Positions 1 to 64,000 of a DNA stretch of 64,000 bases are shown here, one piece after another. The notes beneath the pieces are model-generated. The model saw only the letters and a program-made list of their open reading frames with translations. It was not told where the DNA came from and did no database searches. The stretch is taken from positions 62,001 to 126,000 of the forward strand of contig QPGO01000116.1 of assembly GCA_008632985.1 (NCBI GenBank), read 5' to 3'. Every line of letters begins with the position of its first letter. Position 1 is the stretch's first letter. The stretch is from Psammoneis japonica. Taxonomy: Eukaryota. The translations under genes and the position numbers were made by a program.

Positions 1-47
1 TGACGTCGAAGAAAAATCACAGCTGTTGAAACGAATTAGAAGAAAAG

Positions 48-470
48 ATGCGTGGACTCGAAGCGATTGTTTGCGACAAGTACGGCTGCACTTATGCAGA
101 GGCGAAAGAAATGATTTCAGAAGCTAAGGCTTCCTTGAACGTGGAGGATGTGACCAAGAGCCAAGACGAGATGCTCACGAAGATTGGAGAGCTGTGGGAG
201 GAGCGCAAGCCATCTGACGAAGAACTCGAGGCTCGCAAGGACGAAAGGACTGATTCTACCAGGAAAGCCTTGGATGACCAGTTGGCGCATGCTCAGGAAA
301 AGAGGGAGAAGGGAAATCGCGACTGGTTCTGCTGCCTCACCTTGGGAGTATACCCCTGGTGCAGCAAGAAGAGGAGCCCCATTAAGGAGGACTTCGATAA
401 AAGAGTTGAGGACCACAAGAAGCGTGCCGACGCCGCCCCTGAGAAGCAGGAAGAAGCTGTTGAAAACTAA
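48..470 (+). CDS. Hypothetical charged/helical protein (140 aa)
   Basis: ATG-initiated ORF with protein-like E/K/D-rich composition and a short Cys cluster (WFCCLTLGVYPWC); no family recognised. Confidence 0.55.
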   Translation: MRGLEAIVCDKYGCTYAEAKEMISEAKASLNVEDVTKSQDEMLTKIGELWEERKPSDEELEARKDERTDSTRKALDDQLAHAQEKREKGNRDWFCCLTLGVYPWCSKKRSPIKEDFDKRVEDHKKRADAAPEKQEEAVEN

Positions 471-1289
471 GTGCAGCGGATGTAGGTATTGCACCCAGGG
501 CCAGTGTATGACTGGCGCTTGGTTCTTGCAGAGACATTTTTGTCTATGACTCAATGTTGTCGATGATATATATGTAGTTTGTGTTTGTCGGTGTTTTGTT
601 CACTCTGTAAGATATGTGAGTCACAATCCGACTAGGTAGTAGTTTTTAAAGATAATGTGTGAACTTTCAGCCTCACAATTGGGTACAGTGACGGTCGATA
701 CTCGATACATTCAACAAACGAAGATCGGAGAAAACTGCCTAACACAGACTGCAGTAAAATCCTCATACCTGTACGCAACAATATCATTGTCTCTAGGTCA
801 ATACCTCCCAAATTGAAGTACTGTCAAGCGAAAACAGTCAGGGAGAGGCAGATGACATGCCGCGTTCGTCACCACACACCACACCCCACACCCACCACCA
901 TTGGGCCTGGAGATGATCGTCTGATTCAGCAGGCCCCATGAAATGGACGGCCTGCTTTCTTATCGCAATCTTTCATCAAAACAGACCCAAATGAGTTCGT
1001 CCTATCGGTATCCGGTACGTTATGGTAGTCTAGGATTACGTCGTCGGAAAATGGAGCTATCCGAGAGACGGATTAGAAAGTTCTGTCTGTCATCGGTTCA
1101 CTTGCCTGAAGTCTGCTCAGCTGTCGGGAGTCGTCGAGTTGGGCGCCCCAGCCTGCAACCCCGCCTGCAAACGACATCGACCAAATAGGCCTACAGTACG
1201 GTACTAACAACCTTAGAGGGCCCTCCCTGGAGGTGTCTTGGCTAGGGATGCTAGTAGTCTAGAGCAGAGCTATGGTAGGACTAGATCTC

Positions 1290-1292
<3 letters not shown>

Positions 1293-1330
<38 letters not shown>
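1293..1330. repeat. (CT)n microsatellite
   Basis: About 19 perfect CT units. Confidence 0.95.
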
Positions 1331-1332
<2 letters not shown>

Positions 1333-1655
1333 AGTTGGGACCCTAAGAGTAATTCGACATGAGTTACGTTTTCTTTTTAGAGAGCAGAAGTCTCTCTCTC
1401 TGATGCCATTGTTCAGCCATATTTACGTCGATTTAGACTGTGGCCATTGCTCTCTAACTTTTAGCATTGGCCCGGCATACCTTCAGCGGAAGCAAATACT
1501 AGGTAGAGTAGACGAGCAAAGATGCGGCAGGGGCACCGCAGCTCTGAGAATAAAAGAACTGTCCAAGTACCCGGTTCACACATATCCCAGCTAGAAACTT
1601 GAGAATAACTCATGGTATTACAAAAAATTATCCTGAATATCATTATCTCTGCGAC

Positions 1656-2456
1656 TTACGCAGTCTCTCCATCCTTATTCTCCTCCTTGATTGTAAAAAT
1701 CTTTTCTTCTTCTGGTGTATCGTCCTTGAGTAGATTCTTAACAATGTTGAGCACAGACTTTGTCGACTTTCCCTCAATGGTACGTCGGAACCGTTCCTCA
1801 TTCACGTCCACGCCGCCAATGCTCTCGATGCGACGCATCAGTTTCTCAGCTTCTTCCCCGTCAATCGTGGAAGATCCGTCCTTATCCGTACGCAGAATAA
1901 CATCCAGCAGGTTCTGTAAGACACTCGTTTTGACCTGGTTCTGCATCTCTTTCAAAATCTCACGATTCTCAGCCACTTGTCCCTCAAAAGTGGCGATCGA
2001 TTGACCCTGCGTTTTGGTGATCATGTCCAATGCCTCTTCTACATCCTCCAAACGCTCCACAGAAGATGACAAGTCATTAATAGACCGTTCTAAACGTTCG
2101 TTCTCTGCGTGTAAGCGATCGACTTCCACTTGAATCGCTTCGTGCGTTTCCTTTAGCGCTGCAATGTCCGTCAAGCGCGTCTGCTGCCAGTACGAGTAAG
2201 GCCCCATAATACTGCTAAAAATACCTGCAACAATGACAATACCAGAGCGCTCCACAATTATAGCAGCTATAGACGTCGCCACCGCAGCTCCACCAACAAT
2301 GCCAGCAGCACGCTCTCGTGGAGTCGTTTCAGCAATGGGTTTCAGGGGACCGCGTTCTTCTGGTTCTGGAGGGAGATTGACACCGCCAGCAGAAGGGGCG
2401 CTACCGACAGCTCCCATTTCAACGTCGCCCGTCTCGGCGAGGGGTTGAGCGCTCAT
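1656..2456 (-). CDS. Membrane protein with two TM segments, coiled coil and EF-hand-like loop
   Basis: Long ORF, likely start MSAQPL; hydrophobic stretch AAGIVGGAAVATSIAAII/IVIVAGIFSSIMG; heptad-rich region; DKDGSSTIDGEE resembles an EF-hand loop. Confidence 0.75.
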   Translation of the reverse strand: MSAQPLAETGDVEMGAVGSAPSAGGVNLPPEPEERGPLKPIAETTPRERAAGIVGGAAVATSIAAIIVERSGIVIVAGIFSSIMGPYSYWQQTRLTDIAALKETHEAIQVEVDRLHAENERLERSINDLSSSVERLEDVEEALDMITKTQGQSIATFEGQVAENREILKEMQNQVKTSVLQNLLDVILRTDKDGSSTIDGEEAEKLMRRIESIGGVDVNEERFRRTIEGKSTKSVLNIVKNLLKDDTPEEEKIFTIKEENKDGETA

Positions 2457-2896
2457 TGTGTTTGTGATTGGGGGGCTTGATCCTGCGGCGTTGCGTTGTA
2501 GTGTCGGTGACAGCAAGCACTCGGGGCCGTCATTGAGCGAGGCACGCAGAAATCAGCAGGCAGCAGAAATCCACCTCAGTACAAATTCTACGTGAAAATT
2601 GAGTAGCGGCGGTACCCATCATTTTTTTTTCTTCGTTCAAATCGCCGTCGAAATGATTGACATGCGAATCCTAATGTTTTGAATCCTTTGGTTTCCGTTG
2701 AAAATACATCATCCATATTCGTATTTATTTTAATTATTTGGATCTTTTTCTTTTTCTTCGATCCAGCGTAATTTCGAAAAAAAGATCGCGTTCGTCACGT
2801 GACAGCACAACAACAACAGCAACAAGCAACAACTCTGCGAACCACAAAAAGCGGGATCGACCAAAACGAAAAGATACGCACTCCATCGTTGACACC

Positions 2897-3928
2897 ATGA
2901 AGACTGCTACCTTCACCACCACCATGGGCGACGTTTAAGGCCGAGCTCTATGATGATAAAATGCCAATCACGTGGTAGGTGTTTGCAATAGTCTGTATTT
3001 GAAGATTGATTCGAACGAACCTTTTCTGTACTTCTTGTACTCGTCAGTCGTACGCTGGCTCTCACCTTACCCCAACTCTTCTGTCGTACCTGTGCACTGA
3101 ATGCCGTTCCGTAGTGGAAACTTTATCGATCTTGCAAACAGTGGTTTCTATGACGGAATGTAAGTCAAAGAAACATCTTGAATGTCGATGACTAGAAGGA
3201 AAGAATCATTCGTAGAGCGTCACTCACGGTTCTTGTCTTCTCTCTCCTTGGTATGAATCGTGCTTTCAATTTTCAGCACTTTCATCGCGTCATTGTAAGT
3301 CAAAGTAGCGCATCGCATGTCGATGATTACGTGTAAATAGAGAACGAACAAACTCGTAGAGTGTGACTCACGCTTCTGCTTTCTCTCTCTTGTGTGATTC
3401 GTACAATTTTCAGCCAAACTTTATGAATCAGTTTGGTTGCCCTTATGCCAAGACCCCAACTCTCCCCGTGCCGGTACCGGTGGTCCATCTCCAAACACCA
3501 CTTTTCAGGGGACAGATGGAAAGACTTACCAGCGCAACCGCGACGGTGGTATTCCCGATGAGGTGGGGCAGCCTCATCAGCGCATCACCAACGAGCCAGG
3601 AACGCTTTCCATGGCCAACACGGGACAACCCGAGAGCGGAGGATCCCAATTCTTTATCAACGTTGCTCACAACAACTTCTTGGATTGGTTCGATAGCTCC
3701 ACTCCCTCTGCCCATCCCGTCTTTGGAAAGGTAGGTAGTACTTTCAGTTTTGTTTTCGTGCTGTCGCAATTAGTGTATGCTTGTTCTCTTTCTCACCATT
3801 TTTCATGTTTCTCTTTCTCCTCTTAGGTGACGGAGAACTTTGAACTCGTCCAACAAATCTCCAAAGTTCCAACCCGCAACGACAATCCTGTCACTCCCAT
3901 CAAGATGATTTCGGTCCGTGTCGCTTAG
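2897..3928 (+). CDS. Cyclophilin-type peptidyl-prolyl cis-trans isomerase (5 exons; two apparent 1-bp indels)
   Basis: Motifs [53 protein letters not shown]; exons ~2897-2974, 3115-3159, 3277-3294, 3414-3730, 3827-3928; frame breaks at ~2920-2935 and ~3160. Confidence 0.9.
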
Positions 3929-5268
3929 AACTCGTTCAAGTCATGAATCGGGACTTTAGGGGGTATTAAGTAGACTAGCGTGTTTAGGGAATGCGTCCCG
4001 TGCGATCCAAGGCATGTTGGCGCAACGTACTTGATAGGAGCGCAGCTTGTGCATGTTTTAGGTAAAATCATAAGAAGTAGAAGTGTTCTTCAAACTGCGA
4101 GCGCAAAGCAAATTAATCTGTCAGGGGTATTTTTTCCGCAAAGCCCGCTCTATTGTTCAAAGGACATGCACAACGCGTCTGTTTCCCTGCGCTCTCGGTA
4201 GTAATGGTCCGGCACTGTTGATGTTGCACTCCACGATTCTACTATACTGTAACTGACACCGGCTTGGAACGGACTGTAAGGACAAAAAAGGATTTTGCTT
4301 TGCTTCTTTTAGAGCGTGTACTGCTGACTAAGAATACTCGCGATGAGCGGGACCGGCGATTGACAACGACGTCTGTTGCCATAAAAGGCAGCCTTTTCAA
4401 TGTTCCGAACAGCATTGATTTCATAGTTCTAATGCGTTCATCTGCCGCTATTATGAATATAGCTAATGAAACATTTCGTCTTCGTTCGATTATTCCTCCG
4501 CCACACCGCATTGCCAATAAACACAAGAAAAGAACTCGAGGAAAGTCTCCCTCAAAAACGATCGACACGATTGCATCCGCCATTTGGTAGCTGAAGAGGT
4601 CCTTCGTCACTCATGGGGCTGCTCCAAAAGCAATCCAACAATCAGGCCGCTGCATAAATCTACGGAAATCCTGATGCTCCAGCAGAGACGGGCACAACGG
4701 AAACTCTGCGCAACTTCTCATTCAGCGTGACGTGTCCATGTGTTGCAGCGACAATTTCGGGTGTTGTGAATCAAAGCCATGAACTTCTTGACGTCATCCA
4801 AGATGAAGCCATTTCTATCTATGCGTACGTAAAAATAAACGAGAGCGTATAGGAGAACAGTGCCAGTGGCATCAACTTGACGTACGCCTCCGGTGAAGCA
4901 TTCAAGAATGTGTAGACCAAAGTTCCCGCAGGAGTCGCCACCCACTGTGGTTACACGGCGTAACTTCAGCAATAGCCTACTCGGCAGCTTTATCTACCGC
5001 CTGTACCTCAAACAAGCACCAACCTTTTTCTCTGGATGCAGGACTCTTTTGACGTGCGTCTTGAGACGCAGCTTAGAATATGCGTGCGTCGGGTAGAGCC
5101 TCTAAACGAAGAAAACTTAAAAGCCAGCTAAGGATGATTTTCTTACCGATCAATGAGAGAAACAGATAACTCGGCATCTGTCGTTGGTCTCAGTTTTCAG
5201 CATGGCTTCACTGGAGCTGTACTATAACAACGATCGGGACGATTATTGGGCCGCAGCTTGATTCGACT

Positions 5269-5996
5269 TCAAAACCAGCATAGATATATAACAATACATG
5301 TCACAACCATACCGGCAAACACGAGATATGCATCGGTAATGTCTCGTCGCTCAATAATTCGCATCGTTGTATTGGACAGATCCAATCGATTACCAATGTC
5401 AACAATATATTGCTTCACACCGCGAAGTTGTCCTCTTTGATAGGCCAAACTCGAGAGGTTGGACTGTGCACTACCAATAAGATCGTCCACCATTACCTGA
5501 CTCTGTTGTAAAGACTGTCCTTCTTCTGCCAAGTTGTTCAAATCACTGTTATTTTCCGGTTGCACGCGTCTCCGTCGCAGAAGCTCATTTCGCTCTTGTA
5601 CGTGCCTTACATTCGCATTCACCATGGTATCATAATGTTGAGCCTGCCGCTGAATGGATGATGCATCCTCGCGTAGTTCCAATATTTTTCGTTTCCATCC
5701 CTCCCGTTGGGCTGGTGTTTCTTGCTGCACCAGAACTTCCATCATGTCAAGCTGCCTCGACAACTCATCCAGGGACAAAAACAACTCTGACGAATGCAGG
5801 ATACCGTTCTGGACCTGTCGTAGCTGCTGGCGCGAGTCATAAGCCAACTTGCGACACTTGGGAAAGAGCTATACCATATGGGGAGGAAGCACAGCCCGGT
5901 ATGCAGTTAGCACGAAGAAAGGAATGAGCGAGCAAGAAAAAGAGTTCAGAGTACCTTTTAGCTTCTATTTTGTCTTACCTCTCCAATAGACGTCAT
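5269..5996 (-). CDS. Qb-SNARE, membrin/GOSR2/Bos1-like
   Basis: Exon 1 MTSIGE (5996-5979), GT-AG intron, exon 2 from 5868; SNARE-like C-terminus LDLSNTTMRIIERRDITD followed by a tail anchor. Confidence 0.85.
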
Positions 5997-6351
5997 TAGA
6001 CTCGTGTTGTGCTGAAGTCTCTGGTTGGTATTTCTGGGAAAGCTTAGTGAAGTGCTTTCGATTTCCTTCGTCGCAATCCTTTGCTTTAGTCTTGGTTCGT
6101 GGTTCGTCGTCGGTTGTGAGTTCAGACTTGTGCGCCACGCCCCCACACCGCTCATCCCCAATCCGCGAACAACACGGTCATAGTCTGGTGTGCTAAATGC
6201 TCTCGCCCGCCCAAGCAAGCCAATCAATCAACCAAACGACTAAAGCAAAGTACGCGTATTCATAGGTTCTTCGCTGCTCTCCATAAACTTGATTTATCAA
6301 CTACTTTAACATAAAACTGTAGTTGTACGAGTAACCGACTTCTCAGTGGAT

Positions 6352-8341
6352 CTACTGGTTCGTCTTGTCCATCACATCATCTGCTCGTCGACCCACCACA
6401 TGGATTGCAAGGACAGTACAGTCATCGGGCATTCCTCCACTCCACATAATGTCATTTTCCTTGGCAAGGCAAGCAAAGGGCGAATCAACGGAGCTGTCAA
6501 GACTGTTTTCTCGGGCCTTTTGACAAAGCGCTGCTCCGAGGTCTCCAACAGTTTCCGCCGAAAGCACCGAGAGTGAATTGCCCATGGCCCATCGCTTTTC
6601 TCTTGCTACAATGTCTCCTCCTCGAATAAATCCATTTTGCTGCTCCCAATCAAGTGCAATGGCTGCAATGTCATCTACATCAACATTATCAAACAGCCCG
6701 TCCGTCGCCATGATAATTATATCTCCCCGTCTTACGTGGATCGATGTCGTACAGGAATCAGAAGCAGACTTGAAGGATGACTTCTCGTCCTCGATCTCTT
6801 CTCCAGTCCATCCCAATTGAAAGGGATGGTTAAAAGAAATGAGCTGCTGCTGCGACACAAAGGCAACTCTCATATCCGAAGTTCTTTTTTCTCGTGGCGT
6901 AGATCTGTCACGCTTGAGCGCCCCGGCAATGTCCGAATCAATGTGTCGCAGCACCACAACACCAGAATCTCCGAGATTGGAAAACTGAAATTGATGGTTG
7001 ACGCTGTCAAAGAGCGCAACGCACGCTGTGGTCGACCCGATAATGTCGTGTGCCTTGACTCGCTTATACGCTTGTGCCATGACTTCAGCAGGGGTCACCA
7101 AGTGGCGAAACTTATCACCATTCAGTCCCAAAGCCGCAGGACCCGTCATGGATGCGTCAAGCAAGGCGTTTTCGCACTCCTCCATGAGCTTGTGAGAAAA
7201 CTCGCGTGGATCCACGCCGTACTCTCGCCAGCTGCCAACGCCGTCCGCGACGCCCATGTAGGTTACATCGTGCCGTTCACCCGACGCATCAGGCAGCTCG
7301 ACGGTAGTAACAAAGTGAGCATCCTCGGACCACTCTGGATCGGTAGGGAATTCCTGTGGACCAAAGTCTAATAAGGGAGTGAAAGGATCAGCGAACTGAA
7401 CATGGGAAAAGCAAGAAAAGGTATATAGTTCATTTCTTCAGTCTCACCTCTGTGGTTCATTCCGCATCCGTCAGGCGTCTTGAAGGGATGAGGCAACTCA
7501 GCGGCTCCCACATTAACAAAAAGTGGCGACTGTTTTTTCTCTAGGCTCACATGGGCTTTCAAGTATGCAGGTGGTTCCGCCATGCTGGTATTTGCACCCA
7601 ATCCTACTCGTTCAGAAACATTTCTCAAAAAGCTTGTTTTCCCTCCGCGATCTTTCGCTTCCAGTCCAAAGTCAGACATGTCTCGGGCTGTAATAAGACC
7701 CTCCACTTGTCCCTCTTTGCTTAGAATAGGCAGACACTTGATTCCGAGCTTGGCCATGATGGTTCGACACATTCCAATCGTTTCTTCCGGTCGGCCATAA
7801 ACCACCTGTGAAATCGGCGTCATGACAGAAGCTACTTTGGTATCTATTACTTGATCTGCGCTCTCTCCATCCTTGAGACCAGCTGAAATAATACGAAGTA
7901 GGTCTCTCGAAGTCAATAGCCCCATAACTCGTCGGTCCTTATCCACCACCATCATACCGCTCAGGCCACCTTCGATGCAAATCGTAACAACTTCGCGTAC
8001 CGTCGCGTCAACATCAATCACGGGATCAACCCATCGCATCGAGTGCTTGCAGCTAGTACATCCGAGATTGGAACTTCGGATAACCGACGGCGCTTGATTT
8101 CTTCGTGGTGTTCGTCTTGCTTTCCCAATCGAACAGCTGCACGAGGGTGCGTATCAGTGTCTTCGGCGGCTTCTGGTTGCGGTGCAGATGAGAATGTTCG
8201 ACCTGTTTTCGACGATAATTGATGATAATCTTGGAGAAGTTGACATGCACGAATAGGACGTGTCTTGCATATTCTATTCAGGGAAGAAACAATCATGGAA
8301 TTGCCCAGCGGCCGCAGTCTCATTGCCGCTGACGACGCCAT
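6352..8341 (-). CDS. CBS-domain pair fused to a PTC7-like PP2C phosphatase, probable organellar presequence
   Basis: CBS motifs (VVDKDRRVMGLLTSRDLL; LPILSKEGQVEGLITARD); PP2C motifs EDA, GVADGVGSW, NLGDSG, ATDGLFDN, GGMPDDCTV; intron 7447-7368; one frameshift near 8050. Confidence 0.9.
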
Positions 8342-8536
8342 GGTCAACAGTGAGAAAAAGCGAAGTGCCGTCGGAAGATTTGCTGTAGATTCAATACCGG
8401 GGTTACGTGTGGCGCAAGCATTCTTCTTTTTACGTGAAAATGTACGCAGAAATCGTACGGAGAGGCATTCTTTGAGGTGGGCAGTAGGACAGACGAAAGT
8501 GGTCTGTACGTACGCTCCTCACCGGTCGGTACAGTA

Positions 8537-9174
8537 CTACGAATTGCTGAACAATTGCGCGATTCACGTGCCCGAACGATGATTGTTGCTTCGGGCACGA
8601 AATTCGAGCTTCGCGCACGTAGAAACCGTAGAAAATGTACGAGCATTCGAGAATGTCCGATTTGTGTAGATCACGTAGCACAGTACCACGAGGTCATTTG
8701 ATGAAATTCCCTCGACGACTCATACGACTACAATGAGATTTTCTATACCATGTGCTATGTAGAATGGACATCTGCGCGAAGGGAGAATGTTGCTTCGGGC
8801 AACGATACTACGAATTGCTGAACAATTGCGCGATACACGTGCCCGAAGGGTGATTGTTGCTTCGGGCACGAAATTCGAGCTTCGCGCACGTAGAGTCCGT
8901 AGAAAATATACCAGCATTCGAGAATGTCCGATTTGTGTAGATCACGTAGCACAGTACCACAGAGGTCATTGATGAAATTACTGCAACGACTCATGCGACT
9001 ACAATGAGATTTTCAATACCATATACTATGTAGAATGGACATCTGCGCGAAGGAAGAATGTTGCTTCGGGCAACGATATTCGACCTTCGGGCACGTGTAT
9101 CGCGCAATTGTTTTGCAATTTGTAGTATTCGACCTTCGGGCACGTGAATCGCGCAATTGTTCAACAATTCGTAG
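8537..9174. mobile_element. 318-bp MITE (outer copy) with ~40-bp TIRs and TA target-site duplication, interrupted by a second copy
   Basis: TA|CTACGAATTGCTGAACAATTGCGCGATTCACGTGCCCGAA ... TTCGGGCACGTGAATCGCGCAATTGTTCAACAATTCGTAG|TA (1 mismatch); TA at 8535-36 and 9175-76; a TA TSD is typical of Tc1/mariner derivatives. Confidence 0.9.
8808..9125. mobile_element. 318-bp MITE (inner copy) inserted at an internal TA of the outer copy
   Basis: Flanked by TA at 8806-07 and 9126-27; its TIR variant GCGCGATACAC matches at both of its own ends. Confidence 0.9.
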
Positions 9175-9410
9175 TAGCTCTCGAACTCATCGAGCTTCTT
9201 TCTACTAGCTAGCTACTCTCTACTCTAGTAGTAGAGCTAGAGGAGAGAGGAGAGTAGATAGGGCCCTCTAGTATTAGGTAGCTCTATCTATACTCTCTCT
9301 AGAGAGGTATGCTTTAGCTTTGAGCTCTCTTTAGTATACCTGTATTTGGAGAAAGCTAATCCTGCACACTTATTCTCCTCTCTCTAGCTAGGAATCATCA
9401 AAATCACCGG

Positions 9411-11651
9411 TCAAGACCTGTATGATCTTGGAGTATGGACATTGCGAGTCCACGCAGACGGCAACTCGTCGATGGTCACGTCCTCTCGCCAATAAAACCC
9501 CTTGCCAAGTAGATCGTCGTAAGTTTCGGGAGACGCTGAAAACTTTAACTGCGTCATGACCGTGTCTGCAACCTTTCCTCGACAACAGCAATCCTCAAAG
9601 AACTTTCGCGTATATTCGTCTCGTCGAGAGTCTTGTCGTAGCAAAAGCCGAGAGCATGCTCTCAGGAGCGTACTAAAGGTCAATGGATCTGGTTCAACGT
9701 GTTCGCGGAGCAGCTCATAAATCTTCAACAGGATACCAAATGTTTCCTCTTGCTGTTCACCATTTCCATTGTAAAAAGCACAAGCGTTCAAGGCTGCGTT
9801 AAAGGCGGGTGTGTTGGGTTTGCATCCGCCATGATTTTGAAAAGCCGAAAGCATTTCTTGCAACAGCAAAAGCGCTTTCTTGGCCTTGTGTCGAGAGTCG
9901 CTCTTTGCATATGCGCTAATGACAGCCGTGTACGAGTAGTTATCGGGCTTCAATGTAGGATTATCGACTGATCGTCCCTTGAGCTTGTGTAGTACTTCCT
10001 CTGCAAGTTGTGCATGGTGTTCGTCTCGTTTGTTAGCAAGAGCCTTGATGACGGTATTGTAAGTAATTCGATCTGGGTCAACAATGTCATCATTTTCCTC
10101 CATTTCGGCCAAGATAGATTGCGCACGTTCAACACCCTTCTCTCTGCTTCTCGAGATGGACCAAGCATTGATAACAGCATTGTACACTGAGATGCGCGGT
10201 GCTTCGCCTCCATGCTTTTCATGTAATTCTTTCATCCGTTCCATGAGATGCTCGGATTGTAGTGCTGCGTCAGGTCGCTTACAGCGAACAAAGCTGTCAA
10301 TGGCAGAGGAATAAGTGTAGCTGTCAGGCATACTTCGGTTGTTTCCCTTGCGAAACTCCCTCTCCATGGAACTCAGCAAATCCATGACTCGCTCCGGGGC
10401 ATCTCGTCTCCCGCTCTTGGCCCAGCCATCAATAATAATATTGCTGCTAATCGTATCTGGTTTGACCTTGTATTTGCTCATGATGCGTCGAAGCTCCGGC
10501 ACCTTTTGACGATGCCCTTGCTTGGTGAATGCAGCAAAAGCAGTGTTGAAGGTTATTCTGTCTGGCTTGGCTGATTGATTTCCAGAGGCGTAGCACTTGT
10601 CCATGAGTCTAAGGACTTCTTCCATTCGCAGCAAAGCTTCTGGATTCTTCGATTTCAGCCAACATCCAAGCACGGCGTTGAATGTATCTGTATCTGGCTC
10701 CAACGTGTCATCCGCCATGAGTTTCTCGAAAATTGAGGTGGCACGGTGTTCAAATCCAGACTTGCGTCCACGAGCAATAGATGTAATCACTTGTTTGTAA
10801 CTGTTGACATCTGGCTTGACACGTACATTCCCAGCCGCATACATGGATTCCATTTCTTCCAATATCTCTAAAGCTCTATCTTCATCATCGTCCATAATGT
10901 TGTTTGCCAGAGCATACAACAGCAAGTTATACCCTCGTACACTAGGTTGTATGGCTTTCCCCTCCTCTAGTCCAAAGGCTTTCATTCTATCCATGATTGC
11001 TTCTGCCTTGGCTACAGCATAGCGCCGTCTGCCGCCCTTGACCCACGCCTTGATGACGCCGTTGTAGCTATCTTCATTCGGTCGAACTCGCTTATTGCCT
11101 TGGCCATACATGGTTTCCATTTGCGTCAATATATCTTCTGCTCTTTGCGCTGCTCCATCTTCATCTGACATGGACCATGAATCAATCACAATGTTATACA
11201 CCATGGTATCAATCGTAAAACAGTCGTTTCCCGCATCCCGTTCATCCACCAGTCTCCGCAGAATGCGCTCGACAACGTGCGGTGCCTGCGAGTGGGACTT
11301 TGAGCTTCGTCTTGCCCACGTTTTCATGACAGCAATGCCTTCTAGTACCATGGATGGAGTCATATGGCCCAACGGAGGAGCGGAGTCGCCCAGAAAGGAG
11401 GCAGTGTGTCGAATTAGCCAATCCATTTCTTTGGCATCGCGTTCATCTGAATCAATCAACGGGTTTTTCTTTCTTCTTTGCTTTTTGCTTATCCTAGGTT
11501 CTGAAGCAGTCATCGACATGAATCTTCTTGTACTTGATCGAATAGCGTATTGCTGTTGACCATATGGTGTTAACGCCAGGCATGATGCGTTTCTGGTCGT
11601 CAGCAGAGACAACACCGAAATCACAGTCACGACATGTCGTGAGGGTTTCAT
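9411..11651 (-). CDS. Pentatricopeptide repeat (PPR) protein, probably organelle-targeted
   Basis: Many ~35-45 aa repeats (VYNIVIDSW, PNEDSYNGVIKAW, PDTDTFNAVLGCW, PDRITYNTVIKAL, PDNYSYTAVISAY); likely start MKPSRH with a hydrophobic N-terminus. Confidence 0.92.
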   Translation of the reverse strand: MKPSRHVVTVISVLSLLTTRNASCLALTPYGQQQYAIRSSTRRFMSMTASEPRISKKQRRKKNPLIDSDERDAKEMDWLIRHTASFLGDSAPPLGHMTPSMVLEGIAVMKTWARRSSKSHSQAPHVVERILRRLVDERDAGNDCFTIDTMVYNIVIDSWSMSDEDGAAQRAEDILTQMETMYGQGNKRVRPNEDSYNGVIKAWVKGGRRRYAVAKAEAIMDRMKAFGLEEGKAIQPSVRGYNLLLYALANNIMDDDEDRALEILEEMESMYAAGNVRVKPDVNSYKQVITSIARGRKSGFEHRATSIFEKLMADDTLEPDTDTFNAVLGCWLKSKNPEALLRMEEVLRLMDKCYASGNQSAKPDRITFNTAFAAFTKQGHRQKVPELRRIMSKYKVKPDTISSNIIIDGWAKSGRRDAPERVMDLLSSMEREFRKGNNRSMPDSYTYSSAIDSFVRCKRPDAALQSEHLMERMKELHEKHGGEAPRISVYNAVINAWSISRSREKGVERAQSILAEMEENDDIVDPDRITYNTVIKALANKRDEHHAQLAEEVLHKLKGRSVDNPTLKPDNYSYTAVISAYAKSDSRHKAKKALLLLQEMLSAFQNHGGCKPNTPAFNAALNACAFYNGNGEQQEETFGILLKIYELLREHVEPDPLTFSTLLRACSRLLLRQDSRRDEYTRKFFEDCCCRGKVADTVMTQLKFSASPETYDDLLGKGFYWREDVTIDELPSAWTRNVHTPRSYRS

Positions 11652-12139
11652 CGTTTCGTGACGCTCGGCTTTGAAGTAGAGATGACTGATAGATCTTCTC
11701 AGCTCTAGTGAATACCAGTATTTTTTCTTGATAAATTGGAGCAGACGAAACACAGCCGTCAAATAGTAATCCCTTATCGTTGGATGTTTTTTGTTGGTGG
11801 TTGCGTACGTACCGGTACCGGCATTGCGGCGGTGGGAGGCAGTTGGCGACGGAAGGACGAATTTGACTGACTTCAAGCGAGCAACAAGCAAGCGGTGAGC
11901 AATGCTGTGCACGCAACGGTTCGCCAAGCACAATGTTTCGGTTTGTATTCTCATGCGTGTTTCTGAAGTTTCATGATTATTTTTGGGCAATGCACATCAA
12001 CCTACATTGGATGTGGTGCGACAACAGCACTGTCGCATCTTCTTTGCAAAACTGTGAGGCCCTCTGGGGTTGGTCGCTTTGATGACTGACCTTCATTTCT
12101 TCCTGCAGAAGCTGCACAAGGCTTGGCATGCCGAAGCAG

Positions 12140-14070
12140 CCCCATCCAAGCGAGCCTCAAAAACACCATCACATTGCAATGCTCTCACAAAATGCAAATT
12201 GAAGGACCCATCAAGCAGTTGATGCTGCATGACTGCCACATGTTGTCAAAGAACTCTGATGATGTCTGACAGCAGCACACACAATGTCTTTTGCTCGCTG
12301 CAGCGGGGCAACCAACTGAAAAGATCCAGTCTGTCACAACCAACTCACTGAATCACAGGGTTCAATGCAATTTACACTGTTGTGGGGAGAAGTCAAGTGG
12401 AAGAACTCTGCTGTTGAACAGAGGTGCCTTCTCACTGTGTCATGGTTCACAGCGTGGTGGTGGCCGCAGGGCAACCAGTCAAAAAGAAGACAGGATTTGA
12501 GCAAGATTTTAGTTTGTTGCACACAACTGTGTGTGCTCTCAGTTCCATGCATGATGCATGATGCAGTTTGCTTTTGAGCCACTCAGCTCACAAGAACAAT
12601 GATGGCAGTGCTGACATCATGACACACATCTTTCAGCTCCTGCAATGGCATCTGCATGGATGCTGCTCACATGTCTGCTGTTTGGACAGCAGCAAGGAGG
12701 AGATTTGTTGTTTTCTTCCACCCATTTTCTCTTCAATTTCTGTCAGATCAGCTGTGTTGCTTGGTCACATCAACATCGCTGCAGCTGTCATGTCTCCATC
12801 TAGCTTCTGTGCAGCACCCCATCAAGGCCACCTGGACTGCACTCTGCAGATGCTTGTCCAAGATGTGACATGGTGCCCTGCATGTGTGCACTGAGGAACC
12901 TGACTGTTTGGACCTCCCAAAGCCTGTGTGCAACTGGGCTCAAACTGTGGCTGCATGGTGACATGGAGGAATTGCTTCCCGCCCAAAGACATGCTTTGGC
13001 CTCTTGTTGGCAAGTTTGTCACCATGACCCATTGTGTTGATGTGAACTTGTTTCATTGCATGCTCACTGGACATTTCATCATGGGCATCATTCATTTCCT
13101 CAACAAGTTTCTGGCTGATTGGTTGACAAGAAACAAGCCACAGTCAAGACTGCAACTTGTGGGTCTGAGTTTGTTGCTGCTGGGAGATGTGTGTTGAACA
13201 GATCATCTGTCTGTGCATCACATTGCTCCACCTTGGCATCCCGATTTGTGACACATGATGTTGCATGTCTTGGGGGGACAACCACAAGTTGTTTGTGGAC
13301 AGCGCCACTGTCCCGCACTCCAAGTTGCACAAACAACACACCGCCCTCTTGTTCCATCATGCATGTGAGGCAATTGCCTCTGATGGTTTTCTCAAGTTTC
13401 GCTTTTGTTGAAGGTTCCAGCAACCCTGCTGACATCCTCAGCAAGCGCTGGGATTGCTCCCAGGTTTAGAACCTCCTCCATCCTCTCATGCTTTGGAAAC
13501 CATCTGGCCCTCTGCAGTCCCATCCAAGTGGACTGAGCCTCAAAAACACCATCGCACTCACAACTCTCACAAATTGCAAATTGACCAATCCATCAACAAT
13601 TGATGCTGCAGGACAGCCATGTTGTTAAAGAACTCCACTGTCTGATGGAGCCAAGGCATGCACTGTGTGTCTTGATTGGCTGTGGAGGGGGGCATCCAAC
13701 TGAAAAGATCCAGCTGGTCACAACCAACTCACCAAGTCATGGTGTTCAATGTGATCTTGTGTTGTTGTGGAGGAGAAATCAGATGGAGAACTCTGCTGTC
13801 TGACCAGAGGTGCATGCACTGTGTTGTGGCTCACTGTGGCAGGGGAAAACCAACTGAAGAGACCCAGTTGGCCATGACCAACTCACCAAGACACAGAGTT
13901 CAATGTGATTTTGTGTTGTTGTGGAGGAGAAAACAAGTCAAGGGGAAGAATTCGGCTGTGTGTGCATTCAGAGGGCGGCATGCACTGTGTCTTGATTTTG
14001 CTGTGGTGGGGCAATGAACTAAAATGACACAGTTGGTCATGTGACCAAAACTCACCAAATCACAAAATTC
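12140..14070 (+). repeat. Dispersed direct repeat (~12140-12480 vs ~13515-13850) plus ~150-bp degenerate tandem subunits (13655-14070)
   Basis: Shared strings gagcctcaaaaacaccatc, ccaactgaaaagatccag, tcacaaccaactcac. Confidence 0.8.
12750..13500 (+). mobile_element. Degenerate Ty1/copia (CoDi-like) RT C-terminus and RNase H relic
   Basis: AVMSPSSFCAAPHQGHLD; CLSKM*HGALHVCTEEPDCLDLP; KKQATVKTATCGSEFVAA; SNPADILSKRWDCSQV match recalled copia RT/RNase H motifs; stops and frameshifts present. Confidence 0.9.
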
Positions 14071-17000
14071 AGAAATTTCTCCAGATGCAAAGAAAAAAGC
14101 AAGGAAAACACCACAGAAATCCTTGTCAGCATCAAAAGGCCATCTTTTTCTTTTCAGACTAGAAATGAATTTGCATGTGCCAGAGCCTTTGCTTTTTTCA
14201 ATTTGTGTTTTGTTCTTGTTGTTTGAAATTGAGATGTGTCTTTGGGAGCCCTTCATCCATTGGGCTCTCCGGCTGTCATTGAAGGAGATGGGAGCAACGC
14301 TGAGACCCCATCCTGCAGTGCTTTGCTGGCTGTTGAATTCTGCAAAAGCACAACTTCTTGCTGCTCCAAACAAGAAAGAAAGGTGACAGTTGGAGAAAGA
14401 AATTGAGTGTTTGAAGAAAGAGAATGTGCAGGGATGTGTGCTGCTCACACAACTCATGCCTTTGGCACACTGGCAGAGTGAGAACAAGGTTTTCAAGGCA
14501 TGTTTCACCATGTGCTGGTGAAACAATGGCTCCACTGCTTTCTCCATTGTTGAGTTGTTCCTCAGCCATGGTTGCATCTAGACCATCAACCACAGTGTTG
14601 ACCTCACTTGCTTGGGGTGCCCAGCACAGTTGTTGTCACAACAAATCAATTGGTGCTGGACTGACAAAACTTTGCTGTCATCATCTCTCTCTCTGTGTGT
14701 CTCTGGCCATGCACTGCAGCAAGCATGCCTCATGTCAAACGCACCCAACAAATGATGGCAGAGACAAGAGAGACAGCAAAGAGGCTGCAGCTTTGACTGG
14801 TGGTGACAAACCCTTCAAGTTTCAAGCATGTGGTGACTCTGAGACCCTGTTGGCATTCAATGTCAGCTGGGCCATTCAATCCAGTTGCTGTGCTTGGCTC
14901 TTTTGACTGTGATCAGGGTGTGACATTGTTGTTCCTTTGTAAGACCTGTTCTCCAGTTTCATCATGTTCTTTTTGATGCAGTTAGAAAGCAATCGCGTCA
15001 CAAGTCATTGTCAAAAATTGACTGGTGCATTTGCAAATGTGCTGTTCCAGAGCAATCTTTTGTGTGGTGCAGCCACCCATCACAATGCAGAATCTCTTGG
15101 CAATTGAACAGATCCTCCTCTGGGTGGCTCATCAGGCTTGCACCAGAAAACAAAAACACATCTGTGCACAGAGGCCCAGGCCATGAGAGCTGGTGCTCTT
15201 CAAAATTGCAAATGTCATCATCTGGACATTTTTCCGTGTTGTTGAGACAAGCCAAAACTTGGCCCAGACAGTTGTTTTGCATTTGTTCTCAACATTGTTT
15301 CCAGTTTGACAGCCCTGTTCATTCTTGTCAAACATTTCTTTGACAAGAGCACGAGTGATGTCATCCCACAAGCCAAGCAAATGTGTGCCAAAGAACACAC
15401 ACAGTTGCCATTTCAAAAATTATTTTCTTCCTCATCCTCATCCTCATCCTCCTCATCCTCATCATGGTCTTCTGAACAATCCATGTGGATGAGTGACAGA
15501 TGGAGGAGATGCACAATGGCACAGTTTAACAGCACCATCCTTGGAACATTTGGTGAGAGACAGGACATCACCTTGGACATGGGTGCAATCCATGAACAAG
15601 GACAATCCAATCATGAGCAGGTTGTCCAGGTGTCTTGAAACAGTCAGCCTTGAGATGCTCCCCCAGTCATCTGCAGCATGTTTCCATGCTTGACAAGAGT
15701 GCAACTTGTCAATGATTGAAATTTTCACATGTGTGTTGATTGCATCCACAGATCTTCAACACACACAATTGTTGATTTTGTTTCTTGGCAGTCATTGAGT
15801 CACAAACAAATGAATCTTTTTTGCTTGCTTTGAGCCACCTGTGTGGCTCATTCTGTCCACATTTTAAAAACTTGTTAAGAACAGTTTCATTTGTTTTTTT
15901 CTTCCATTTGTCAGATCTCTGCCTTTGTTTGAGTTGCCTCTGTGTGGCTCACACGAGTGTTTTCTCTGTGCACCACAGTTTGCCACAGCTCAATCTGTTG
16001 TGGCAAAGGGAAGTGAGCTTGGTGGTGACACATTTCTGAAAGGCATTCAAGCAAGTTTTGCACAACATGCCAGTTGACAAGACTCTTGAGACACAGCACT
16101 TCATGACATTGCTCTTTGACAAAGCCATTCTCATCATTGCAGCAATGATTTCCAGTGCTTGGAGCCCGGCAGAGAGAACTGCCTGCGCACTCACCAAGTC
16201 CTGGATCAAACCCACCTTTCATGGTTAAATGGTGCTAGCTGTGCTTGTTGACTCTTGCTGTTGCTCACATTCAATGTCCTTCCATGCAGCAAATGCTTCC
16301 TGGACTGTTGTGTGGTGTTCAATCCAGTGCATTGTTGACAAAATGCACATCATTCCGTGCATGCAAAACAATGAAAATGGGTGTCATCCGACAGAAGGGT
16401 TCCAACCAACTGTCATCATCCAATTGTTGCTGGCAGCATTTTCCACAGTTTGATCCAAATTTTAGAAGCATTGTTGGCTGCTTGAAAATGCCTCTTTGCA
16501 GACAACATGAACAATTTGAGCCGTGCTCCAAATCAATTTTTGGTTGTTTGGAGCTGGCATGTTCACAGGAGATGAGATGTCCAACTGCTTGTGGCTCCTC
16601 AGGACCTCACACAAATTTTTGACACCTGAGAACTGCCCAGGACAGTCTCCTTTTTAAGTCACAGAGGGCGGCGTTTGAGCCATCAATTGAAACTTTTGGA
16701 TGAACAAACACAGACATTGAGTCAATTTGATTGTTGCAGATGATCATGACAAGCAAGGATTGCTGCACTTGCTTTTGTTTTTGACACGGAAAACAGAACC
16801 AAAGAAGAGTGCGTGCCTTTCTCTGTCATCTCTTTTGAATGCACTGTCCAAGGAAGTCATGGGTGTCTGCAGAATGCATGATTCCACTTTGGACCTTCAA
16901 AACATGTGCTGTGGTGTCTGATGCAGAAGAAACAAAGAAATTGAGTGAAAAGTTCAGACAATGAATGAAGGCATTGAATGAAGATGCTCTCTTTGTTGGA

Positions 17001-18199
17001 ACACACACCTTTTGATCACAATGATGTTTCAACACACTCTCCAGGTGTTTGATCCCGTGGTCAACTTGAGTTGTGTTGCGTGTCTGCATTTTGGAATTTG
17101 GAAAGAAAAACAATTGATTTTGTGGGTCACACGAGCATTTGTCACAAATCACAGCAATGGCCGTGCAGACCTGGCCCAAAAACATCTTGCCAAGTCACCT
17201 GTGAGACTCATTTTGTTCTGATTTTGAAGTCTTGTTAAGAACAGCTTCATTTGTTTCCTTTTCCTTCCATTTTGTCCACTCTCTGCCTTTGCTTTGCTCT
17301 GTCTCTGCTGCACCTGTCTTTTTTTCCTGCTGGACACTGCACAACTCATCCTCTGATCTAACACCCACCAACAACAATGGTGCACCTGTGTCACAACCCA
17401 CTTTGTTGTCCTGGTTGGATGTGTGACAATGACAACAACAAGCATGCTCTCCAAAGATGACATTTTCAAACGCATCTCCAGCGTTCTTCTTTCTCCATTT
17501 TGGCCTGAACCCTGATGATGACTTTGCGAAGCACACCCCCAGTGCTGCAGGAAGAGAAGCACTGGGAACACAGGAAGAGCAGCTTGGATTTAAACTTGCC
17601 AAGGCATGGTCTTTGCATCTCATGAAGCAAGCAATGGTGCCACTGCTTGGAAAGCCACCACCAGATGACAGAGACTGGGAAGATTGTCTCATCTTCTTCC
17701 CTGTCACCATTGCCACAAATGAAGACAATGGCCAGAGTTCATCATCCACACATCCTCAGTTCCAAGGGGTTCATTCTGGTGTTGAGTTTGATGACATGTC
17801 TTGGTGTCTCTAATTGGAGCAACATGCTTGCCGGGTGGATGGTGCATGATGCACAGGCCAGTGCCTCTTGAGAAGCTAAAATGGAGCATGTGGTGATGAG
17901 CTTGTCCCCATGTCACAGCAAACATTTGCCAAATGCCAAGCCAGATCATCACCATCACCCCAAATGCACACATTGGTTTGAGTTGCTGCGTGCATGATGT
18001 GCGCCCCAAATGCACTCACTCTGCACATTTGTTGAGTGCTGGGTTGGCCCAACTTTGGTGTCTTTGCACTTTTGATTTGGGAAGCTGCAAGCCTTGTCTT
18101 GGGCAGCAGCAGCCCTGTTGCGTGATTCCTTCACAAACAAGAAGATGCCCAGCTGCACAAAAGGTGTGGAAGCATGGGACCCACAGATCATGTGGCAAA

Positions 18200-19472
18200 G
18201 GAGGTGTGCAGTTGTCTTGGGATGGCATTGGAGGACTCCAGCAGTGGGTTGCCAGGGACATGCCGACAACCATGGTTGGAGAGCAAATGCCTTGTCTTGT
18301 GTCAATGCAGCACCTTGTCTCTCTGACATGACTGGCTTTGGCCCAGCCAGCCAACCTGCAGAGACAAGAAGGTGTGTGCTCGGTTGTCTTGGATGGCATT
18401 GGATGGCTCCATTGGTTCCCATGAGATGCAATGACAACAATGGTTGGGAAGCAAAGGCCTTGTCTTGTGTCAACACAGCACCCCCTGTCTCTTTGACATG
18501 TGGTCTTGGTTCTTTGGCTCAGCCACCCAACCTGCAAGGACAAGAAAACCATCTCCTGCGTGACAGTGCAAGTGATCCATTGTCTTGGGATGGTGTTGGA
18601 TGACTCCATTTGGTCCCAGAGGATGCAGCGACAACAATGGTTGGGAAGCAAAGGCCTTGTCTTGTGTCAATGCAGCCCTTTGTCTCTCTGACATGACTGG
18701 GTTTGGTGACCCAGCCACCCCACCCACAGAGACAAGAAAACCATCAGCACAACAGCGCAAGTGCACCACAGTTGTCTTGGGATTGTCTGTTCAACAGTGC
18801 AAGAGCTCAGTTGTCTTGGGATGGCTTTTGGTGACTCCATTGGATCCCAGAGGACACAACAACAACAATGGGTGGGAAGCACAGGCCTTGTCTTGTGTCA
18901 ACGCAGCACCTTGTCTCTCTGACATGACTGGGTTTGGCCCAGCCAAGAACCAGCCAATTTGCAAGAAAGACAAGGGAACCATCTGTGTGACAGCACAAGC
19001 ACTCAGTTGTCTTGGGATGGGCACAAGAAACTTCACTGGGTCCCTGAGGAGGCAAGAACAACAATGGCTGGGAAGGAAAAGACTGGTCTTGGGCCAACGC
19101 AGCCCCTTTTCTGTCTGATGTGATTGGCTTGCTTTGGTCCAGCCTCTTCACCTCTGCAGAGACAAGGGAGCTTTCTGCACCATGTGACAGTGCAAGTGCC
19201 CAGTTGTCTTTGGATGGCCTCGGGTGCCTCCATTGTGCCCCATGGGAGCCAACAACAACCAGGGCAGGGAGTCAGTGAATGGAAATTCATGGTGTTCCCT
19301 GTCTCTTGTTTGGGAGGAAAACCAAGAGAGAGAACAGAAGAGCACAACCCACCTTCAAGTTGCACACTTTTTTCACAAGGCTGGTCTCCAACGTTGTCAT
19401 TTCACTGGCATGAAGGGTCTGTTTCTGAGCTTTCTAGAGAGAGGTGATTGTGTTGTTGGCAGTGGCAATTTT
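18200..19472 (+). repeat. Degenerate tandem array of ~170-230-bp units plus a conserved right-hand segment
   Basis: Core caatggttgggaagcaaaggccttgtcttgtgtcaa recurs at ~18270, 18437, 18633, 18865, 19060. Confidence 0.85.
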
Positions 19473-20046
19473 TGCATTGCAGGCTTGCTTTGCACTTTTG
19501 CTGCAGCTGCTTGCACATCTTTTTGTTTTGGTTTTTGCAAAGGCCACGCATCTGCCAGCAAAACAACAGCCACATTCTGCATTCATTGACAGACATTTCT
19601 TTTGGGTTGATGCCACAGGTGGTGTGGTGCTTGGAGGTTCCAAGCAGCAAGGGAGTCTTGCAGGAAGGGACTTCATCATGCTCCTTGAGAAAGTTGAGAT
19701 CTTCTTGTTGAACTGCAGGGGAACAGCTGTCAGACACATTGTTGAAAGTGCATCAGCTTCTTCATTGGTGGATGCTGCAGCAGCGGCTGCAGATTCTGGG
19801 TCACCGGCCAGTGGAGCAGCTTTGGACAAAGAGCCTTGATGTTGCCAAGGGCTTGTCCTGGAGCCTTGCTTGCCTGGGCTGCCTGGGAGAACCTCAACCT
19901 TGCACTTGAGCACCACAAGCACCACCTCCACCATGGCCAGCACCACCTCCACCATGGTCACTGGTGCTGGCACTGGTGTGACTGGCATTGTTTTGGCCAG
20001 CACCTTGTGGGTTGTGCTTCTTCCTGTTTCTTGGTGGCACGGTCAA

Positions 20047-20563
20047 TGAACACACCAAATGGCAAAAAGGTGTTGATTGAACAACAATGGCTGGGAAGCA
20101 AAGGCCTTGTCTTGTGTCAATTCAGCACCTTGTCTCTCTGACATCATGACTGGATTTGGCCCAGCCAAGAACCAGTTTGCAAGAAAGACAAGGGAGCCAT
20201 CTGATGAGGCAAGGGAGCTTTCTGCACTGTGTGACAGCACAAGTGCCCAGTTGTTTTTGGATGACCTTGGGTGCCTCCATTCTTGTGTCTCAGGGGAGCC
20301 AACAACAGCCAGGACAGAGAGCAGGGAATCATTGAATGGAAATTTGTGGTGTTCCCTGTCTCTTGTTTGGATGGAAAACCAAGAGAGAACAGAAGAGCCA
20401 CAGACCCACCTTCAAGTTGCCCACTTTCTCCATGAGGTTGGTCTCCAAACTTGTCATTTTGCTGGCATGGAGGGTCTGTTTCTGAGCTTTCTTGAGAGAG
20501 GCGATTGTCTTGTTGGCAGTGGTAATTTTTGAACACACCAAATGGCAAAAAGGTGTTGATTGA
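20047..20563 (+). mobile_element. 449-bp copy of the 18.9-19.5 kb repeat flanked by a perfect 34-bp direct repeat
   Basis: tgaacacaccaaatggcaaaaaggtgttgattga at 20047-20080 and 20530-20563; insert ends ttgttggcagtggtaatttt, like 19453-19471. Confidence 0.7.
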
Positions 20564-21629
20564 GGTCCCAGAGCTGGGAGTGTGCAGCAAGAGTGTGAAA
20601 AAAAAAACTTGTCAAATGCATGTGTGACATGATGACTGAATGCATGATTCATTGAGGTTGTTTCAAATCATTCAAACCATCGTGTTGCAACAAAATCATT
20701 GATTTCTCAAACTAAATTGTTGCTGAAAAAGAGATGCTGACGGGAATCAACTGACTGTCAGGCTCACATTTTGGCCAAAACCATGAATTGTCACTCCCTC
20801 ACAAGACACAAAAAATGCAAACTCAAGTTGCATCTGACGTCTGACAATGAGAGCAGTGGGGGGACAGGCAATGGCAATGTGGACAGGACAGAATAAAGTG
20901 CAGGGCACAAGGTGAGAAAAACAGGTGGCAAATGCACGGAGATCAGGTGCACAATGCAAACAACTGAGGAGGACACTTGCACACATCTTTGCACACAGAT
21001 GTCTGGACATGTGACCTGAGCTGCAACGGAAGACAGGCAACAGGGAAGGGTGCAAAGGTGAGCAGAAGCAGCACATGAGACAAGATTGCATGAGTGAGAA
21101 ACACAAGACATGCACAAAACCTGATCATTGTTGCAAAGTTTTCTCTTGTTGCAGGTGATGCTTTGGCCTGCCAAACAGAAGGAGTGTGAGACAGATCATT
21201 GTAGAATGATGTTGTTGCCTGGTGCAGATGATTGCAGAGAGAGCACGAGTGGTTGCAAGGGAGGATGCAAGGATCAAAACATCACACCGGTCATGCAGAA
21301 CCTGTGAAGGACAAAAGGAGCTGGTGGAATGCAGGAGGAGAAAAACAAGAACAGGAAAAAGAGAGCATTGTTTGGTGTGCAATGCAGAAATGACAAAACA
21401 GAACATTTGCAAATCAGATGACAAGCAGCACACAGCCGATGTGCAAAATCAGGTTGACAAGACAGTTGAACATTGTCATTGTCAAAAATGAACAATGTCA
21501 GAAAGTTGTTGTGAACACATGGTTGTCAAGACAGAAAAATGTGCAAGTGACAAGTTTTGTTGTGGGCAGATGCAAAAATGATGTTAAAACAATGTGCAGA
21601 TGTGAAAAATTGACAAGAATGTGTGCACA

Positions 21630-22405
21630 ATGAGACTCATTTGCATTGGCTGTTAAATCCCACTTGGAAAGTTGAGACAACAATTGGAGCCACAACATTT
21701 TCCAGATGTTGAATTGTCCAGCAGCACTTGTCCAAAAGCAAAAAACATGAGATTGGGTTTCAAGATGCCATGGCAGAGCCCACCCCCATGCCACAGCTTC
21801 CCACTCCATTTCTTGTGCACAGTGCAAAAAGTCTGTCCACACATCAAAACTTGAGGAGGTGTCTGTGCCTTGAACCTTGAACTGACAAATTGTCACTTCT
21901 CTTGCAATGCAGATGTGCAAGAGGCAAGTGACGAAGATGATGTTGTGGCTGACAATCAAGAAAGCAGACGACACACTCCCTGGTCAGGAGGTCTCTGGCA
22001 TTTGTTGTTGCCTGCATTCCATGGAACAACTTTGGGTTGTTTGTGCAGGTCTGCTTGGGCATGTGTTGCAGGGCATGTGCCGGCAATGGAGGAGTTGTTG
22101 AGACTGACTCAGGTGTTTTGAAAAAACATCCATGAAAACACAAGAGCCAACCTGAGTGTTGCTGCCCCCATCTGACTCAAAATGTGCTTGGATGCTGAGC
22201 CAGCAATGTGTGCAGTTGCAGCCACCTTGGACAACTTGACAGCCAGATCACTCCTGTCAAGTGGGCACCACCAAATGCTTCACCACCACGGACATGGCGA
22301 GCTGCGAGCTCAGGCATGAACTCAAGAGGAGGCTGTGCTCCATGCTGCTGCGCACTTGCCACAGCAACAAAGAGAGAAACGAGGAGAGAACAGCGCACTT
22401 CATGG
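21630..22405 (-). pseudogene. Degenerate secreted-protein gene, possibly lipase class 3-like
   Basis: Signal-peptide-like start, then fragments in different frames: AVKLSKVAATAH, GTDTSSSFDVWTDF, VGFNSQCK; no GHSLG found. Confidence 0.3.
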
Positions 22406-22984
22406 TGGACTTGGGTCAGCGAATGTAATCAATGTTGATGACAGCGAGACTGTGACGATGTTGATGTTGAAAAATGTGAGAGGAGAAAAAATGATCATTC
22501 TGGCGGGCGTGAGCGATGATGATGATGTTGTGTTGCCCGCCTGTGTGCCCAATCCAAATGGCCGTTTGGAAATTTATTTGAATTTCATGCACATGTTACC
22601 ATGCTTAATATTTTATCTTCCTTTCTTTAAGCGAGAGTGACACGACTTAATAATATACAAAATTTAACACTCATTAAAAGTTCATTGCTCTATATTCAAC
22701 ATTCCACACTGAAAGCTCATTGGACGTTTCTTTATAAACGATATAACCAGTTACGTGCCAATCATAACCTTGAAACAGTCAAAAGCAACGAGAAAGTGAA
22801 TGCTCGCTGGTACAGTCCCACATATTTTCTACGTGACTGAAACAACTGCCGGTGCGCGCACAAAACGAAGCGCGTCTTTCGTGTTGGGCAGAACGAGGCA
22901 GGCAGGAAAAGTCGGTTTGCTTTGTGCACTTCGTGTCTCCGACAACAAAGACATCAACAACAGTCAACAACAACATCTTGGAAC

Positions 22985-25900
22985 ATGAGAGGGGCACTGT
23001 TCGCGGCGGCGCTCTTATCGGTACCACTGGTGATGTTGTGGAATGTAAATTGGCGGATCGATCACGTATTGTACAAGCCAGACAAAGTCCTGGCGGTAGT
23101 TATCATGACAATGGCATACCCATTGAAGGACCGCAATATCGACACCACAAGAGCGGAGGATTTGAGAGAGATACAACGCCGACAGAACGACGAGTATCAA
23201 AGCAGGAAGAGGAAGAACCTGTACCAGTCAGCAGCAATAAGGCTGATGTCGAAATACAGCCAGAAAGTCCTGAGGCTTTTCGGCGACGATTATCGTCTCA
23301 GCTGACGGGATGTTGCTACACTTATCAGTCCTACAGTGCGTCGTATATGTGCAGCTTGTACGGACAGGACTGCGAGAGTGGAGAAACGCCTTCTCATGAC
23401 TCGGGCGACGATGAATGTGAGGTTGACGGCTTGTCTTTTATCGGCTTATCTTTTTCAGTCAATACAGCCAATGGGAACCCTTATTCTTATCAGCTCTGTG
23501 ATCAGTTTCCTATGGAAAACATTATCGATAGAGACTACTCCTATGTTATGAGTATGGATGAGGATGGATGGCTCGTGGGTGGAGGGTACAAGACCTTTGA
23601 TTACTCTGGAAAGATGCCATACATTGACTCGTCGCATACCGAAATCCTGAGAATCGGAAACATGGATCCGAATACTGGGTAAGCTGATACTTTTGTTTCT
23701 GAACATCGAATTCGTCTTCGAAGTGCTTTCAGTCATGTACACTCACACAAACCTTGTCCTGTTGTAGAGGTACTTCTATCGACCAGGTCTACAAGGCGAT
23801 GGAGTCCGTCTCCTTCCCCCCGATTGCTGTTTATCCAGAATACCTCAAGGGAGGCGGGGGGCATCACAGCGGTGACGACGATGGTGGAGGAGAGGTTCCG
23901 TCCTCAGATGTCACCCTTATTGTCTCTGTCGTGGAAGAGTACGAAGATAATGACTCGTACTCCACGTACGAAATGTTTTTGGATGATCTATTTCAAGCCT
24001 TTTACAACGTCGGAGGTGGAGCTTGTATGGACGACAAGGACACGGATCCTCACGTGTCCATGGCCCGTGGGGTAAAATTCTGGTCGTCCTACCATTCTCA
24101 GCAGTACATGTATGAAACAAACCTTGAGGTGGCGGTGTGGCAAGCCATGTATCCGGATGGAGTTGTGATTGGGTCGTCGGGATCTGCTGCTTTTCCTCCC
24201 GGTCGAGGCGGCAGCAAGCAGGACGTTGGGTATGGAAACTTTTACTTCTTCTTTGACAGGGCCAACATTACCAAGGCGTTCTCACCTTCACGATCCTTGA
24301 CGAGCAGTGAAGAATACTACTCCACGCTTGCTCAAAGTACGGACTTGTCGTCCTACTACTCTTCCACCACCAATGTTGGATTTGACTACAGCGGATCGGG
24401 TGACGGAGGCGACTTTGAGCACAACGCGTACAATTGGAATGCAGAAATGGCCTTTCACGACATGACTGATGGATGGAACTTACCGCCTAATTGTTTCATG
24501 GAAGGAGAAACCTTCTTTGGTATTCCTCTTTCTCGCAGTTCCGAGTCAAAGCTGCAAAGCACCAACACCTTTCAGGAACAGTTTGACTTTGAGTATCTAG
24601 TAGACCGGAACAACACGTACATCAGTTCGTTTGGAACCAACCATGGGTGGCTTGTTGGAGAGGAAGTTGGTAACGCTGTCGGATCCATTGTTGACAAGGA
24701 CACGGCTCACATTCCCTTGTTTTATATGGGAACCACTAATCCCAAAATGGTATGTCGTTCATTGACTCTTGCCTCCATATTGTGATTGTATCTCATGCTT
24801 TCTTTCTCTTCACGTATATCAGGGTGGTATGCAATTAGGTGACATGATCAAGGTTGCGAAATCCATCGACTTTGGAAAACTCTACATCAAACCTGCGTTT
24901 GTGTTTGTTGATAATCACGGTCACGTCAAACTTCAATTTGAGGCTGATGCCTCGTCTGCGCTTGGCTATTTGTACGACGCTCTGTGCAAAGAGCTGGGAA
25001 TTACGTGGAATAACCAGTCGCCTTCCAATTCCAATGGCCTTTACACTAATTGTGCCATGCACGCCGCCGGAGATCGCGCCAAATATGGATGCGGCCCCGA
25101 AAATGAAAATAGCGGAGGCTTTTGTCCCCAAATGACGATTGCATACGCACCCCGATTCATATCGGAAGAGTATGCTGCTGCGTACCTGGATCGGTGTAAC
25201 AACTATGTGGACACTTGGCGAGAGAAGTACCCCTCTGGCGTCGCGGTAGGAACCAGCGATTTTTGCCCCGATGGTGGCTGCTTGGGACTTTTTCTTAATC
25301 GTTATGACTTGTACACGGTGTTTAAACCCGATCTCGGAGGTTCTTGGGTCGAGTACAATGGTGCATCAATGCCACCCACGTACTCTCCCGCTCCAACATG
25401 GCAAGGTGGATGCGATGAACCCCACAATTTCCATTTGGACAAATGCTTTAGGAAGAGGTACAAGCCCAAAGCGTCGGCCGTCGCTTGGGACGCACTTGGT
25501 TCGGTTGGACAGTTTTCGGTGTTACTCGTCATGTTTATGGCACTAACGCTCGCCATTTCGGTGTTTGTGTCACGTGCAAGGAGGAAGAAGAGAAGAGGCG
25601 AGAGTTATCTCGGTTTCTTCTTCCGCGACCTGAACCGTAAGAAGAAGAGGAAGAACCGCAAGAAGATTGGTAATGTTGACTTGGAGGAGTCCATGCTTCC
25701 CGAGGTGTCCTCGCGGAGAAAGTCTTCGAGCGGACGTAGTAAAAGCCGGTCCTCTCGTTCCAGAAGCAAGAGTAGGTCGAGAAAAAAGAGGAGTAAGTCC
25801 AGAAGTCGCGCTGGTAGCCGATCTGGTCGGTCTAGGAAGTCAGCAGCGTCCGTGCGATCCGAAATGATACAAGGTGGAACTGACGATCCATCGGTATTCT

Positions 25901-25998
25901 CCGCCGGAGACTCGACAACACATGGTGTCTTCAATGTTCCTGAAATAACACCACAACCAGGTGGCGGCGATGACGAACCACGCCAACAATTGGTGTAA
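22985..25998 (+). CDS. Type I membrane protein with two homologous extracellular (2H-phosphoesterase-like) domains and a basic RS-rich tail
   Basis: Signal peptide MRGALFAAALLSVPLVMLW; frame change before ~23150; introns 23679-23767 and 24750-24822; TM FSVLLVMFMALTLAISVFV; RSKSRSR tail. Confidence 0.8.
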
Positions 25999-26140
25999 CG
26001 AAATTCTCCACGGCTACCCGTCATTCCTCACCATGTCATTGATCGTATCAGAAAGGAAGTGTTATATGTAATGCGCATTCAGTTTATGGAAGAACTATCT
26101 AGCATATCGTAGTCCATTTGTACAGTTTCGTCTATTCCTA

Positions 26141-27823
26141 CTACAGGTGCACATGCTCTCGCACATATTCGATAACTCCTAGCTTCTCTGCACCTTGTTC
26201 CACAATCAATGTTGCTGCAGCTTTCCACATGCTTGCCAACGGGATCTTTCCAAGTGGCACCATGGGATTCGTGAATATCGGCTTTTCCTCCTCGCCGTAT
26301 CGTTCCTTCCAAACCAAGATGGGTGCCAACACGAGAAACATTGTACTGACTCCAAAGGCACCACTGAAATCGAGGGCTTGTTGGAAAATGTCAGGATTGC
26401 CCAGAGCTACCAAGAGCGGAGGGAGCAATACAGCTCCGAAACCCGCGGGTTTCCATTCCTTGAAAATGGAACTCACGCTCGTTGGAAGACTCTCCGAGTA
26501 CTTCAATGTATCCAGAAGACTCCTTGTGACTTCAGTCATGCTCATGATGAGTACTAGCCCTGTGAATCCGGTTACAAAGGTGCCTAGCATTGGTCCGCCA
26601 ACGGTCTCAGAGGTACCCAAGGCAAGGGCATTCCAACAAACGTACAGGATGAATGGGAGTGCGGTTCCGCCGATAATGGCATTTGTAATCTTGGACCGAT
26701 CACCCTCCAGCTTAACGACAATGTTGGGAATCACGTTTTGGTGGGCCATGGATAAGAACAAGATGGGCAAGGCGCTCACAACCTGTTCCGGGTGTTGATT
26801 ACTAGGATCGAAGAGTGCTCCAAAATTAATGTCTCCAGCACTCATGGCCATAATTGAAAGGAATGTTGCAATTGATCCCGTCAACAGCACGTTGTTCGCT
26901 TTCTCCGCAGAAGCCTGATTAGAGACGTACAGTCCTAAACCACAAGTACCAGCAAACAGTAGCTGGCCAACCCCGGGAGCGGCAATGAGTGAGCCTAATC
27001 CCAGTTCATCTAGGCCCCCGATCAGCGTTTGACCACCTTTTGATATACAAGCCGCCATGACGGCAAAATTTAAAAAGAAGTAAGCAACAGTGCCAACTAT
27101 TCCCCAGGGTTCGTCAAGAGAGCCTTGAAACAGTTCAGACAAGCTACGCACGGGCCTGCCGGTAACTCCCATGCGATTGACCGACAGCTCTGCAATCAAA
27201 AGTCCGGACATTGCCATGTACCACCACGTCAAACCCAAGGCTGCAACCGATGGCATGAACCCACAAGAGGCCGACGCTGTAGGAATGGCTATTACACCTG
27301 CTCCGAGGGTAGACCCCGCCACGAGGGCCGCTGCTCCAAGAGTGGAAGAGCCTGTTGAGTACCTTGCAGCTACAACCTTGCCGTCCTTGCACTTTGTGTA
27401 CTCCAGCGAGCTGAACATGCGTGGGACCTCGCCGGACGCAAGCTCTGGGTAGGCAAGCCGTCCTTCATCTATTTTTCCAATCTTTTCGGTCATGGCATTG
27501 GCTAATGAATCTAATCTATTTTGTTTCGGGTCTTTGTGCTTCTGGGTTTCTTGCAATTTAGGTGTAGGAACAGCGTCCTCGTCTATGTCAGTCGTTATTG
27601 TGTCGTTTGCAAATGTTGAAAAACAGAGTATTGCTCGATTGCGTAATCTGATACTACCACCCGGTTGCTGTGTACGAGAATACATTGCTTGCCTTGTCGA
27701 AAATTGCGTATTAATATTCGTTGTGAATGCCGACACCCGATTGCCCGAGCCGATCAGCAACACGATGAGACCCGCCAAGACTGACATTGGAACCCAACCC
27801 TTTGTGCAAGACAGCGACGTCAT
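26141..27823 (-). CDS. Aromatic amino acid (Tyr/Trp) permease, TyrP-like, probably plastid-targeted
   Basis: GAAALVAGSTLGAGVIAIP, GLLIAEL and HQNVIPNIV motifs; signal peptide ending VSA-F followed by a transit-like region. Confidence 0.88.
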   Translation of the reverse strand: MTSLSCTKGWVPMSVLAGLIVLLIGSGNRVSAFTTNINTQFSTRQAMYSRTQQPGGSIRLRNRAILCFSTFANDTITTDIDEDAVPTPKLQETQKHKDPKQNRLDSLANAMTEKIGKIDEGRLAYPELASGEVPRMFSSLEYTKCKDGKVVAARYSTGSSTLGAAALVAGSTLGAGVIAIPTASASCGFMPSVAALGLTWWYMAMSGLLIAELSVNRMGVTGRPVRSLSELFQGSLDEPWGIVGTVAYFFLNFAVMAACISKGGQTLIGGLDELGLGSLIAAPGVGQLLFAGTCGLGLYVSNQASAEKANNVLLTGSIATFLSIMAMSAGDINFGALFDPSNQHPEQVVSALPILFLSMAHQNVIPNIVVKLEGDRSKITNAIIGGTALPFILYVCWNALALGTSETVGGPMLGTFVTGFTGLVLIMSMTEVTRSLLDTLKYSESLPTSVSSIFKEWKPAGFGAVLLPPLLVALGNPDIFQQALDFSGAFGVSTMFLVLAPILVWKERYGEEEKPIFTNPMVPLGKIPLASMWKAAATLIVEQGAEKLGVIEYVREHVHL

Positions 27824-28402
27824 TGAGAAATTCGAAAACAAATGGAAAGAAGTACAGCAGAGGTGGTGGTGAAGAGAATCTCCTAGAGCGAGAATTCCCC
27901 AGGTTGCATATGGAGATTCGCAAAGCTGCGTTTCTTCAGCAGTGTCAGAGCACCTCAACAAAACGGCCACCACCTTGCGACCACTTGGCGGGAAGTTCCG
28001 CCCCCGCAAATTGGCGGGAAAGTCCTCGTAGGAATGTAGTACAAATCTACCCAAAGAAAACTCTGGTACTCATCCCACGTTCAATCTGACTGAGTCACCA
28101 ATCGTCAGCCCAAGCTTTTCGTATTACTTAACGAAATGTGACGTGGCATTGACATTGAAAGGCAGTTCGAATTTTGGGTTGCCGCCGCGGCGGCAGCGAG
28201 GGTGGCATCATCTTTCTCACTCAGCACGATGAGCATGACATCTGGCAGTCACCAGCAGTTCTGCTCTGCTCTGCTTCCACTGTCGACTCCCGAGACGTGA
28301 CTCACATCCAACATTGCAGAGTCAGAGGAAGCAATCGACAAATCAGTCAACTCTCGTTGTAACACAAAACAAAGATATCCTCGGCTAACAACGAGCACAA
28401 CG

Positions 28403-30125
28403 ATGACGAAGAACAGGCTACCATCTGCAACGAAGAATCATCGCCGCAATCGAGCAACGGCTACAAAGATCGTATGTGGAGCCCTCGCAACAATGTGCGC
28501 CCTCGCCACTGTTGATGGGTTCTCAACGGGACACTCAAATCAGAGGATCCAAAGACAAGCTCCTTTGCACATGTCTTCTCTGACTTCCGACGCAATGGGG
28601 GTGGCGGCGAAACGAGAGCTAATGAATCAGTTTCGAAAGACACACGCAGCTCAACCTAGACAGAAATCTTCTTCCAGCAGACGACGAGAGGCAATGAAGT
28701 CAATGGTGAAACGAAATTTGAATGCTGAAAAAGAGACTACTGCTCCCAACCAAAATGTTCTTTTCTCGCAGGTTCGAGCTAAAAGTGTACCTGCCGCTAG
28801 ATCATTTGCTAGTCGACACGGAAAGACGACCAAGGTCTCTAAAGTCAATAGCGATATCCTCGAAGAATCATTCCTTCGATACGGGAACGAAGAGCTTCTT
28901 ACAGCTCAAGAAGAGTACTCGTTGGCCATTAAAGTGCAATTCGTGACCAAATGTGAAGAAGTGTACGCAGGGCTGTCAAATCAACTGTTGAGGCTACCAA
29001 CAATTCCGGAATGGGCCTTTGCTTGCGGGTGAGTTCGTCGCATCGCTATTTCCCATACATTGTATTTTTTTGTCATACAGATTCTTACCTCTATTTTCTA
29101 CCATTTTGTTCTACAGATTTCAAACACCTGCCTACAATGATGTTGATCCGGACATTGACCGAAAGATCCGGCCAATGTCGATTGATTCTACTGGAAGCAA
29201 GACAAAGAAGGGGGGCAAAGGCAAGCCTGTGCTTCGACTTGGAAACTTTTACGACGACAGCGTACAGCGTTTCCAAAAAAAGGAGGGCAAGAGCAAAAAG
29301 AAGCAGAAGCTTCACCCCATCAATCGCGGAAATCTTCATGACTTTTGTCAAATGATGCTTGACGGCAAGGTGGCGAAGCAGCGCCTTATTCAGTACAACA
29401 TGCGACTTGTGGCTAGTATCGCGAACAAGTACTGCAGGGAGGGTTTGAGCGCTCAAGATCTTGTACAGGAGGGAAGCCTGGGCCTCGCTACGGCTGCCGA
29501 AAAGTTCGACCCGTCCAAGGGATTCAGATTCTCCACTTATGCGTCGTGGTGGATTCAACAGGCTGTCTTTCAAGCCCTTGGCCGTGATTCTCGTACCATC
29601 CGACTGCCCATGTATGTACACAATTTTCTTATCAAAATGAGAAAGGTCCGGGCCATGTTGTATCAAGAGCTGGGTAGAGCGCCGACGCCCAAGGAGGTGG
29701 CAGATGAAATGGAAATGCCAGTTGCTAAATACAACCAACTCGTTCAGTTAACACAGCAACCCATCTCTTTGGAGGCCCCAAGGTACCAAAGCAATTCGAA
29801 GCAAGATGCTGCTTCGAAGGAAGTTACAATGGAGGAGACGTTGGCGATGGAAAGAAACGAAGACGAGTTGTCCGTGAACCTTGCACTCTTTCGGAAGGAT
29901 CTGAAGGATATCTTTGATGAAGCTCTCAACGACGATGAGAAGGACTTAATGAATGCGCGCTATGGATTGGAAAATGGAGGTTTGACACGAACTGTTCCAT
30001 CGCTGGTGAAGGATTTGAACAAGAGCCCATCAAAGATAAGATCACAGGAAGCCGGAGCTATGCGAAAGCTACGAAACGCGAAGTTTGAACAAAAGCTAAG
30101 AGAGCATCATGCGGCTCTTGCTTAG
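28403..30125 (+). CDS. Nuclear-encoded plastid RNA polymerase sigma-70 factor
   Basis: Region 2 NMRLVASIA, DLVQEGSLGL, EKFDPSKGFRFSTYASWWIQQAV, SRTIRLP; region 4 RYGL...AMRKLR; intron 29029-29116; signal-like N-terminus ending VDG-F. Confidence 0.95.
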
Positions 30126-30659
30126 AATACAGTTTACAGTATCACCAGAAGATCGCTATACGGTGGTAATAAAAAATGTCTATCAACAGCAACAGTGATA
30201 TAATGTCGAAAGTAGTTGGCAGGGTGCGCATCGACCAAAACCGCAGACATACGAAATGACATCGTGAGCATTGAATGAACTCTAGAAAACATGTTGTGTC
30301 AATCGCACAGCGCTCTAGATCCTTTACCCCTGTACACCCACTTCTAGTGGCGCTCCCGTGCCAAGTCATTCACTGATGTGCACTAATAACGAACCGTCAC
30401 ACGGGAAAAACCTCCTTCGCTCCCTAGTCGTAATCTTAGTTCAGTCCCAATGATCGCACATCATCAAGAAAAAAACTATCCCCTTGAGTGATGCTCTACG
30501 CAAAACGGGGTACACGAAGAAGACAGATGCATGTCACAAACATATTCTACGAGTTTCTTGGCTGGATCTATTCTGTTTCTTGATTCCGCCAAAAACCACC
30601 TAATTTCAGCCTGTCGGGAGCTGAGTTGTTGATCAACGTAAAGAACAGAATTCGCAGGC

Positions 30660-33480
30660 AAAGGGCCTTGCAGGCTCTGGGAGGGAGGTTCTGTCATCTT
30701 CAACCCCAGCAGGTCATCGAAGTCTTCTGCAGCAAGAGTGACTTTCATTGGGGCCACTGCCTCTTCCAATTTGAGTCCTGATGCTGTCTGCTGTGATGCT
30801 TGGTTTCCTCTTCATCAATGGAGAATCTGTGTGCAATGACAAGAAGGTGGCACACAATGAATGTGTGCCTGGAGCATTGTGCATGACAAGTTTGTTTTGT
30901 CCAAACATGCCCAAGTCTGTCCAAAGAGCTCAAGGTTCTCCCTGTGTCAAACAGCAGAACAAGCCGTTTGTTTTGGCAATGTTGTTTGTCATCTTCATTG
31001 ACCCACAGCAGAGCTCCACTTCTTTGGCAGTGCAATCCATGTGGTGAGCAACAACAGAGCCCTGCTTTCCATTTGCCAGATGTTTTTTTGCTTGATTTGC
31101 CATGTTAAAAATGCAACAAGCATTGTGCCATGAAGCTCGCTGTTGTTGTTGCTGGCTTTGCTGATGAAATCTCTTTGTTGACATTCCACAGAGACACACA
31201 TCATTTTGCTGTGATTGATGTTGCCAGAGAATGGCAAGACAACTTGACCAAAAATGGTGAGGTTCTCTCTGTGCCAACCCATTTTCCCTTTGACAGTTGC
31301 TTTTTGCTTGTGCCACATCCTTGTTGTTTCTCATTTTGTTGCATCTGAGGTGCTTGCTGTCCCCACATTACAATGAAGGAAGCAAAGACAGATGTTGCAC
31401 CCTGCCAGCATGCTCTGGACAATGTTCAAAGTGATGTGGAATGTTCTTGTTGCCAGAGAATGGCAAGACAACTTGACCAAAGATGGTGAGGTTCTCTCTG
31501 TGCCAACCCATTTTCCCTTTGACAGTTGTTTTTTGCTCATGTCACATCCTTGTTGTTTCTCATTTTGTTGCATCTGAGGTGCTTGCTGTCCCCACATTAC
31601 AATGAAGGAAGCAAAGACAAATGTTGCACCCTGCCAGCATGCTCTGGACAATGTTCAAAGTGATGGATTGCCAAGGTTGTTTTGTCCAAACATGCCCAAG
31701 TCTGTTCAAAGAGCTCAAGGTTCTCCCTGTGTCAAACAGCAGAACAAGCCATTTGTTTTGGCAATGTTGTTTGTCATCTTCATTGATCCACGACAGAGCT
31801 CCACTTCTTTGGCAGTGCAATCCATGCCATGAGCAACAGCAGTGCCCTGCTTTCCATTTGCCAGATGTCTTTTTGCTTGATTTGCCACATTAAAAGTGCA
31901 ACAAGCACTGCACCATGAAGCCTGCTGGCGTTCTTGTTGCTGCTGGCTTTGCTGATGAAATCTCTTTGTTGACATTCCACAGAGACACACATCATTTTGC
32001 TGTGATCAATGTCCTGACTTTGGTTTTCAAAAGCTTTCACTTGCCTTGTTCCGATGAGACAATGTCACTGGCTGTTGCGATTTGGCTCATTGTCACTCAC
32101 TGCATTGTCTTCAATGTCACGTGCTTCACTGCCACACAATCAACAAGCTTGCTGACAACATCAAGGGTCAAGTGCACCAAGAGAGTTGCCAAGCATGTGT
32201 GGTGAGGAGCAGTGCTTTGGTGTGTCTGTTGTTGAAAAAACTTTCCAGATTCAAACACCATGCAGACTTCTTGCACTCGAACTTTTTTGTTGACATGAAC
32301 ATTGGCCCTGGCTCTCAAGATTTGTGCCACAAGAAAAAAAAAACAAAATGGGTTGTCTGGCTCAGCTGACAACAGCCATGGGGAAGCATGCAATGAGCTT
32401 TTTGTTGTCTGAAGATGGTTGCATTGCTTGTAAAGAAGGATTGCTCAGGTTCAACAATGCTCAAAATGCCAGCAAGTTCTTGATCAAAGTGCCATGATTG
32501 TGCGCAAACCTGAGGCAGGCAGCGATGCAGCAAAAACTCTCATTGAAAAAGAAAACAGCCCATCCTTTTTTCCATTTTCATTTTGCCTGTGGGGGGCTGC
32601 TGTTTGTCAAAAGAGAAATGGTGGGTTGTCTTGTTTCACCCAGCACCAGCTTCAAAACCCCACTTGTGCTAGAGTCTGTGCCTTAGAGTGAAGCCAGCAC
32701 TGAATTCTCATTGATTGGCCAGACCTGGCCCAGGAAAAATGCTCACATTTTCAAGCCACTTTGCATCGCCAAATTGTTGCAGCTGCTCAGCAGGCGCACA
32801 CATCTCTCATTCATTGACCCTGTCTGAGAATGAGTTGGAAAGACACTTGGCTTGTGCCACTTTGAGTTCTAACACAAAATTCCTCTAGAGCACCACACTC
32901 CTGTTGGAGGGCACACCATGAGGTGGCAACTCTTGTCAGCTTTTGTTTGCTTCAGAGATTGCTTCATGAGCTTGCTTGTGATCCAGGTGGTGTGCACACA
33001 GCTCTGCTTTTGAGCTTGCTTGTTGCTCCAACATGTGGACATGGCACATCAGACAAAAAGTCAAGCAACCAACTTGCTGTTGTGCTCTCTGTGCTGTGCT
33101 TGCTTGGCGGACACTGGATCAGCGCATCATTTTTGCAGCCTGCTGGATTGAAGAAGTGTGCGCAGCAGCACAACCTCGCCATGATCACAGTGGGGACATG
33201 TGATCATGCACCAAGAATGCTTGGGCATTTGGAGTTGATCTGGCATCATTTGGCATGGTGAGCTCAAAAGGTGCTGGCACCTTTTGCACAGATGACTCCC
33301 CTGCACAAGTGTGGCACCAGGGATGCTGTGCAGCTTGATTTTCCAACTCTCTGTCAGCAACAGCCCGCTCTTCACTTTGTTGTGTGTGTTGATGAGCAGC
33401 TCTGGCTAGAGCAAGCTTTGTCACTCTTTACTCCATGTGCTGAAACCAGAATTCAAGCGGCAGCTGTGGCTCTGTCCACG
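30660..33480. other. TpA- and CpG-depleted hypermutated domain 2
   Basis: Same composition as domain 1; returns to normal TpA content just upstream of the NOC1 gene. Confidence 0.9.
30890..32005 (+). repeat. A-B-B-A direct repeat arrangement
   Basis: A 30890-31214 ~ A' 31678-32005; B 31219-31436 ~ B' 31448-31665 (period 229, nearly identical). Confidence 0.9.
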
Positions 33481-33695
33481 TGGCAGCTATTTACAAACCC
33501 AAAACAGAGGAGAGGGGGGAGGAGGAGGGAGGAGTCGTCGTCGTTGTTGCAGGGATCAGGGATGCTTCGTTCGTGAAAGGTTATGAGTTGAATGTACACC
33601 ACCACAAAACAAGAAACAAGAAACTTCGATCCGATGTCGCGATCATCATCCTGATCCCCAGCAGAACACTCAACAACACACACAACAAAACAGCA

Positions 33696-36584
33696 ATGGG
33701 CAGCAAAACAAAGCTTCGGCGTCGGAGGGGAGCGCGCAAGGATGAAGTTGTGAGAGAGAAGGGTGATCTTGTCAATGGTGATGCATCAACAGCAGATGCG
33801 CTAAAATACCGGCCGCACAAGTCTCTCTTGATTGTCTTGACGGAAGAAACTCCAAGCTGGTACGACTGCGGGAGGCATACACCTGGTCGCGACGATACAA
33901 TTTTTTCAGACCCACCTTCTTCTGGAGAGAACTCATCAAAGCTTGCAGAGAGATACAGGACTGAGGCTGATGAAATTTATCAAACAGAAGTTCAGCTTTT
34001 TTCTGCCAACAACGGAGCTGATCAGAAATGGATTGAAACGACAATGAAACGCGGTACTTTGAAAGATCGTATTGCTTCCATGAGTGTGGTGGTCAATACC
34101 AACCCTTTTCATAAGCTGTATGCCCTTGACAGTCTCTTACAATTGGCGGGATGTAGTGCCGAGGGTAGTGTTCAAACCAACTCGAGAGTATCTCAAATGG
34201 CCGCAGAAGCTTTGGCCGACTTGTTTGAGAATACGCTCCTTCCGTCGCATCGAAAGCTCTATACGCTAGAACAACGTCCGTTGTACCGCTATTTGTCCAA
34301 GAACTCAAATAAAACGTTGTCACCCCGTGTCTTGCTACTGTGGCGATTTGAAGAATTAATCAAGACACGGTATCAGCTCTTTGTTCAACATTACTTGTCC
34401 GAAAGTCTGCTTCGGGAGGGGATGGAGCTTGTCAAGGTTTTTGCACTTCGTACCTGTGGATCTCTTTTGCGTTCTGTACCCGAAGGTGAGGAGCAGCTAC
34501 TGTCTATCATGGTGAACAAACTAGGTGACCCGTCGAAGAAAGTAGCGGCTTGTGCTGGTCATGAATTACGTCGTGTCTTGGACCAGCACGAAAACATGCA
34601 ACTGGTTATTGCACGAGAGGTATGCCTGTTATAGACTTTGCGTCGTCATGTCACATTGTGAGTAATCTTATTGTTCTGTTCCTCTGTTCCTTGATGCTAT
34701 CTGCGCAGGTCCAGCAACTATCGCATCGTCCGCACTTGTCACCTCGCGCCCTGTACAATTGTATCATTTTTCTAAATCAGCTGAAGCTCGTTCGAGAGGA
34801 CGAGCATGCCGATACAGAGAACACAGCAAAAGAGAAATCGAAAACGAAGGTTTCAAAGACAGCAAACCTGCCTGCATCACTTATCAACACATACTTTCGT
34901 CTTTTTGAGGTTGCTGTCAATCAAGCCAACAAGAGCAAGTCGACATCGGGAATGAAGAGCCGATTGCTCTCGGCACTCCTCACCGGAGTAAATCGCGCGC
35001 ATCCGTATCTTCCAGACAAGGATAAACACATGGAAGAGCACATTGATGCGTTGTATCGAATTGTCCATACGGCTCCTCCGTCTGCTTGTACCCAAGCATT
35101 GATGCTCTTGTTTCATTTAGCTGTTGGATCAGAAGGCGAAATTGAAAACGAAGCTTCTCATGAACAAACTTCGCGAAAGGACAGATTCTATCGTGCTCTT
35201 TACGCTTCCCTGGCTCAAAGATCCCTGTTGTCGTCTGGGAAGCACTTGACATTGTTTTTCAATCTCCTGTACAAGTCATTCAAGTATGATACTGACTCAC
35301 TTCGTGTCGTTGCCATGTCCAAACGACTCTTGTGCACAACGATAACCTGTACTGCTCCCGTTGTGGCTGCGAGTTTGTTCCTCCTGAACGAGGTGTTGAA
35401 GTTCCACCCGGCACTCAGAAGTAGCTTGGAAGACGTTGCACGGGGCTCGAATGCTACAGCAGTGTTGGATCCGACCAAGAGAGAACCAAGGGCAGCTCTC
35501 GTATCTGAAGATTCCGGGGATGACTCGAACGATCAACCCTCTGCCCCCCTTTGGGAGGTTTCTTTGACTTCTCATCACTTTCACCCTTCGGTGGCCAAGT
35601 TTGCTTCAACGCTTGGGGACATTTCATACACTGGCGATCCACTCAGGGACTTGGGTCTTGCACCATTCCTTGACAAATTTGCCTATAGGAATCCCAAGTC
35701 TCCAAAGAGTATTGCTCAGCACTGGAAACGTGGCGAAAGTGTAGCGGAACGTCGGAGCGGAACAAGTGGTGAAATTGAAGCTCTAATGTCCTTACCCGTC
35801 AATGACCCCGCGTTTATTGCTCGAGAAGACCACAACGAGCAAGAGGAATTCTTCCAGAAATTCTTTGTAGAGCGTGCACGACGGGACGAAATCAAAGGCA
35901 TTGTTCGTGGCAAAGGGGCACTTGGCGAGCTTGACAGTGATAATGAAAACGAGGAAGAGCAAAGAGCGTTTGACGAGGCGGAAGCCCAAGAGCTAGATCA
36001 CAACGTAAGTTTTGAAGACGAGACGTGGAGAAGGGTAGTAATTGCAGATTGTCTCATGTTAAGCTTTTCTGCCTCGTCAATGTTGTCCTTACTTCATTCT
36101 GCAGTTCGATGACGAAATCGAAACGGATTCGGAAGAAGAAGCGTTTGTTCATTCTCTTGCAGAGAAGTTGATGGAGAGCTCTGGACACGGCAAAGCGAAC
36201 TATGACGACGAAGATCCGGATATGGAAGGGTGGGGTGATCTGGATTACGACGTCAATGAAAAGGATACTGACATTGTGGCTGATAGCGACGAGTCGGGGA
36301 ACAGAGACGATGAGGACGATGTAGATGACGAGGAATCCACTACTGGGGATCTGGCACTCGTAGCTGGGTCGGAAACCTCTGACGAAGAAGTAGCTGGTAA
36401 TACAGATATGATCAAGTCGGAAGATGGTTCTGGAGGATTTGTCGATGCCTCTGAATATGAAGCTATTATTGAGAAGTCGTGGAAGGAACGAAAGCGACCG
36501 GCGGTGTATAGCGGTGATATGGGAGACGAAATCGACAAAGAGAGAAAGGAGGGGAGCAAGAGGACAAAGCGAGGCGAGAGGTAG
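33696..36584 (+). CDS. NOC1: CBF/Mak21/NOC1 (CEBPZ) ribosome biogenesis protein
   Basis: GTLKDRIA, PEGEEQLLSIMVNKLGDP, LLTGVNRAHPY, DRFYRALY, HFHPSVAKFA, FLDKFAYRNPK; introns 34620-34708 and 36005-36104. Confidence 0.93.
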
Positions 36585-36712
36585 AGCGTAACGAATACAA
36601 CTAAGTGATAAAGCATCGATGATCCAAATTTCACTGAATCTTTATTGTGCACACGTAGTCGTGAAAAGTTTTTTTTTTTAAAAGAGGTGTTCAAAGATAC
36701 GGAGAAGCCGTG

Positions 36713-39700
36713 TTACAACCCGAGCCTTCCCCTCTTTTTTGGCATAAACTTGGGGGTAGCATTTGCTTGACGCCCTGGTGTAGCAACAACACTCCGGCTT
36801 CCCAACCTTTCTTTCTTTAGTGCATTTATGCGTTCACGTTCCCTTCGTTCTATCTCTTCTTCTTCTCGCCTATCCGCCATCTCCTTTTCCATCACTGCAG
36901 CATTAAGAGCTTGCTGTTTCCTTCGTTTCAGGGTGCTCTCAAACGATTCCTTAACCGAGAAGAACATTGGTCCTAGCTCAGCAAGCCATTCGCCTTCAAC
37001 TGCCGTGACACAAGACATATATTCCTTCGACGTGCTGATGAGTTCATGATAGCACACATAATCTGGCGTGTATCCAAGACCAAAGAGTGCGCTCGACGGG
37101 TGAAGAGCTGAAGGTATACCGGAAAGCATGTTGATGTACTCTCCGATTCCCTTTATCTTCGAGCTGTTGTAGAAGTAGGCAGAACAAATAGATTTCCGGA
37201 CGATGTCCCATGACCCACCAGAACTCTTCGGCTGCAATTTCTGTTGCTTCATTAAATCAACCAACTGCGCATGCACCTCACGGGCTTTGCGTATTCCTTT
37301 CGCATGAATAAAATGCCTTGAGCACCACTCACTATCAAATCTGTATTGCTTTGCTCGGAGATACACATTCAACAGTGTCAAATGATCACTTTCAGGGACA
37401 AAGAACTTCTCCCTCGCCGCGTCGCTTTCTTCCTCGCGATCCTTTGGACGAAAGAACACACTTGGGACGCTCAACATACTAACAATAATTAACACTTCCT
37501 CTGAGCACCCCCCTGATTCATGGGAGAAAAGCAGCATCTTACTGAGCGGTGGATCCAGCGGAAAATCTACCATTCGTCGTCCCATTGGCGTCAGTTCACC
37601 GGTATTGTCCAACGCGCCAAGGATCCAGAGCTGGTAGAGGGAGTTCATGATGTTTTCTTGAGGGGGCTATGGAGAGAGTGAAAGAAAAGCACTAACAGTT
37701 AGATCGTCCGTGTAGAAAACTCGTGATGCAAGGCCCGGAGAAGCAACTTACTGGATCCATGAAATCGAATTCAAGAAGGTTCCGCACTCCGAGAGACTTC
37801 AGTAGCAGAACCTGATAAAAATTAGCGAATGTGTTAGAATCGTTTGCCTCCGTCACGCAAGGCATTTTGTCCTTTTCATCATTCACTTACCACATTGCCA
37901 AGGTTTGTCCGTTGAATTTCAGGCACGGAGCTCTCCATCAGTTCCTCGCGAAATTGGCGGTCGGTGTAAAGCCTAAAGCAAAAGCCCGGACCAGTTCGCC
38001 CAGCTCGACCACTTCTCTGGTTCGCACTTGCTTTGCTGACAGGAGTAACAAGTAGTGCGTCCATTCCAATTTTCGGATTGTATACCTTGAGCTTGCAAAA
38101 GCCAGAGTCAATGCAGTATCTAATTCCATCGACTGTCAGACTCGTTTCGGCAACATTGGTTGATACAATGCACTTTCGAACGCCTTCTGGCGCAGCCTCG
38201 AAAATTTTGGCTTGAAGGTCTGCCGGAAGTTGCGAGTACATGGGCAACACAAGCAAAGGCGGCAGATCTTCGCCAAGACTCTCCATCTTTTCAGCAAGTT
38301 CCTTGCAGGTTCCTTCGATATCTTCCTGGCCCGTCATGAAAATAAGTATGTCGCCTTTAGGAGAATTTAAATGAATCTGCAATGCCTGCATCACCGCAGC
38401 CTTTACATAGTCTTCTTGAACCGCTTTGGAATAGTAGGTTTCGACCTTAAAGGTTCTAAAGACAAAAAAGATAAAGCGTGTCAAATGCAAGCACGGACAA
38501 GCAGCAGGGGAACGACACGAGCAGAAACAACTCACCTTCCAGGGATGCGAAAAACTGCGCTTCCACCAAAAAACTCACTGAAGACATCCGCACTCAGAGT
38601 CGCACTTGTCACGATGAGTTTCAAGTCTGAGCGCCGGGCGACCACTTTCCGAAGGACCCCAAACAAAACATCAGTATTTAGGCTGCGCTCATGTGCTTCG
38701 TCCATGACCAATGCGCTGTACTTGTTCAAATCTGGATCCGTAAGAGACTCACGAAGAAGCACACCATCGGTCATGTATTTCACAACGGTATGCTTACTAG
38801 TCTGGTCCTCAAATCGAATGGCGTAACCAACCGTGCCACCAAGTTCCTCCTTTTCTGTCAAGGGCAGCCCGGCCTCCTTTACACCGGCAGCAATTTCCTC
38901 GCTCACTCTCTTTGCCACGCTCATAGCTGATTTTTGAGAATCCAATCAACACGGGTATCAGAATGACGAACGAGAACTAACCAAACAAACGTTGCTCGAT
39001 CTCTTTCGTACCTGCTACTCTTCTAGGTTGCGTACATCCCACAATCCCGAAATCACAATACCCTTCCTCTTTCAAGTACTGTGTCAACTGCGTTGTCTTC
39101 CCAGAACTTTGTCATAAGAATACGGGAGCACAAGAAGTTAGAATAATGTTTAAAGACGCGAAAACGGAATAGTGCTAATCACACAACTCACCCTGTTTCT
39201 CTGTTGCCGAGAGTGGAGAACAAGCAAGTGAAACATAAGATAAAGAAAAACAAACGATAACCCAAGGTTTGACAACATCCAGGGTACGCACCCAACAATG
39301 ACAACAACTTGGTTTTCACGAATGACATTTAGCAATTCATCACGGACAGAGAAAATCGGAAGGTATTCACGTTGTTGACGAATCGACTTTGTCTTTGCAA
39401 ACTCTGAAACAGGGCCATCTCCATCCTTCTTCTTCACATGCGACGCAAACCCAGTGGACTTCTTGTAATCAATTTCCTTAGAGAGAAAAAGCAAAAGAGA
39501 AACAATTGAGCGCCTGAAGGACGAACGACGCGACCGCGAACCCTTCAAATGGCAACGTACCCCGTCGGCTGTTACACTATCGGTCTTCTCTCCTTTACCA
39601 TCGGCCTCTACTTTCTTTTCCACTCCCATGGCATTTCCCATCTTAGTTCCACCCAGTTCCCAGAATTTTTGCCTCATGGCGTGTTTATCCTGTGCAAGGG

Positions 39701-41022
39701 GGGCATACATGTCAGAACGAGTCGATCAAACAAGCAACTATACAGAGCTAACTAGAGCAAAGGTTTCGTACCTTGTTTTCCCGAATCCGTCGGAGCGTGT
39801 CGGAGCCTTGTCTTGCCATTTTCGCAAAATCCGAAGACGCGTCTCTCACAGTCGGGACTGCCTCTCGAATGGTGGAAAAGGACGCTCGTCCGTCCAGAAA
39901 AGGCGGTTTGACTTGATGAACCAGCAATGTGACACGCGTATCATCATCGGTACGTACATCCAGGGACACCTCACCCTTTACAGCGGCACCCGAGCTAAGC
40001 AATCGGCTCTCCTCCCACGCGTCTTGGTCATCTTGCATGGCGCTTTTCCGGGCCGAGAATCGGCCAGACATGGGTGCTTCCTTTCGTTTCTTTTCCAGTT
40101 CTGCTTCTCGCGCTTGAATTTTGTCATTGGTAAAGAGAAAACGTCCCAAATCTCCGTTTCCTTCCATTTCAGATTGATCCACCACGTAGCCTCCATCTTC
40201 TTCTGCCAAGTAAAAGTTGCGTTCAAATTCAGAATCATCACTTTCATTGCCGTCACTCCTATGAGGTACATCTCCAGAAGTACGCGACAAGCGCGAGTCT
40301 TCATCATCCTGCAGTCGAGACGACAGCGGTGTTTCGTCATCCCACGATGATCTGCTAGAAGACTGCCGCCCGACCCCACGGCTGTCTTGTTCTCGCCGTG
40401 GAGTAGGAGCGTCTAGAGTGTCGCGACTGCGAGATGAGGGAGGCCTGGAGCGATTTGAAGCTTGGGTAGAGGGTGTCACTTGTGGTGGTGGAGGCATGTC
40501 GGATCGGCCGCGATACCCACTGCCCCCTCTAGAACCATCATCTCTACGTCTATCCGACCAATCACGATCAAATTTACGGTAGTTTGCGCCGCGATCATCC
40601 CTGCTTCTGCCTCCTCGGCTACTGTACGACTCATCCCTATTTCTGCCATCACGACCGCCTCCTCTGCTATCGTTTCTTCGTGAATAATCATTGTTTCGCC
40701 GATTGTCATGGTATGGATGATGTTGCCGTTGCCTTCGTTCCCGATCCCTCACTCGTTGCTGCGTGTCTCGATTTACACCACCTGAATGGCTCGGTGTTTC
40801 GTCCTGACGTCTGCGGTATTGACGCTTTTGTGGAACCTGCGTTTTTCGTTTTTCTGCTGCCAAACGATCCAGACCAAGCGCACTACTGCCTCTGGTCGAA
40901 GACGACGAAGATTTGCTAGACGACTTGACAAGTCCGCCTCCTGTCGAAGGCAGTAGCGACGTTAGTCGTGAAGTACTATCATTCTTCGAAGTTTCCTTGC
41001 CGCCACTTGATTCATCTGCCAT
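36713..41022 (-). CDS. PRP16: DEAH-box splicing helicase PRP16/DHX38 (multi-exon)
   Basis: [22 protein letters not shown] (split over exons), [52 protein letters not shown]. Confidence 0.96.
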
Positions 41023-41510
41023 GGTGGTACGTTTATCTAGGTACAAGTTGAAAGTGGATATTAACCGGCTGTTTTGAGAGTATACGCCGGGTATGATGCG
41101 ACTGCTCTAAGGCACTCCTACTTCTGATCGTCGTCTCGGCAATGGGAAAAATGACTTTCTTGTTTTTCGGTCAGATCGTTCGAGATCGTTTGGATCCTTT
41201 TATTACGGGTGCGGGTGTGGGTGAAAGGTTGGGGATAATCGATTGGCAGGGCGAAGGAAGGTTGCTTCCCTCGAAAACTCACTCTCTCGTCTCATCAACG
41301 TGCAGCACAACGTTGATGAAGAAAAGGAATGAGCTTGCTGCGGCTCGGACGGTGCTCGTAGACTCGCGTACTGCTTCTACGATGCGCTGGCATTGTAGAA
41401 GCAGATCGCGAAAACAACCCCCCCACTCGCGCAGGCAGGGGGGAGGCACAGACCACTGTCTCTCATTGGTCTATCTCCGATCTGCGCCGAATTACTGGTG
41501 TTTCGTCGTA

Positions 41511-42062
41511 GAACGAAAAGTTCACGTAGGATTATGTACTACGGCTACGCAAAAAAGATTCAATGTCCGTGAAATTTGTTCAATGTTGAGCCGCTCGTGT
41601 TAATTCCCCGTAGGACGAAAAATTCACGTAGGATTATGTACTAGAGCTACGTGAAAAAGATTCAATGTCTCTCAAATATCCTCAATGTTCGTCGAACGAA
41701 AAGTTCACGTAGATTATGTACTACCGCTACGCAAAAAAGATTCAATTTCCGTCAAATTTGTTCAATGTTGAGCCGCTCGTGTCAATTCCCCGTAGGACGA
41801 AAAATGCACGTAGGATTGTGTACTAGAGCTACGTGAAAAAGATTCAATGTCTCTCAAATATCTTCTCAATGTTCGTCGAACGAAAAGTTCACGTAGATTA
41901 TGTACTACCGCTACGCAAAAAAGATTCAATTTCCGTGAAATTTGTCGATGTTGAGCCGCTCGTGTTGAAGTGCCCCGTAGGACGAAAAATTCACGTAGGA
42001 TTATCTACTAGAGCTACGTGAAAAAGATTCAATGTCTCTCAAATATTCTCAATGTTCGTAGA
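41511..42062. repeat. Tandem repeat, 3 x ~183-184 bp, each a dimer of related ~100 and ~83 bp subunits
   Basis: gaacgaaaagttcacgtag at 41511, 41694, 41878; both subunits share cgaaaa..tcacgtag(g)attatgtacta..gctacg..aaaaagattcaat. Confidence 0.93.
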
Positions 42063-43849
42063 ACATTCTCTTGGGCTTTTCTTGGAATCGTCAACCAGCA
42101 AACCAGGGCTTGGTGATGTCTGTGGTTCAAGTGTCTCACAAAATGTCTCATCAGAACCATCCACGCACCTCTCCAGTCAACTTGATTGTGGTGCTTGCAG
42201 CCCACAAATGGCCTGACACAACAGGTGGAGAGAGCGCACAATGCTGCATCATGATTCCTCATCATCAGCAACACACAATGTTCTGTCTTGCACAGAGTTG
42301 TTGTCTTTTTGTGCTTTTGCTGTCGCCAAACAATTCTTGACAAACTGGCGACACGAAGATGTGAGGATGCATGATGTTTTTGTCCACTGTCCCTGACAGG
42401 CCAGCTGACTGCATTGACTGTGCAGCATCCACTTTTCTCTCTTTTTCTTCAGATCTTCGTCATTGTTGAAACTGACTCTCATGGCAACATCTGGAAGTTA
42501 AAGACCCCCGCAGCAGTCCATTTTGCTCTCGCGTTCTTCTTGTTGTCTGAAATTGCCCGGCGAGAGTTGGATCTTGTTTTCCTCATCCATCACCACAAGC
42601 CAAGTGATGCCATCCACTGAAGTGCCAATCATCTGAGCACAAAGAGGAGGAGACTTCTTTTTGCCCAAAGTGGAGACCATGTCTCCTCTTTTTGCTTTCT
42701 TTTGGAACTCAGCTGCTTCTTGGCAGCCTTGTTGGAAGCTCGCTTGTTGTTCCACAGTGCTGGCAAAGAAAGACCAAGTGCCCAGCTTTGTGCAGCAGCA
42801 CAACAGCTGCTCACACAAGCTTTGCCAGAGGGGAGGACATTTGAAAAACTGGTTGTCAACAACTTTGACTGCAGAGACAACTGGGTCAATGTGGCTCAGT
42901 CTTCACAGAGTCACAACAAGAAAGGGGCCTCACATTAGGAAGAAGCTTGATGACAGGAAATGAGTGGCATGTCATTGGCATTGAATGAGTTTCTGGGTTG
43001 CTGCAAGAGGGCTCCAAGGTGGCTCTCAGGTTCCTGCTGCAAATGACTGTGGCTGCAAGACATTGCAGTTGAAAACTGTCATCATTGGACATTGATTTTT
43101 AACAACATGGCATCAATCTGGGCTTGCATCATGTGATTGCCCTTGTCAGGTGAGGAGACAAGGAGGTTGGGTTGTTTGCACATGATCCCCAGTTTGAAAG
43201 TGAGCCATGCATGCAAAAAGCACAAAATGAAAAATCCATGTCATCATCTCAATGGAAAAGAAGTGCCACGTCAGATTCGCGCAGATGATGTGGGTGAATG
43301 ATTGAAAGACAAAAGCAACTGGTGCACTCAAGTGTTCAAAATTGATCACCTCAAAATGAAAAAGTGGCCAATCTTTAAGCCAGGAGTCAATGACACCCCA
43401 GCCCAAAAATGATCAGGGCAATTTGAAATTTGCAATCTTTTGCGGCTTCATGCTGATGAATTTGTTGTGTTCAGCCCCACTGCCATCAAAAGTCATTGGA
43501 TGCTGTTTCGGGCACAAACACCACTTGTGAATTTGATCATTTTGAAAGTGGTCAGCCCCAAACCCCAACTCTGTCTCACCCATCTGTCTGTGGTCTGTGC
43601 ATGAGGGCAGGGGGGAGACACTGACAGATTCTCAAAGTGAGTTGTTCCCACCTCACATTGGTTCTTGCAACCACTGGGGCCCCAGAGATTGGTGCCCAAT
43701 GCCAGTCGTGCCCTGCACATCATGTTCCAGTGTCATTTTTGGCTCTCTTGATTGTTGGCTGGCTGTGCCCAATGCCAGCTGTGCCCTGCACATGCTTCAA
43801 TGCCATTTTTGGCTCTTTGGTGCAAGCTTGATTGTTGGCTGGCTGGTGC

Positions 43850-44500
43850 AGGGCCAACCTCACAGGTGGCATGACCACAGAGAGGATGCAGCATGGAACT
43901 TCATGTCCGCCACATCCTCTGTTGCCCAAATGACCAAGCCTGGAGACACACCTTCCTTCAGGGTTTTCACAAGTGCTGTGATGAGATTGACGCTGTGCCC
44001 CCCTTGCAAGACTTTCTTCTTTCATCATTGGAGGCATGGTTTCATGACAAAATGTTGTGTGAGTTGGATGTTTGCCCAATGCTCCATCCTTCATGGAGAG
44101 AGCTCAGTTGTCTGGCATTGGATGACATCAAGTTTTTAATGGCCAGCACTCATCCTCATGGAGCACCTTCCAAGAGTTGCATCTCCAACAGTCTCTGGCT
44201 TGCCAGAGCAACACTGCAAGGAAAACCAGGTTCAGACAGGATCATGCATTTGACGTTTGAAGTTTGTGGTGGGAGCTTTGGGAAAAGCACAACAAAGCTG
44301 TCCATGATGTGGATTGAAGGAAATTTTCACAAAGGCACAAAGCCAAAGCTGAAGTCACTGCCATCCACAACAAATGCCAGGAATGTCTTGTCCAGGACCA
44401 AGCCACTCTCATGGATTTGTTTGAAGTGCACACGACACACGGCAGCTTGCAGATTTAGAGTTGGATTGCCGCAATCAAACTGTGCCCAAAAGCCAGTGTC
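43850..44500 (+). mobile_element. Degenerate non-LTR retrotransposon ORF2 C-terminal region (relic may extend left toward ~42100)
   Basis: HILCCP..WRHTFL, GIG*HQVFNGQHSSSWSTFQELHLQ and LWWELWEKHNKAVH resemble the recalled IGW...GR.S..W and W..W..RN..VH motifs of LINE C-termini. Confidence 0.65.
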
Positions 44501-45954
44501 AAACAGGTGAAGCACTCCATGCTTTGCGGCACTCACACCATTGTCAGTTGCTTTGGTGGGGGCATCCCCTTCCACCCATCCCAGCTGGTCCTTGTCCCCT
44601 TCTGCCACACTGATGCAGTGCACTGGAAGTGTGAGTCAGCTGGTGCTGGCATTGCTGGCAAAGGAGTGATGGCACTTTAAAAAATTAGATCTTTTTCATG
44701 GAGCTTGATGTCTGACAGCCGCTGCAGTCTGTGCAACAACCAACCTTTGTCAAGAATTTCTCCAACTGTCCCAACTTGTTTTCCTTGGGATTTCATCTTC
44801 TTTCTTGGGGGGCAACTCTCCTGCATTGTTCAAACCATCTGTCTCCCCCCCACCAGGGGAAGATTTGCTGTGTGTCATGTGGCTCATGACTGAAACTTCC
44901 CTCCAACACTCTCCCCTCATGATGCAAAAACATCATGTGTTCATCACAGCCAACAAAAGCCACTGCATTGTTCTCTTTTGTTTTTGCTTTCACCAAGGAC
45001 TTTTTGCCATCTCCTGTTGTGCCCAGTTGCACACAACTTGTTCTCTTGGTGGTGGCATCATCATTCCTGCATGGATGCAGGGATCTGTCAGGTTGTGAGC
45101 AATGTTTGAACACAGGTGCAAATGGGCCCTCTCTGCCACTGAACACAACAACACAATTTCTTTTTTTCCCATTGTCGACAACACCAGCAGAGAGTGTTTT
45201 CAATGTGAAGTCTCCTGCTGCTCTGTTGAGGACAATGGCGCTTGCATGTTGGACACCTTTTCATGCCATTGCCATTTGTTTTTGCAGCTGTTTGTGTGTG
45301 TTTTTTGGCATCTTTTCTCCATGCATGTCTTGTTTCTCATCAGTCTTGTGCTGTCAGGATTCCAACACCTGTTGCCCTTGCATGGTGCAAAGTCAGCAGC
45401 ATTTTGGCTGCTGACATGCCCACCACCACACAATGCTGCAAAACCATGGCACCTGCCAACAGCACTCAATGACCCAAAATGTCATCCCAATGGTGAGCCA
45501 AACTGTCATCCATTCAGGCCACCTTCTCCCCATTGTCAGCCAATGGTGCACCTGCCCCTGCAACCCCAGTTGGGAATCTCTGTCACAACTTGCTTTCTGT
45601 TGTCTCTGACTCATGCGCGCAATTCTGTTCTTCATTGCCTGCCAATGATGCTCAATTTTGCTCATCCAAAATGGGCCATTTTACTTCAAACAGGTCCAAC
45701 TTGTCCATCATGCTTGGAAATGCAGCTGGTCAGGCTGCCAGCTCATTTTGCTCTCTCTTTTTCTTCACACTCATGCCAGACCCAACTTCAATGTGTTCCA
45801 CCCTCACAAACACCTTGATCTTGTCACAATTCAACAAGTTCACTGCCCTTTTCTCAATTTGCAGAACCACATGATTCAACTTGGGTGATGAAAACAAAAA
45901 TCACCCATCTTGATCACCATGTCCTCCTCCTCCCCCCCCCCCCGGAAGGCAACA

Positions 45955-47909
45955 GTGCACGAAGCACACAAAAATTGCCATTTGACTGTTTGAAGCACGT
46001 TGTCGTCGCGATTGCCATGGTTGCTTTAATTCTCTGCTGAAGGTGAGTTGATCATCTTGTTCTTGTTTTGAATTGGATCTGCCGGAGTTAAGTCAGTCAT
46101 TGAATGTCGTCCGCACATGATCACCATGCAGACCTGAAGGCTTGGGTCCTTGACGGTTTTCTCCTCTGTGCACTTGATTGCGCATGTCTTTGGAAGTTGG
46201 TTCAAGGTGAAATGATGGTTGCCTGTCAAAGTGGTCTGTGGTTCCAATGGAGACACACCATGATTGCCAGCAAACTTGCTTCTTGCTTGTGCACTCAATG
46301 CTTGCAAACGTCCAATGCAGCAGCAACCCATTGCCAGCCAATGCACTTTTTAGTGCTTGAGTTGTTTGAGCAGGAACCACATGAGGGCCAGCCCCTCTTT
46401 CATCATTTTCTCATCACTCGCCAAAAACCTTGTCAACCACTTGCAGTTGAGAGAATGAAATGGAGAGGTTGAACCACGAATGATCGAGAGGATGCGCCGG
46501 CACTCATTGTGCCCCATGTCATCTGATGGTGGAGAGAAGCTTTTTCAAACTTGGAAACTGCAAGAGCAGGAAGTGAAGAGAATTTGACATCTCTTTTGCG
46601 CGAGACTGTGTGAGTGGACATTGAGAGCCCTTCATGAAAACCCAGCCAATTTGATCAAATGCGGGTGCTTCCTTTCATCCATTCAAATGACAAGCAGCTC
46701 AAGAATTTCTGCATGACATGCTTGGTCCATGGCACAGACTCTGCCCCTCTCTCCAAATCCTTCTCATCAACCAGCAATTTTGAGACACAAGGTTTGGCTG
46801 CATGCCACCTTTGAGAGCACCCATGGACAGCACATTGGACCACCCAGCAGACAACAACCAGTGATCCAAACAACACCTTGGACCCAGGTGGGCTCTGAGG
46901 CCAAAACAACCCCCCACAGAGACAAAGACATGCTCCACAACAATCCACCACAGTTGCAACCAGCCAGGCGTTGGACCATTTGATCAACTCCCAATCAAAT
47001 GGAAACAACGGAAACTGGTGGTTGGTCCATCCAATTGTGACAAATGTGACAATCAACAGGACAACGCAAACGACTTGTGTGACAGGCGCATCTCATGGCT
47101 CATGTCAAAGAAATGCAAAACAAGGCCAGAAGAGACACGCAGCCACAAGTGAATGAAAGCCAAGGCAGCCATCCAGCAGCCCAGATTGTGGTTCACAACC
47201 GCTCGCACAACAAGCAAGCGTTGCATCATTGTCATCATCTTCATGGGCATGATGTGGAGGTTGGAGGCAAAGAAATAAATCGTGGAGAGTTTGGAGCTCG
47301 TGCTGTTCAGAAACATGACTGACGTCATTGGGGTTCGCAACACAAAGCACACAAAATGTGACAGTGAAAAAACCGTTGCTTTTCCTGCCACATTTTCAAA
47401 AATTTTGAAACGGCAAGCCAAGCTGAACGTCCCGGTAACCGGCAAATCTGAATCACTTCACTCATTGTTGCACAAAGCACACAAAAATCGCCACCATTTG
47501 ACTTTTTGAAACACGTCGTCGTCGCGATTGCCATGGTCTCGTCAGTTCTCTGCTGAAGGTGAGTTGATCGTCTCGTTCTCGTTGCGAATTAGATCTGCTG
47601 GAGTCAAGTCATTGAATGTCATCCGCACACGATTGCCATGTAGACCTGAAGGCTTGGGTCCTTGACGGTTTTCATCTGTGCGTTTGATTGCGCATGTCTT
47701 TGGAAGTCGGTTCGAGGCAAAATGACGATTGCCTGTCAAAGCAGTCCGTGGTTCCGAGACGGAGACACACCACGATTGCCAGCAAACTCGCTTCTTGCAT
47801 GTGCGCTGAATGCTTGTAAACATCCAATGCAGCAGTGACCCGGTGCCAACCAATGCACTTTTTAGTGCAATGGTTGTTTAAGCAGGAACCACATGAGGGC
47901 CAGCCCCTG
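45955..47909 (+). repeat. ~440-bp direct duplication (45955-46398 vs 47470-47909)
   Basis: Alignable end to end; many differences fall at CpG or TpA sites. Confidence 0.92.
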
Positions 47910-48439
47910 CTTTCTTTTTTGAACACGCTGAACGCCTGTTGATGTCGTGGACTGAGACGGTGTGCTAGATGCCCCGAAGGGCAGCCTTTTTCGTGAAGGT
48001 TGCAAGGTGGTTCAGACCGCTTGAGTTGCTCATTGAGCATCTCACATCTGATCCCCCGCAGGTTTGACACTCCCATGGGTCGCCGGCCCATCATGTCAGC
48101 TGTGTTCTCCACGTCCCACAGCGTTTGAAGATCTGTTTTGTTGCGTTTGCGATTGTGACCGTCTCGCTGAGTTGTGCTTCATAACTCACACTCTTTTTCA
48201 GATTTGATTTTTGTTTTTGACAGACGACATGAATGGAGATGTCAATGGAGAAGCCATCATTTAGAAGCTTGTTTGTTGCTGGTTGGATGTCATCGCTGGT
48301 GCACCTTTCACTGTGGTTCTCAACTCCGTTTGAAGAACGCTTGACTGCTTCGTCTCGCTCAAATGTCCTTTTTGGCGTGCGTGCAAGCCATCTCAAGGCC
48401 AGGAAGCACAAGCATGGCCAAGCTTTTACATGCTGTGCA

Positions 48440-49030
48440 AGAAGATCATCAATTGCTGGCTCATTTTGACTGTGGAAATCTCTTGGCATGAGGCTCTCGT
48501 CCCCGTTCGGGCACTGCAAGAGTGCGTCGTCGCAAGATTGTCGTTCGCTCAAGCCGCGCTGCATTCGTCTTCTTTCGGACGCAAAGCTTTGACATCCATG
48601 TCGAGCCTGACACTCCACTGTCCTTTTCTTCCGACCTTCCCAAGTCCTCCTCCAAGAACTCTCTCTTAACATGCGGCTCTCGTCCCCGTTCGGGCACTGC
48701 AAGAGTGCTCCGTCGCAAGATTGTCGTGCGCTCAAGCGGTGCTGTGTTCGACATCTATGTCGAGCATTGACACTCCATCATCCTTTTCTTGCGGCCTTCC
48801 CAAGAAGATCATCGATTGCTGGCTGACTTTGACGATGGAAACCTCTTGGCGTGCGGCTCTTGTCCCCCCCTCTGGAACTGCAAGAGTGCTCCGTCAAAAG
48901 ATTGTCGTTCGCTCAAGCCGTGCTGCACTCGTCTTCTCTTGGACGCAAAGCTTTGACATGTGCATCAAGCCTTGGTGCCCTCTCGTCCTTGTCTTACAGC
49001 CTTCATGAGCCCTCGTCCAAGAACTCACAG
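48440..49030 (-). pseudogene. Three degenerate tandem coding repeats resembling helicase-associated (HA) domains
   Basis: Repeated TWEGRKKRTVECQARHG ... NGDESRM resembles W..R...L.EY...HG ... G..S.M, with Y->C; frameshifted. Confidence 0.45.
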
Positions 49031-49544
49031 AGTCGTCCAAGTCGTTCATGCCGTGCAAGCCATCCCGATCCGCAACAAGTCAGAGTGCTTGAATCAACTC
49101 GAAAGAGTTGTGGAAGGATCCAAAGCTGTTGGTGTTTCAACAGTCTTCCTCGTGCCATCGGGATGGCACCTGAGACCTCCAACAGGCATCTGCATCACAA
49201 GGCATTGAGGTTCTTAGGTTCGTGGGTTGTGTCAAAATGCAATGTCAAAGCCTTGGCATTCCGTGAAAGCCTGCAAGAGAAAGCTGCATCCTTGCACTCC
49301 CTCGTGAGTCCCTCACAATCACAGCAAACGCATCATGCTTTGAAATTCAATTTGATTTTTGGAAGATCAAATTGCAGCATTGGCAAGTCAAGCTACACTG
49401 CTGGAACTCCCACAGCAAACTGCAGCCAGAACCCCGTTGGACTGCGATGACGGTCGTAGCCCTTGCAATCTCGTTGCATGCGGCAGTTCCTTGCCTGGGG
49501 TCCATGCTGGGGCATTCGTTGCGGCAAGCCCTTGTCAAGTTTTC

Positions 49545-52500
49545 CGCTTCTGAAGGGCTCGCTTTCTTGCTGGTCTTCTCGATTCAGGCATTCAGAGGCT
49601 TCAAGCCGTGGCCAGAAGAGTTCTCAGCACTCTACCTGGACTGACTTTTGCCACAATCGGCATCCGCAAAGATCATGCTGTGCTGAATTCTTCTGCCATT
49701 GTGTCCAGCTTCGCATTTTGGAATTAAAGCAATGACACAACCGATGCGAGGCAGGATTTGTCAGGCCCGATTTGCTTTGTCGCCACTGTTCCATCAAGTG
49801 TTTCCATTGGATTTCCCATTGCATGTACAATCGCACGCATTCCCCAAGTCTGTCATCTTCATCCCGTCTTGGTTCGAACCACCGAACCGTTGAGAGACTT
49901 GATCTTGCCCATCCAAATCGGAGTGGGCAATTGAAGCAGTTCCTGCCAAATCTCAGGTCTTTTAGAACGTGCAATCTATGAAATGCCTTTTCTTTGAAAC
50001 ACATGTTCCAAATGTCCAGGACAAGCAAATAGAGCAGCAAATGCGCCAGCTTGGCAAAAAGGATCGGGAACACTTCGCATGTTAAGTCGTTCGAGCCAAT
50101 GTTCAAGCGACGCAGGTTCGTCAACTCGCGGAAGAAACTGTGTCATCTCCGACATGCAGAGACATCTCCGAGATCCCTTTCCAAGCACTCCAGGCCCCAC
50201 ATTGTTCCGCGTTCGACAGCCACTTGTAAAATGAAATCCAGGCATGAGAATTTTCCGTGTCAGTTGTGCTTCAGCAGAAGCAACCCAAAACCAAGCGCTT
50301 GATTTTCTGCGCTTCAGAGCAGCGAGTTAAGTTTGCATTGCATTGAAGCCATGCCAGAGCTTGCGACTGAGCTTTTGGGGTCATTGATCTCTGCCCCCAC
50401 CTCGGAGGGCAAACCTGGACGACGTTTCCGACAGAGACAGTGAACCGGTTGATCCCTTCTCGTTGCTTGAGTCGTCCTGCAGGGAAGATGTGACCAGCAT
50501 GCCCAGCACAAACGCCAAGGCAGCTCTAGAGCCAACACCCAGTCGCTGATGCAGCAGATCACCGATTTACAATGATCTCACATTTTGTTGCCTTTGCAGA
50601 GAGGAAGCAGTTCACCAGGAAAAAGGTCAGTCGACAAAGGACTCTTCATGCAAGAGATCCACACAAACTTCTTCGTTTCCAACAGGTGCCAACTGCATTT
50701 CTCTTTGGACAACAGCGAGCGTGTGCTCGGCATGGAATGAGCTCCAGTCGAAACAAGAATCTTGCTTGCTGCCCTTTGTCACCTGCCTTGTGACAGGTGG
50801 CCTTTCCAGCCTTGTGCTTGGGACTCTTCTCACTGGCGTCTTTCAAGAACAATGCATGTCATCAGGATCCTTGTTGTTGGGGCAAGCGCCAGGGAGGCCG
50901 GCATCCCAGCACTTGCTGGAGCGAGACTTCTTCTTGTTGATCATTTCGTCTGACGAAGGTGCCTTCGTCCCGACAATTGAAGCATCGACAAGTTTTGGAT
51001 CAGCAGCAATGCCAAGTTGGTCAAACAATTTGAGGATTCCAATCTCGTTGAACTTGAATCCTGTGGCGACTCATCGGATGAGCTGGGCGGGTCGCATGTC
51101 TTCAGACCCGTTCACGTGAGAGCTTCTCCAGCTCCTTTGTTTCGCAATGAGACATCTCAAGCGCAATCGAGTCACAAAGAGATCTTGTTCTTTGTGCACT
51201 TTGCGCAAGAAGACACTTGCCAGCTTTCATGCTACAATTCACACCTTGCCAACTCTGCGATCTGCTGGCGAAGGAATTCGACGCCCAAACCATGCATGTG
51301 TCACCACTCTGCTCTGGACAAGCCAACTTCGGCCCAATCTGCCAATCCAATGTCAGAAGAGCCAATGCTCTGCTCAATTGAGAGAATTTCCTGTTCCAAG
51401 AGAAGCAACTCTGCATCGGTCAAATCCAACAAGATCCTTCCATTGTCACCTCTGGGAGACTGCTCACAGCGATGCAGTGCCTCTCGTTCACCTTTGACCA
51501 GACCCAGCTCCTGCCAACCCACGAATCAGGACTTGGCGACGAAGCTCTGGAGCTCCCTGCCGACGCAACTGCAAACGAAAACTCGGCTTCTTCTTTGGGT
51601 AAAATGGCGCTTGGTGCTTGACCTTGGGGCTCTCCTGCATGAGAGTGCCCGTGAGGTTGGTGGGGCGGGGCCACTGTGTGTGAGGACGACAAAGGTGCGC
51701 TGTCAGCTTCAACAACCAGGCAATGAGTCGACACGGAAAATGTTGAAGACGCCAAGGCGTCACTGTTGACTTGGCTGCCTGGACTGACAGCAGAAAAATC
51801 GCTGCCGAAAGATCTGCTGTGGCCAACCAAAGAAAAATTGCCGCTGACCCGGCTTCCGGGATTGTGGGAGCATGTAAAAGACATTGAAGTGCTGCTGGTT
51901 CTGCTGCCTCAGAGGATTGCGCTCATCTTGTCGACGCTTTCTTCCTTTGCCATGCACCATGCCACCATCTCGTCCATTTCACTGCACGAATGCTCCACAT
52001 CTTCTTGATCTGTCTGAACCAGACCGGCACCTGATCTGTCTTCTGGTGGTGTTTGTTGGAGTGGATGCGGCCGGCTGGTGACGGGGTGGCAATCGCAGCT
52101 GTTGGAGGCATGGTTCGCATTCCTCCTCGTCTGGCTCATGCTGTCTCGGCAGTGGTGATGAGACCGTCGGACTGCTGTTGTGTGAATGCAACAGTGCTTT
52201 GACTGCCGCAGGCCCTGCGTCTTGATGAATGACCGCCCGTGATCGCATGAGCCCCGCGTGTTGCTTCTTCGTCTTTGTCTTCGTGAAACGATCCAGAGGA
52301 GGAAGATTCATCACTGCCACTTTCTCAGGTTTCTTCGTGGGACAACGTTGCCATGAATTCTTTGAGAGTGTCCAACTCTGCCATTGACTGCCCTGATTTT
52401 GTCTCTTCCAGCTCGGACCAGATCGAAGTGGACGATGCCCCCTCTTCATCGTGAGCTTGTTTCATCTTTTTTCATTAGCCGCTCTGTTCTTTCATGTTGC

Positions 52501-53050
52501 GCTTCATGCTTTCTACGCCCATGCTGGTTCGTACAACGCGTCTCGAAGAGCTCAGAGTGCCTGTGCATGTCTGCATCTCACGAAGTCGTGAGCTCTGCAT
52601 CATGTTGTGTTGTTGGCTTGCTCGGATGAAGAGCAAGCAGAAGCCATCACTGCTGCATGGAGTGACAGCACGTGCTTTTGAATTGGAACGACCCCTTCTG
52701 CTTTTGCTGAGCTTGTTGAGTTTGGTGCAAGTTGCTTCTGAAGGGCTCGCTTTCTTGCAAGTCTTCTCGATTCAGTCATTCAGAGGCGACAGCTTCAAGC
52801 CGTCACCAGAAGAGTTCTCAGCAATCCACCTGGACTGACTTTCGCCACAATCAGCATCCGCAAAGATCACAATGAATTCTTCCGACATTGTGCCCAGCTT
52901 CGCATTTTGGAATTAAAGCAATGACACAACCGATGCAAGGTAGGATTTGCCCGGCTCGATTTGTTTTGTCGCCCCTGTTCCACAATTGTTTTCCGTTGCA
53001 AGTGCCTGCAATCGCGCGCATTCCCAATTGGTTCGAACCGCCGCAACCAT
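49545..53050 (+). repeat. ~330-bp dispersed duplication (49545-49885 vs 52733-53050)
   Basis: Shared gcttctgaagggctcgctttcttgc, ccagaagagttctcagca, ccagcttcgcattttggaattaaagcaatgacacaaccgatgc. Confidence 0.9.
49900..50560 (-). pseudogene. Degenerate leucine-rich-repeat gene fragment
   Basis: LTNLRRLNIGSNDLT, LKDLRFGRNCF and GLPSEVG fragments in different frames. Confidence 0.55.
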
Positions 53051-53311
53051 TGGGACGTTTGTCATCAAAAGCAATCTAGTGTGAACAGAGGCACAAAGAG
53101 AGATGAGTGTGCAATGAAAAATCATGTCGAGCTTCCAAAAAAGTCACATCATCTCTCTCTCTGCTGGCAGAGCAGCACACTCACTTAAAAACAAAAAAGT
53201 CTTCGTTTCGCTCGCTGTTGAGAATTTCCACACAATTTACAACTCCAACATCATCATTCAGAGTAAAGCCCGAATCTTTTGACACGCTTTTGACTTGACC
53301 CCATTGTGGCA

Positions 53312-54088
53312 TCAAGTTAACCAGATGAACAGGGCCCTCCAACTTGCAGCGATGCCAAATGTCCAGCTTCCTTGAGAATTGCTGTCAGCATCCATTTTCC
53401 AATGGTTCGTGCACAGGGTTTCGTCATCAACATGCTTTGATTCCTTTTCTCTTTCTTCTGTTTCCAGCGCACACTGCCTGTTCTTTCCGGAACGATTCCT
53501 CTGTCTCGCCTCCAGCTCTGCCGCACTCTTGGCAACACAGAAACCTGGAGCCCGCTGAATCTCACCACATGGGACAAAGCTTGCACTCTGTTGGTCATGC
53601 GATGACTCAGAAATGGCCAAGATCTGACTTTGATCGCATTGCTGAAAACATTCCTTGAGTTGGACCAAATCTGCTGCACAACCTAATGCAATTGCACGGC
53701 ATGCCCAAGCAGCGTGAGTTTCCTTTGCACAGCTCGTGCATGGTTCATGCAAAACAATGTGTGGTTGATGTCGCGGTGAATCTTCTCGCTTGAAATCATC
53801 CTTTGCTGCTTCCACTGCTCCACTTAATTGTTTTGAGGGACTCCTTACAAGCTTGTCGTCACTGCCCTTGGGAACCGCCGGTGCAAGTTCCTGTCGCCAC
53901 CCAAAGCATTTCATTGTGCGAATCTCACAAACATTTTCATCCATGGTGCTTGCACAAGGCTTTTTCTTGACACGTGCCTCTTGACACTTTTGCAGAATTG
54001 AATCAAGCTCTCTGCATTGCTTTGATCTTTTGATTCGCTGTGCATCATTAAAGTCCGTCCACCATGAATTCCACCAGCTGCTTTTCAC
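53312..54088 (-). pseudogene. Hypermutated CX9C (CHCH-type) host gene
   Basis: Four CX9C motifs: CRELDSILQKC, CAKETHAAWAC, CAADLVQLKEC, CGEIQRAPGFC; no Tyr in 258 aa; no ATG at the ORF start. Confidence 0.6.
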
Positions 54089-54559
54089 ACACTGGCTTGC
54101 TCCTTGGTGTTAAAGTCGGTGTTCCTCACCATCATCAAATGAGCACTAGAGGCATTGAAGAGTTCAGATGCATGGATGCCATTCAACTGCAGCAGTGCAG
54201 TCCAGCACAGCGTTGTCAACGGATCTCCAATCTCCATCATGGTCGATGGATGGTCACGGAGCACGGAGCGAGCTCGCGGACGCGAGACTGACAGTGCCGT
54301 TGATGCAGAAATCAGCAGAAAAACTGTCTTTTCTGCACACGGGCATCCCGACAAAAAAGCGGGGACCCAGTTTTTGGAAAAAGCCATCTAACGAAATGCT
54401 CCACTTGGTGCCTGTTGTTGCACAATGCAAGAAAGAGAGAGAGAGAGAGAGAGAGCACAATCTTGTCCGAGAGGCGCATCTTCCACCATGGTGTCTCCCT
54501 TCAATGCATGCTGCACTGTGCACCGTGCATTGTGCGTGCCAGAAGCACGTGGTGCTGAC

Positions 54560-56924
54560 GCGCTGATGGTGGCTCACATCCCATGTGCTCCAGGCAGAAC
54601 AAGCTGGAGAGCCCCTGCTCCCCCGCAAACCCTCAAGCCTGCCAATGACTCCCAGATGAAAACTCGCCATTCTTTTCTCCTCATTGCCACTGTGTGCATT
54701 CAAGAATGTGTTGAACAGCTGGAGAAATGAATGAAGAGTGTTGGTGACTTCTGCAAGTGTTTCTTTCTTTTGTCCATTCCTCACTTGTTGCATCGTCAAA
54801 CCTGTCACCCAAAAACCTCAGATTGCACACAGTTGTCTTTCTCCTTCAGTGGCTTTGATGCCCCTGTCAGAAAAACTTTCCACTTTAGAGCAAGGAGGGG
54901 TTCACCCTTGGAATCAACGTGTGCTGCTTGCCAAAGTGCCAATGAGTTCATGCATCCAATGGTGAAAGCTTCGAACTCAAGAACTTGCAGCTCCCCTGGG
55001 GTGCCATGGAAGCTGCTGTCTCCCCAGCCAAGCAGCCAACATCCAAGCCCTTTTTGTGGTGGTGCCCCAGGTTGCTTCTTTTGGGCAGCTTGCCCAATCT
55101 GTTAGAAACTGGGCTGAGCAAGATGTCTTGGATCACACTGATTGTTGATTCTCTGCCACCTGTTTGTCGTTGGTCCAACACTGCACAACAAACAGCGGCT
55201 CAGTTTGAGGTGGCACATGTGCTGACAGCATTGCTTTTTGAAAAAAGCAACTGGCAACTCCAAACATTTTTGCTGCTGGTGCCATTCCGGCAAAATTTGC
55301 TTTTCACAATGATTGGTTGGGATTGGCCCATGAACAGCGACACACTGCTTGTTGCAGAACAAAGACCTGGGATTTTTGGTGAGTTGCTTTTGACACACCG
55401 CTGATGTCCTGAGTGGGCTTGTCTTGTTGCGCAGCATCTTTCTCTCACACATCCACAATGAAACATCAGAGACACAAGAAGATGTTGTGAAAGGAGAGTC
55501 AGCGCACATGTGTGGTTTCCTGCCTTTTCACTCAGAAGATGTCTTCTCATCTTTTTCTCATGATCTTCTTGTCATCTGTTGGTGCAATGACATTGATGGT
55601 CACAACAAGAGCATGTCAATCATGCTGTCCATTGTCACTGGATGCACTGCCAGTGATGTCATCCCCATGTTCAACCAACTGTCAAGTCGCGACACTCTCA
55701 GCCGAGAGTTGTCACAGGCTGGGAGCCCAGGTGCTGTGCTCCAACCACCTCTGCAGCACAAACACAGTGGCGCTCTCTTCTTTGAGAGCAACAGAACTTT
55801 TTGCAATGCCAGCAACTTGCCCCACTCAATGAATGGTTGCCGCGCACATCAGGCAATGACAACAAGTCTGCTGCCGGCAGCCAAGACTCAACTTCATTTG
55901 GCGTGCAATCCTTTGACACTGACAGCTCACCAAAGAACACCATCGTGCTGCCTTTCAGCACTCCTCCTGTCTGTGAAGCCTTCTTTGAAGCAGCCAGCAC
56001 CTCTGCCAGTCAAGTTGACCATGACATCAGAAGCAGTTGTCAATGGCAGGGGAAAGCACAAGCAGTGTGCATGCCCCCCAAGAACCCCCCAAGCCTCTCT
56101 GAGAAAGCCTTGTGCACCAAGACCCACCAGAGAGAAAGATTGGACCTGGACAAGCTCAGCAATTTGCCCCCAGAAAGCTGCAGCCAAGCAGCTCATGAAA
56201 TTTGATCTTGTTCTCAACATCAATGTTGACAACCCTGACAAGCTCAAAGACAGTTGCGATCCAGCTGTGTCCATTTTGATGATGCAGTCAAACTGCACCC
56301 ACTCATCTCAAAACCCACAATCTTCACAGGGACATTCTGTGATCATGGAAGAGGGAGTCACAGCAATTGCAGCGCAACTCTTGAAGATCTGGATCATGGA
56401 ACCTTGGCAAACAGAGTCCACATCTCAACCATGACTGCCACATCACCAAAAATGCTTCTTAAAACTTGTTCAGAAGAAAGCCAACAAAACTTGTTTGATC
56501 CCATTCTTCGTTTCGATTGGTCTGGTTCTATAGTTCACTTTTTAATTTGTGGGGCTTTCTTCATCTTACTACGTCAGCTAAAGGTATATCTTTTGGCTGT
56601 TTCTAGTGTTACCTTGTTGAACAGCGCGTGTTCAAGTTCACTGGATGTGAAATATGCAACTTCACAGGCATTCCGGAGCCATGCCCAAACACTACTAATC
56701 TTTTTAGTGGCTTTGACGAAATTGACTCGTTGGGCTCTGCCAGAGACAAGATTACTGAGCGCACATCACAAGGGACGTATTTTTCCGCGGAGGTTAGCTT
56801 CTGTTTCTATGACTACGATGAGGGCCAGCTACCTCCCGTGAATGGAGATAATTCAACTGCTATGCCGTCGGAGTTGCTGTTTGTACAAGACTCCCCCCCT
56901 GCCGCCAGAGAATGTCTTGGATAG
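54560..56924 (+). pseudogene. Degenerate host-like gene whose 3' coding segment (~56607-56924) lies outside the mutated domain
   Basis: Protein-like Tyr-free fragments with N-x-S/T sites up to 56434; downstream segment has normal TpA and Tyr codons. Confidence 0.4.
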
Positions 56925-57173
56925 TTCTGATGTTATGGATATGGGCATGGACTCGGAAGTTCATGCCGGGGAATAATCCACAATACTGAAGTTTTGTGCT
57001 ATGATTCTGCCGCACAAAATGCCCAACAATCACAACAGTTTTCTTATTCCTTTTCGAGGTTCTGAATACTATGAATTCCATTCGGCGTTCTTCTTATTTC
57101 TGCGGCATTTCTTTCGCCGAACTTGCGGCAACATGAAATCCCCCATGCATAGATGCCGCGTAGGTCCTGCACA

Positions 57174-59186
57174 CTATTCGGACAATGAAAGTTTGACACG
57201 AAGAATCCCGCATGTTTCGTTTTTTCGGATATTGGGATTCTGAAGCGTCAAACAAAGAGAATGTTGCCTCTGATCGAGAAGCATTTCGAGAGGGACCTCG
57301 CAAGTTCCAATGAATTCATCGTCTGATCTCCAAATTACAGCCTTGAGGTAGCACAAAGAAAACCCGAGAACAAGCAAAGCACCCGAGGCTAGAATCAAGA
57401 AGTCCCTCACGTTTCCGGTGCCTAAACCGTCGCTCGAGACAAATCTGTCAAGTTCACCTGTCACATGGGCAATAAGCACCACACAAATCAAACTGTAATA
57501 CAACAGCTTGAACACTTCATATCCAATGCCCCAGGCCCCAACGTCAGCATCCCATGCCTCGACACTCAGCACGGCATGTCTGCTTTCGTCATTTCGATAG
57601 TTCCCGTCAGAGTCCATCCTTCCGCCTTTCATTTGGATTTCCAATTTCTCGTTCCAGACCGGTTCGAGCGACATGTAGGCAATTTTCGACCGCACTTCCT
57701 CCATGTCGTAATTTGGGGTTTGTTGTTCCTTCCTGTCAAGAAAACCAATTGGTAAAACACGAAACTTCACGTAACAATCTGCTTGCCCATTTCTATCCAT
57801 CACGGGCAGCTTCCCAACACCAGGCGTGGTTCCAATTAGATGGATATGCAAAAACCGAGGTTGAAAAGACAGCAACGCTGCCGCACGTTCCAAGAGCATG
57901 GCAACAATATCAGCAGATACCTTTTTATTCTCCATTTCTTGTAAGCCTTCGGCACTTAACAACCACCTTGAAAGATCGAAAAGCTTTTCTGTCGTATCTT
58001 GCTTCACTGCGCCTCCGTTCAGAGACGTATCAGTGTAGTCGTATTCCCATGGTGTAAGCGTCGACTCTTCTTCTTCTTCTTCTTCGAGGAGCATCGCTTG
58101 TTGAAGTTGTCCAATGACTCTCAATGATGCCTGGTTCATCAGAATAGAATTTCGTTGAGCTGGATTTCGCTTGACGTTCCCTTCCAGAATGGCCAGCTGG
58201 TCGGTGACAAACTGTCCACCTATATCAATCAGGATATCCAGCTGTCTCTGAGCAGCTTCGTGACTGCCATGGTCCATGATCACGGCAAAATAGGACGACC
58301 AACGAGACAAGACCTTTCTTACTTTCCGATAACAATAGTTGGCACCGTCAAAGAACATCAACCATAGAATCAAGATAAGCTTGACTTCGTAGTAGAAGGG
58401 AAACTTTGACAGCAATACTCGTGCGAATACTCCTTCTAGGAACATGGAACCAACCGCAATAATCCAAAATGTCAACCATTGTCGGTCGTCAGCCCCGCCT
58501 GTTGTCTCGATCGCGACGATGGACTGATATCCACCGTAGAAGATTGTGAGGAGACCACCGACGATATGAGCCACTTTTCCGGTACCCGATGCCGCCGCAA
58601 TACAAAAGGGACCAGCCCCGGGTTCTCCGCAATTCTTTTGCGACAAAAGACCGGCCGCCAAAGCCGCTGTGTGCGTCGCTGCTGCTCGCTGCATGCCCAC
58701 CCATCGACCGATCCCTGGACGAAGTTCGCACGTGTACGATAATCTTTGTCGTCGCCGGCGACAATACTTTCTTGGTTCGCAAGACCAGAGAGGCCCTTTC
58801 TCGCATTCCATATCGGTCAACGCCGGGGCGTCCATTCCTCGACTGCTCCCATCGTAATCTTCGTCCGTACAGTATCCCGCTGCCACGCACGGGAACTTGG
58901 TAGAAGTGGCCGACACGTCCTGTAGGTGTTCGCACATGTGCATACATTTTGGAATTCGTAAGCACAGCCAGGAACACGGCACCGCCTGCAACCCCTCGCT
59001 TCCCCTCATCAACCCCGCCACCACGTCGTCACAGAGATCGCACATGTTCTCGGCCGTTTCGTCCCGACGAAAGACCGGTATGGACGCTCCCACCAAACGA
59101 GTCAGTTTCATCACGGAAGACAAGTCGTCGAGCACGTTGAGACCGGCCCAAACGACCACGATGGGTTTCAGCAGGAACATCACCAT
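57174..59186 (-). CDS. Cys-rich (saposin-like) + TB2/DP1/HVA22 + C2-domain membrane protein
   Basis: CDLCDDVV...PCVAAGYC; DDRQWLTFW and FPFYYEVKLILILWL (HVA22); LPVMDRNGQADCYVKF, PVWNE, AWDAD, DEFIG (C2). Confidence 0.85.
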   Translation of the reverse strand: MVMFLLKPIVVVWAGLNVLDDLSSVMKLTRLVGASIPVFRRDETAENMCDLCDDVVAGLMRGSEGLQAVPCSWLCLRIPKCMHMCEHLQDVSATSTKFPCVAAGYCTDEDYDGSSRGMDAPALTDMECEKGPLWSCEPRKYCRRRRQRLSYTCELRPGIGRWVGMQRAAATHTAALAAGLLSQKNCGEPGAGPFCIAAASGTGKVAHIVGGLLTIFYGGYQSIVAIETTGGADDRQWLTFWIIAVGSMFLEGVFARVLLSKFPFYYEVKLILILWLMFFDGANYCYRKVRKVLSRWSSYFAVIMDHGSHEAAQRQLDILIDIGGQFVTDQLAILEGNVKRNPAQRNSILMNQASLRVIGQLQQAMLLEEEEEEESTLTPWEYDYTDTSLNGGAVKQDTTEKLFDLSRWLLSAEGLQEMENKKVSADIVAMLLERAAALLSFQPRFLHIHLIGTTPGVGKLPVMDRNGQADCYVKFRVLPIGFLDRKEQQTPNYDMEEVRSKIAYMSLEPVWNEKLEIQMKGGRMDSDGNYRNDESRHAVLSVEAWDADVGAWGIGYEVFKLLYYSLICVVLIAHVTGELDRFVSSDGLGTGNVRDFLILASGALLVLGFSLCYLKAVIWRSDDEFIGTCEVPLEMLLDQRQHSLCLTLQNPNIRKNETCGILRVKLSLSE

Positions 59187-60099
59187 GATGAGTTGCAACG
59201 TCGTACGGGTCTACTGGAAGAGGGGAGAGTGATGTGATGGACACCAACAGTTGACTATGATAGAGCATTCGGCTCGAGACAGAGAAATGAGCTCTTTTCA
59301 CACATGCGAGCTTCGACAACAAACAAAGAGAGGTGCACGCACCACACTTGCAATCATGTTTCTACGTGAAATGGTGCAAAACGATGTTGGTGTGGATTTT
59401 GTACGTGCAATGGTGCAAATGAGACGTTTCTTATCTTGCCAGCTCTGAATCCGAAGTGCATGGCCGGCCATGGCGTGGGAAGCAGCAGGGGCGTATGGTA
59501 CATACGAAGTACGATGTGCACGCACTCACGACTCAATCTTGAAGCACAGTAGCCTTCGATGGATGAATCGGTCTTGTGAACAAAAAATTCAAAATAGTAA
59601 TAAAATGTCTGTCGTCGTATAATTTGATTCTAACTTTCTCCAAAAAACTGACCCACTATCAAACTTTAGAATATTCCTTCTTTAATATGAATCGTAAAGG
59701 ATATTTAAATATATATTTTTTTCTGCCAACTTCATCCGTAAATAAATTATATATAAAACATACGAAGCTTTAGTATTTAGTCGTTTAAGCGAGTTATGCC
59801 TTCTTCAGAACTTAATGCGCCAAAGAGAAATCTAGCTCGCCGAACTCACTTCTCTCCCGTCAAATCGGTCTCTCTCGCGATGGCTTCATTCACGAACCAC
59901 ACTGTTGACGCTAAACACCATGCAACATACCACACCGTCATAGGTGCTCTCCATCGCCAAAGTCCACCGTCACTTACCCTTTGTATAACACTACTATTGC
60001 ACTCTCACAGCAAGGGCAGCACAGATTGTCGATCCCGTTTGAAGGCGTTGAGTACCGAGGCAAGAACCTGCACAAAACTCCCTCCAACAAAGACCGAAA

Positions 60100-61716
60100 A
60101 TGATGAATACGCCAAAGTCTCCAGATCATCCTACTAGCAGCAAGTCTGTTGCAGTCACACCTGATGGGCCGGGGAAAGCATCTAATGAGATTGTTGAACC
60201 CAACGACAATGATGTCTTGTGCGGCAGGGGCGGCTCTGTAAATTCTCACCCGGGCAATGAGTTCTTCCGTATTCTCGTTGAACAACGCAAGCGTGTGTAC
60301 TTGACGGCTCGGTTCAAGCGAGAAAAGCGACTGATTGCCGAGGGGATTGTTAATGAAATCCGAGCGCTGAATCCTCCAGGTAGATTCTTGGCCAAGGAAA
60401 GCAAATCAAGCAACTGGCATGCTATTGACTTTGAAAAGGCACGAGACAAAACTTCGCAAGCGTTGCGCGAGAATGCACCGAAAATACGTGCAAAGATCGA
60501 GACGGAAATCAACAGACAACGAGCAGAGATGCAAAGAGCAGAAGAAGAGGAAGCTGCCAGAGCTGCGCATTATCACCAGCAACAATCCTGGGGCGGATAC
60601 TTCAGCTCATATTATTACGGTGCTCCACCCGGTCCCTCACCCACTCATCAACAAGGCTATGATCACCAAGGTGCATACGAAGGAGGATGGAACCATGCAG
60701 CATCCCCACAGCACTACGAGCAGCAACATCAAGGCCAAAATAGTGCTTTCGACAGCTGGACGGCTTGGACAAAGAACTTCAGCTCCGGTGGGAGTCCTCC
60801 ACAAGAAGGAGGAGGAGAGGGCTCGGATCATCACCGGACACAACCACAAACACCACAGTCATCATACCAGCCTCAGTACCCTGAACCAAGCACTCCGCCC
60901 CGGTACTACGACGAGAGTAATGGCCACCAAAACGGTTACAACGGACAAGCAATGCCGTTTTCTCCAGTTGTCACGAGTGGTGGCAAGGCTCGCAGTGATG
61001 AGGAAATGATGGATACGGATAACACAGTCGAACCACACTCGGAAGGAATGGACTTGGACGGAGAACGTCATGACTCTTCTCTACTCACGCAGGTGGCAAA
61101 CCACATTCTCACCTCTTGGGACACATCCGCCATTTGTGCCCAAGGCAGTACAGAACTGGATGACACTTCTTGGTGGGGCAAGTCGCCATCGGCTACGGAC
61201 CAAAACAAGGCTGATCAGGTCAAGAGTCAAGACACGAACAAGCCCACTCCGCAGTACGGCGGAGATGAAGAGGTTCAAGTCATGGACGTGGCAGAAGTCG
61301 AGACCGTTTCAGACGAAGAGACGCGCATGCCTCCACCTCAAGACAAGGAAATGGGTTGGCCCGCTCCAGTATCGTGCCAGTGGATACCGGAATCATTTAG
61401 CTCCTCTGGCTTCTTTGGTCCCAAGGGAAGTTTCGATTCGCCCATGTCTCCGGTTGGTAGTGGGAACATGGGGAGTGGTGAAGGAACAACGTCAAATCAA
61501 CACCAAGAAGGATATCCGTGTGGTGGAGGCGACTCGCTCTGCAATGGTTTTCGACACGATACTCTTCCTGTCGAGCCCGCCAAACACACGACGGCCATGG
61601 ATGATTCGTCCGAGTTCAATGTTTCCATGGACCACAAGGTGCTGAGTACAATTCCGTCGTGGGAGAATGGACTAGGGAGCCAGGAGTCTAATCCCGTTGC
61701 AGATTGCGAAACCTGA
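60100..61716 (+). CDS. DUF6824-domain protein with a long disordered tail
   Basis: NDVLCGRGG..NSHPGN..FR...PPGRFL...W...KTSQALRE, a diatom-expanded domain. Confidence 0.9.
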   Translation: MMNTPKSPDHPTSSKSVAVTPDGPGKASNEIVEPNDNDVLCGRGGSVNSHPGNEFFRILVEQRKRVYLTARFKREKRLIAEGIVNEIRALNPPGRFLAKESKSSNWHAIDFEKARDKTSQALRENAPKIRAKIETEINRQRAEMQRAEEEEAARAAHYHQQQSWGGYFSSYYYGAPPGPSPTHQQGYDHQGAYEGGWNHAASPQHYEQQHQGQNSAFDSWTAWTKNFSSGGSPPQEGGGEGSDHHRTQPQTPQSSYQPQYPEPSTPPRYYDESNGHQNGYNGQAMPFSPVVTSGGKARSDEEMMDTDNTVEPHSEGMDLDGERHDSSLLTQVANHILTSWDTSAICAQGSTELDDTSWWGKSPSATDQNKADQVKSQDTNKPTPQYGGDEEVQVMDVAEVETVSDEETRMPPPQDKEMGWPAPVSCQWIPESFSSSGFFGPKGSFDSPMSPVGSGNMGSGEGTTSNQHQEGYPCGGGDSLCNGFRHDTLPVEPAKHTTAMDDSSEFNVSMDHKVLSTIPSWENGLGSQESNPVADCET

Positions 61717-61804
61717 GGAAAAGCACATATTACGTCTGCTACTCATAAAATTAGAAAAGAATTTTAAATACCATTCTCATTGTGAATCTAGCGGCTATTC
61801 TTTC

Positions 61805-63748
61805 TTAACTGCATACCGCCATGCCCATAATCTTGAACGTGCTGTTGACGGTACCACCAACCAGTTCCATGACGAGTCGCAAATCGCTTCCCACCTCTCT
61901 TGCATCAATGTCAATGGTGTGAGAATAGGATTCACTCGTGTTCTTGTCATGAAAGCCTTCCAATTCAAACTCTAACCCTAAATCAGACCACGTTTCCTCG
62001 CCGTCGTTTCGTGCCAGAGCTTGCATTCGTACAACACTCTGGGACCACCGTTCTCCATAACTCTTCATAACCATCCAAGTGACTGTTCTTACGGGCCGAG
62101 TAATATTATTGAATTCCAGTGTAAAAGACGAATGCAATCCGCCCGTCGGCACGAAACCGATCTTCCTGTAATCCAGCACGGGTTTCCACCCATTGTTTTG
62201 TACCAAAAACGGCTCCAACGTCTCGTTCAATTGCTGTTCCGTCGTGACGGAGAGGTGGGATGCCCAAGCTGCGATACAACGACGCTGTCCTGGCATGCAA
62301 GTCTCGTTCTTGACAGGAACGGATCTCCACTTGTGAGAAACTTCATCTAACGTGAGTCCGTCGGAAAGCATCGGAGGAAGACCACGTGGAATGGGGTTTG
62401 GTTTTACGAGATTGTACTCTTGTCCCCCCTTGAGTGGCGGCAGGCTCTCCAACGGCTCCACCAATTTGGTCTTGGCGTACTCAGAGCTGCAATAATGTGT
62501 TACGAGATTCATGGCATTGAATGCCAAAACCCACGATGCCGCAATGTGCGCTCCAATCGTCGGATGTACCTCTGTTTCCATATTGCCACCATTTCTATTG
62601 TTGTACCACCTCGCTGGTGAAAACCAACTCTCGTGTGTATCGCCATAGACAAAGTCTCGCACCACGTTGGGATACGAAACCGACATTATTCCATAATAGT
62701 TGGCAAGCGTCGAGACGGACTGCGACACAATGTTGGTGTCAAGAATGTCGCGTTGCTGGTTTCCAAGGTAGTCGTCAAAATGAATCAAGAGCGGCAAGTC
62801 GTCGTCTTGACATGGAGTTGTCAATACGGTTCTTATAAATCTTTCCGTAAGGCTCGTGACAGCGCCTCGCAGTGTCTGATTTTGATGTTCTGCCGCTTGC
62901 ATTGTATACAAGTGCATATCGTTGGTAGCGTAGCCGTGAATGACAACGTCAGGAGGTTGGTCGGTAGGCAACAATTCATACTCCAACAGCGTAATTCCGG
63001 ATTCGGTATTGGTGCCTCCAATGGCAGCATCCACCAATTCAAACACCTCACCACCCAGAATAGAATTCAAAAAGGAAAAAGTCCGCTGGGGCCAAGCGCA
63101 TTGTCTTCGCGACATTTGTCCGGGAAACTCGCGGTACCGACACTGATCTCCCACCGCAACCGACCCGCCCATGACCAACACTTGTACCTTGGGCGGTTCG
63201 TCTTGCGCCTCCTGAGTAGTATCCGATTGTAGATACTTGTACCTCGTAAAAGCTTTTCTGAGAACGCGCTCGACTACTTCCAAGTCATGAGGTAGATTCC
63301 TGACGCTACGCTGTAGTCGTTCTGGAGTAATGACGTGCAACATTTCCAGTGTCAAGTCGTGAAAGAAATAGCGCGGATCCATGAAATGTCTAGAGTGATT
63401 GAATATAGTAGGCAAACGTCGTCTCCACACATCCATGCTTGCGGGTATTAGCTGATGGGGAAACAGAGCAGAACAAATCTCGTTGTCGTCGTTGTTTGTT
63501 GAAACTGTTTCTTGACCTGTGTCTCCTGTGGTCGCGTTCAATCTCTGAATCAGTTCTTTATTTGCCGCCAAGGCTTCCGCTGTCTTGTTCTTTTCGTTCT
63601 GTAATTGGAGCTTCAATATCTGAAGCGCGTCCTCCGCCGCCTCAAAGGCTGCTGGTTCCAACACCATGACGCGGAGATAACGCCAATTGAGTAGCATCCA
63701 CGAGGCAACCGCAAACGACCCAACTGTCAACAGTATACTGCGACTCAT
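61805..63748 (-). CDS. Type II membrane SGNH-hydrolase-like protein
   Basis: N-terminal TM anchor, coiled coil, blocks VMGGSV, AIGGT, YATND, EVHPTIGAH. Confidence 0.8.
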   Translation of the reverse strand: MSRSILLTVGSFAVASWMLLNWRYLRVMVLEPAAFEAAEDALQILKLQLQNEKNKTAEALAANKELIQRLNATTGDTGQETVSTNNDDNEICSALFPHQLIPASMDVWRRRLPTIFNHSRHFMDPRYFFHDLTLEMLHVITPERLQRSVRNLPHDLEVVERVLRKAFTRYKYLQSDTTQEAQDEPPKVQVLVMGGSVAVGDQCRYREFPGQMSRRQCAWPQRTFSFLNSILGGEVFELVDAAIGGTNTESGITLLEYELLPTDQPPDVVIHGYATNDMHLYTMQAAEHQNQTLRGAVTSLTERFIRTVLTTPCQDDDLPLLIHFDDYLGNQQRDILDTNIVSQSVSTLANYYGIMSVSYPNVVRDFVYGDTHESWFSPARWYNNRNGGNMETEVHPTIGAHIAASWVLAFNAMNLVTHYCSSEYAKTKLVEPLESLPPLKGGQEYNLVKPNPIPRGLPPMLSDGLTLDEVSHKWRSVPVKNETCMPGQRRCIAAWASHLSVTTEQQLNETLEPFLVQNNGWKPVLDYRKIGFVPTGGLHSSFTLEFNNITRPVRTVTWMVMKSYGERWSQSVVRMQALARNDGEETWSDLGLEFELEGFHDKNTSESYSHTIDIDAREVGSDLRLVMELVGGTVNSTFKIMGMAVCS

Positions 63749-64000
63749 GATGTTTAAGAAAGTAACAACCTAAGGTACACTACAAGAGAATGCAAACACA
63801 CAACGCACAACACTGTTCATGTTGCATGTTGTGAGTTGTGAAGTTGAATAATGTGCGCTGCTGTCTGGATGAATCTAGGCCCTAAATCGAGGCAGGCCGC
63901 CGCGCGCCCGAAATTTCAAAATGAGCTCAGTGCGCACTTCATGCGCGTCTTTGGAATGATTGACTCGACTAACTCATCACGATGATGGCGATGGCGGCAG

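What the first reader, a model, noticed from the sequence alone, without database searches (positions are those of the whole stretch)
12750..13470. Copia relic gives the direction of mutation: conserved Tyr codons became Cys or His
Seen versus recalled CoDi/copia consensus: YLSK->CLSK (TGC 12851), EEPDY->EEPDC (TGT 12905), TATYGSEF->TATCGSEF (TGT 13158), YLG->HLG (CAC 13229), YSQV->CSQV (TGC 13455), and LSSF->PSSF (CCA, from CTA). TAY->TGY is A->G on the + strand and TAY->CAY is A->G on the - strand. Separately, Arg->His/Cys/stop and Ser->Leu changes show CpG decay. So TpA was lost by mutation on both strands, not inherited as composition.
Basis: partly seen in the sequence, partly recalled or inferred. 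Interest (0 to 1): 0.88.

Follow-up and report, generated by a model that had tools for sequence, protein, structure and literature searches.

The report
TpA-erasing hypermutation in diatom repeats
A dead piece of a copia-type jumping gene in a diatom genome shows that every conserved tyrosine codon (TAY) was mutated to cysteine or histidine, which proves that the surrounding blocks of DNA lost almost all their TA (and CG) dinucleotides by targeted mutation, a kind of genome defence so far reported only in one unrelated alga.

Summary
Window 12730-13499 (+) is a frameshifted relic of the C-terminal (post-RT, RNase H region) part of a Ty1/copia pol. Against 120 full-length relatives, 0 of 8 conserved Tyr columns keep Tyr (6 Cys TGY, 2 His CAY), 0 of 13 conserved Arg columns keep Arg, while 109 of 151 other conserved columns are unchanged. 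The intact relatives have 0 Cys in 1920 cells at conserved Tyr columns and ordinary TA content. The relic lies in one of three sharply bounded blocks (12004-22574, 30640-33406, 42060-56459; 43% of the window) where TA is 9% and CG 33% of the density outside, and the gain in TG+CA equals the loss of TA+CG. Paralogous copies differ by CA-versus-TG at the same site 56 times against 5 for the control AC-versus-GT, and other copies in a sequencing run keep TA or CG where the window has CA/TG. Best reading: in-situ, strand-symmetric TpA to TpG/CpA hypermutation of repeat DNA, plus CpG decay. The same TpA signature was reported in 2026 for Bigelowiella natans; I found no report for diatoms. The enzyme is not identified.

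The parts
12730..13499 (+). Relic of the C-terminal ~250 residues (after the RT domain, RNase H region) of a Ty1/copia-type pol. It has 247 aligned codons, 6 frameshift steps (12838, 12950, 12987, 13123, 13182, 13394) and in-frame stops at 12866 (TGA), 13256 (TGA) and 13467 (TAG).
   Evidence: tblastn with 8 long pols hits only 12739-13514. A pol HMM gives three frame pieces spanning 12748-13499, i-E 1e-20 to 1e-13. Frameshift-aware alignment to 120 relatives scores 512. RVT_2 lies at 1367-1577 of P0063 and the relic matches about 1621-1872.
12851..13457 (+). Nine former Tyr codons: TGC 12851, TGT 12905, TGC 12929, CAT 12954, TGT 13033, TGT 13158, CAC 13229, TGC 13262, TGC 13455. Also GCA 13361 (Val 120/120 in relatives; GTA in other copies) and CCA 12796.
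   Evidence: Column counts; tally; 13362 reads T in 22 contigs of run X1.
12004..22574 (.). Hypermutated block A (10.6 kb): TA 2.9/kb, CG 8.2/kb, TG+CA 230/kb, against 40.5, 57.5 and 141.6/kb outside the blocks.
30640..33406 (.). Hypermutated block B (2.8 kb): TA 3.3/kb, CG 6.9/kb.
42060..56459 (.). Hypermutated block C (14.4 kb). Its middle part, 46001-54500, has lost TA (6.0/kb) but keeps most CG (42.4/kb).
12136..12450 (+). Upstream copy of a repeat that also follows the relic (13514-13834, 75.5% identical; third partial copy 13787-13959). The copies differ largely by CA versus TG at the same dinucleotide.
   Evidence: Summed contig depth is about 10,500 in the bin 12310-12600.

Best explanation
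The window is nuclear DNA of a diatom in which ordinary genes alternate with blocks of degraded repeat (transposon-derived) DNA. Two context-specific transition processes acted on these blocks in place, on the DNA, on both strands. (1) TpA became TpG or CpA, an A:T to G:C transition at 5'-TA-3'. It runs nearly to completion and strongly prefers RTAY over YTAR. (2) CpG became TpG or CpA, the usual decay of methylated CpG. Both end in TG/CA, so GC content stays near 48% while TA and CG vanish. In the copia relic this turns Tyr (TAY) into Cys/His, and Arg (CGN) into Cys/His/Gln/stop. SHOWN: the direction of change, both strands being hit, independence between copies, sharp regional limits, that TA loss and CG loss are separable, and the tetranucleotide preference. 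INFERRED: process 1 is an enzyme-driven, targeted hypermutation. The most likely chemistry is deamination of adenine to hypoxanthine in DNA next to a 5' T, directed at silenced repeat or foreign DNA. It would then be a genome defence like the one proposed for Bigelowiella natans. INFERRED: process 2 reflects CpG methylation of the same DNA.
For: Direction of change:
- 0 of 8 conserved Tyr and 0 of 13 conserved Arg columns are kept, against 109 of 151 other conserved columns.
- Of 39 changes explained by one transition, 23 are at CpG, 10 at TpA and 6 elsewhere.
- Intact relatives have 0 Cys at Tyr columns. Their DNA has TA o/e 0.33-1.11, with no 1-kb window below 0.15 in 80 loci.

Mass balance per kb against non-block DNA:
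- Block A: TA -37.5, CG -49.2, TG+CA +88.5.
- Block B: -37.2, -50.6, +90.1.
- C1: -38.2, -48.8, +83.2.
- C2: -34.5, -15.1, +45.2.
- C3: -39.4, -43.2, +82.0.

In situ and independent between copies:
- In 21 paralogous alignments inside the blocks, CA|TG double differences number 56 against 5 for the control AC|GT. There are also TA|TG 7, TA|CA 9, CG|TG 32, CG|CA 33 and CG|TA 0.
- In run X1 the majority of other copies keep TA where the window has CA/TG at 13362, 15832, 16066, 16102 and 17586. They keep CG at 12612 and 13043, and show the opposite outcome at 12797/8, 15773/4 and 17659/60.

Both strands: TG and CA are equal within |skew| 0.16 or less in all but the two boundary 1-kb windows.

Regional limits: edges are sharp to about 50-150 bp, and the adjacent genes and a tandem repeat at 41506-42064 keep TA.

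Separable processes:
- 46001-54500 keeps 74% of CG but only 15% of TA.
- Public relic proteins P0004 and P0031 lost Tyr (8/10 and 3/3 columns Cys/His) but keep Arg/Lys at 9/15 and 5/6 Arg columns.

Context: TA survival is TTAA 0.74, CTAA 0.275, CTAG 0.21, GTAA 0.154, and 0.045 or less for the other six classes, with ATAT and ATAC at 0.

Repeat nature: summed depth is 1,900-10,500 over 12310-13473 against about 60 in the neighbouring gene.

Precedent: de novo TpA to TpG/CpA hypermutation at about 6e-7 per site per generation in integrated viral DNA of B. natans (bioRxiv 10.64898/2026.01.13.699255; Results and Discussion read).
Against: - No enzyme, base modification or de novo event was observed here. 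All evidence is the end state in one 64-kb window plus contigs of one sample that may be the assembly's own source.
- Only one recognisable transposon fragment was found in 27.7 kb of blocks. There were 0 transposon domains in 134 ORFs and no further pol piece. So 'repeat or foreign DNA' rests on that relic, on local repeats and on contig depth.
- Some block stretches (13474-15510) have near single-copy depth at 85% likeness or more.
- The mass balance assumes the ancestors had the composition of today's non-block DNA.
- The paralog counts come from overlapping tandem families and are not independent.
- A runs test found no more strand-coordinated clustering of TG/CA in blocks than outside. 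This gives no support to a processive single-strand deaminase, though the test is weak.
- In B. natans no CpG component is described (term look-up), so the two cases are not identical.
Confidence: 0.7

Rival explanations
1. The pattern is the same, but the chemistry acts on thymine, not adenine. A modification of T at TpA (for example oxidation to 5-hydroxymethyluracil or a J-like base) or a biased mismatch or glycosylase repair yields T>C at TpA in silenced DNA.
For: TpA is palindromic, so T>C followed by A and A>G preceded by T give identical products on the two strands. The symmetric RTAY preference fits recognition of the duplex as well as of a single strand. From recall, no call: dinoflagellate 5-hydroxymethyluracil is enriched at TpA, and very-short-patch repair depletes CTAG in E. 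coli.
Against: No such modification is known to me in diatoms (recall). Nothing in the sequence favours it over adenine deamination. The only experimental precedent was interpreted by its authors as adenosine deamination, also without proof.
Confidence: 0.15
2. There is no targeted machinery. A genome-wide context-dependent mutation bias removes TA and CG from all unselected DNA, and genes keep them only through selection.
For: TA is under-represented even outside the blocks (o/e about 0.5-0.8).
Against: Edges are sharp within about 50-150 bp. Non-coding DNA outside the blocks keeps TA at or above genic density: 41501-42000 has 32 TA per 500 bp, 59501-60000 has 42 and 9001-9500 has 43. Coding sequence could not hold about 40 TA/kb at synonymous and boundary positions against a process that removes 91% of TA next door.
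Confidence: 0.08
3. RNA-level A-to-I hyperediting (ADAR-like) of retrotransposon transcripts occurred before reverse transcription, so the elements were inserted already mutated.
For: ADAR-type enzymes prefer a 5' U (stated in the Discussion of the B. natans preprint). The one identified element is a retrotransposon.
Against: Both TA>TG (7) and TA>CA (3) occur on the coding strand of the relic. TG is about equal to CA in every interior 1-kb window of 27.7 kb. The blocks are continuous over 3-14 kb with no other reverse-transcriptase trace. TA loss extends about 300 bp beyond CG loss at a block edge next to a gene.
Confidence: 0.04
4. The blocks' composition was inherited or selected (the elements were always TA- and CG-poor), or it is an assembly or base-calling artefact at modified bases.
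For: None beyond the composition itself.
Against: Relatives have Tyr codons and normal TA. Contigs of run X1 match the window without a difference across the gene-block edge (9400-12518) and inside the relic (12862-13059, 13133-13490) at k-mer depth about 60-69. The same run reads TA and CG in other copies of the repeats. Strand-dependent miscalls would also produce CG and TA, which are missing.
Confidence: 0.03

Closest known systems
TpA-specific hypermutation of integrated viral DNA in the chlorarachniophyte Bigelowiella natans (Mettrop et al., bioRxiv 10.64898/2026.01.13.699255; abstract, Results and Discussion read)
   Same: The dinucleotide and products are the same (TpA to TpG/CpA, both strands). 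The process is confined to bounded regions of non-host or silenced DNA. Its long-term footprint is low TpA with high CpA+TpG, and low-TpA genes are enriched in reverse transcriptase and DDE domains.
   Different: That case is in Rhizaria, this one in a diatom (Stramenopiles). There the targets were a 186-kb giant-virus insert and a 25-kb virophage insert still holding TpA (rho 0.45); here they are repeat or transposon debris at near saturation (o/e about 0.05). Here CpG decay accompanies the TpA loss but is separable from it, and CpG is not mentioned there. An RTAY over YTAR preference is seen here and is not in the sections I read; that paper's supplementary tables could not be opened. The rate was measured there and is not measured here.
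Repeat-induced point mutation (RIP) of ascomycete fungi (recalled; listings)
   Same: Region-limited transition hypermutation that destroys repeated or transposon DNA and leaves sharply bounded blocks with a skewed dinucleotide content.
   Different: RIP converts CpA to TpA, so it makes TA and new TAA/TAG stops and lowers GC. Here TA is destroyed, TAA/TAG stops disappear and GC is unchanged. No RID/DNMT-type dependence is testable here.
CpG decay of methylated transposons. CpG methylation of LTR retrotransposons in the diatom Phaeodactylum tricornutum: PMC2806351, passages only.
   Same: CpG to TpG/CpA in the same blocks: 23 events in the relic, CG|TG 32 and CG|CA 33 between paralogs.
   Different: It explains only the CG half. 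It cannot remove TA, and TA loss runs ahead of CG loss in 46001-54500.
ADAR A-to-I hyperediting and APOBEC/AID DNA deamination in animals (as discussed in the preprint; otherwise recalled)
   Same: Deaminase-driven, context-dependent transition clusters used against viruses and repeats. ADAR prefers a 5' U, which matches the T before the mutated A.
   Different: ADAR acts on RNA and would mark one strand of a retro-copy. APOBEC changes C, not A. No strand coordination is seen here.

Membership tests
Ty1/copia-type LTR retrotransposon pol | Sequence homology to polyproteins that carry the copia-type RT domain (Pfam RVT_2, PF07727) | tested here: met
   12730-13499 aligns to residues about 1621-1872 of P0063, whose RVT_2 is at 1367-1577. 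HMM pieces have i-E 1e-20, 9e-17 and 1e-13. All 120 relatives carry PF07727.
Ty1/copia-type LTR retrotransposon pol | RT, integrase and protease domains present in the element | tested here: not met
   Only the C-terminal fragment is present. A full-length pol HMM and 8 pols found nothing else in 64 kb. Pfam found 0 transposon domains in 134 block ORFs.
Ty1/copia-type LTR retrotransposon pol | Flanking long terminal repeats | tested here: inconclusive
   Direct repeats 12136-12450 and 13514-13834 (75.5% identical) flank the relic, but a third tandem copy follows (13787-13959). The family is high-copy on its own.
CoDi groups of diatom copia elements (Maumus et al. 2009, PMC2806351) | Phylogenetic placement of the RT with named CoDi references | not tested
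No named CoDi reference sequence was in hand and the RT is missing from the relic.
TpA-targeted hypermutation (Bigelowiella type) | Changes are A:T>G:C at TpA giving TpG or CpA | tested here: met
   10 TpA events in the relic, with Tyr 0 of 8 kept. Other copies keep TA where the window has CA/TG. Mass balance.
TpA-targeted hypermutation (Bigelowiella type) | Confined to bounded regions of foreign or repeated DNA | tested here: met
   Three blocks have edges sharp to about 50-150 bp. They hold a copia relic and high-copy repeats. The nature of most block DNA is unidentified.
TpA-targeted hypermutation (Bigelowiella type) | Directly measured elevated de novo rate | not testable with these tools
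   Needs mutation-accumulation or pedigree sequencing.
TpA-targeted hypermutation (Bigelowiella type) | Almost exclusively AT>GC spectrum in the affected regions | tested here: not met
   Here CpG>TpG/CpA (GC>AT) is as frequent: 23 against 10 events in the relic. I read it as a second, separable process.
Fungal RIP | C>T at CpA producing TpA excess | tested here: not met
   TA is depleted to 9% and CA is enriched, which is the opposite direction.
CpG decay through cytosine methylation | CpG>TpG/CpA transitions | tested here: met
   23 events in the relic; CG|TG 32 and CG|CA 33 between paralogs.
CpG decay through cytosine methylation | 5-methylcytosine present on the blocks | not testable with these tools
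   No methylation data are available.

The most novel reading that the evidence does not exclude
Diatoms possess a heritable, DNA-level, RIP-like genome defence of opposite polarity to fungal RIP. It is a targeted adenine (or thymine) editing activity that erases TpA (RTAY preferred, TTAA spared) from silenced repeat or foreign DNA faster than methylated CpG decays. Because the same signature occurs in a chlorarachniophyte, it would be an old trait, shared across the SAR supergroup or more widely, whose enzyme is still unknown.
Probability: 0.4. Interest if true: 0.85.

Novelty: new member of a known kind. Interest (0 to 1): 0.72.

Why it matters
If this is an active process, diatoms inactivate invading DNA by a mutational route that had no precedent until a 2026 preprint on a distant alga. 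Diatoms are major ocean primary producers, and some have transformation and gene-editing tools.

- **Mechanism:** a second, independent lineage with a far stronger footprint makes the unknown editing enzyme a tractable target.
- **Annotation:** such blocks lack TAA/TAG stops and yield long false ORFs. They also hide their transposon origin from domain searches, and hypermutated relics already sit in protein databases as 'proteins' (P0004 and others).
- **Evolution:** a strong A:T to G:C process offsets the usual GC to AT bias and reshapes repeat composition without changing GC content.
- **Transgenes:** TA-rich foreign constructs in diatoms might be at risk of the same mutation.

Tried and rejected
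- **Own genome:** none is held for this window, so no genome-wide scan was possible.
- **Protein Atlas:** closed for this sequence.
- **Pfam inside the blocks:** 134 stop-to-stop ORFs of 90 aa or more gave no transposon or viral domain, only four weak chance-level hits. The origin of most block DNA stays unknown.
- **More pol pieces:** 8 long pols by tblastn and a 60-sequence full-length pol HMM against the six-frame window found only the one relic. A fourth HMM hit at 15740-15982 has i-E 0.81 and is rejected.
- **Metagenome loci from relic proteins:** the alignment of hypermutated public fragments (A2) had no stretch conserved enough.
- **Metagenome loci from intact relatives (A3):** the 80 best loci returned are all ordinary in TA content. 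They serve as a baseline but give no second hypermutated locus.
- **Sequencing runs:** no RNA holder is listed. All holders come from one sample and one study, possibly the assembly's own source. Only 40 of 250 difference rows were shown, so the state of the Tyr codons in other copies could not be read.
- **Strand-coordinated patches:** the TG/CA runs test gave z -2.66 to +0.30 in blocks against -3.5 to -0.46 outside, so no signal.
- **Earlier scan notes:** nothing relevant.
- **Literature on diatom TpA hypermutation:** searches found no such report. The SPLASH preprint hit was irrelevant. A 2025 diatom transposon preprint has none of the terms. Supplements of the B. natans preprint, which may list flanking contexts, are closed.
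Full report
**What is at the coordinates**

Translating 12701-13542 in three frames shows pieces of a copia-type pol C-terminus spread over all three frames. A HMMER search of 1.84 billion representatives with the 71-residue in-frame piece 13196-13408 (TGA read as X) gave 175 proteins at E of 0.001 or less. Several are full-length polyproteins.

A follow-up word-index search with the last 282 residues of the best long hit (P0063, 1881 aa) gave 1465 proteins at E of 1e-20 or less. The 120 listed are 1037-2068 aa, and all carry PF07727 (copia-type RT). In P0063 the RT domain lies at 1367-1577. The window matches about 1621-1872, the part after the RT that in copia-type elements holds RNase H.

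tblastn with 8 long pols, and a full-length pol HMM against the six-frame window, found this piece and nothing else. A frameshift-aware alignment of 12500-13700 to the column profile of the 120 relatives aligned 12730-13499 (score 512). It has 247 matched codons, six frameshift steps and three in-frame stops. So this is a short, dead 3' fragment of a copia-type element. Whether it belongs to a named 'CoDi' group was not tested.

All are confirmed against real relatives.

| Position | Codon | Relatives at that column (of 120) |
|---|---|---|
| 12851 | TGC | Tyr 117 |
| 12905 | TGT | Tyr 98, Phe 16 |
| 13158 | TGT | Tyr 114, Phe 6 |
| 13229 | CAC | Tyr 118 |
| 13455 | TGC | Tyr 114 |

| Position | Codon | Relatives at that column (of 120) |
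|---|---|---|
| 12929 | TGC | Tyr 66, Phe 30, His 16 |
| 12954 | CAT | Tyr 120 |
| 13033 | TGT | Tyr 98, Phe 22 |
| 13262 | TGC | Tyr 102, Phe 15 |

In columns where one residue holds at least 75% of the 120 relatives (172 aligned codons), the counts are as follows:
- Tyr is kept in 0 of 8 columns.
- Arg is kept in 0 of 13 columns.
- All other residues are kept in 109 of 151 columns.
- Fisher p is 6e-5 for Tyr and 2e-7 for Arg.

The 120 relatives hold Y 1766, F 109, H 5 and C 0 in 1920 cells at their 16 conserved Tyr columns. The refuting condition 'intact relatives carry Cys/His' therefore fails.

Two caveats apply:
- Two more distant relatives, P0003 and P0004, have Cys at the 13158 column. 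P0004 is itself a relic with 0% Tyr.
- The Leu>Pro site (CCA 12796) is ambiguous from proteins alone (L63 M56). In run X1, however, other copies differ from the window at both 12797 (T) and 12798 (G). That gives CTG if the two changes sit in the same contigs. This is the outcome expected if an ancestral CTA went to CCA here and CTG there.

**Kinds of change in the relic**

Of the 63 changed conserved columns:
- 39 need one transition: 23 at CpG, 10 at TpA and 6 elsewhere.
- 14 need one transversion.
- 10 need more than one step.

The CpG set includes 11 of 13 Arg columns (His 5, Cys 5, Gln 1), Ser>Leu TTG at 12908, 13289 and 13349, Thr>Met, Ala>Val and Pro>Leu. It also includes G>A at codon boundaries preceded by C. 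In 80 loci of intact relatives, 67% of Arg codons are CGN and Tyr is TAT or TAC in equal shares, so these ancestors are plausible.

The TpA set has 7 TA>TG and 3 TA>CA on the coding strand, which means both strands were hit. One TpA event is Val 120/120 > Ala at 13361 (GCA). In run X1, 22 contigs of other copies still read GTA there.

**The surroundings are the real finding**

The window has three sharply bounded blocks: 12004-22574, 30640-33406 and 42060-56459. Together they cover 27.7 of 64 kb. TA falls from about 20 to about 1-2 per 500 bases inside them.

Between the blocks lie ordinary genes: PPR, an amino-acid permease, TB2/DP1+C2, DUF6824, MAK21/CBF, a sigma-70 factor, a DEAH helicase and CBS. 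The best named relatives of the MAK21 gene are all diatoms at 50-58% identity.

Densities per kb:

| Region | TA | CG | TG+CA |
|---|---|---|---|
| Non-block DNA | 40.5 | 57.5 | 141.6 |
| Block A | 2.9 | 8.2 | 230.1 |

The loss of TA+CG equals the gain of TG+CA in every block: A -86.7 against +88.5, B -87.8 against +90.1, C1 -87.0 against +83.2, C2 -49.6 against +45.2, C3 -82.6 against +82.0. GC stays at 0.465-0.50 against 0.48 outside.

TA loss and CG loss are separable. In 46001-54500, TA is at 15% of the outside density but CG is at 74%. At the right edge of block A, CG returns about 300 bases before TA does.

**The changes happened in place and independently in each copy**

In 21 paralogous alignments inside the blocks (5266 dinucleotide columns), the commonest double difference is CA against TG. 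The families overlap, so the counts are not independent.

| Pair between copies | Count |
|---|---|
| CA against TG | 56 |
| AC against GT (control of equal composition) | 5 |
| TA against TG | 7 |
| TA against CA | 9 |
| CG against TG | 32 |
| CG against CA | 33 |
| CG against TA | 0 |

Contigs of one sequencing run (coded X1, possibly the assembly's own sample) match the window without a difference across the gene-block edge and inside the relic, at depth about 60-69. Summed depth over 12310-13473 is 1,900-10,500, so the relic and its flanking repeat belong to high-copy families.

Of 250 places where other copies differ, 197 are transitions. Among the 40 rows shown:
- 5 have TA in the majority of copies where the window has CA/TG.
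- 3 adjacent pairs show the opposite outcome (TG against CA).
- 2 have CG in other copies where the window has TG.
- 2 have TA in the window where others have TG/CA.
- 24 are of other kinds, and 1 is ambiguous.

TG and CA are balanced in every interior 1-kb window. This argues against one-strand (RNA-level) editing.

**Context**

TA survival, measured as block density over non-block density, depends strongly on the neighbouring bases.

| Context (with reverse complement) | Survival |
|---|---|
| TTAA | 0.74 |
| CTAA/TTAG | 0.275 |
| CTAG | 0.21 |
| GTAA/TTAC | 0.154 |
| CTAC | 0.045 |
| ATAG | 0.027 |
| ATAA | 0.027 |
| GTAC | 0.016 |
| ATAC | 0 |
| ATAT | 0 |
| All TA | 0.091 (102 left) |

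RTAY is thus removed far more completely than YTAR. These are equilibrium ratios against a proxy ancestor, not rates.

**Baseline and spread**

The 80 metagenome loci encoding the closest intact relatives have TA o/e of 0.73 on average (0.33-1.11), with no 1-kb window below 0.15.

Among 151 other database proteins of the family, 125 cover at least three conserved Tyr columns. Five of these have Cys/His at 60% or more of those columns: P0004, P0031, P0036, P0069 and P0153. In P0004 and P0031 most Arg columns still hold Arg or Lys. Similar relics therefore exist in other public records, from organisms unknown to me.

**Comparison with what is known**

A 2026 preprint reports that two integrated viral regions of Bigelowiella natans mutate about 1000-fold faster than the rest of its genome. 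Of 231 mutations there, 230 are A>G or T>C, all at TpA. The authors find TpA-poor, CpA+TpG-rich clusters and genes enriched in reverse transcriptase and DDE domains, and they propose an adenosine deaminase defence (bioRxiv 10.64898/2026.01.13.699255; abstract, Results and Discussion read). The paper does not mention diatoms or CpG.

Seven full-text searches found no report of this in diatoms. The CoDi paper shows only that diatom LTR elements are CpG-methylated (PMC2806351, passages).

Fungal RIP has the opposite polarity, because it makes TA.

**Verdict**

Both the observation and the interpretation hold. The finding is a new member, in diatoms and at near saturation, of a kind of hypermutation described once before. 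Three features go beyond the sections of that paper I read: the separable CpG component, the RTAY preference and transposon debris as the target.

The editing chemistry (adenine deamination against a thymine route), how targets are recognised (repeat homology against chromatin state) and whether the process is still active are all inferred or open.

Noticed in passing
window 46001-54500: This sub-block has lost TA (6.0/kb, 15% of the outside density) but keeps CG at 42.4/kb (74%). Either it is younger or less methylated, or the TA process is several-fold faster than CpG decay. Its origin is unknown; the only hit is a weak LRR_8 match at 49627-50142(-).
   Followed up: partly
all three blocks: The surviving TAs are mostly in TTAA (30 of 102), TTAG/CTAA (25) and TTAC/GTAA (19). 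ATAT and ATAC/GTAT are gone completely.
   Followed up: yes
window 41506-42064: A tandem repeat (units of roughly 90-100 bases, 68-94% alike) abuts block C but keeps normal TA and CG density. Short tandem repetition alone does not attract the process.
   Followed up: partly
blocks, e.g. 13903-14577(-), 55394-56431(+): TAA and TAG have vanished, so only TGA stops remain and many long spurious ORFs appear. Of the 35 stop-to-stop ORFs of 200 aa or more in the window, several fall in the blocks. Gene callers would over-predict here.
   Followed up: partly
window 18198-19270 and 20079-20531: A family of about 170-230-base tandem units (5-6 copies, 65-94% alike) lies inside block A. Copies differ at CpG-derived sites such as CAACGCAG, CAATGCAG and CAACACAG.
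   Followed up: partly
window 13446: His (117 of 120 relatives) became Arg by CAC>CGC. This is an A>G change at CpA, not TpA, and it creates a new CpG. It may be off-target activity or ordinary mutation.
   Followed up: no
public proteins P0004, P0031, P0036, P0069, P0153: These database 'proteins' are themselves Tyr>Cys/His relics of the same pol region. Two of them keep most Arg/Lys at their Arg columns, which suggests TpA loss without much CpG decay in other records.
   Followed up: partly
window 8535-9176: Direct and inverted repeats of 42-274 bases at 85-98% identity lie in non-block DNA between genes, with normal TA/CG.
   Followed up: no
window 28992-30122 (+): A sigma-70-type factor (regions 2 and 3) is encoded in nuclear DNA. 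This is expected for a plastid-bearing alga.
   Followed up: no

Follow-up and report, generated by a model that had tools for sequence, protein, structure and literature searches.

Loss of TpA with retention of CpG suggests region-targeted hypermutation at TpA in a diatom-like genome

Results

Our analysis confirmed that positions 47500 to 53050 of the window (the whole 64,000-nucleotide stretch of DNA that was analyzed) are depleted of TpA while CpG is kept. This 5551-bp interval contained 34 TpA dinucleotides, compared to 325.8 expected from base composition and about 196 expected at the observed/expected (o/e) ratio of 0.6 found in gene regions; CpG numbered 274 against an expectation of 363.7. 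The example of CpG-keeping sequence quoted in an earlier, sequence-only reading of this DNA was located at 48492 to 48536, as given there. We consider it likely that the interval was shaped by region-targeted A:T>G:C hypermutation at TpA, with adenine deamination as the probable route, plus a separate and slower decay of CpG. The hypermutation is read from its apparent end state and not from observed mutations.

Three blocks were delimited (D1, D2, and D3, the last of about 14 kb) and divided into five sub-blocks (D1, D2, D3a, D3b, and D3c). Outside the blocks, CpG o/e was 1.00 and TpA o/e was 0.60, and the latter never fell below 0.41 in 1-kb bins that were wholly outside. Four sub-blocks (approximately 11.95 to 22.2, 30.6 to 33.4, 42.07 to 47.0, and 54.6 to 56.3 kb) had lost both dinucleotides, with a TpA o/e of about 0.04 (0.02 to 0.07) and a CpG o/e of 0.13 to 0.24. 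Specifically, D1, the "domain 1" of the earlier reading, spanned 11950 to 22288 (TpA, 0.04, or 32 TA in 10.25 kb; CpG, 0.13; CpA, 1.87; TpG, 1.83), D2 spanned 30640 to 33400 (TpA, 0.07, and CpG, 0.16, over 30500 to 33300), D3a spanned 42065 to 47000 (TpA, 0.04; CpG, 0.19; CpA and TpG, 1.79 and 1.78), and D3c spanned 54600 to 56460 (TpA, 0.02, and CpG, 0.24, over 54500 to 56250). The TpA-poor, CpG-keeping state extended beyond the flagged interval and occupied all of D3b, at 47000 to 54600 with edges set from CpG positions (TpA, 0.10; CpG, 0.72; CpA, 1.49; TpG, 1.45; GC content, 0.503). These values agreed with the earlier description of a CpG-keeping, TpA-poor stretch set against a domain 1 and a segment at 42.1 to 46 kb that lack both. 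A second, small zone of this kind was the right margin of D1 at 22289 to 22574, with 1 TA against 10.3 expected at the gene-region o/e and 14 CG against 17.3.

The block edges were sharp, ranging from a few bases (42060 to 42065) to about 300 bp. D3 adjoins on its left an unmutated, CG- and TA-rich 182-bp tandem repeat at 41506 to 42064 (Tandem Repeats Finder: period, 182; 3.0 copies; 93% matches), in which CpG o/e reached 1.9 and TpA o/e was 0.72; the last TA and CG of this repeat, at 42057 to 42060, placed the D3a edge to within a few bases. The right edge of D3c fell somewhere in 56257 to 56509, and 56251 to 56459 contained 0 TA against 8.7 expected. CpG density climbed gradually from 46.4 to 47.5 kb, without a step.

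When the window was divided into 128 non-overlapping 500-bp windows, 72 were normal, 40 had lost both dinucleotides, 16 had lost TpA only (those starting at 46001 and at 47001 to 54001), and 0 had lost CpG only. Thus, 16 of the 56 TpA-low windows retained CpG, and the converse was seen in 0 of 128, which bore out the earlier proposal that TpA loss is uncoupled from, and ahead of, CpG loss. TpA and CpG were correlated over all 128 windows (Spearman 0.79), but only because the same blocks are low in both, and this correlation does not refute the proposal. Inside the TpA-low windows only, residual TpA and CpG gave a Spearman coefficient of 0.52, which indicated that the two processes share exposure and may have a machinery in common.

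The composition of the blocks pointed to conversion into CpA and TpG. The sum of CG, TA, CA, and TG per kb was about 243 in gene regions, 240 in D1, and 235 in D3b, and GC content was 0.471 where both dinucleotides were lost, 0.503 where only TpA was lost, and 0.480 in gene regions. The conserved pyrimidine-purine total and the GC shifts, which went in the predicted directions, argued for conversion rather than native composition. The gain in CpA and TpG matched the loss of TpA, ApT, ApA, and TpT were little altered, and CA was approximately equal to TG in every block. Loss of TCG explained why TpC was reduced in the old blocks, which indicated that C>T changes were confined to CpG and, therefore, that TpA loss is not a by-product of 5-methylcytosine (5mC) deamination, as the sequence-only reading had held.

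Repeat copies in the window allowed the two losses to be compared at matching sites. Copy A of a repeat of about 450 bp (45956 to 46401, forward strand) lies in the CpG-poor zone and contained 11 CG and 3 TA in 444 bp; copy B (47469 to 47914, forward strand), which is 85% identical, lies in the CpG-keeping zone and contained 26 CG and 5 TA in 443 bp. Among 21 sites with CG in one copy and TG or CA in the other, CG was in copy B at 17 and in copy A at 4. TpA has been lost from both copies, and yet CpG was lost at 17 sites in A and 4 in B, so TpA loss and CpG loss are separable. The copies also showed four CA<->TG double differences and six differences between TA and CA or TG. The summed word depth of copy B was 1821 to 2349, compared to about 62 for a single copy.

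A single stretch of 264 bp, immediately to the left of the flagged interval, offered a detailed view of an unmutated relative. Positions 46585 to 46848 (forward strand) are matched in the same sample by a diverged copy with 14 TA and 10 CG, against 0 TA and 3 CG in the window; over these 264 bp, the relative was not TpA-poor, an outcome that does not refute the earlier reading. Of 32 listed differences, 24 were CA or TG in the window against TA or CG in the copy (14 TA sites, 8 CG sites, 1 CG made by T>G, and 1 TA made by G>T). Inside D3b, the forward-strand copies at 49546 to 49844 and 52734 to 53025 are 84% identical, and 11 of their 18 transitions fell in pyrimidine-purine steps. In 7 of 11 pairs of window paralogues, 1 to 7 CA<->TG double changes were found per pair, as expected if an ancestral TA or CG had been hit independently in each copy, and the internal duplicates of D2 showed them as well. 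Relative to other copies in run X1, the window differed by 82 C>T, 62 G>A, 63 T>C, and 56 A>G changes and by 5 to 14 of each transversion. In run X2, where 47.5 to 54 kb is known from counts summed over all contigs irrespective of context, the corresponding transitions numbered 67, 47, 28, and 29.

TpA loss affected both strands and was sharply context dependent. R-TA-R sites became R-CA-R (falling from 10.7 to 1.6 per kb), Y-TA-Y sites became Y-TG-Y, and R-TA-Y sites became both. A runs test on the order of CA and TG in R..Y contexts detected no strand-coordinated tracts in the five sub-blocks (z of -0.90 to 1.31). With the gene regions of the window standing in for ancestral composition, relative survival was 0 for ATAC/GTAT (0 against 238 in gene regions), 0.014 for ATAT, 0.025 for GTAC, 0.22 for CTAG, 0.29 for CTAA/TTAG, and 0.76 for TTAA. 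A four-parameter per-strand model (TAA, 0.84; TAG, 0.42; TAC, 0.16; TAT, 0.055) reproduced the palindromic classes. The patterns suggest TA>TG and TA>CA changes on both strands and leave A and T indistinguishable as the mutated base. CpG loss was strongest after a 5' T, with per-C survival of 0.27 for TCG, 0.34 for ACG, 0.40 for CCG, and 0.62 for GCG.

Assembly error does not account for the block sequence. In a public run (word depth of about 60), contigs reproduced 43541 to 45943 with three other letters and 50470 to 52024 with one, and exact 31-letter words at that depth reproduced the blocks with 0 to 3 other letters per 0.6 to 2.4 kb; run X1 is possibly the source of the window itself, and its agreement is not independent support. 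The window sequence was found in one sample only. Parts of the blocks are multicopy in that sample, and D3b is largely low copy (word depth of 80 to 190 against about 62 for a single copy). D3c had a word depth of about 61 to 72, a single copy at a likeness of at least 85%; since D3c is fully decayed, the states cannot be told apart by copy number.

Searches for coding content returned little. Six full frames of D3, D3b included, gave 0 Pfam matches at E ≤ 0.1, and 128 open reading frames (ORFs) gave no reverse transcriptase, no viral domain, and no match above the Pfam cutoffs, with four matches below them (LRR_8, EMI, and two zinc-ribbon families). The ORFs of D3b were no longer than chance and carried no coding signal. 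Outside the blocks, 25 ORFs of the window were scanned, and none matched a deaminase or methyltransferase family. No TpA-depleted block at ordinary GC was found in 62 metagenome loci around related permease genes (273 kb, 999 windows).

Discussion

The flagged stretch appears to be part of a 14-kb non-coding, largely repeated block of a diatom-like nuclear genome that, like two other blocks, would have undergone region-restricted hypermutation of TpA to TpG or CpA. The hits would have been many independent single-site events on both strands under a neighbor rule: the A of 5'-TAT or 5'-TAC (equivalently, the T of ATA or GTA) would be converted nearly always, that of TAG less often, and that of TAA hardly at all, such that TTAA survives. 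Conversion of CpG to TpG or CpA would be a second, separable, and slower process that is near completion in the neighboring blocks and about one-fourth done at 47.0 to 54.6 kb. By analogy with Bigelowiella natans, the TpA step may be catalyzed by an enzyme that deaminates adenine to hypoxanthine within chromosomal DNA, with silenced, foreign, or repeated sequence as its possible target. The CpG step is probably ordinary 5mC deamination in methylated repeats.

It is plausible that residual CpG dates the entry of each segment into the mutagenic state and that the flagged stretch is the youngest layer. Two observations support a younger age. The CpG-keeping stretch retained TpA at a higher density (48 in 7501 bp, compared to 61 in 19739 bp; p = 0.0002), and resistant contexts made up a smaller share of the surviving TpA there (23 of 48) than elsewhere (44 of 61; p = 0.017). 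An unmethylated stretch would account for the kept CpG equally well, and we regard as a serious contender, though not the favored one, the idea that the stretch carries little or no cytosine methylation, that the two processes occupy overlapping but different territories, and that CpG is no clock. The CpG kept in the 286-bp margin of D1 looks more like the edge of a territory than like a layer of a given age, and the stepless rise in CpG density, the low copy number of much of D3b, and the full decay of single-copy D3c are likewise in its favor. Against it, the twofold-higher residual TpA per kb in D3b and its additional survivors in sensitive contexts are as expected from less exposure overall, and copy B lacks at least four CpGs, which indicates that CpG decay acts in D3b. 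It is rather unlikely that one machinery, such as a deaminase acting on A and C after a 5' T, removed both dinucleotides at two rates with a preference for TpA. In its favor, both losses always occur in the same territory, CpA and TpG are the end product of both, TCG is the most depleted CpG context, and ADAT2 enzymes that reportedly edit DNA at A as well as at C are cited in the B. natans preprint. However, C>T changes only at CpG fit methylation dependence, and A>G or T>C accounted for 230 of the 231 mutations in the B. natans hypermutable regions, for which the available parts of that preprint report no C>T component. In addition, log-survival from D3b to the old blocks grows about sixfold for CpG (o/e of 0.72 to 0.13-0.24) but only about 1.3-fold for sensitive R-TA-Y sites (0.3 to 0.1 per kb, from 13.8, all very small counts), so the rates are not proportional.

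Editing of the elements as RNA or cDNA before integration by ADAR- or APOBEC-like enzymes, which would have made them TpA-poor on arrival, is very improbable. The block edges match the edges of sequence elements (e.g., 42060 to 42065), and the 5' T preference resembles that given for ADAR in the B. natans preprint. Editing of one strand would produce TA>TG on that strand only, whereas R-TA-R sites were also lost and ended as R-CA-R, CA and TG occur in similar numbers in all blocks, adjacent duplicates in one block had independent CA/TG outcomes, and the Pfam searches (ORFs and six frames of D3) found no reverse transcriptase or other domain; strand symmetry largely refutes this route. We give scarcely any credence to a sequencing or assembly artifact in which modified bases in silent chromatin were miscalled as TG or CA. 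The supporting run has no recorded platform and may be the assembly's own data, but its 31-letter words match the blocks, a strand-specific miscall would yield mixed calls and not a clean consensus that lacks TA or CG, and members of the same family that are rich in TA and CG were read normally in the same runs. Equally hard to credit is native composition or selection, that is, foreign DNA that had always avoided TA and CG. No known protein domain reveals the origin of the blocks, which leaves room for such an origin, but the comparison of copies contradicts it: relatives in the same sample have TA and CG at the very sites. Moreover, the pyrimidine-purine total is conserved, the product strand follows the flanks, and there is no coding signal for selection to act on.

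Repeat-induced point mutation (RIP) of ascomycete fungi, as far as the available descriptions go, is also a defense that makes dinucleotide-specific transitions in repeats within sharply bounded regions, with a possible leak of a few hundred bases into the flanks. RIP differs in that it changes C to T at CpA, creates TpA, and lowers GC, whereas here TpA is lost, CpA and TpG are gained, and GC is unchanged or raised; the sub-blocks also lack strand-coordinated tracts. RIP targets duplicates, and here the single-copy 54.6 to 56.3 kb was hit and the 182-bp tandem repeat was untouched, although many parts are multicopy. Diatoms have a DNMT4 that is related to the fungal RID enzyme and is of unknown function, and their transposable elements are CpG methylated, as described in PMC9998398. 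Decay of methylated repeats through 5mC matches the conversion of CpG to TpG or CpA and the low CpG o/e in four of the five sub-blocks (D1, D2, D3a, and D3c) and, weakly, in D3b, but it explains neither the TpA loss nor a stretch that has lost TpA and kept CpG. ADAR hyper-editing and APOBEC activity are similar as deaminase-driven, clustered transitions against selfish nucleic acids; their changes fall on one strand of RNA or cDNA; here, both strands were affected, site by site. The preferred 3' neighbor of ADAR is G, whereas the resistant 3' neighbors here are purines. ADAR favors a 5' U, as stated in 10.64898/2026.01.13.699255.

The closest precedent is the chlorarachniophyte B. natans, in which hypermutation restricted to TpA was described for integrated giant-virus and virophage DNA (Mettrop et al., bioRxiv 10.64898/2026.01.13.699255, 2026 preprint). 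In two integrated viral regions of mutation-accumulation lines, A>G and T>C changes occurred exclusively at TpA, and an ADAT2-like candidate was named. Both systems share A:T>G:C change at TpA only, giving TpG or CpA by strand (here judged from the end state), confinement to discrete regions of the nuclear genome, and long-term TpA depletion with CpA and TpG enrichment, which in B. natans was seen in clustered 1-kb windows. In both, the affected sequences are mostly unannotatable and an adenine deaminase is the proposed agent. The differences are that live mutation was measured in B. natans and the end state alone was seen here, that the blocks are near saturation (TpA o/e of 0.02 to 0.10 against a Rho of 0.45 in the giant-virus region), and that they consist of repeated or unidentifiable DNA in which no viral domain was found, whereas the B. 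natans targets are viral. CpG loss is combined with TpA loss here, and the terms "CpG," "context," "trinucleotide," and "TTAA" have 0 occurrences in the available text of the preprint. The present host is diatom-like and belongs to a different supergroup branch; TA-targeted mutation is so far on record from a single, unrelated alga, and a diatom-like case matters for that reason.

Results

TpA was depleted in three blocks of the window, D1 (~11.95 to 22.3 kb), D2 (~30.6 to 33.4 kb), and D3 (42.065 to ~56.4 kb), which together made up ~27 of the 64 kb. D3 was divided into D3a (42.07 to 47.0 kb), D3b (47.0 to 54.6 kb), and D3c (54.6 to 56.3 kb). In D1, D2, D3a, and D3c (the old blocks), TpA and CpG had both been lost; the observed/expected (o/e) ratios were 0.02 to 0.07 for TpA, 0.13 to 0.24 for CpG, and 1.7 to 1.9 for CpA/TpG. 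In D3b, TpA had been lost (o/e 0.10) and CpG kept (o/e 0.72); the respective ratios in the gene regions were 0.60 and 1.00. D3b contained the interval flagged in the sequence-only reading (47500 to 53050), which had been described as TpA-poor and CpG-rich, whereas domain 1 and the neighboring 42.1 to 46 kb were described as having lost both. The counts agreed with this description: the flagged 5551 bp carried 34 TpAs versus 326 expected and 274 CpGs versus 364 expected, and D1 and D3a lay within the low ranges for both dinucleotides.

The same reading had proposed that TpA is lost through a separate process that runs ahead of CpG decay, and this was supported when 128 non-overlapping 500-bp windows were classified: 72 were normal, 40 had lost both dinucleotides, 16 had lost only TpA, and none had lost only CpG. 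A second, small zone of TpA loss with CpG kept was located at the right margin of D1 (22289 to 22574; 1 TA versus 10.3 expected and 14 CG versus 17.3 expected). In addition, two copies of one ~450-bp repeat, copy A (45956 to 46401) and copy B (47469 to 47914), were both nearly free of TpA; CpG was lost in A and kept in B at 17 sites, and lost in B and kept in A at 4 sites. TpA loss was complete where CpG loss was slight, and the reverse was never observed. The two losses were not fully independent in extent, as residual TpA and residual CpG in the TpA-low windows showed a Spearman correlation of 0.52. C>T changes were restricted to CpG, and the TpC deficit of the old blocks was the amount predicted from TCG loss. 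CpG loss had a mild 5' preference, with per-C survival of 0.27 for TCG, 0.34 for ACG, 0.40 for CCG, and 0.62 for GCG.

Two local features were observed in and beside D1. A 129-bp stretch adjoining the block (11817 to 11945) contained no TA versus 3.6 expected (P ~0.03) and 12 CG. This stretch overlapped the 5' end of a PPR reading frame, the first ATG of which was at 11954 on the minus strand, and its lack of TA may reflect leakage of the TpA process into the gene start or may be due to chance. Within D1 (18198 to 19270 and 20079 to 20531), five units of ~170 to 230 bp formed an array, with a sixth partial copy ~1 kb off; the copies were 63 to 94% alike, and there was zero TpA across 18.0 to 19.0 kb.

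CA and TG gained what TA and CG lost; that is, the missing dinucleotides were converted and were not absent originally. Per kb, the combined count of the four pyrimidine-purine steps was ~243 for genes, with 240 for D1 and 235 for D3b. GC content was 0.471 where both dinucleotides were lost, 0.503 where only TA was lost, and 0.480 in genes, and these shifts were as predicted by conversion of TA and CG to CA and TG. Much of D3 consisted of repeat families, since 739 contigs from X1, a public sequencing run with words matching the window, aligned to 41 to 58 kb at 85 to 99% likeness. The differences between these contigs and the window were mostly transitions (82 C>T, 62 G>A, 63 T>C, and 56 A>G, versus 5 to 14 per transversion). 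In the case of 46585 to 46848, a diverged copy found in X1 and in X2 (a second run of the same sample) had 14 TA and 10 CG where the window had 0 and 3, and of the 32 differences recorded, we read 24 as placing TA or CG in the copy opposite CA or TG in the window. Paralogues inside the window showed CA<->TG double changes in 7 of 11 pairs (1 to 7 each), which is what would remain after an ancestral TA or CG had been hit independently.

CA approximately equaled TG in every block, and both strands were affected. The product was set by the flanking purines (R) and pyrimidines (Y): R-TA-R became R-CA-R, Y-TA-Y became Y-TG-Y, and R-TA-Y became either. The 109 surviving TpAs were chiefly Y-TA-R. When survival in each context was scaled to gene-region frequencies, which served as a stand-in for ancestral composition, it was 0 for ATAC/GTAT (0 versus 238), 0.014 for ATAT, 0.025 for GTAC, 0.035 to 0.058 for ATAA/TTAT, ATAG/CTAT, and CTAC/GTAG, 0.16 for GTAA/TTAC, 0.22 for CTAG, 0.29 for CTAA/TTAG, and 0.76 for TTAA. 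A per-strand model in which survival of the A was set by its 3' neighbor (TAA, 0.84; TAG, 0.42; TAC, 0.16; TAT, 0.055) reproduced the palindromic classes. The mutated base was putatively adenine. No strand-coordinated runs of CA or TG were found in the blocks, so the footprint looked like many independent single-site events and not like processive tracts.

The left edge of D3 was sharp. A CG- and TA-rich tandem repeat with CGTAG motifs (41506 to 42064; period, 182 bp; 3 copies; 93% matches) was intact to 42060 to 42064, and TpA was gone from the next bases. This repeat had a summed word depth of ~570 to 660 versus ~62 for single-copy sequence and was untouched though it adjoined the TpA-free block, which indicated that repetition alone was insufficient for targeting.

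X1 contained 0.89 of the sampled words from 47000 to 56900, and X1 contigs with a word depth of ~60 matched the blocks with 0 to 3 differing letters per 0.6 to 2.4 kb. Assembler error was therefore excluded, with support from X1 that was not fully independent because this run, for which the platform was unrecorded, may be the assembly's own source. As for X2, the flanking genes of 41000 to 58000 were covered with 0 differences, and the blocks were matched by diverged copies only, ~88 to 90% alike and with overhanging ends that were TA- and CG-rich. X2 behaved like a data set with the genes and unmutated repeat copies but without the decayed blocks. A third run, X3, contributed no contigs to the region, and none of the runs listed for the sequence was recorded as RNA.

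The blocks were best described as decayed repeats, which may or may not be of viral origin. Among 128 stop-to-stop open reading frames (ORFs) of at least 90 aa in the blocks, none scored above Pfam's own cut-offs; the four sub-threshold matches were to LRR_8 (E = 2.5e-4; 21.2 bits versus a cut-off of 27), EMI, and two zinc-ribbon families. A Pfam search of six frames of 42065 to 56253 (D3), with stops read as X, returned no family at E <= 0.1, and ORFs in D1, D2, D3a, and D3b were no longer than chance (200 second-order Markov simulations per block). A 346-aa open frame (55394 to 56434, plus strand) started inside fully decayed D3c and reached its edge; the 285-aa part within D3c exceeded the lengths obtained in 199 of the 200 simulations (P = 0.005). 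This frame had no Pfam match, and a protein atlas (best score, 0.77; recognition, 1296) gave no usable lead. The highest copy number within 41 to 58 kb was at 47237 to 48370 (summed word depth, 1821 to 2349 versus ~62), a segment that included copy B, which may be a long terminal repeat.

The window as a whole had a GC content of 48%, and ordinary nuclear genes occupied long open frames outside D1 to D3. These genes encoded a PPR protein, a Trp/Tyr-type permease, a sigma-70-type factor, a CBF/Mak21 protein, a DEAH-type helicase tail, a TB2/DP1+C2 protein, a CBS protein, and a DUF6824 protein. The best relative of the permease was 54% identical, and one cluster related to it contained a protein from the diatom Entomoneis. 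The sigma factor N terminus had a signal-peptide-like leader followed by phenylalanine, and we take this arrangement and DUF6824 to be diatom-like. The leader also resembled a plastid-targeting signal, and the sigma factor gene (28301 to 30125, plus strand) was spread over two overlapping frames, which suggests one short intron or a frameshift. Elsewhere, 8528 to 9176 held a 271-bp tandem duplication with nested 42- to 49-nt inverted repeats (86 to 98% complementary) in an intergenic setting of normal composition (CpG o/e 1.47).

Discussion

Several familiar processes were considered as sources of the TpA loss. CpG decay by itself leaves the TpA loss unexplained. GC-biased gene conversion was ruled out because TpA alone was affected among the A/T-containing dinucleotides, the small drop in ApT being due to loss of ATA and TAT. 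UV or other general damage was ruled out by the sharp block edges, and ADAR- or APOBEC-type editing before integration was excluded by the strand symmetry.

Two accounts of D3b fit the data. Residual TpA per kb in D3b was double that of the old blocks (p = 0.0002), and D3b survivors were more often in sensitive contexts than old-block survivors were (p = 0.017). Both observations fit less total exposure and hence a younger layer, which the sequence-only reading had proposed, and both are also compatible with a territory that was targeted less and was unmethylated. If D3b is a younger layer, residual CpG may serve as a date of silencing.

We tentatively propose, as a possibility that we rate somewhat below an even chance, that distant SAR algae (rhizarians and diatoms) share a genome defense based on a dedicated, chromatin-targeted system for deaminating adenine in DNA, which follows a TA(T/C) rule and from which TTAA is almost exempt. 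Such a system would quickly inactivate foreign or repeated DNA ahead of cytosine methylation and without depending on it, and the CpG remaining in TpA-stripped DNA would then measure the time since silencing. If real, a naturally occurring enzyme that deaminates adenine in DNA in a defined context would be of interest to base-editing research.

There is almost no precedent for natural, targeted A:T>G:C mutation in chromosomal DNA. A full-text literature search for such mutation returned papers on fungal RIP and a single preprint on Bigelowiella natans, with no report from diatoms; this 2026 chlorarachniophyte preprint was the sole report found. Fungal RIP differs from the process in the blocks, because it converts CpA to TpA, enriches AT, leaves strand tracts, and runs in the opposite direction. 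In the available portion of a study of diatom DNA methyltransferases, diatom transposable elements are CpG-methylated, diatom DNMT4 is given as a relative of RID, the enzyme of RIP, with no assigned function, and no RIP-like mutation is described (PMC9998398). In 62 metagenome loci that surround relatives of the permease (273,317 bp; 999 windows), the 15 windows with TpA o/e <0.2 were all in three contigs with a GC content of 0.59 to 0.71, and none of the 15 combined low CpG with high CpA/TpG; this absence is weak evidence on distribution because the contigs were short and gene centered.

The closest comparison is with B. natans. According to the April 2026 preprint, 231 mutations fell in an integrated giant-virus region and a virophage region of mutation-accumulation lines; A>G and T>C accounted for 230 of them, all of which lay on TpA according to its authors, and the rate was ~6e-7 per site per generation in some lines only (bioRxiv 10.64898/2026.01.13.699255). 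The terms "CpG," "context," "trinucleotide," "TTAA," and "diatom" had no uses in its main text, to which our search was confined. The window blocks carry the same TpA signature as that reported there; they differ in that the lineage is another one, the depletion is saturated, the neighbor rule is measurable, and the uncoupling from CpG decay is visible. To the preprint, the window adds a quantitative neighbor rule that is binding on any candidate enzyme and comparable with the 231 published mutations, evidence of site-by-site action on both strands, and a natural experiment that parts the TpA process from CpG decay and makes the order of the silencing steps testable against methylation data. 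The window represents a recently described kind of hypermutation in a new form, the saturated end state of a B. natans-type signature in a diatom-like genome, and its presence there would mean that the process is no curiosity of one species but is common across major marine algae.
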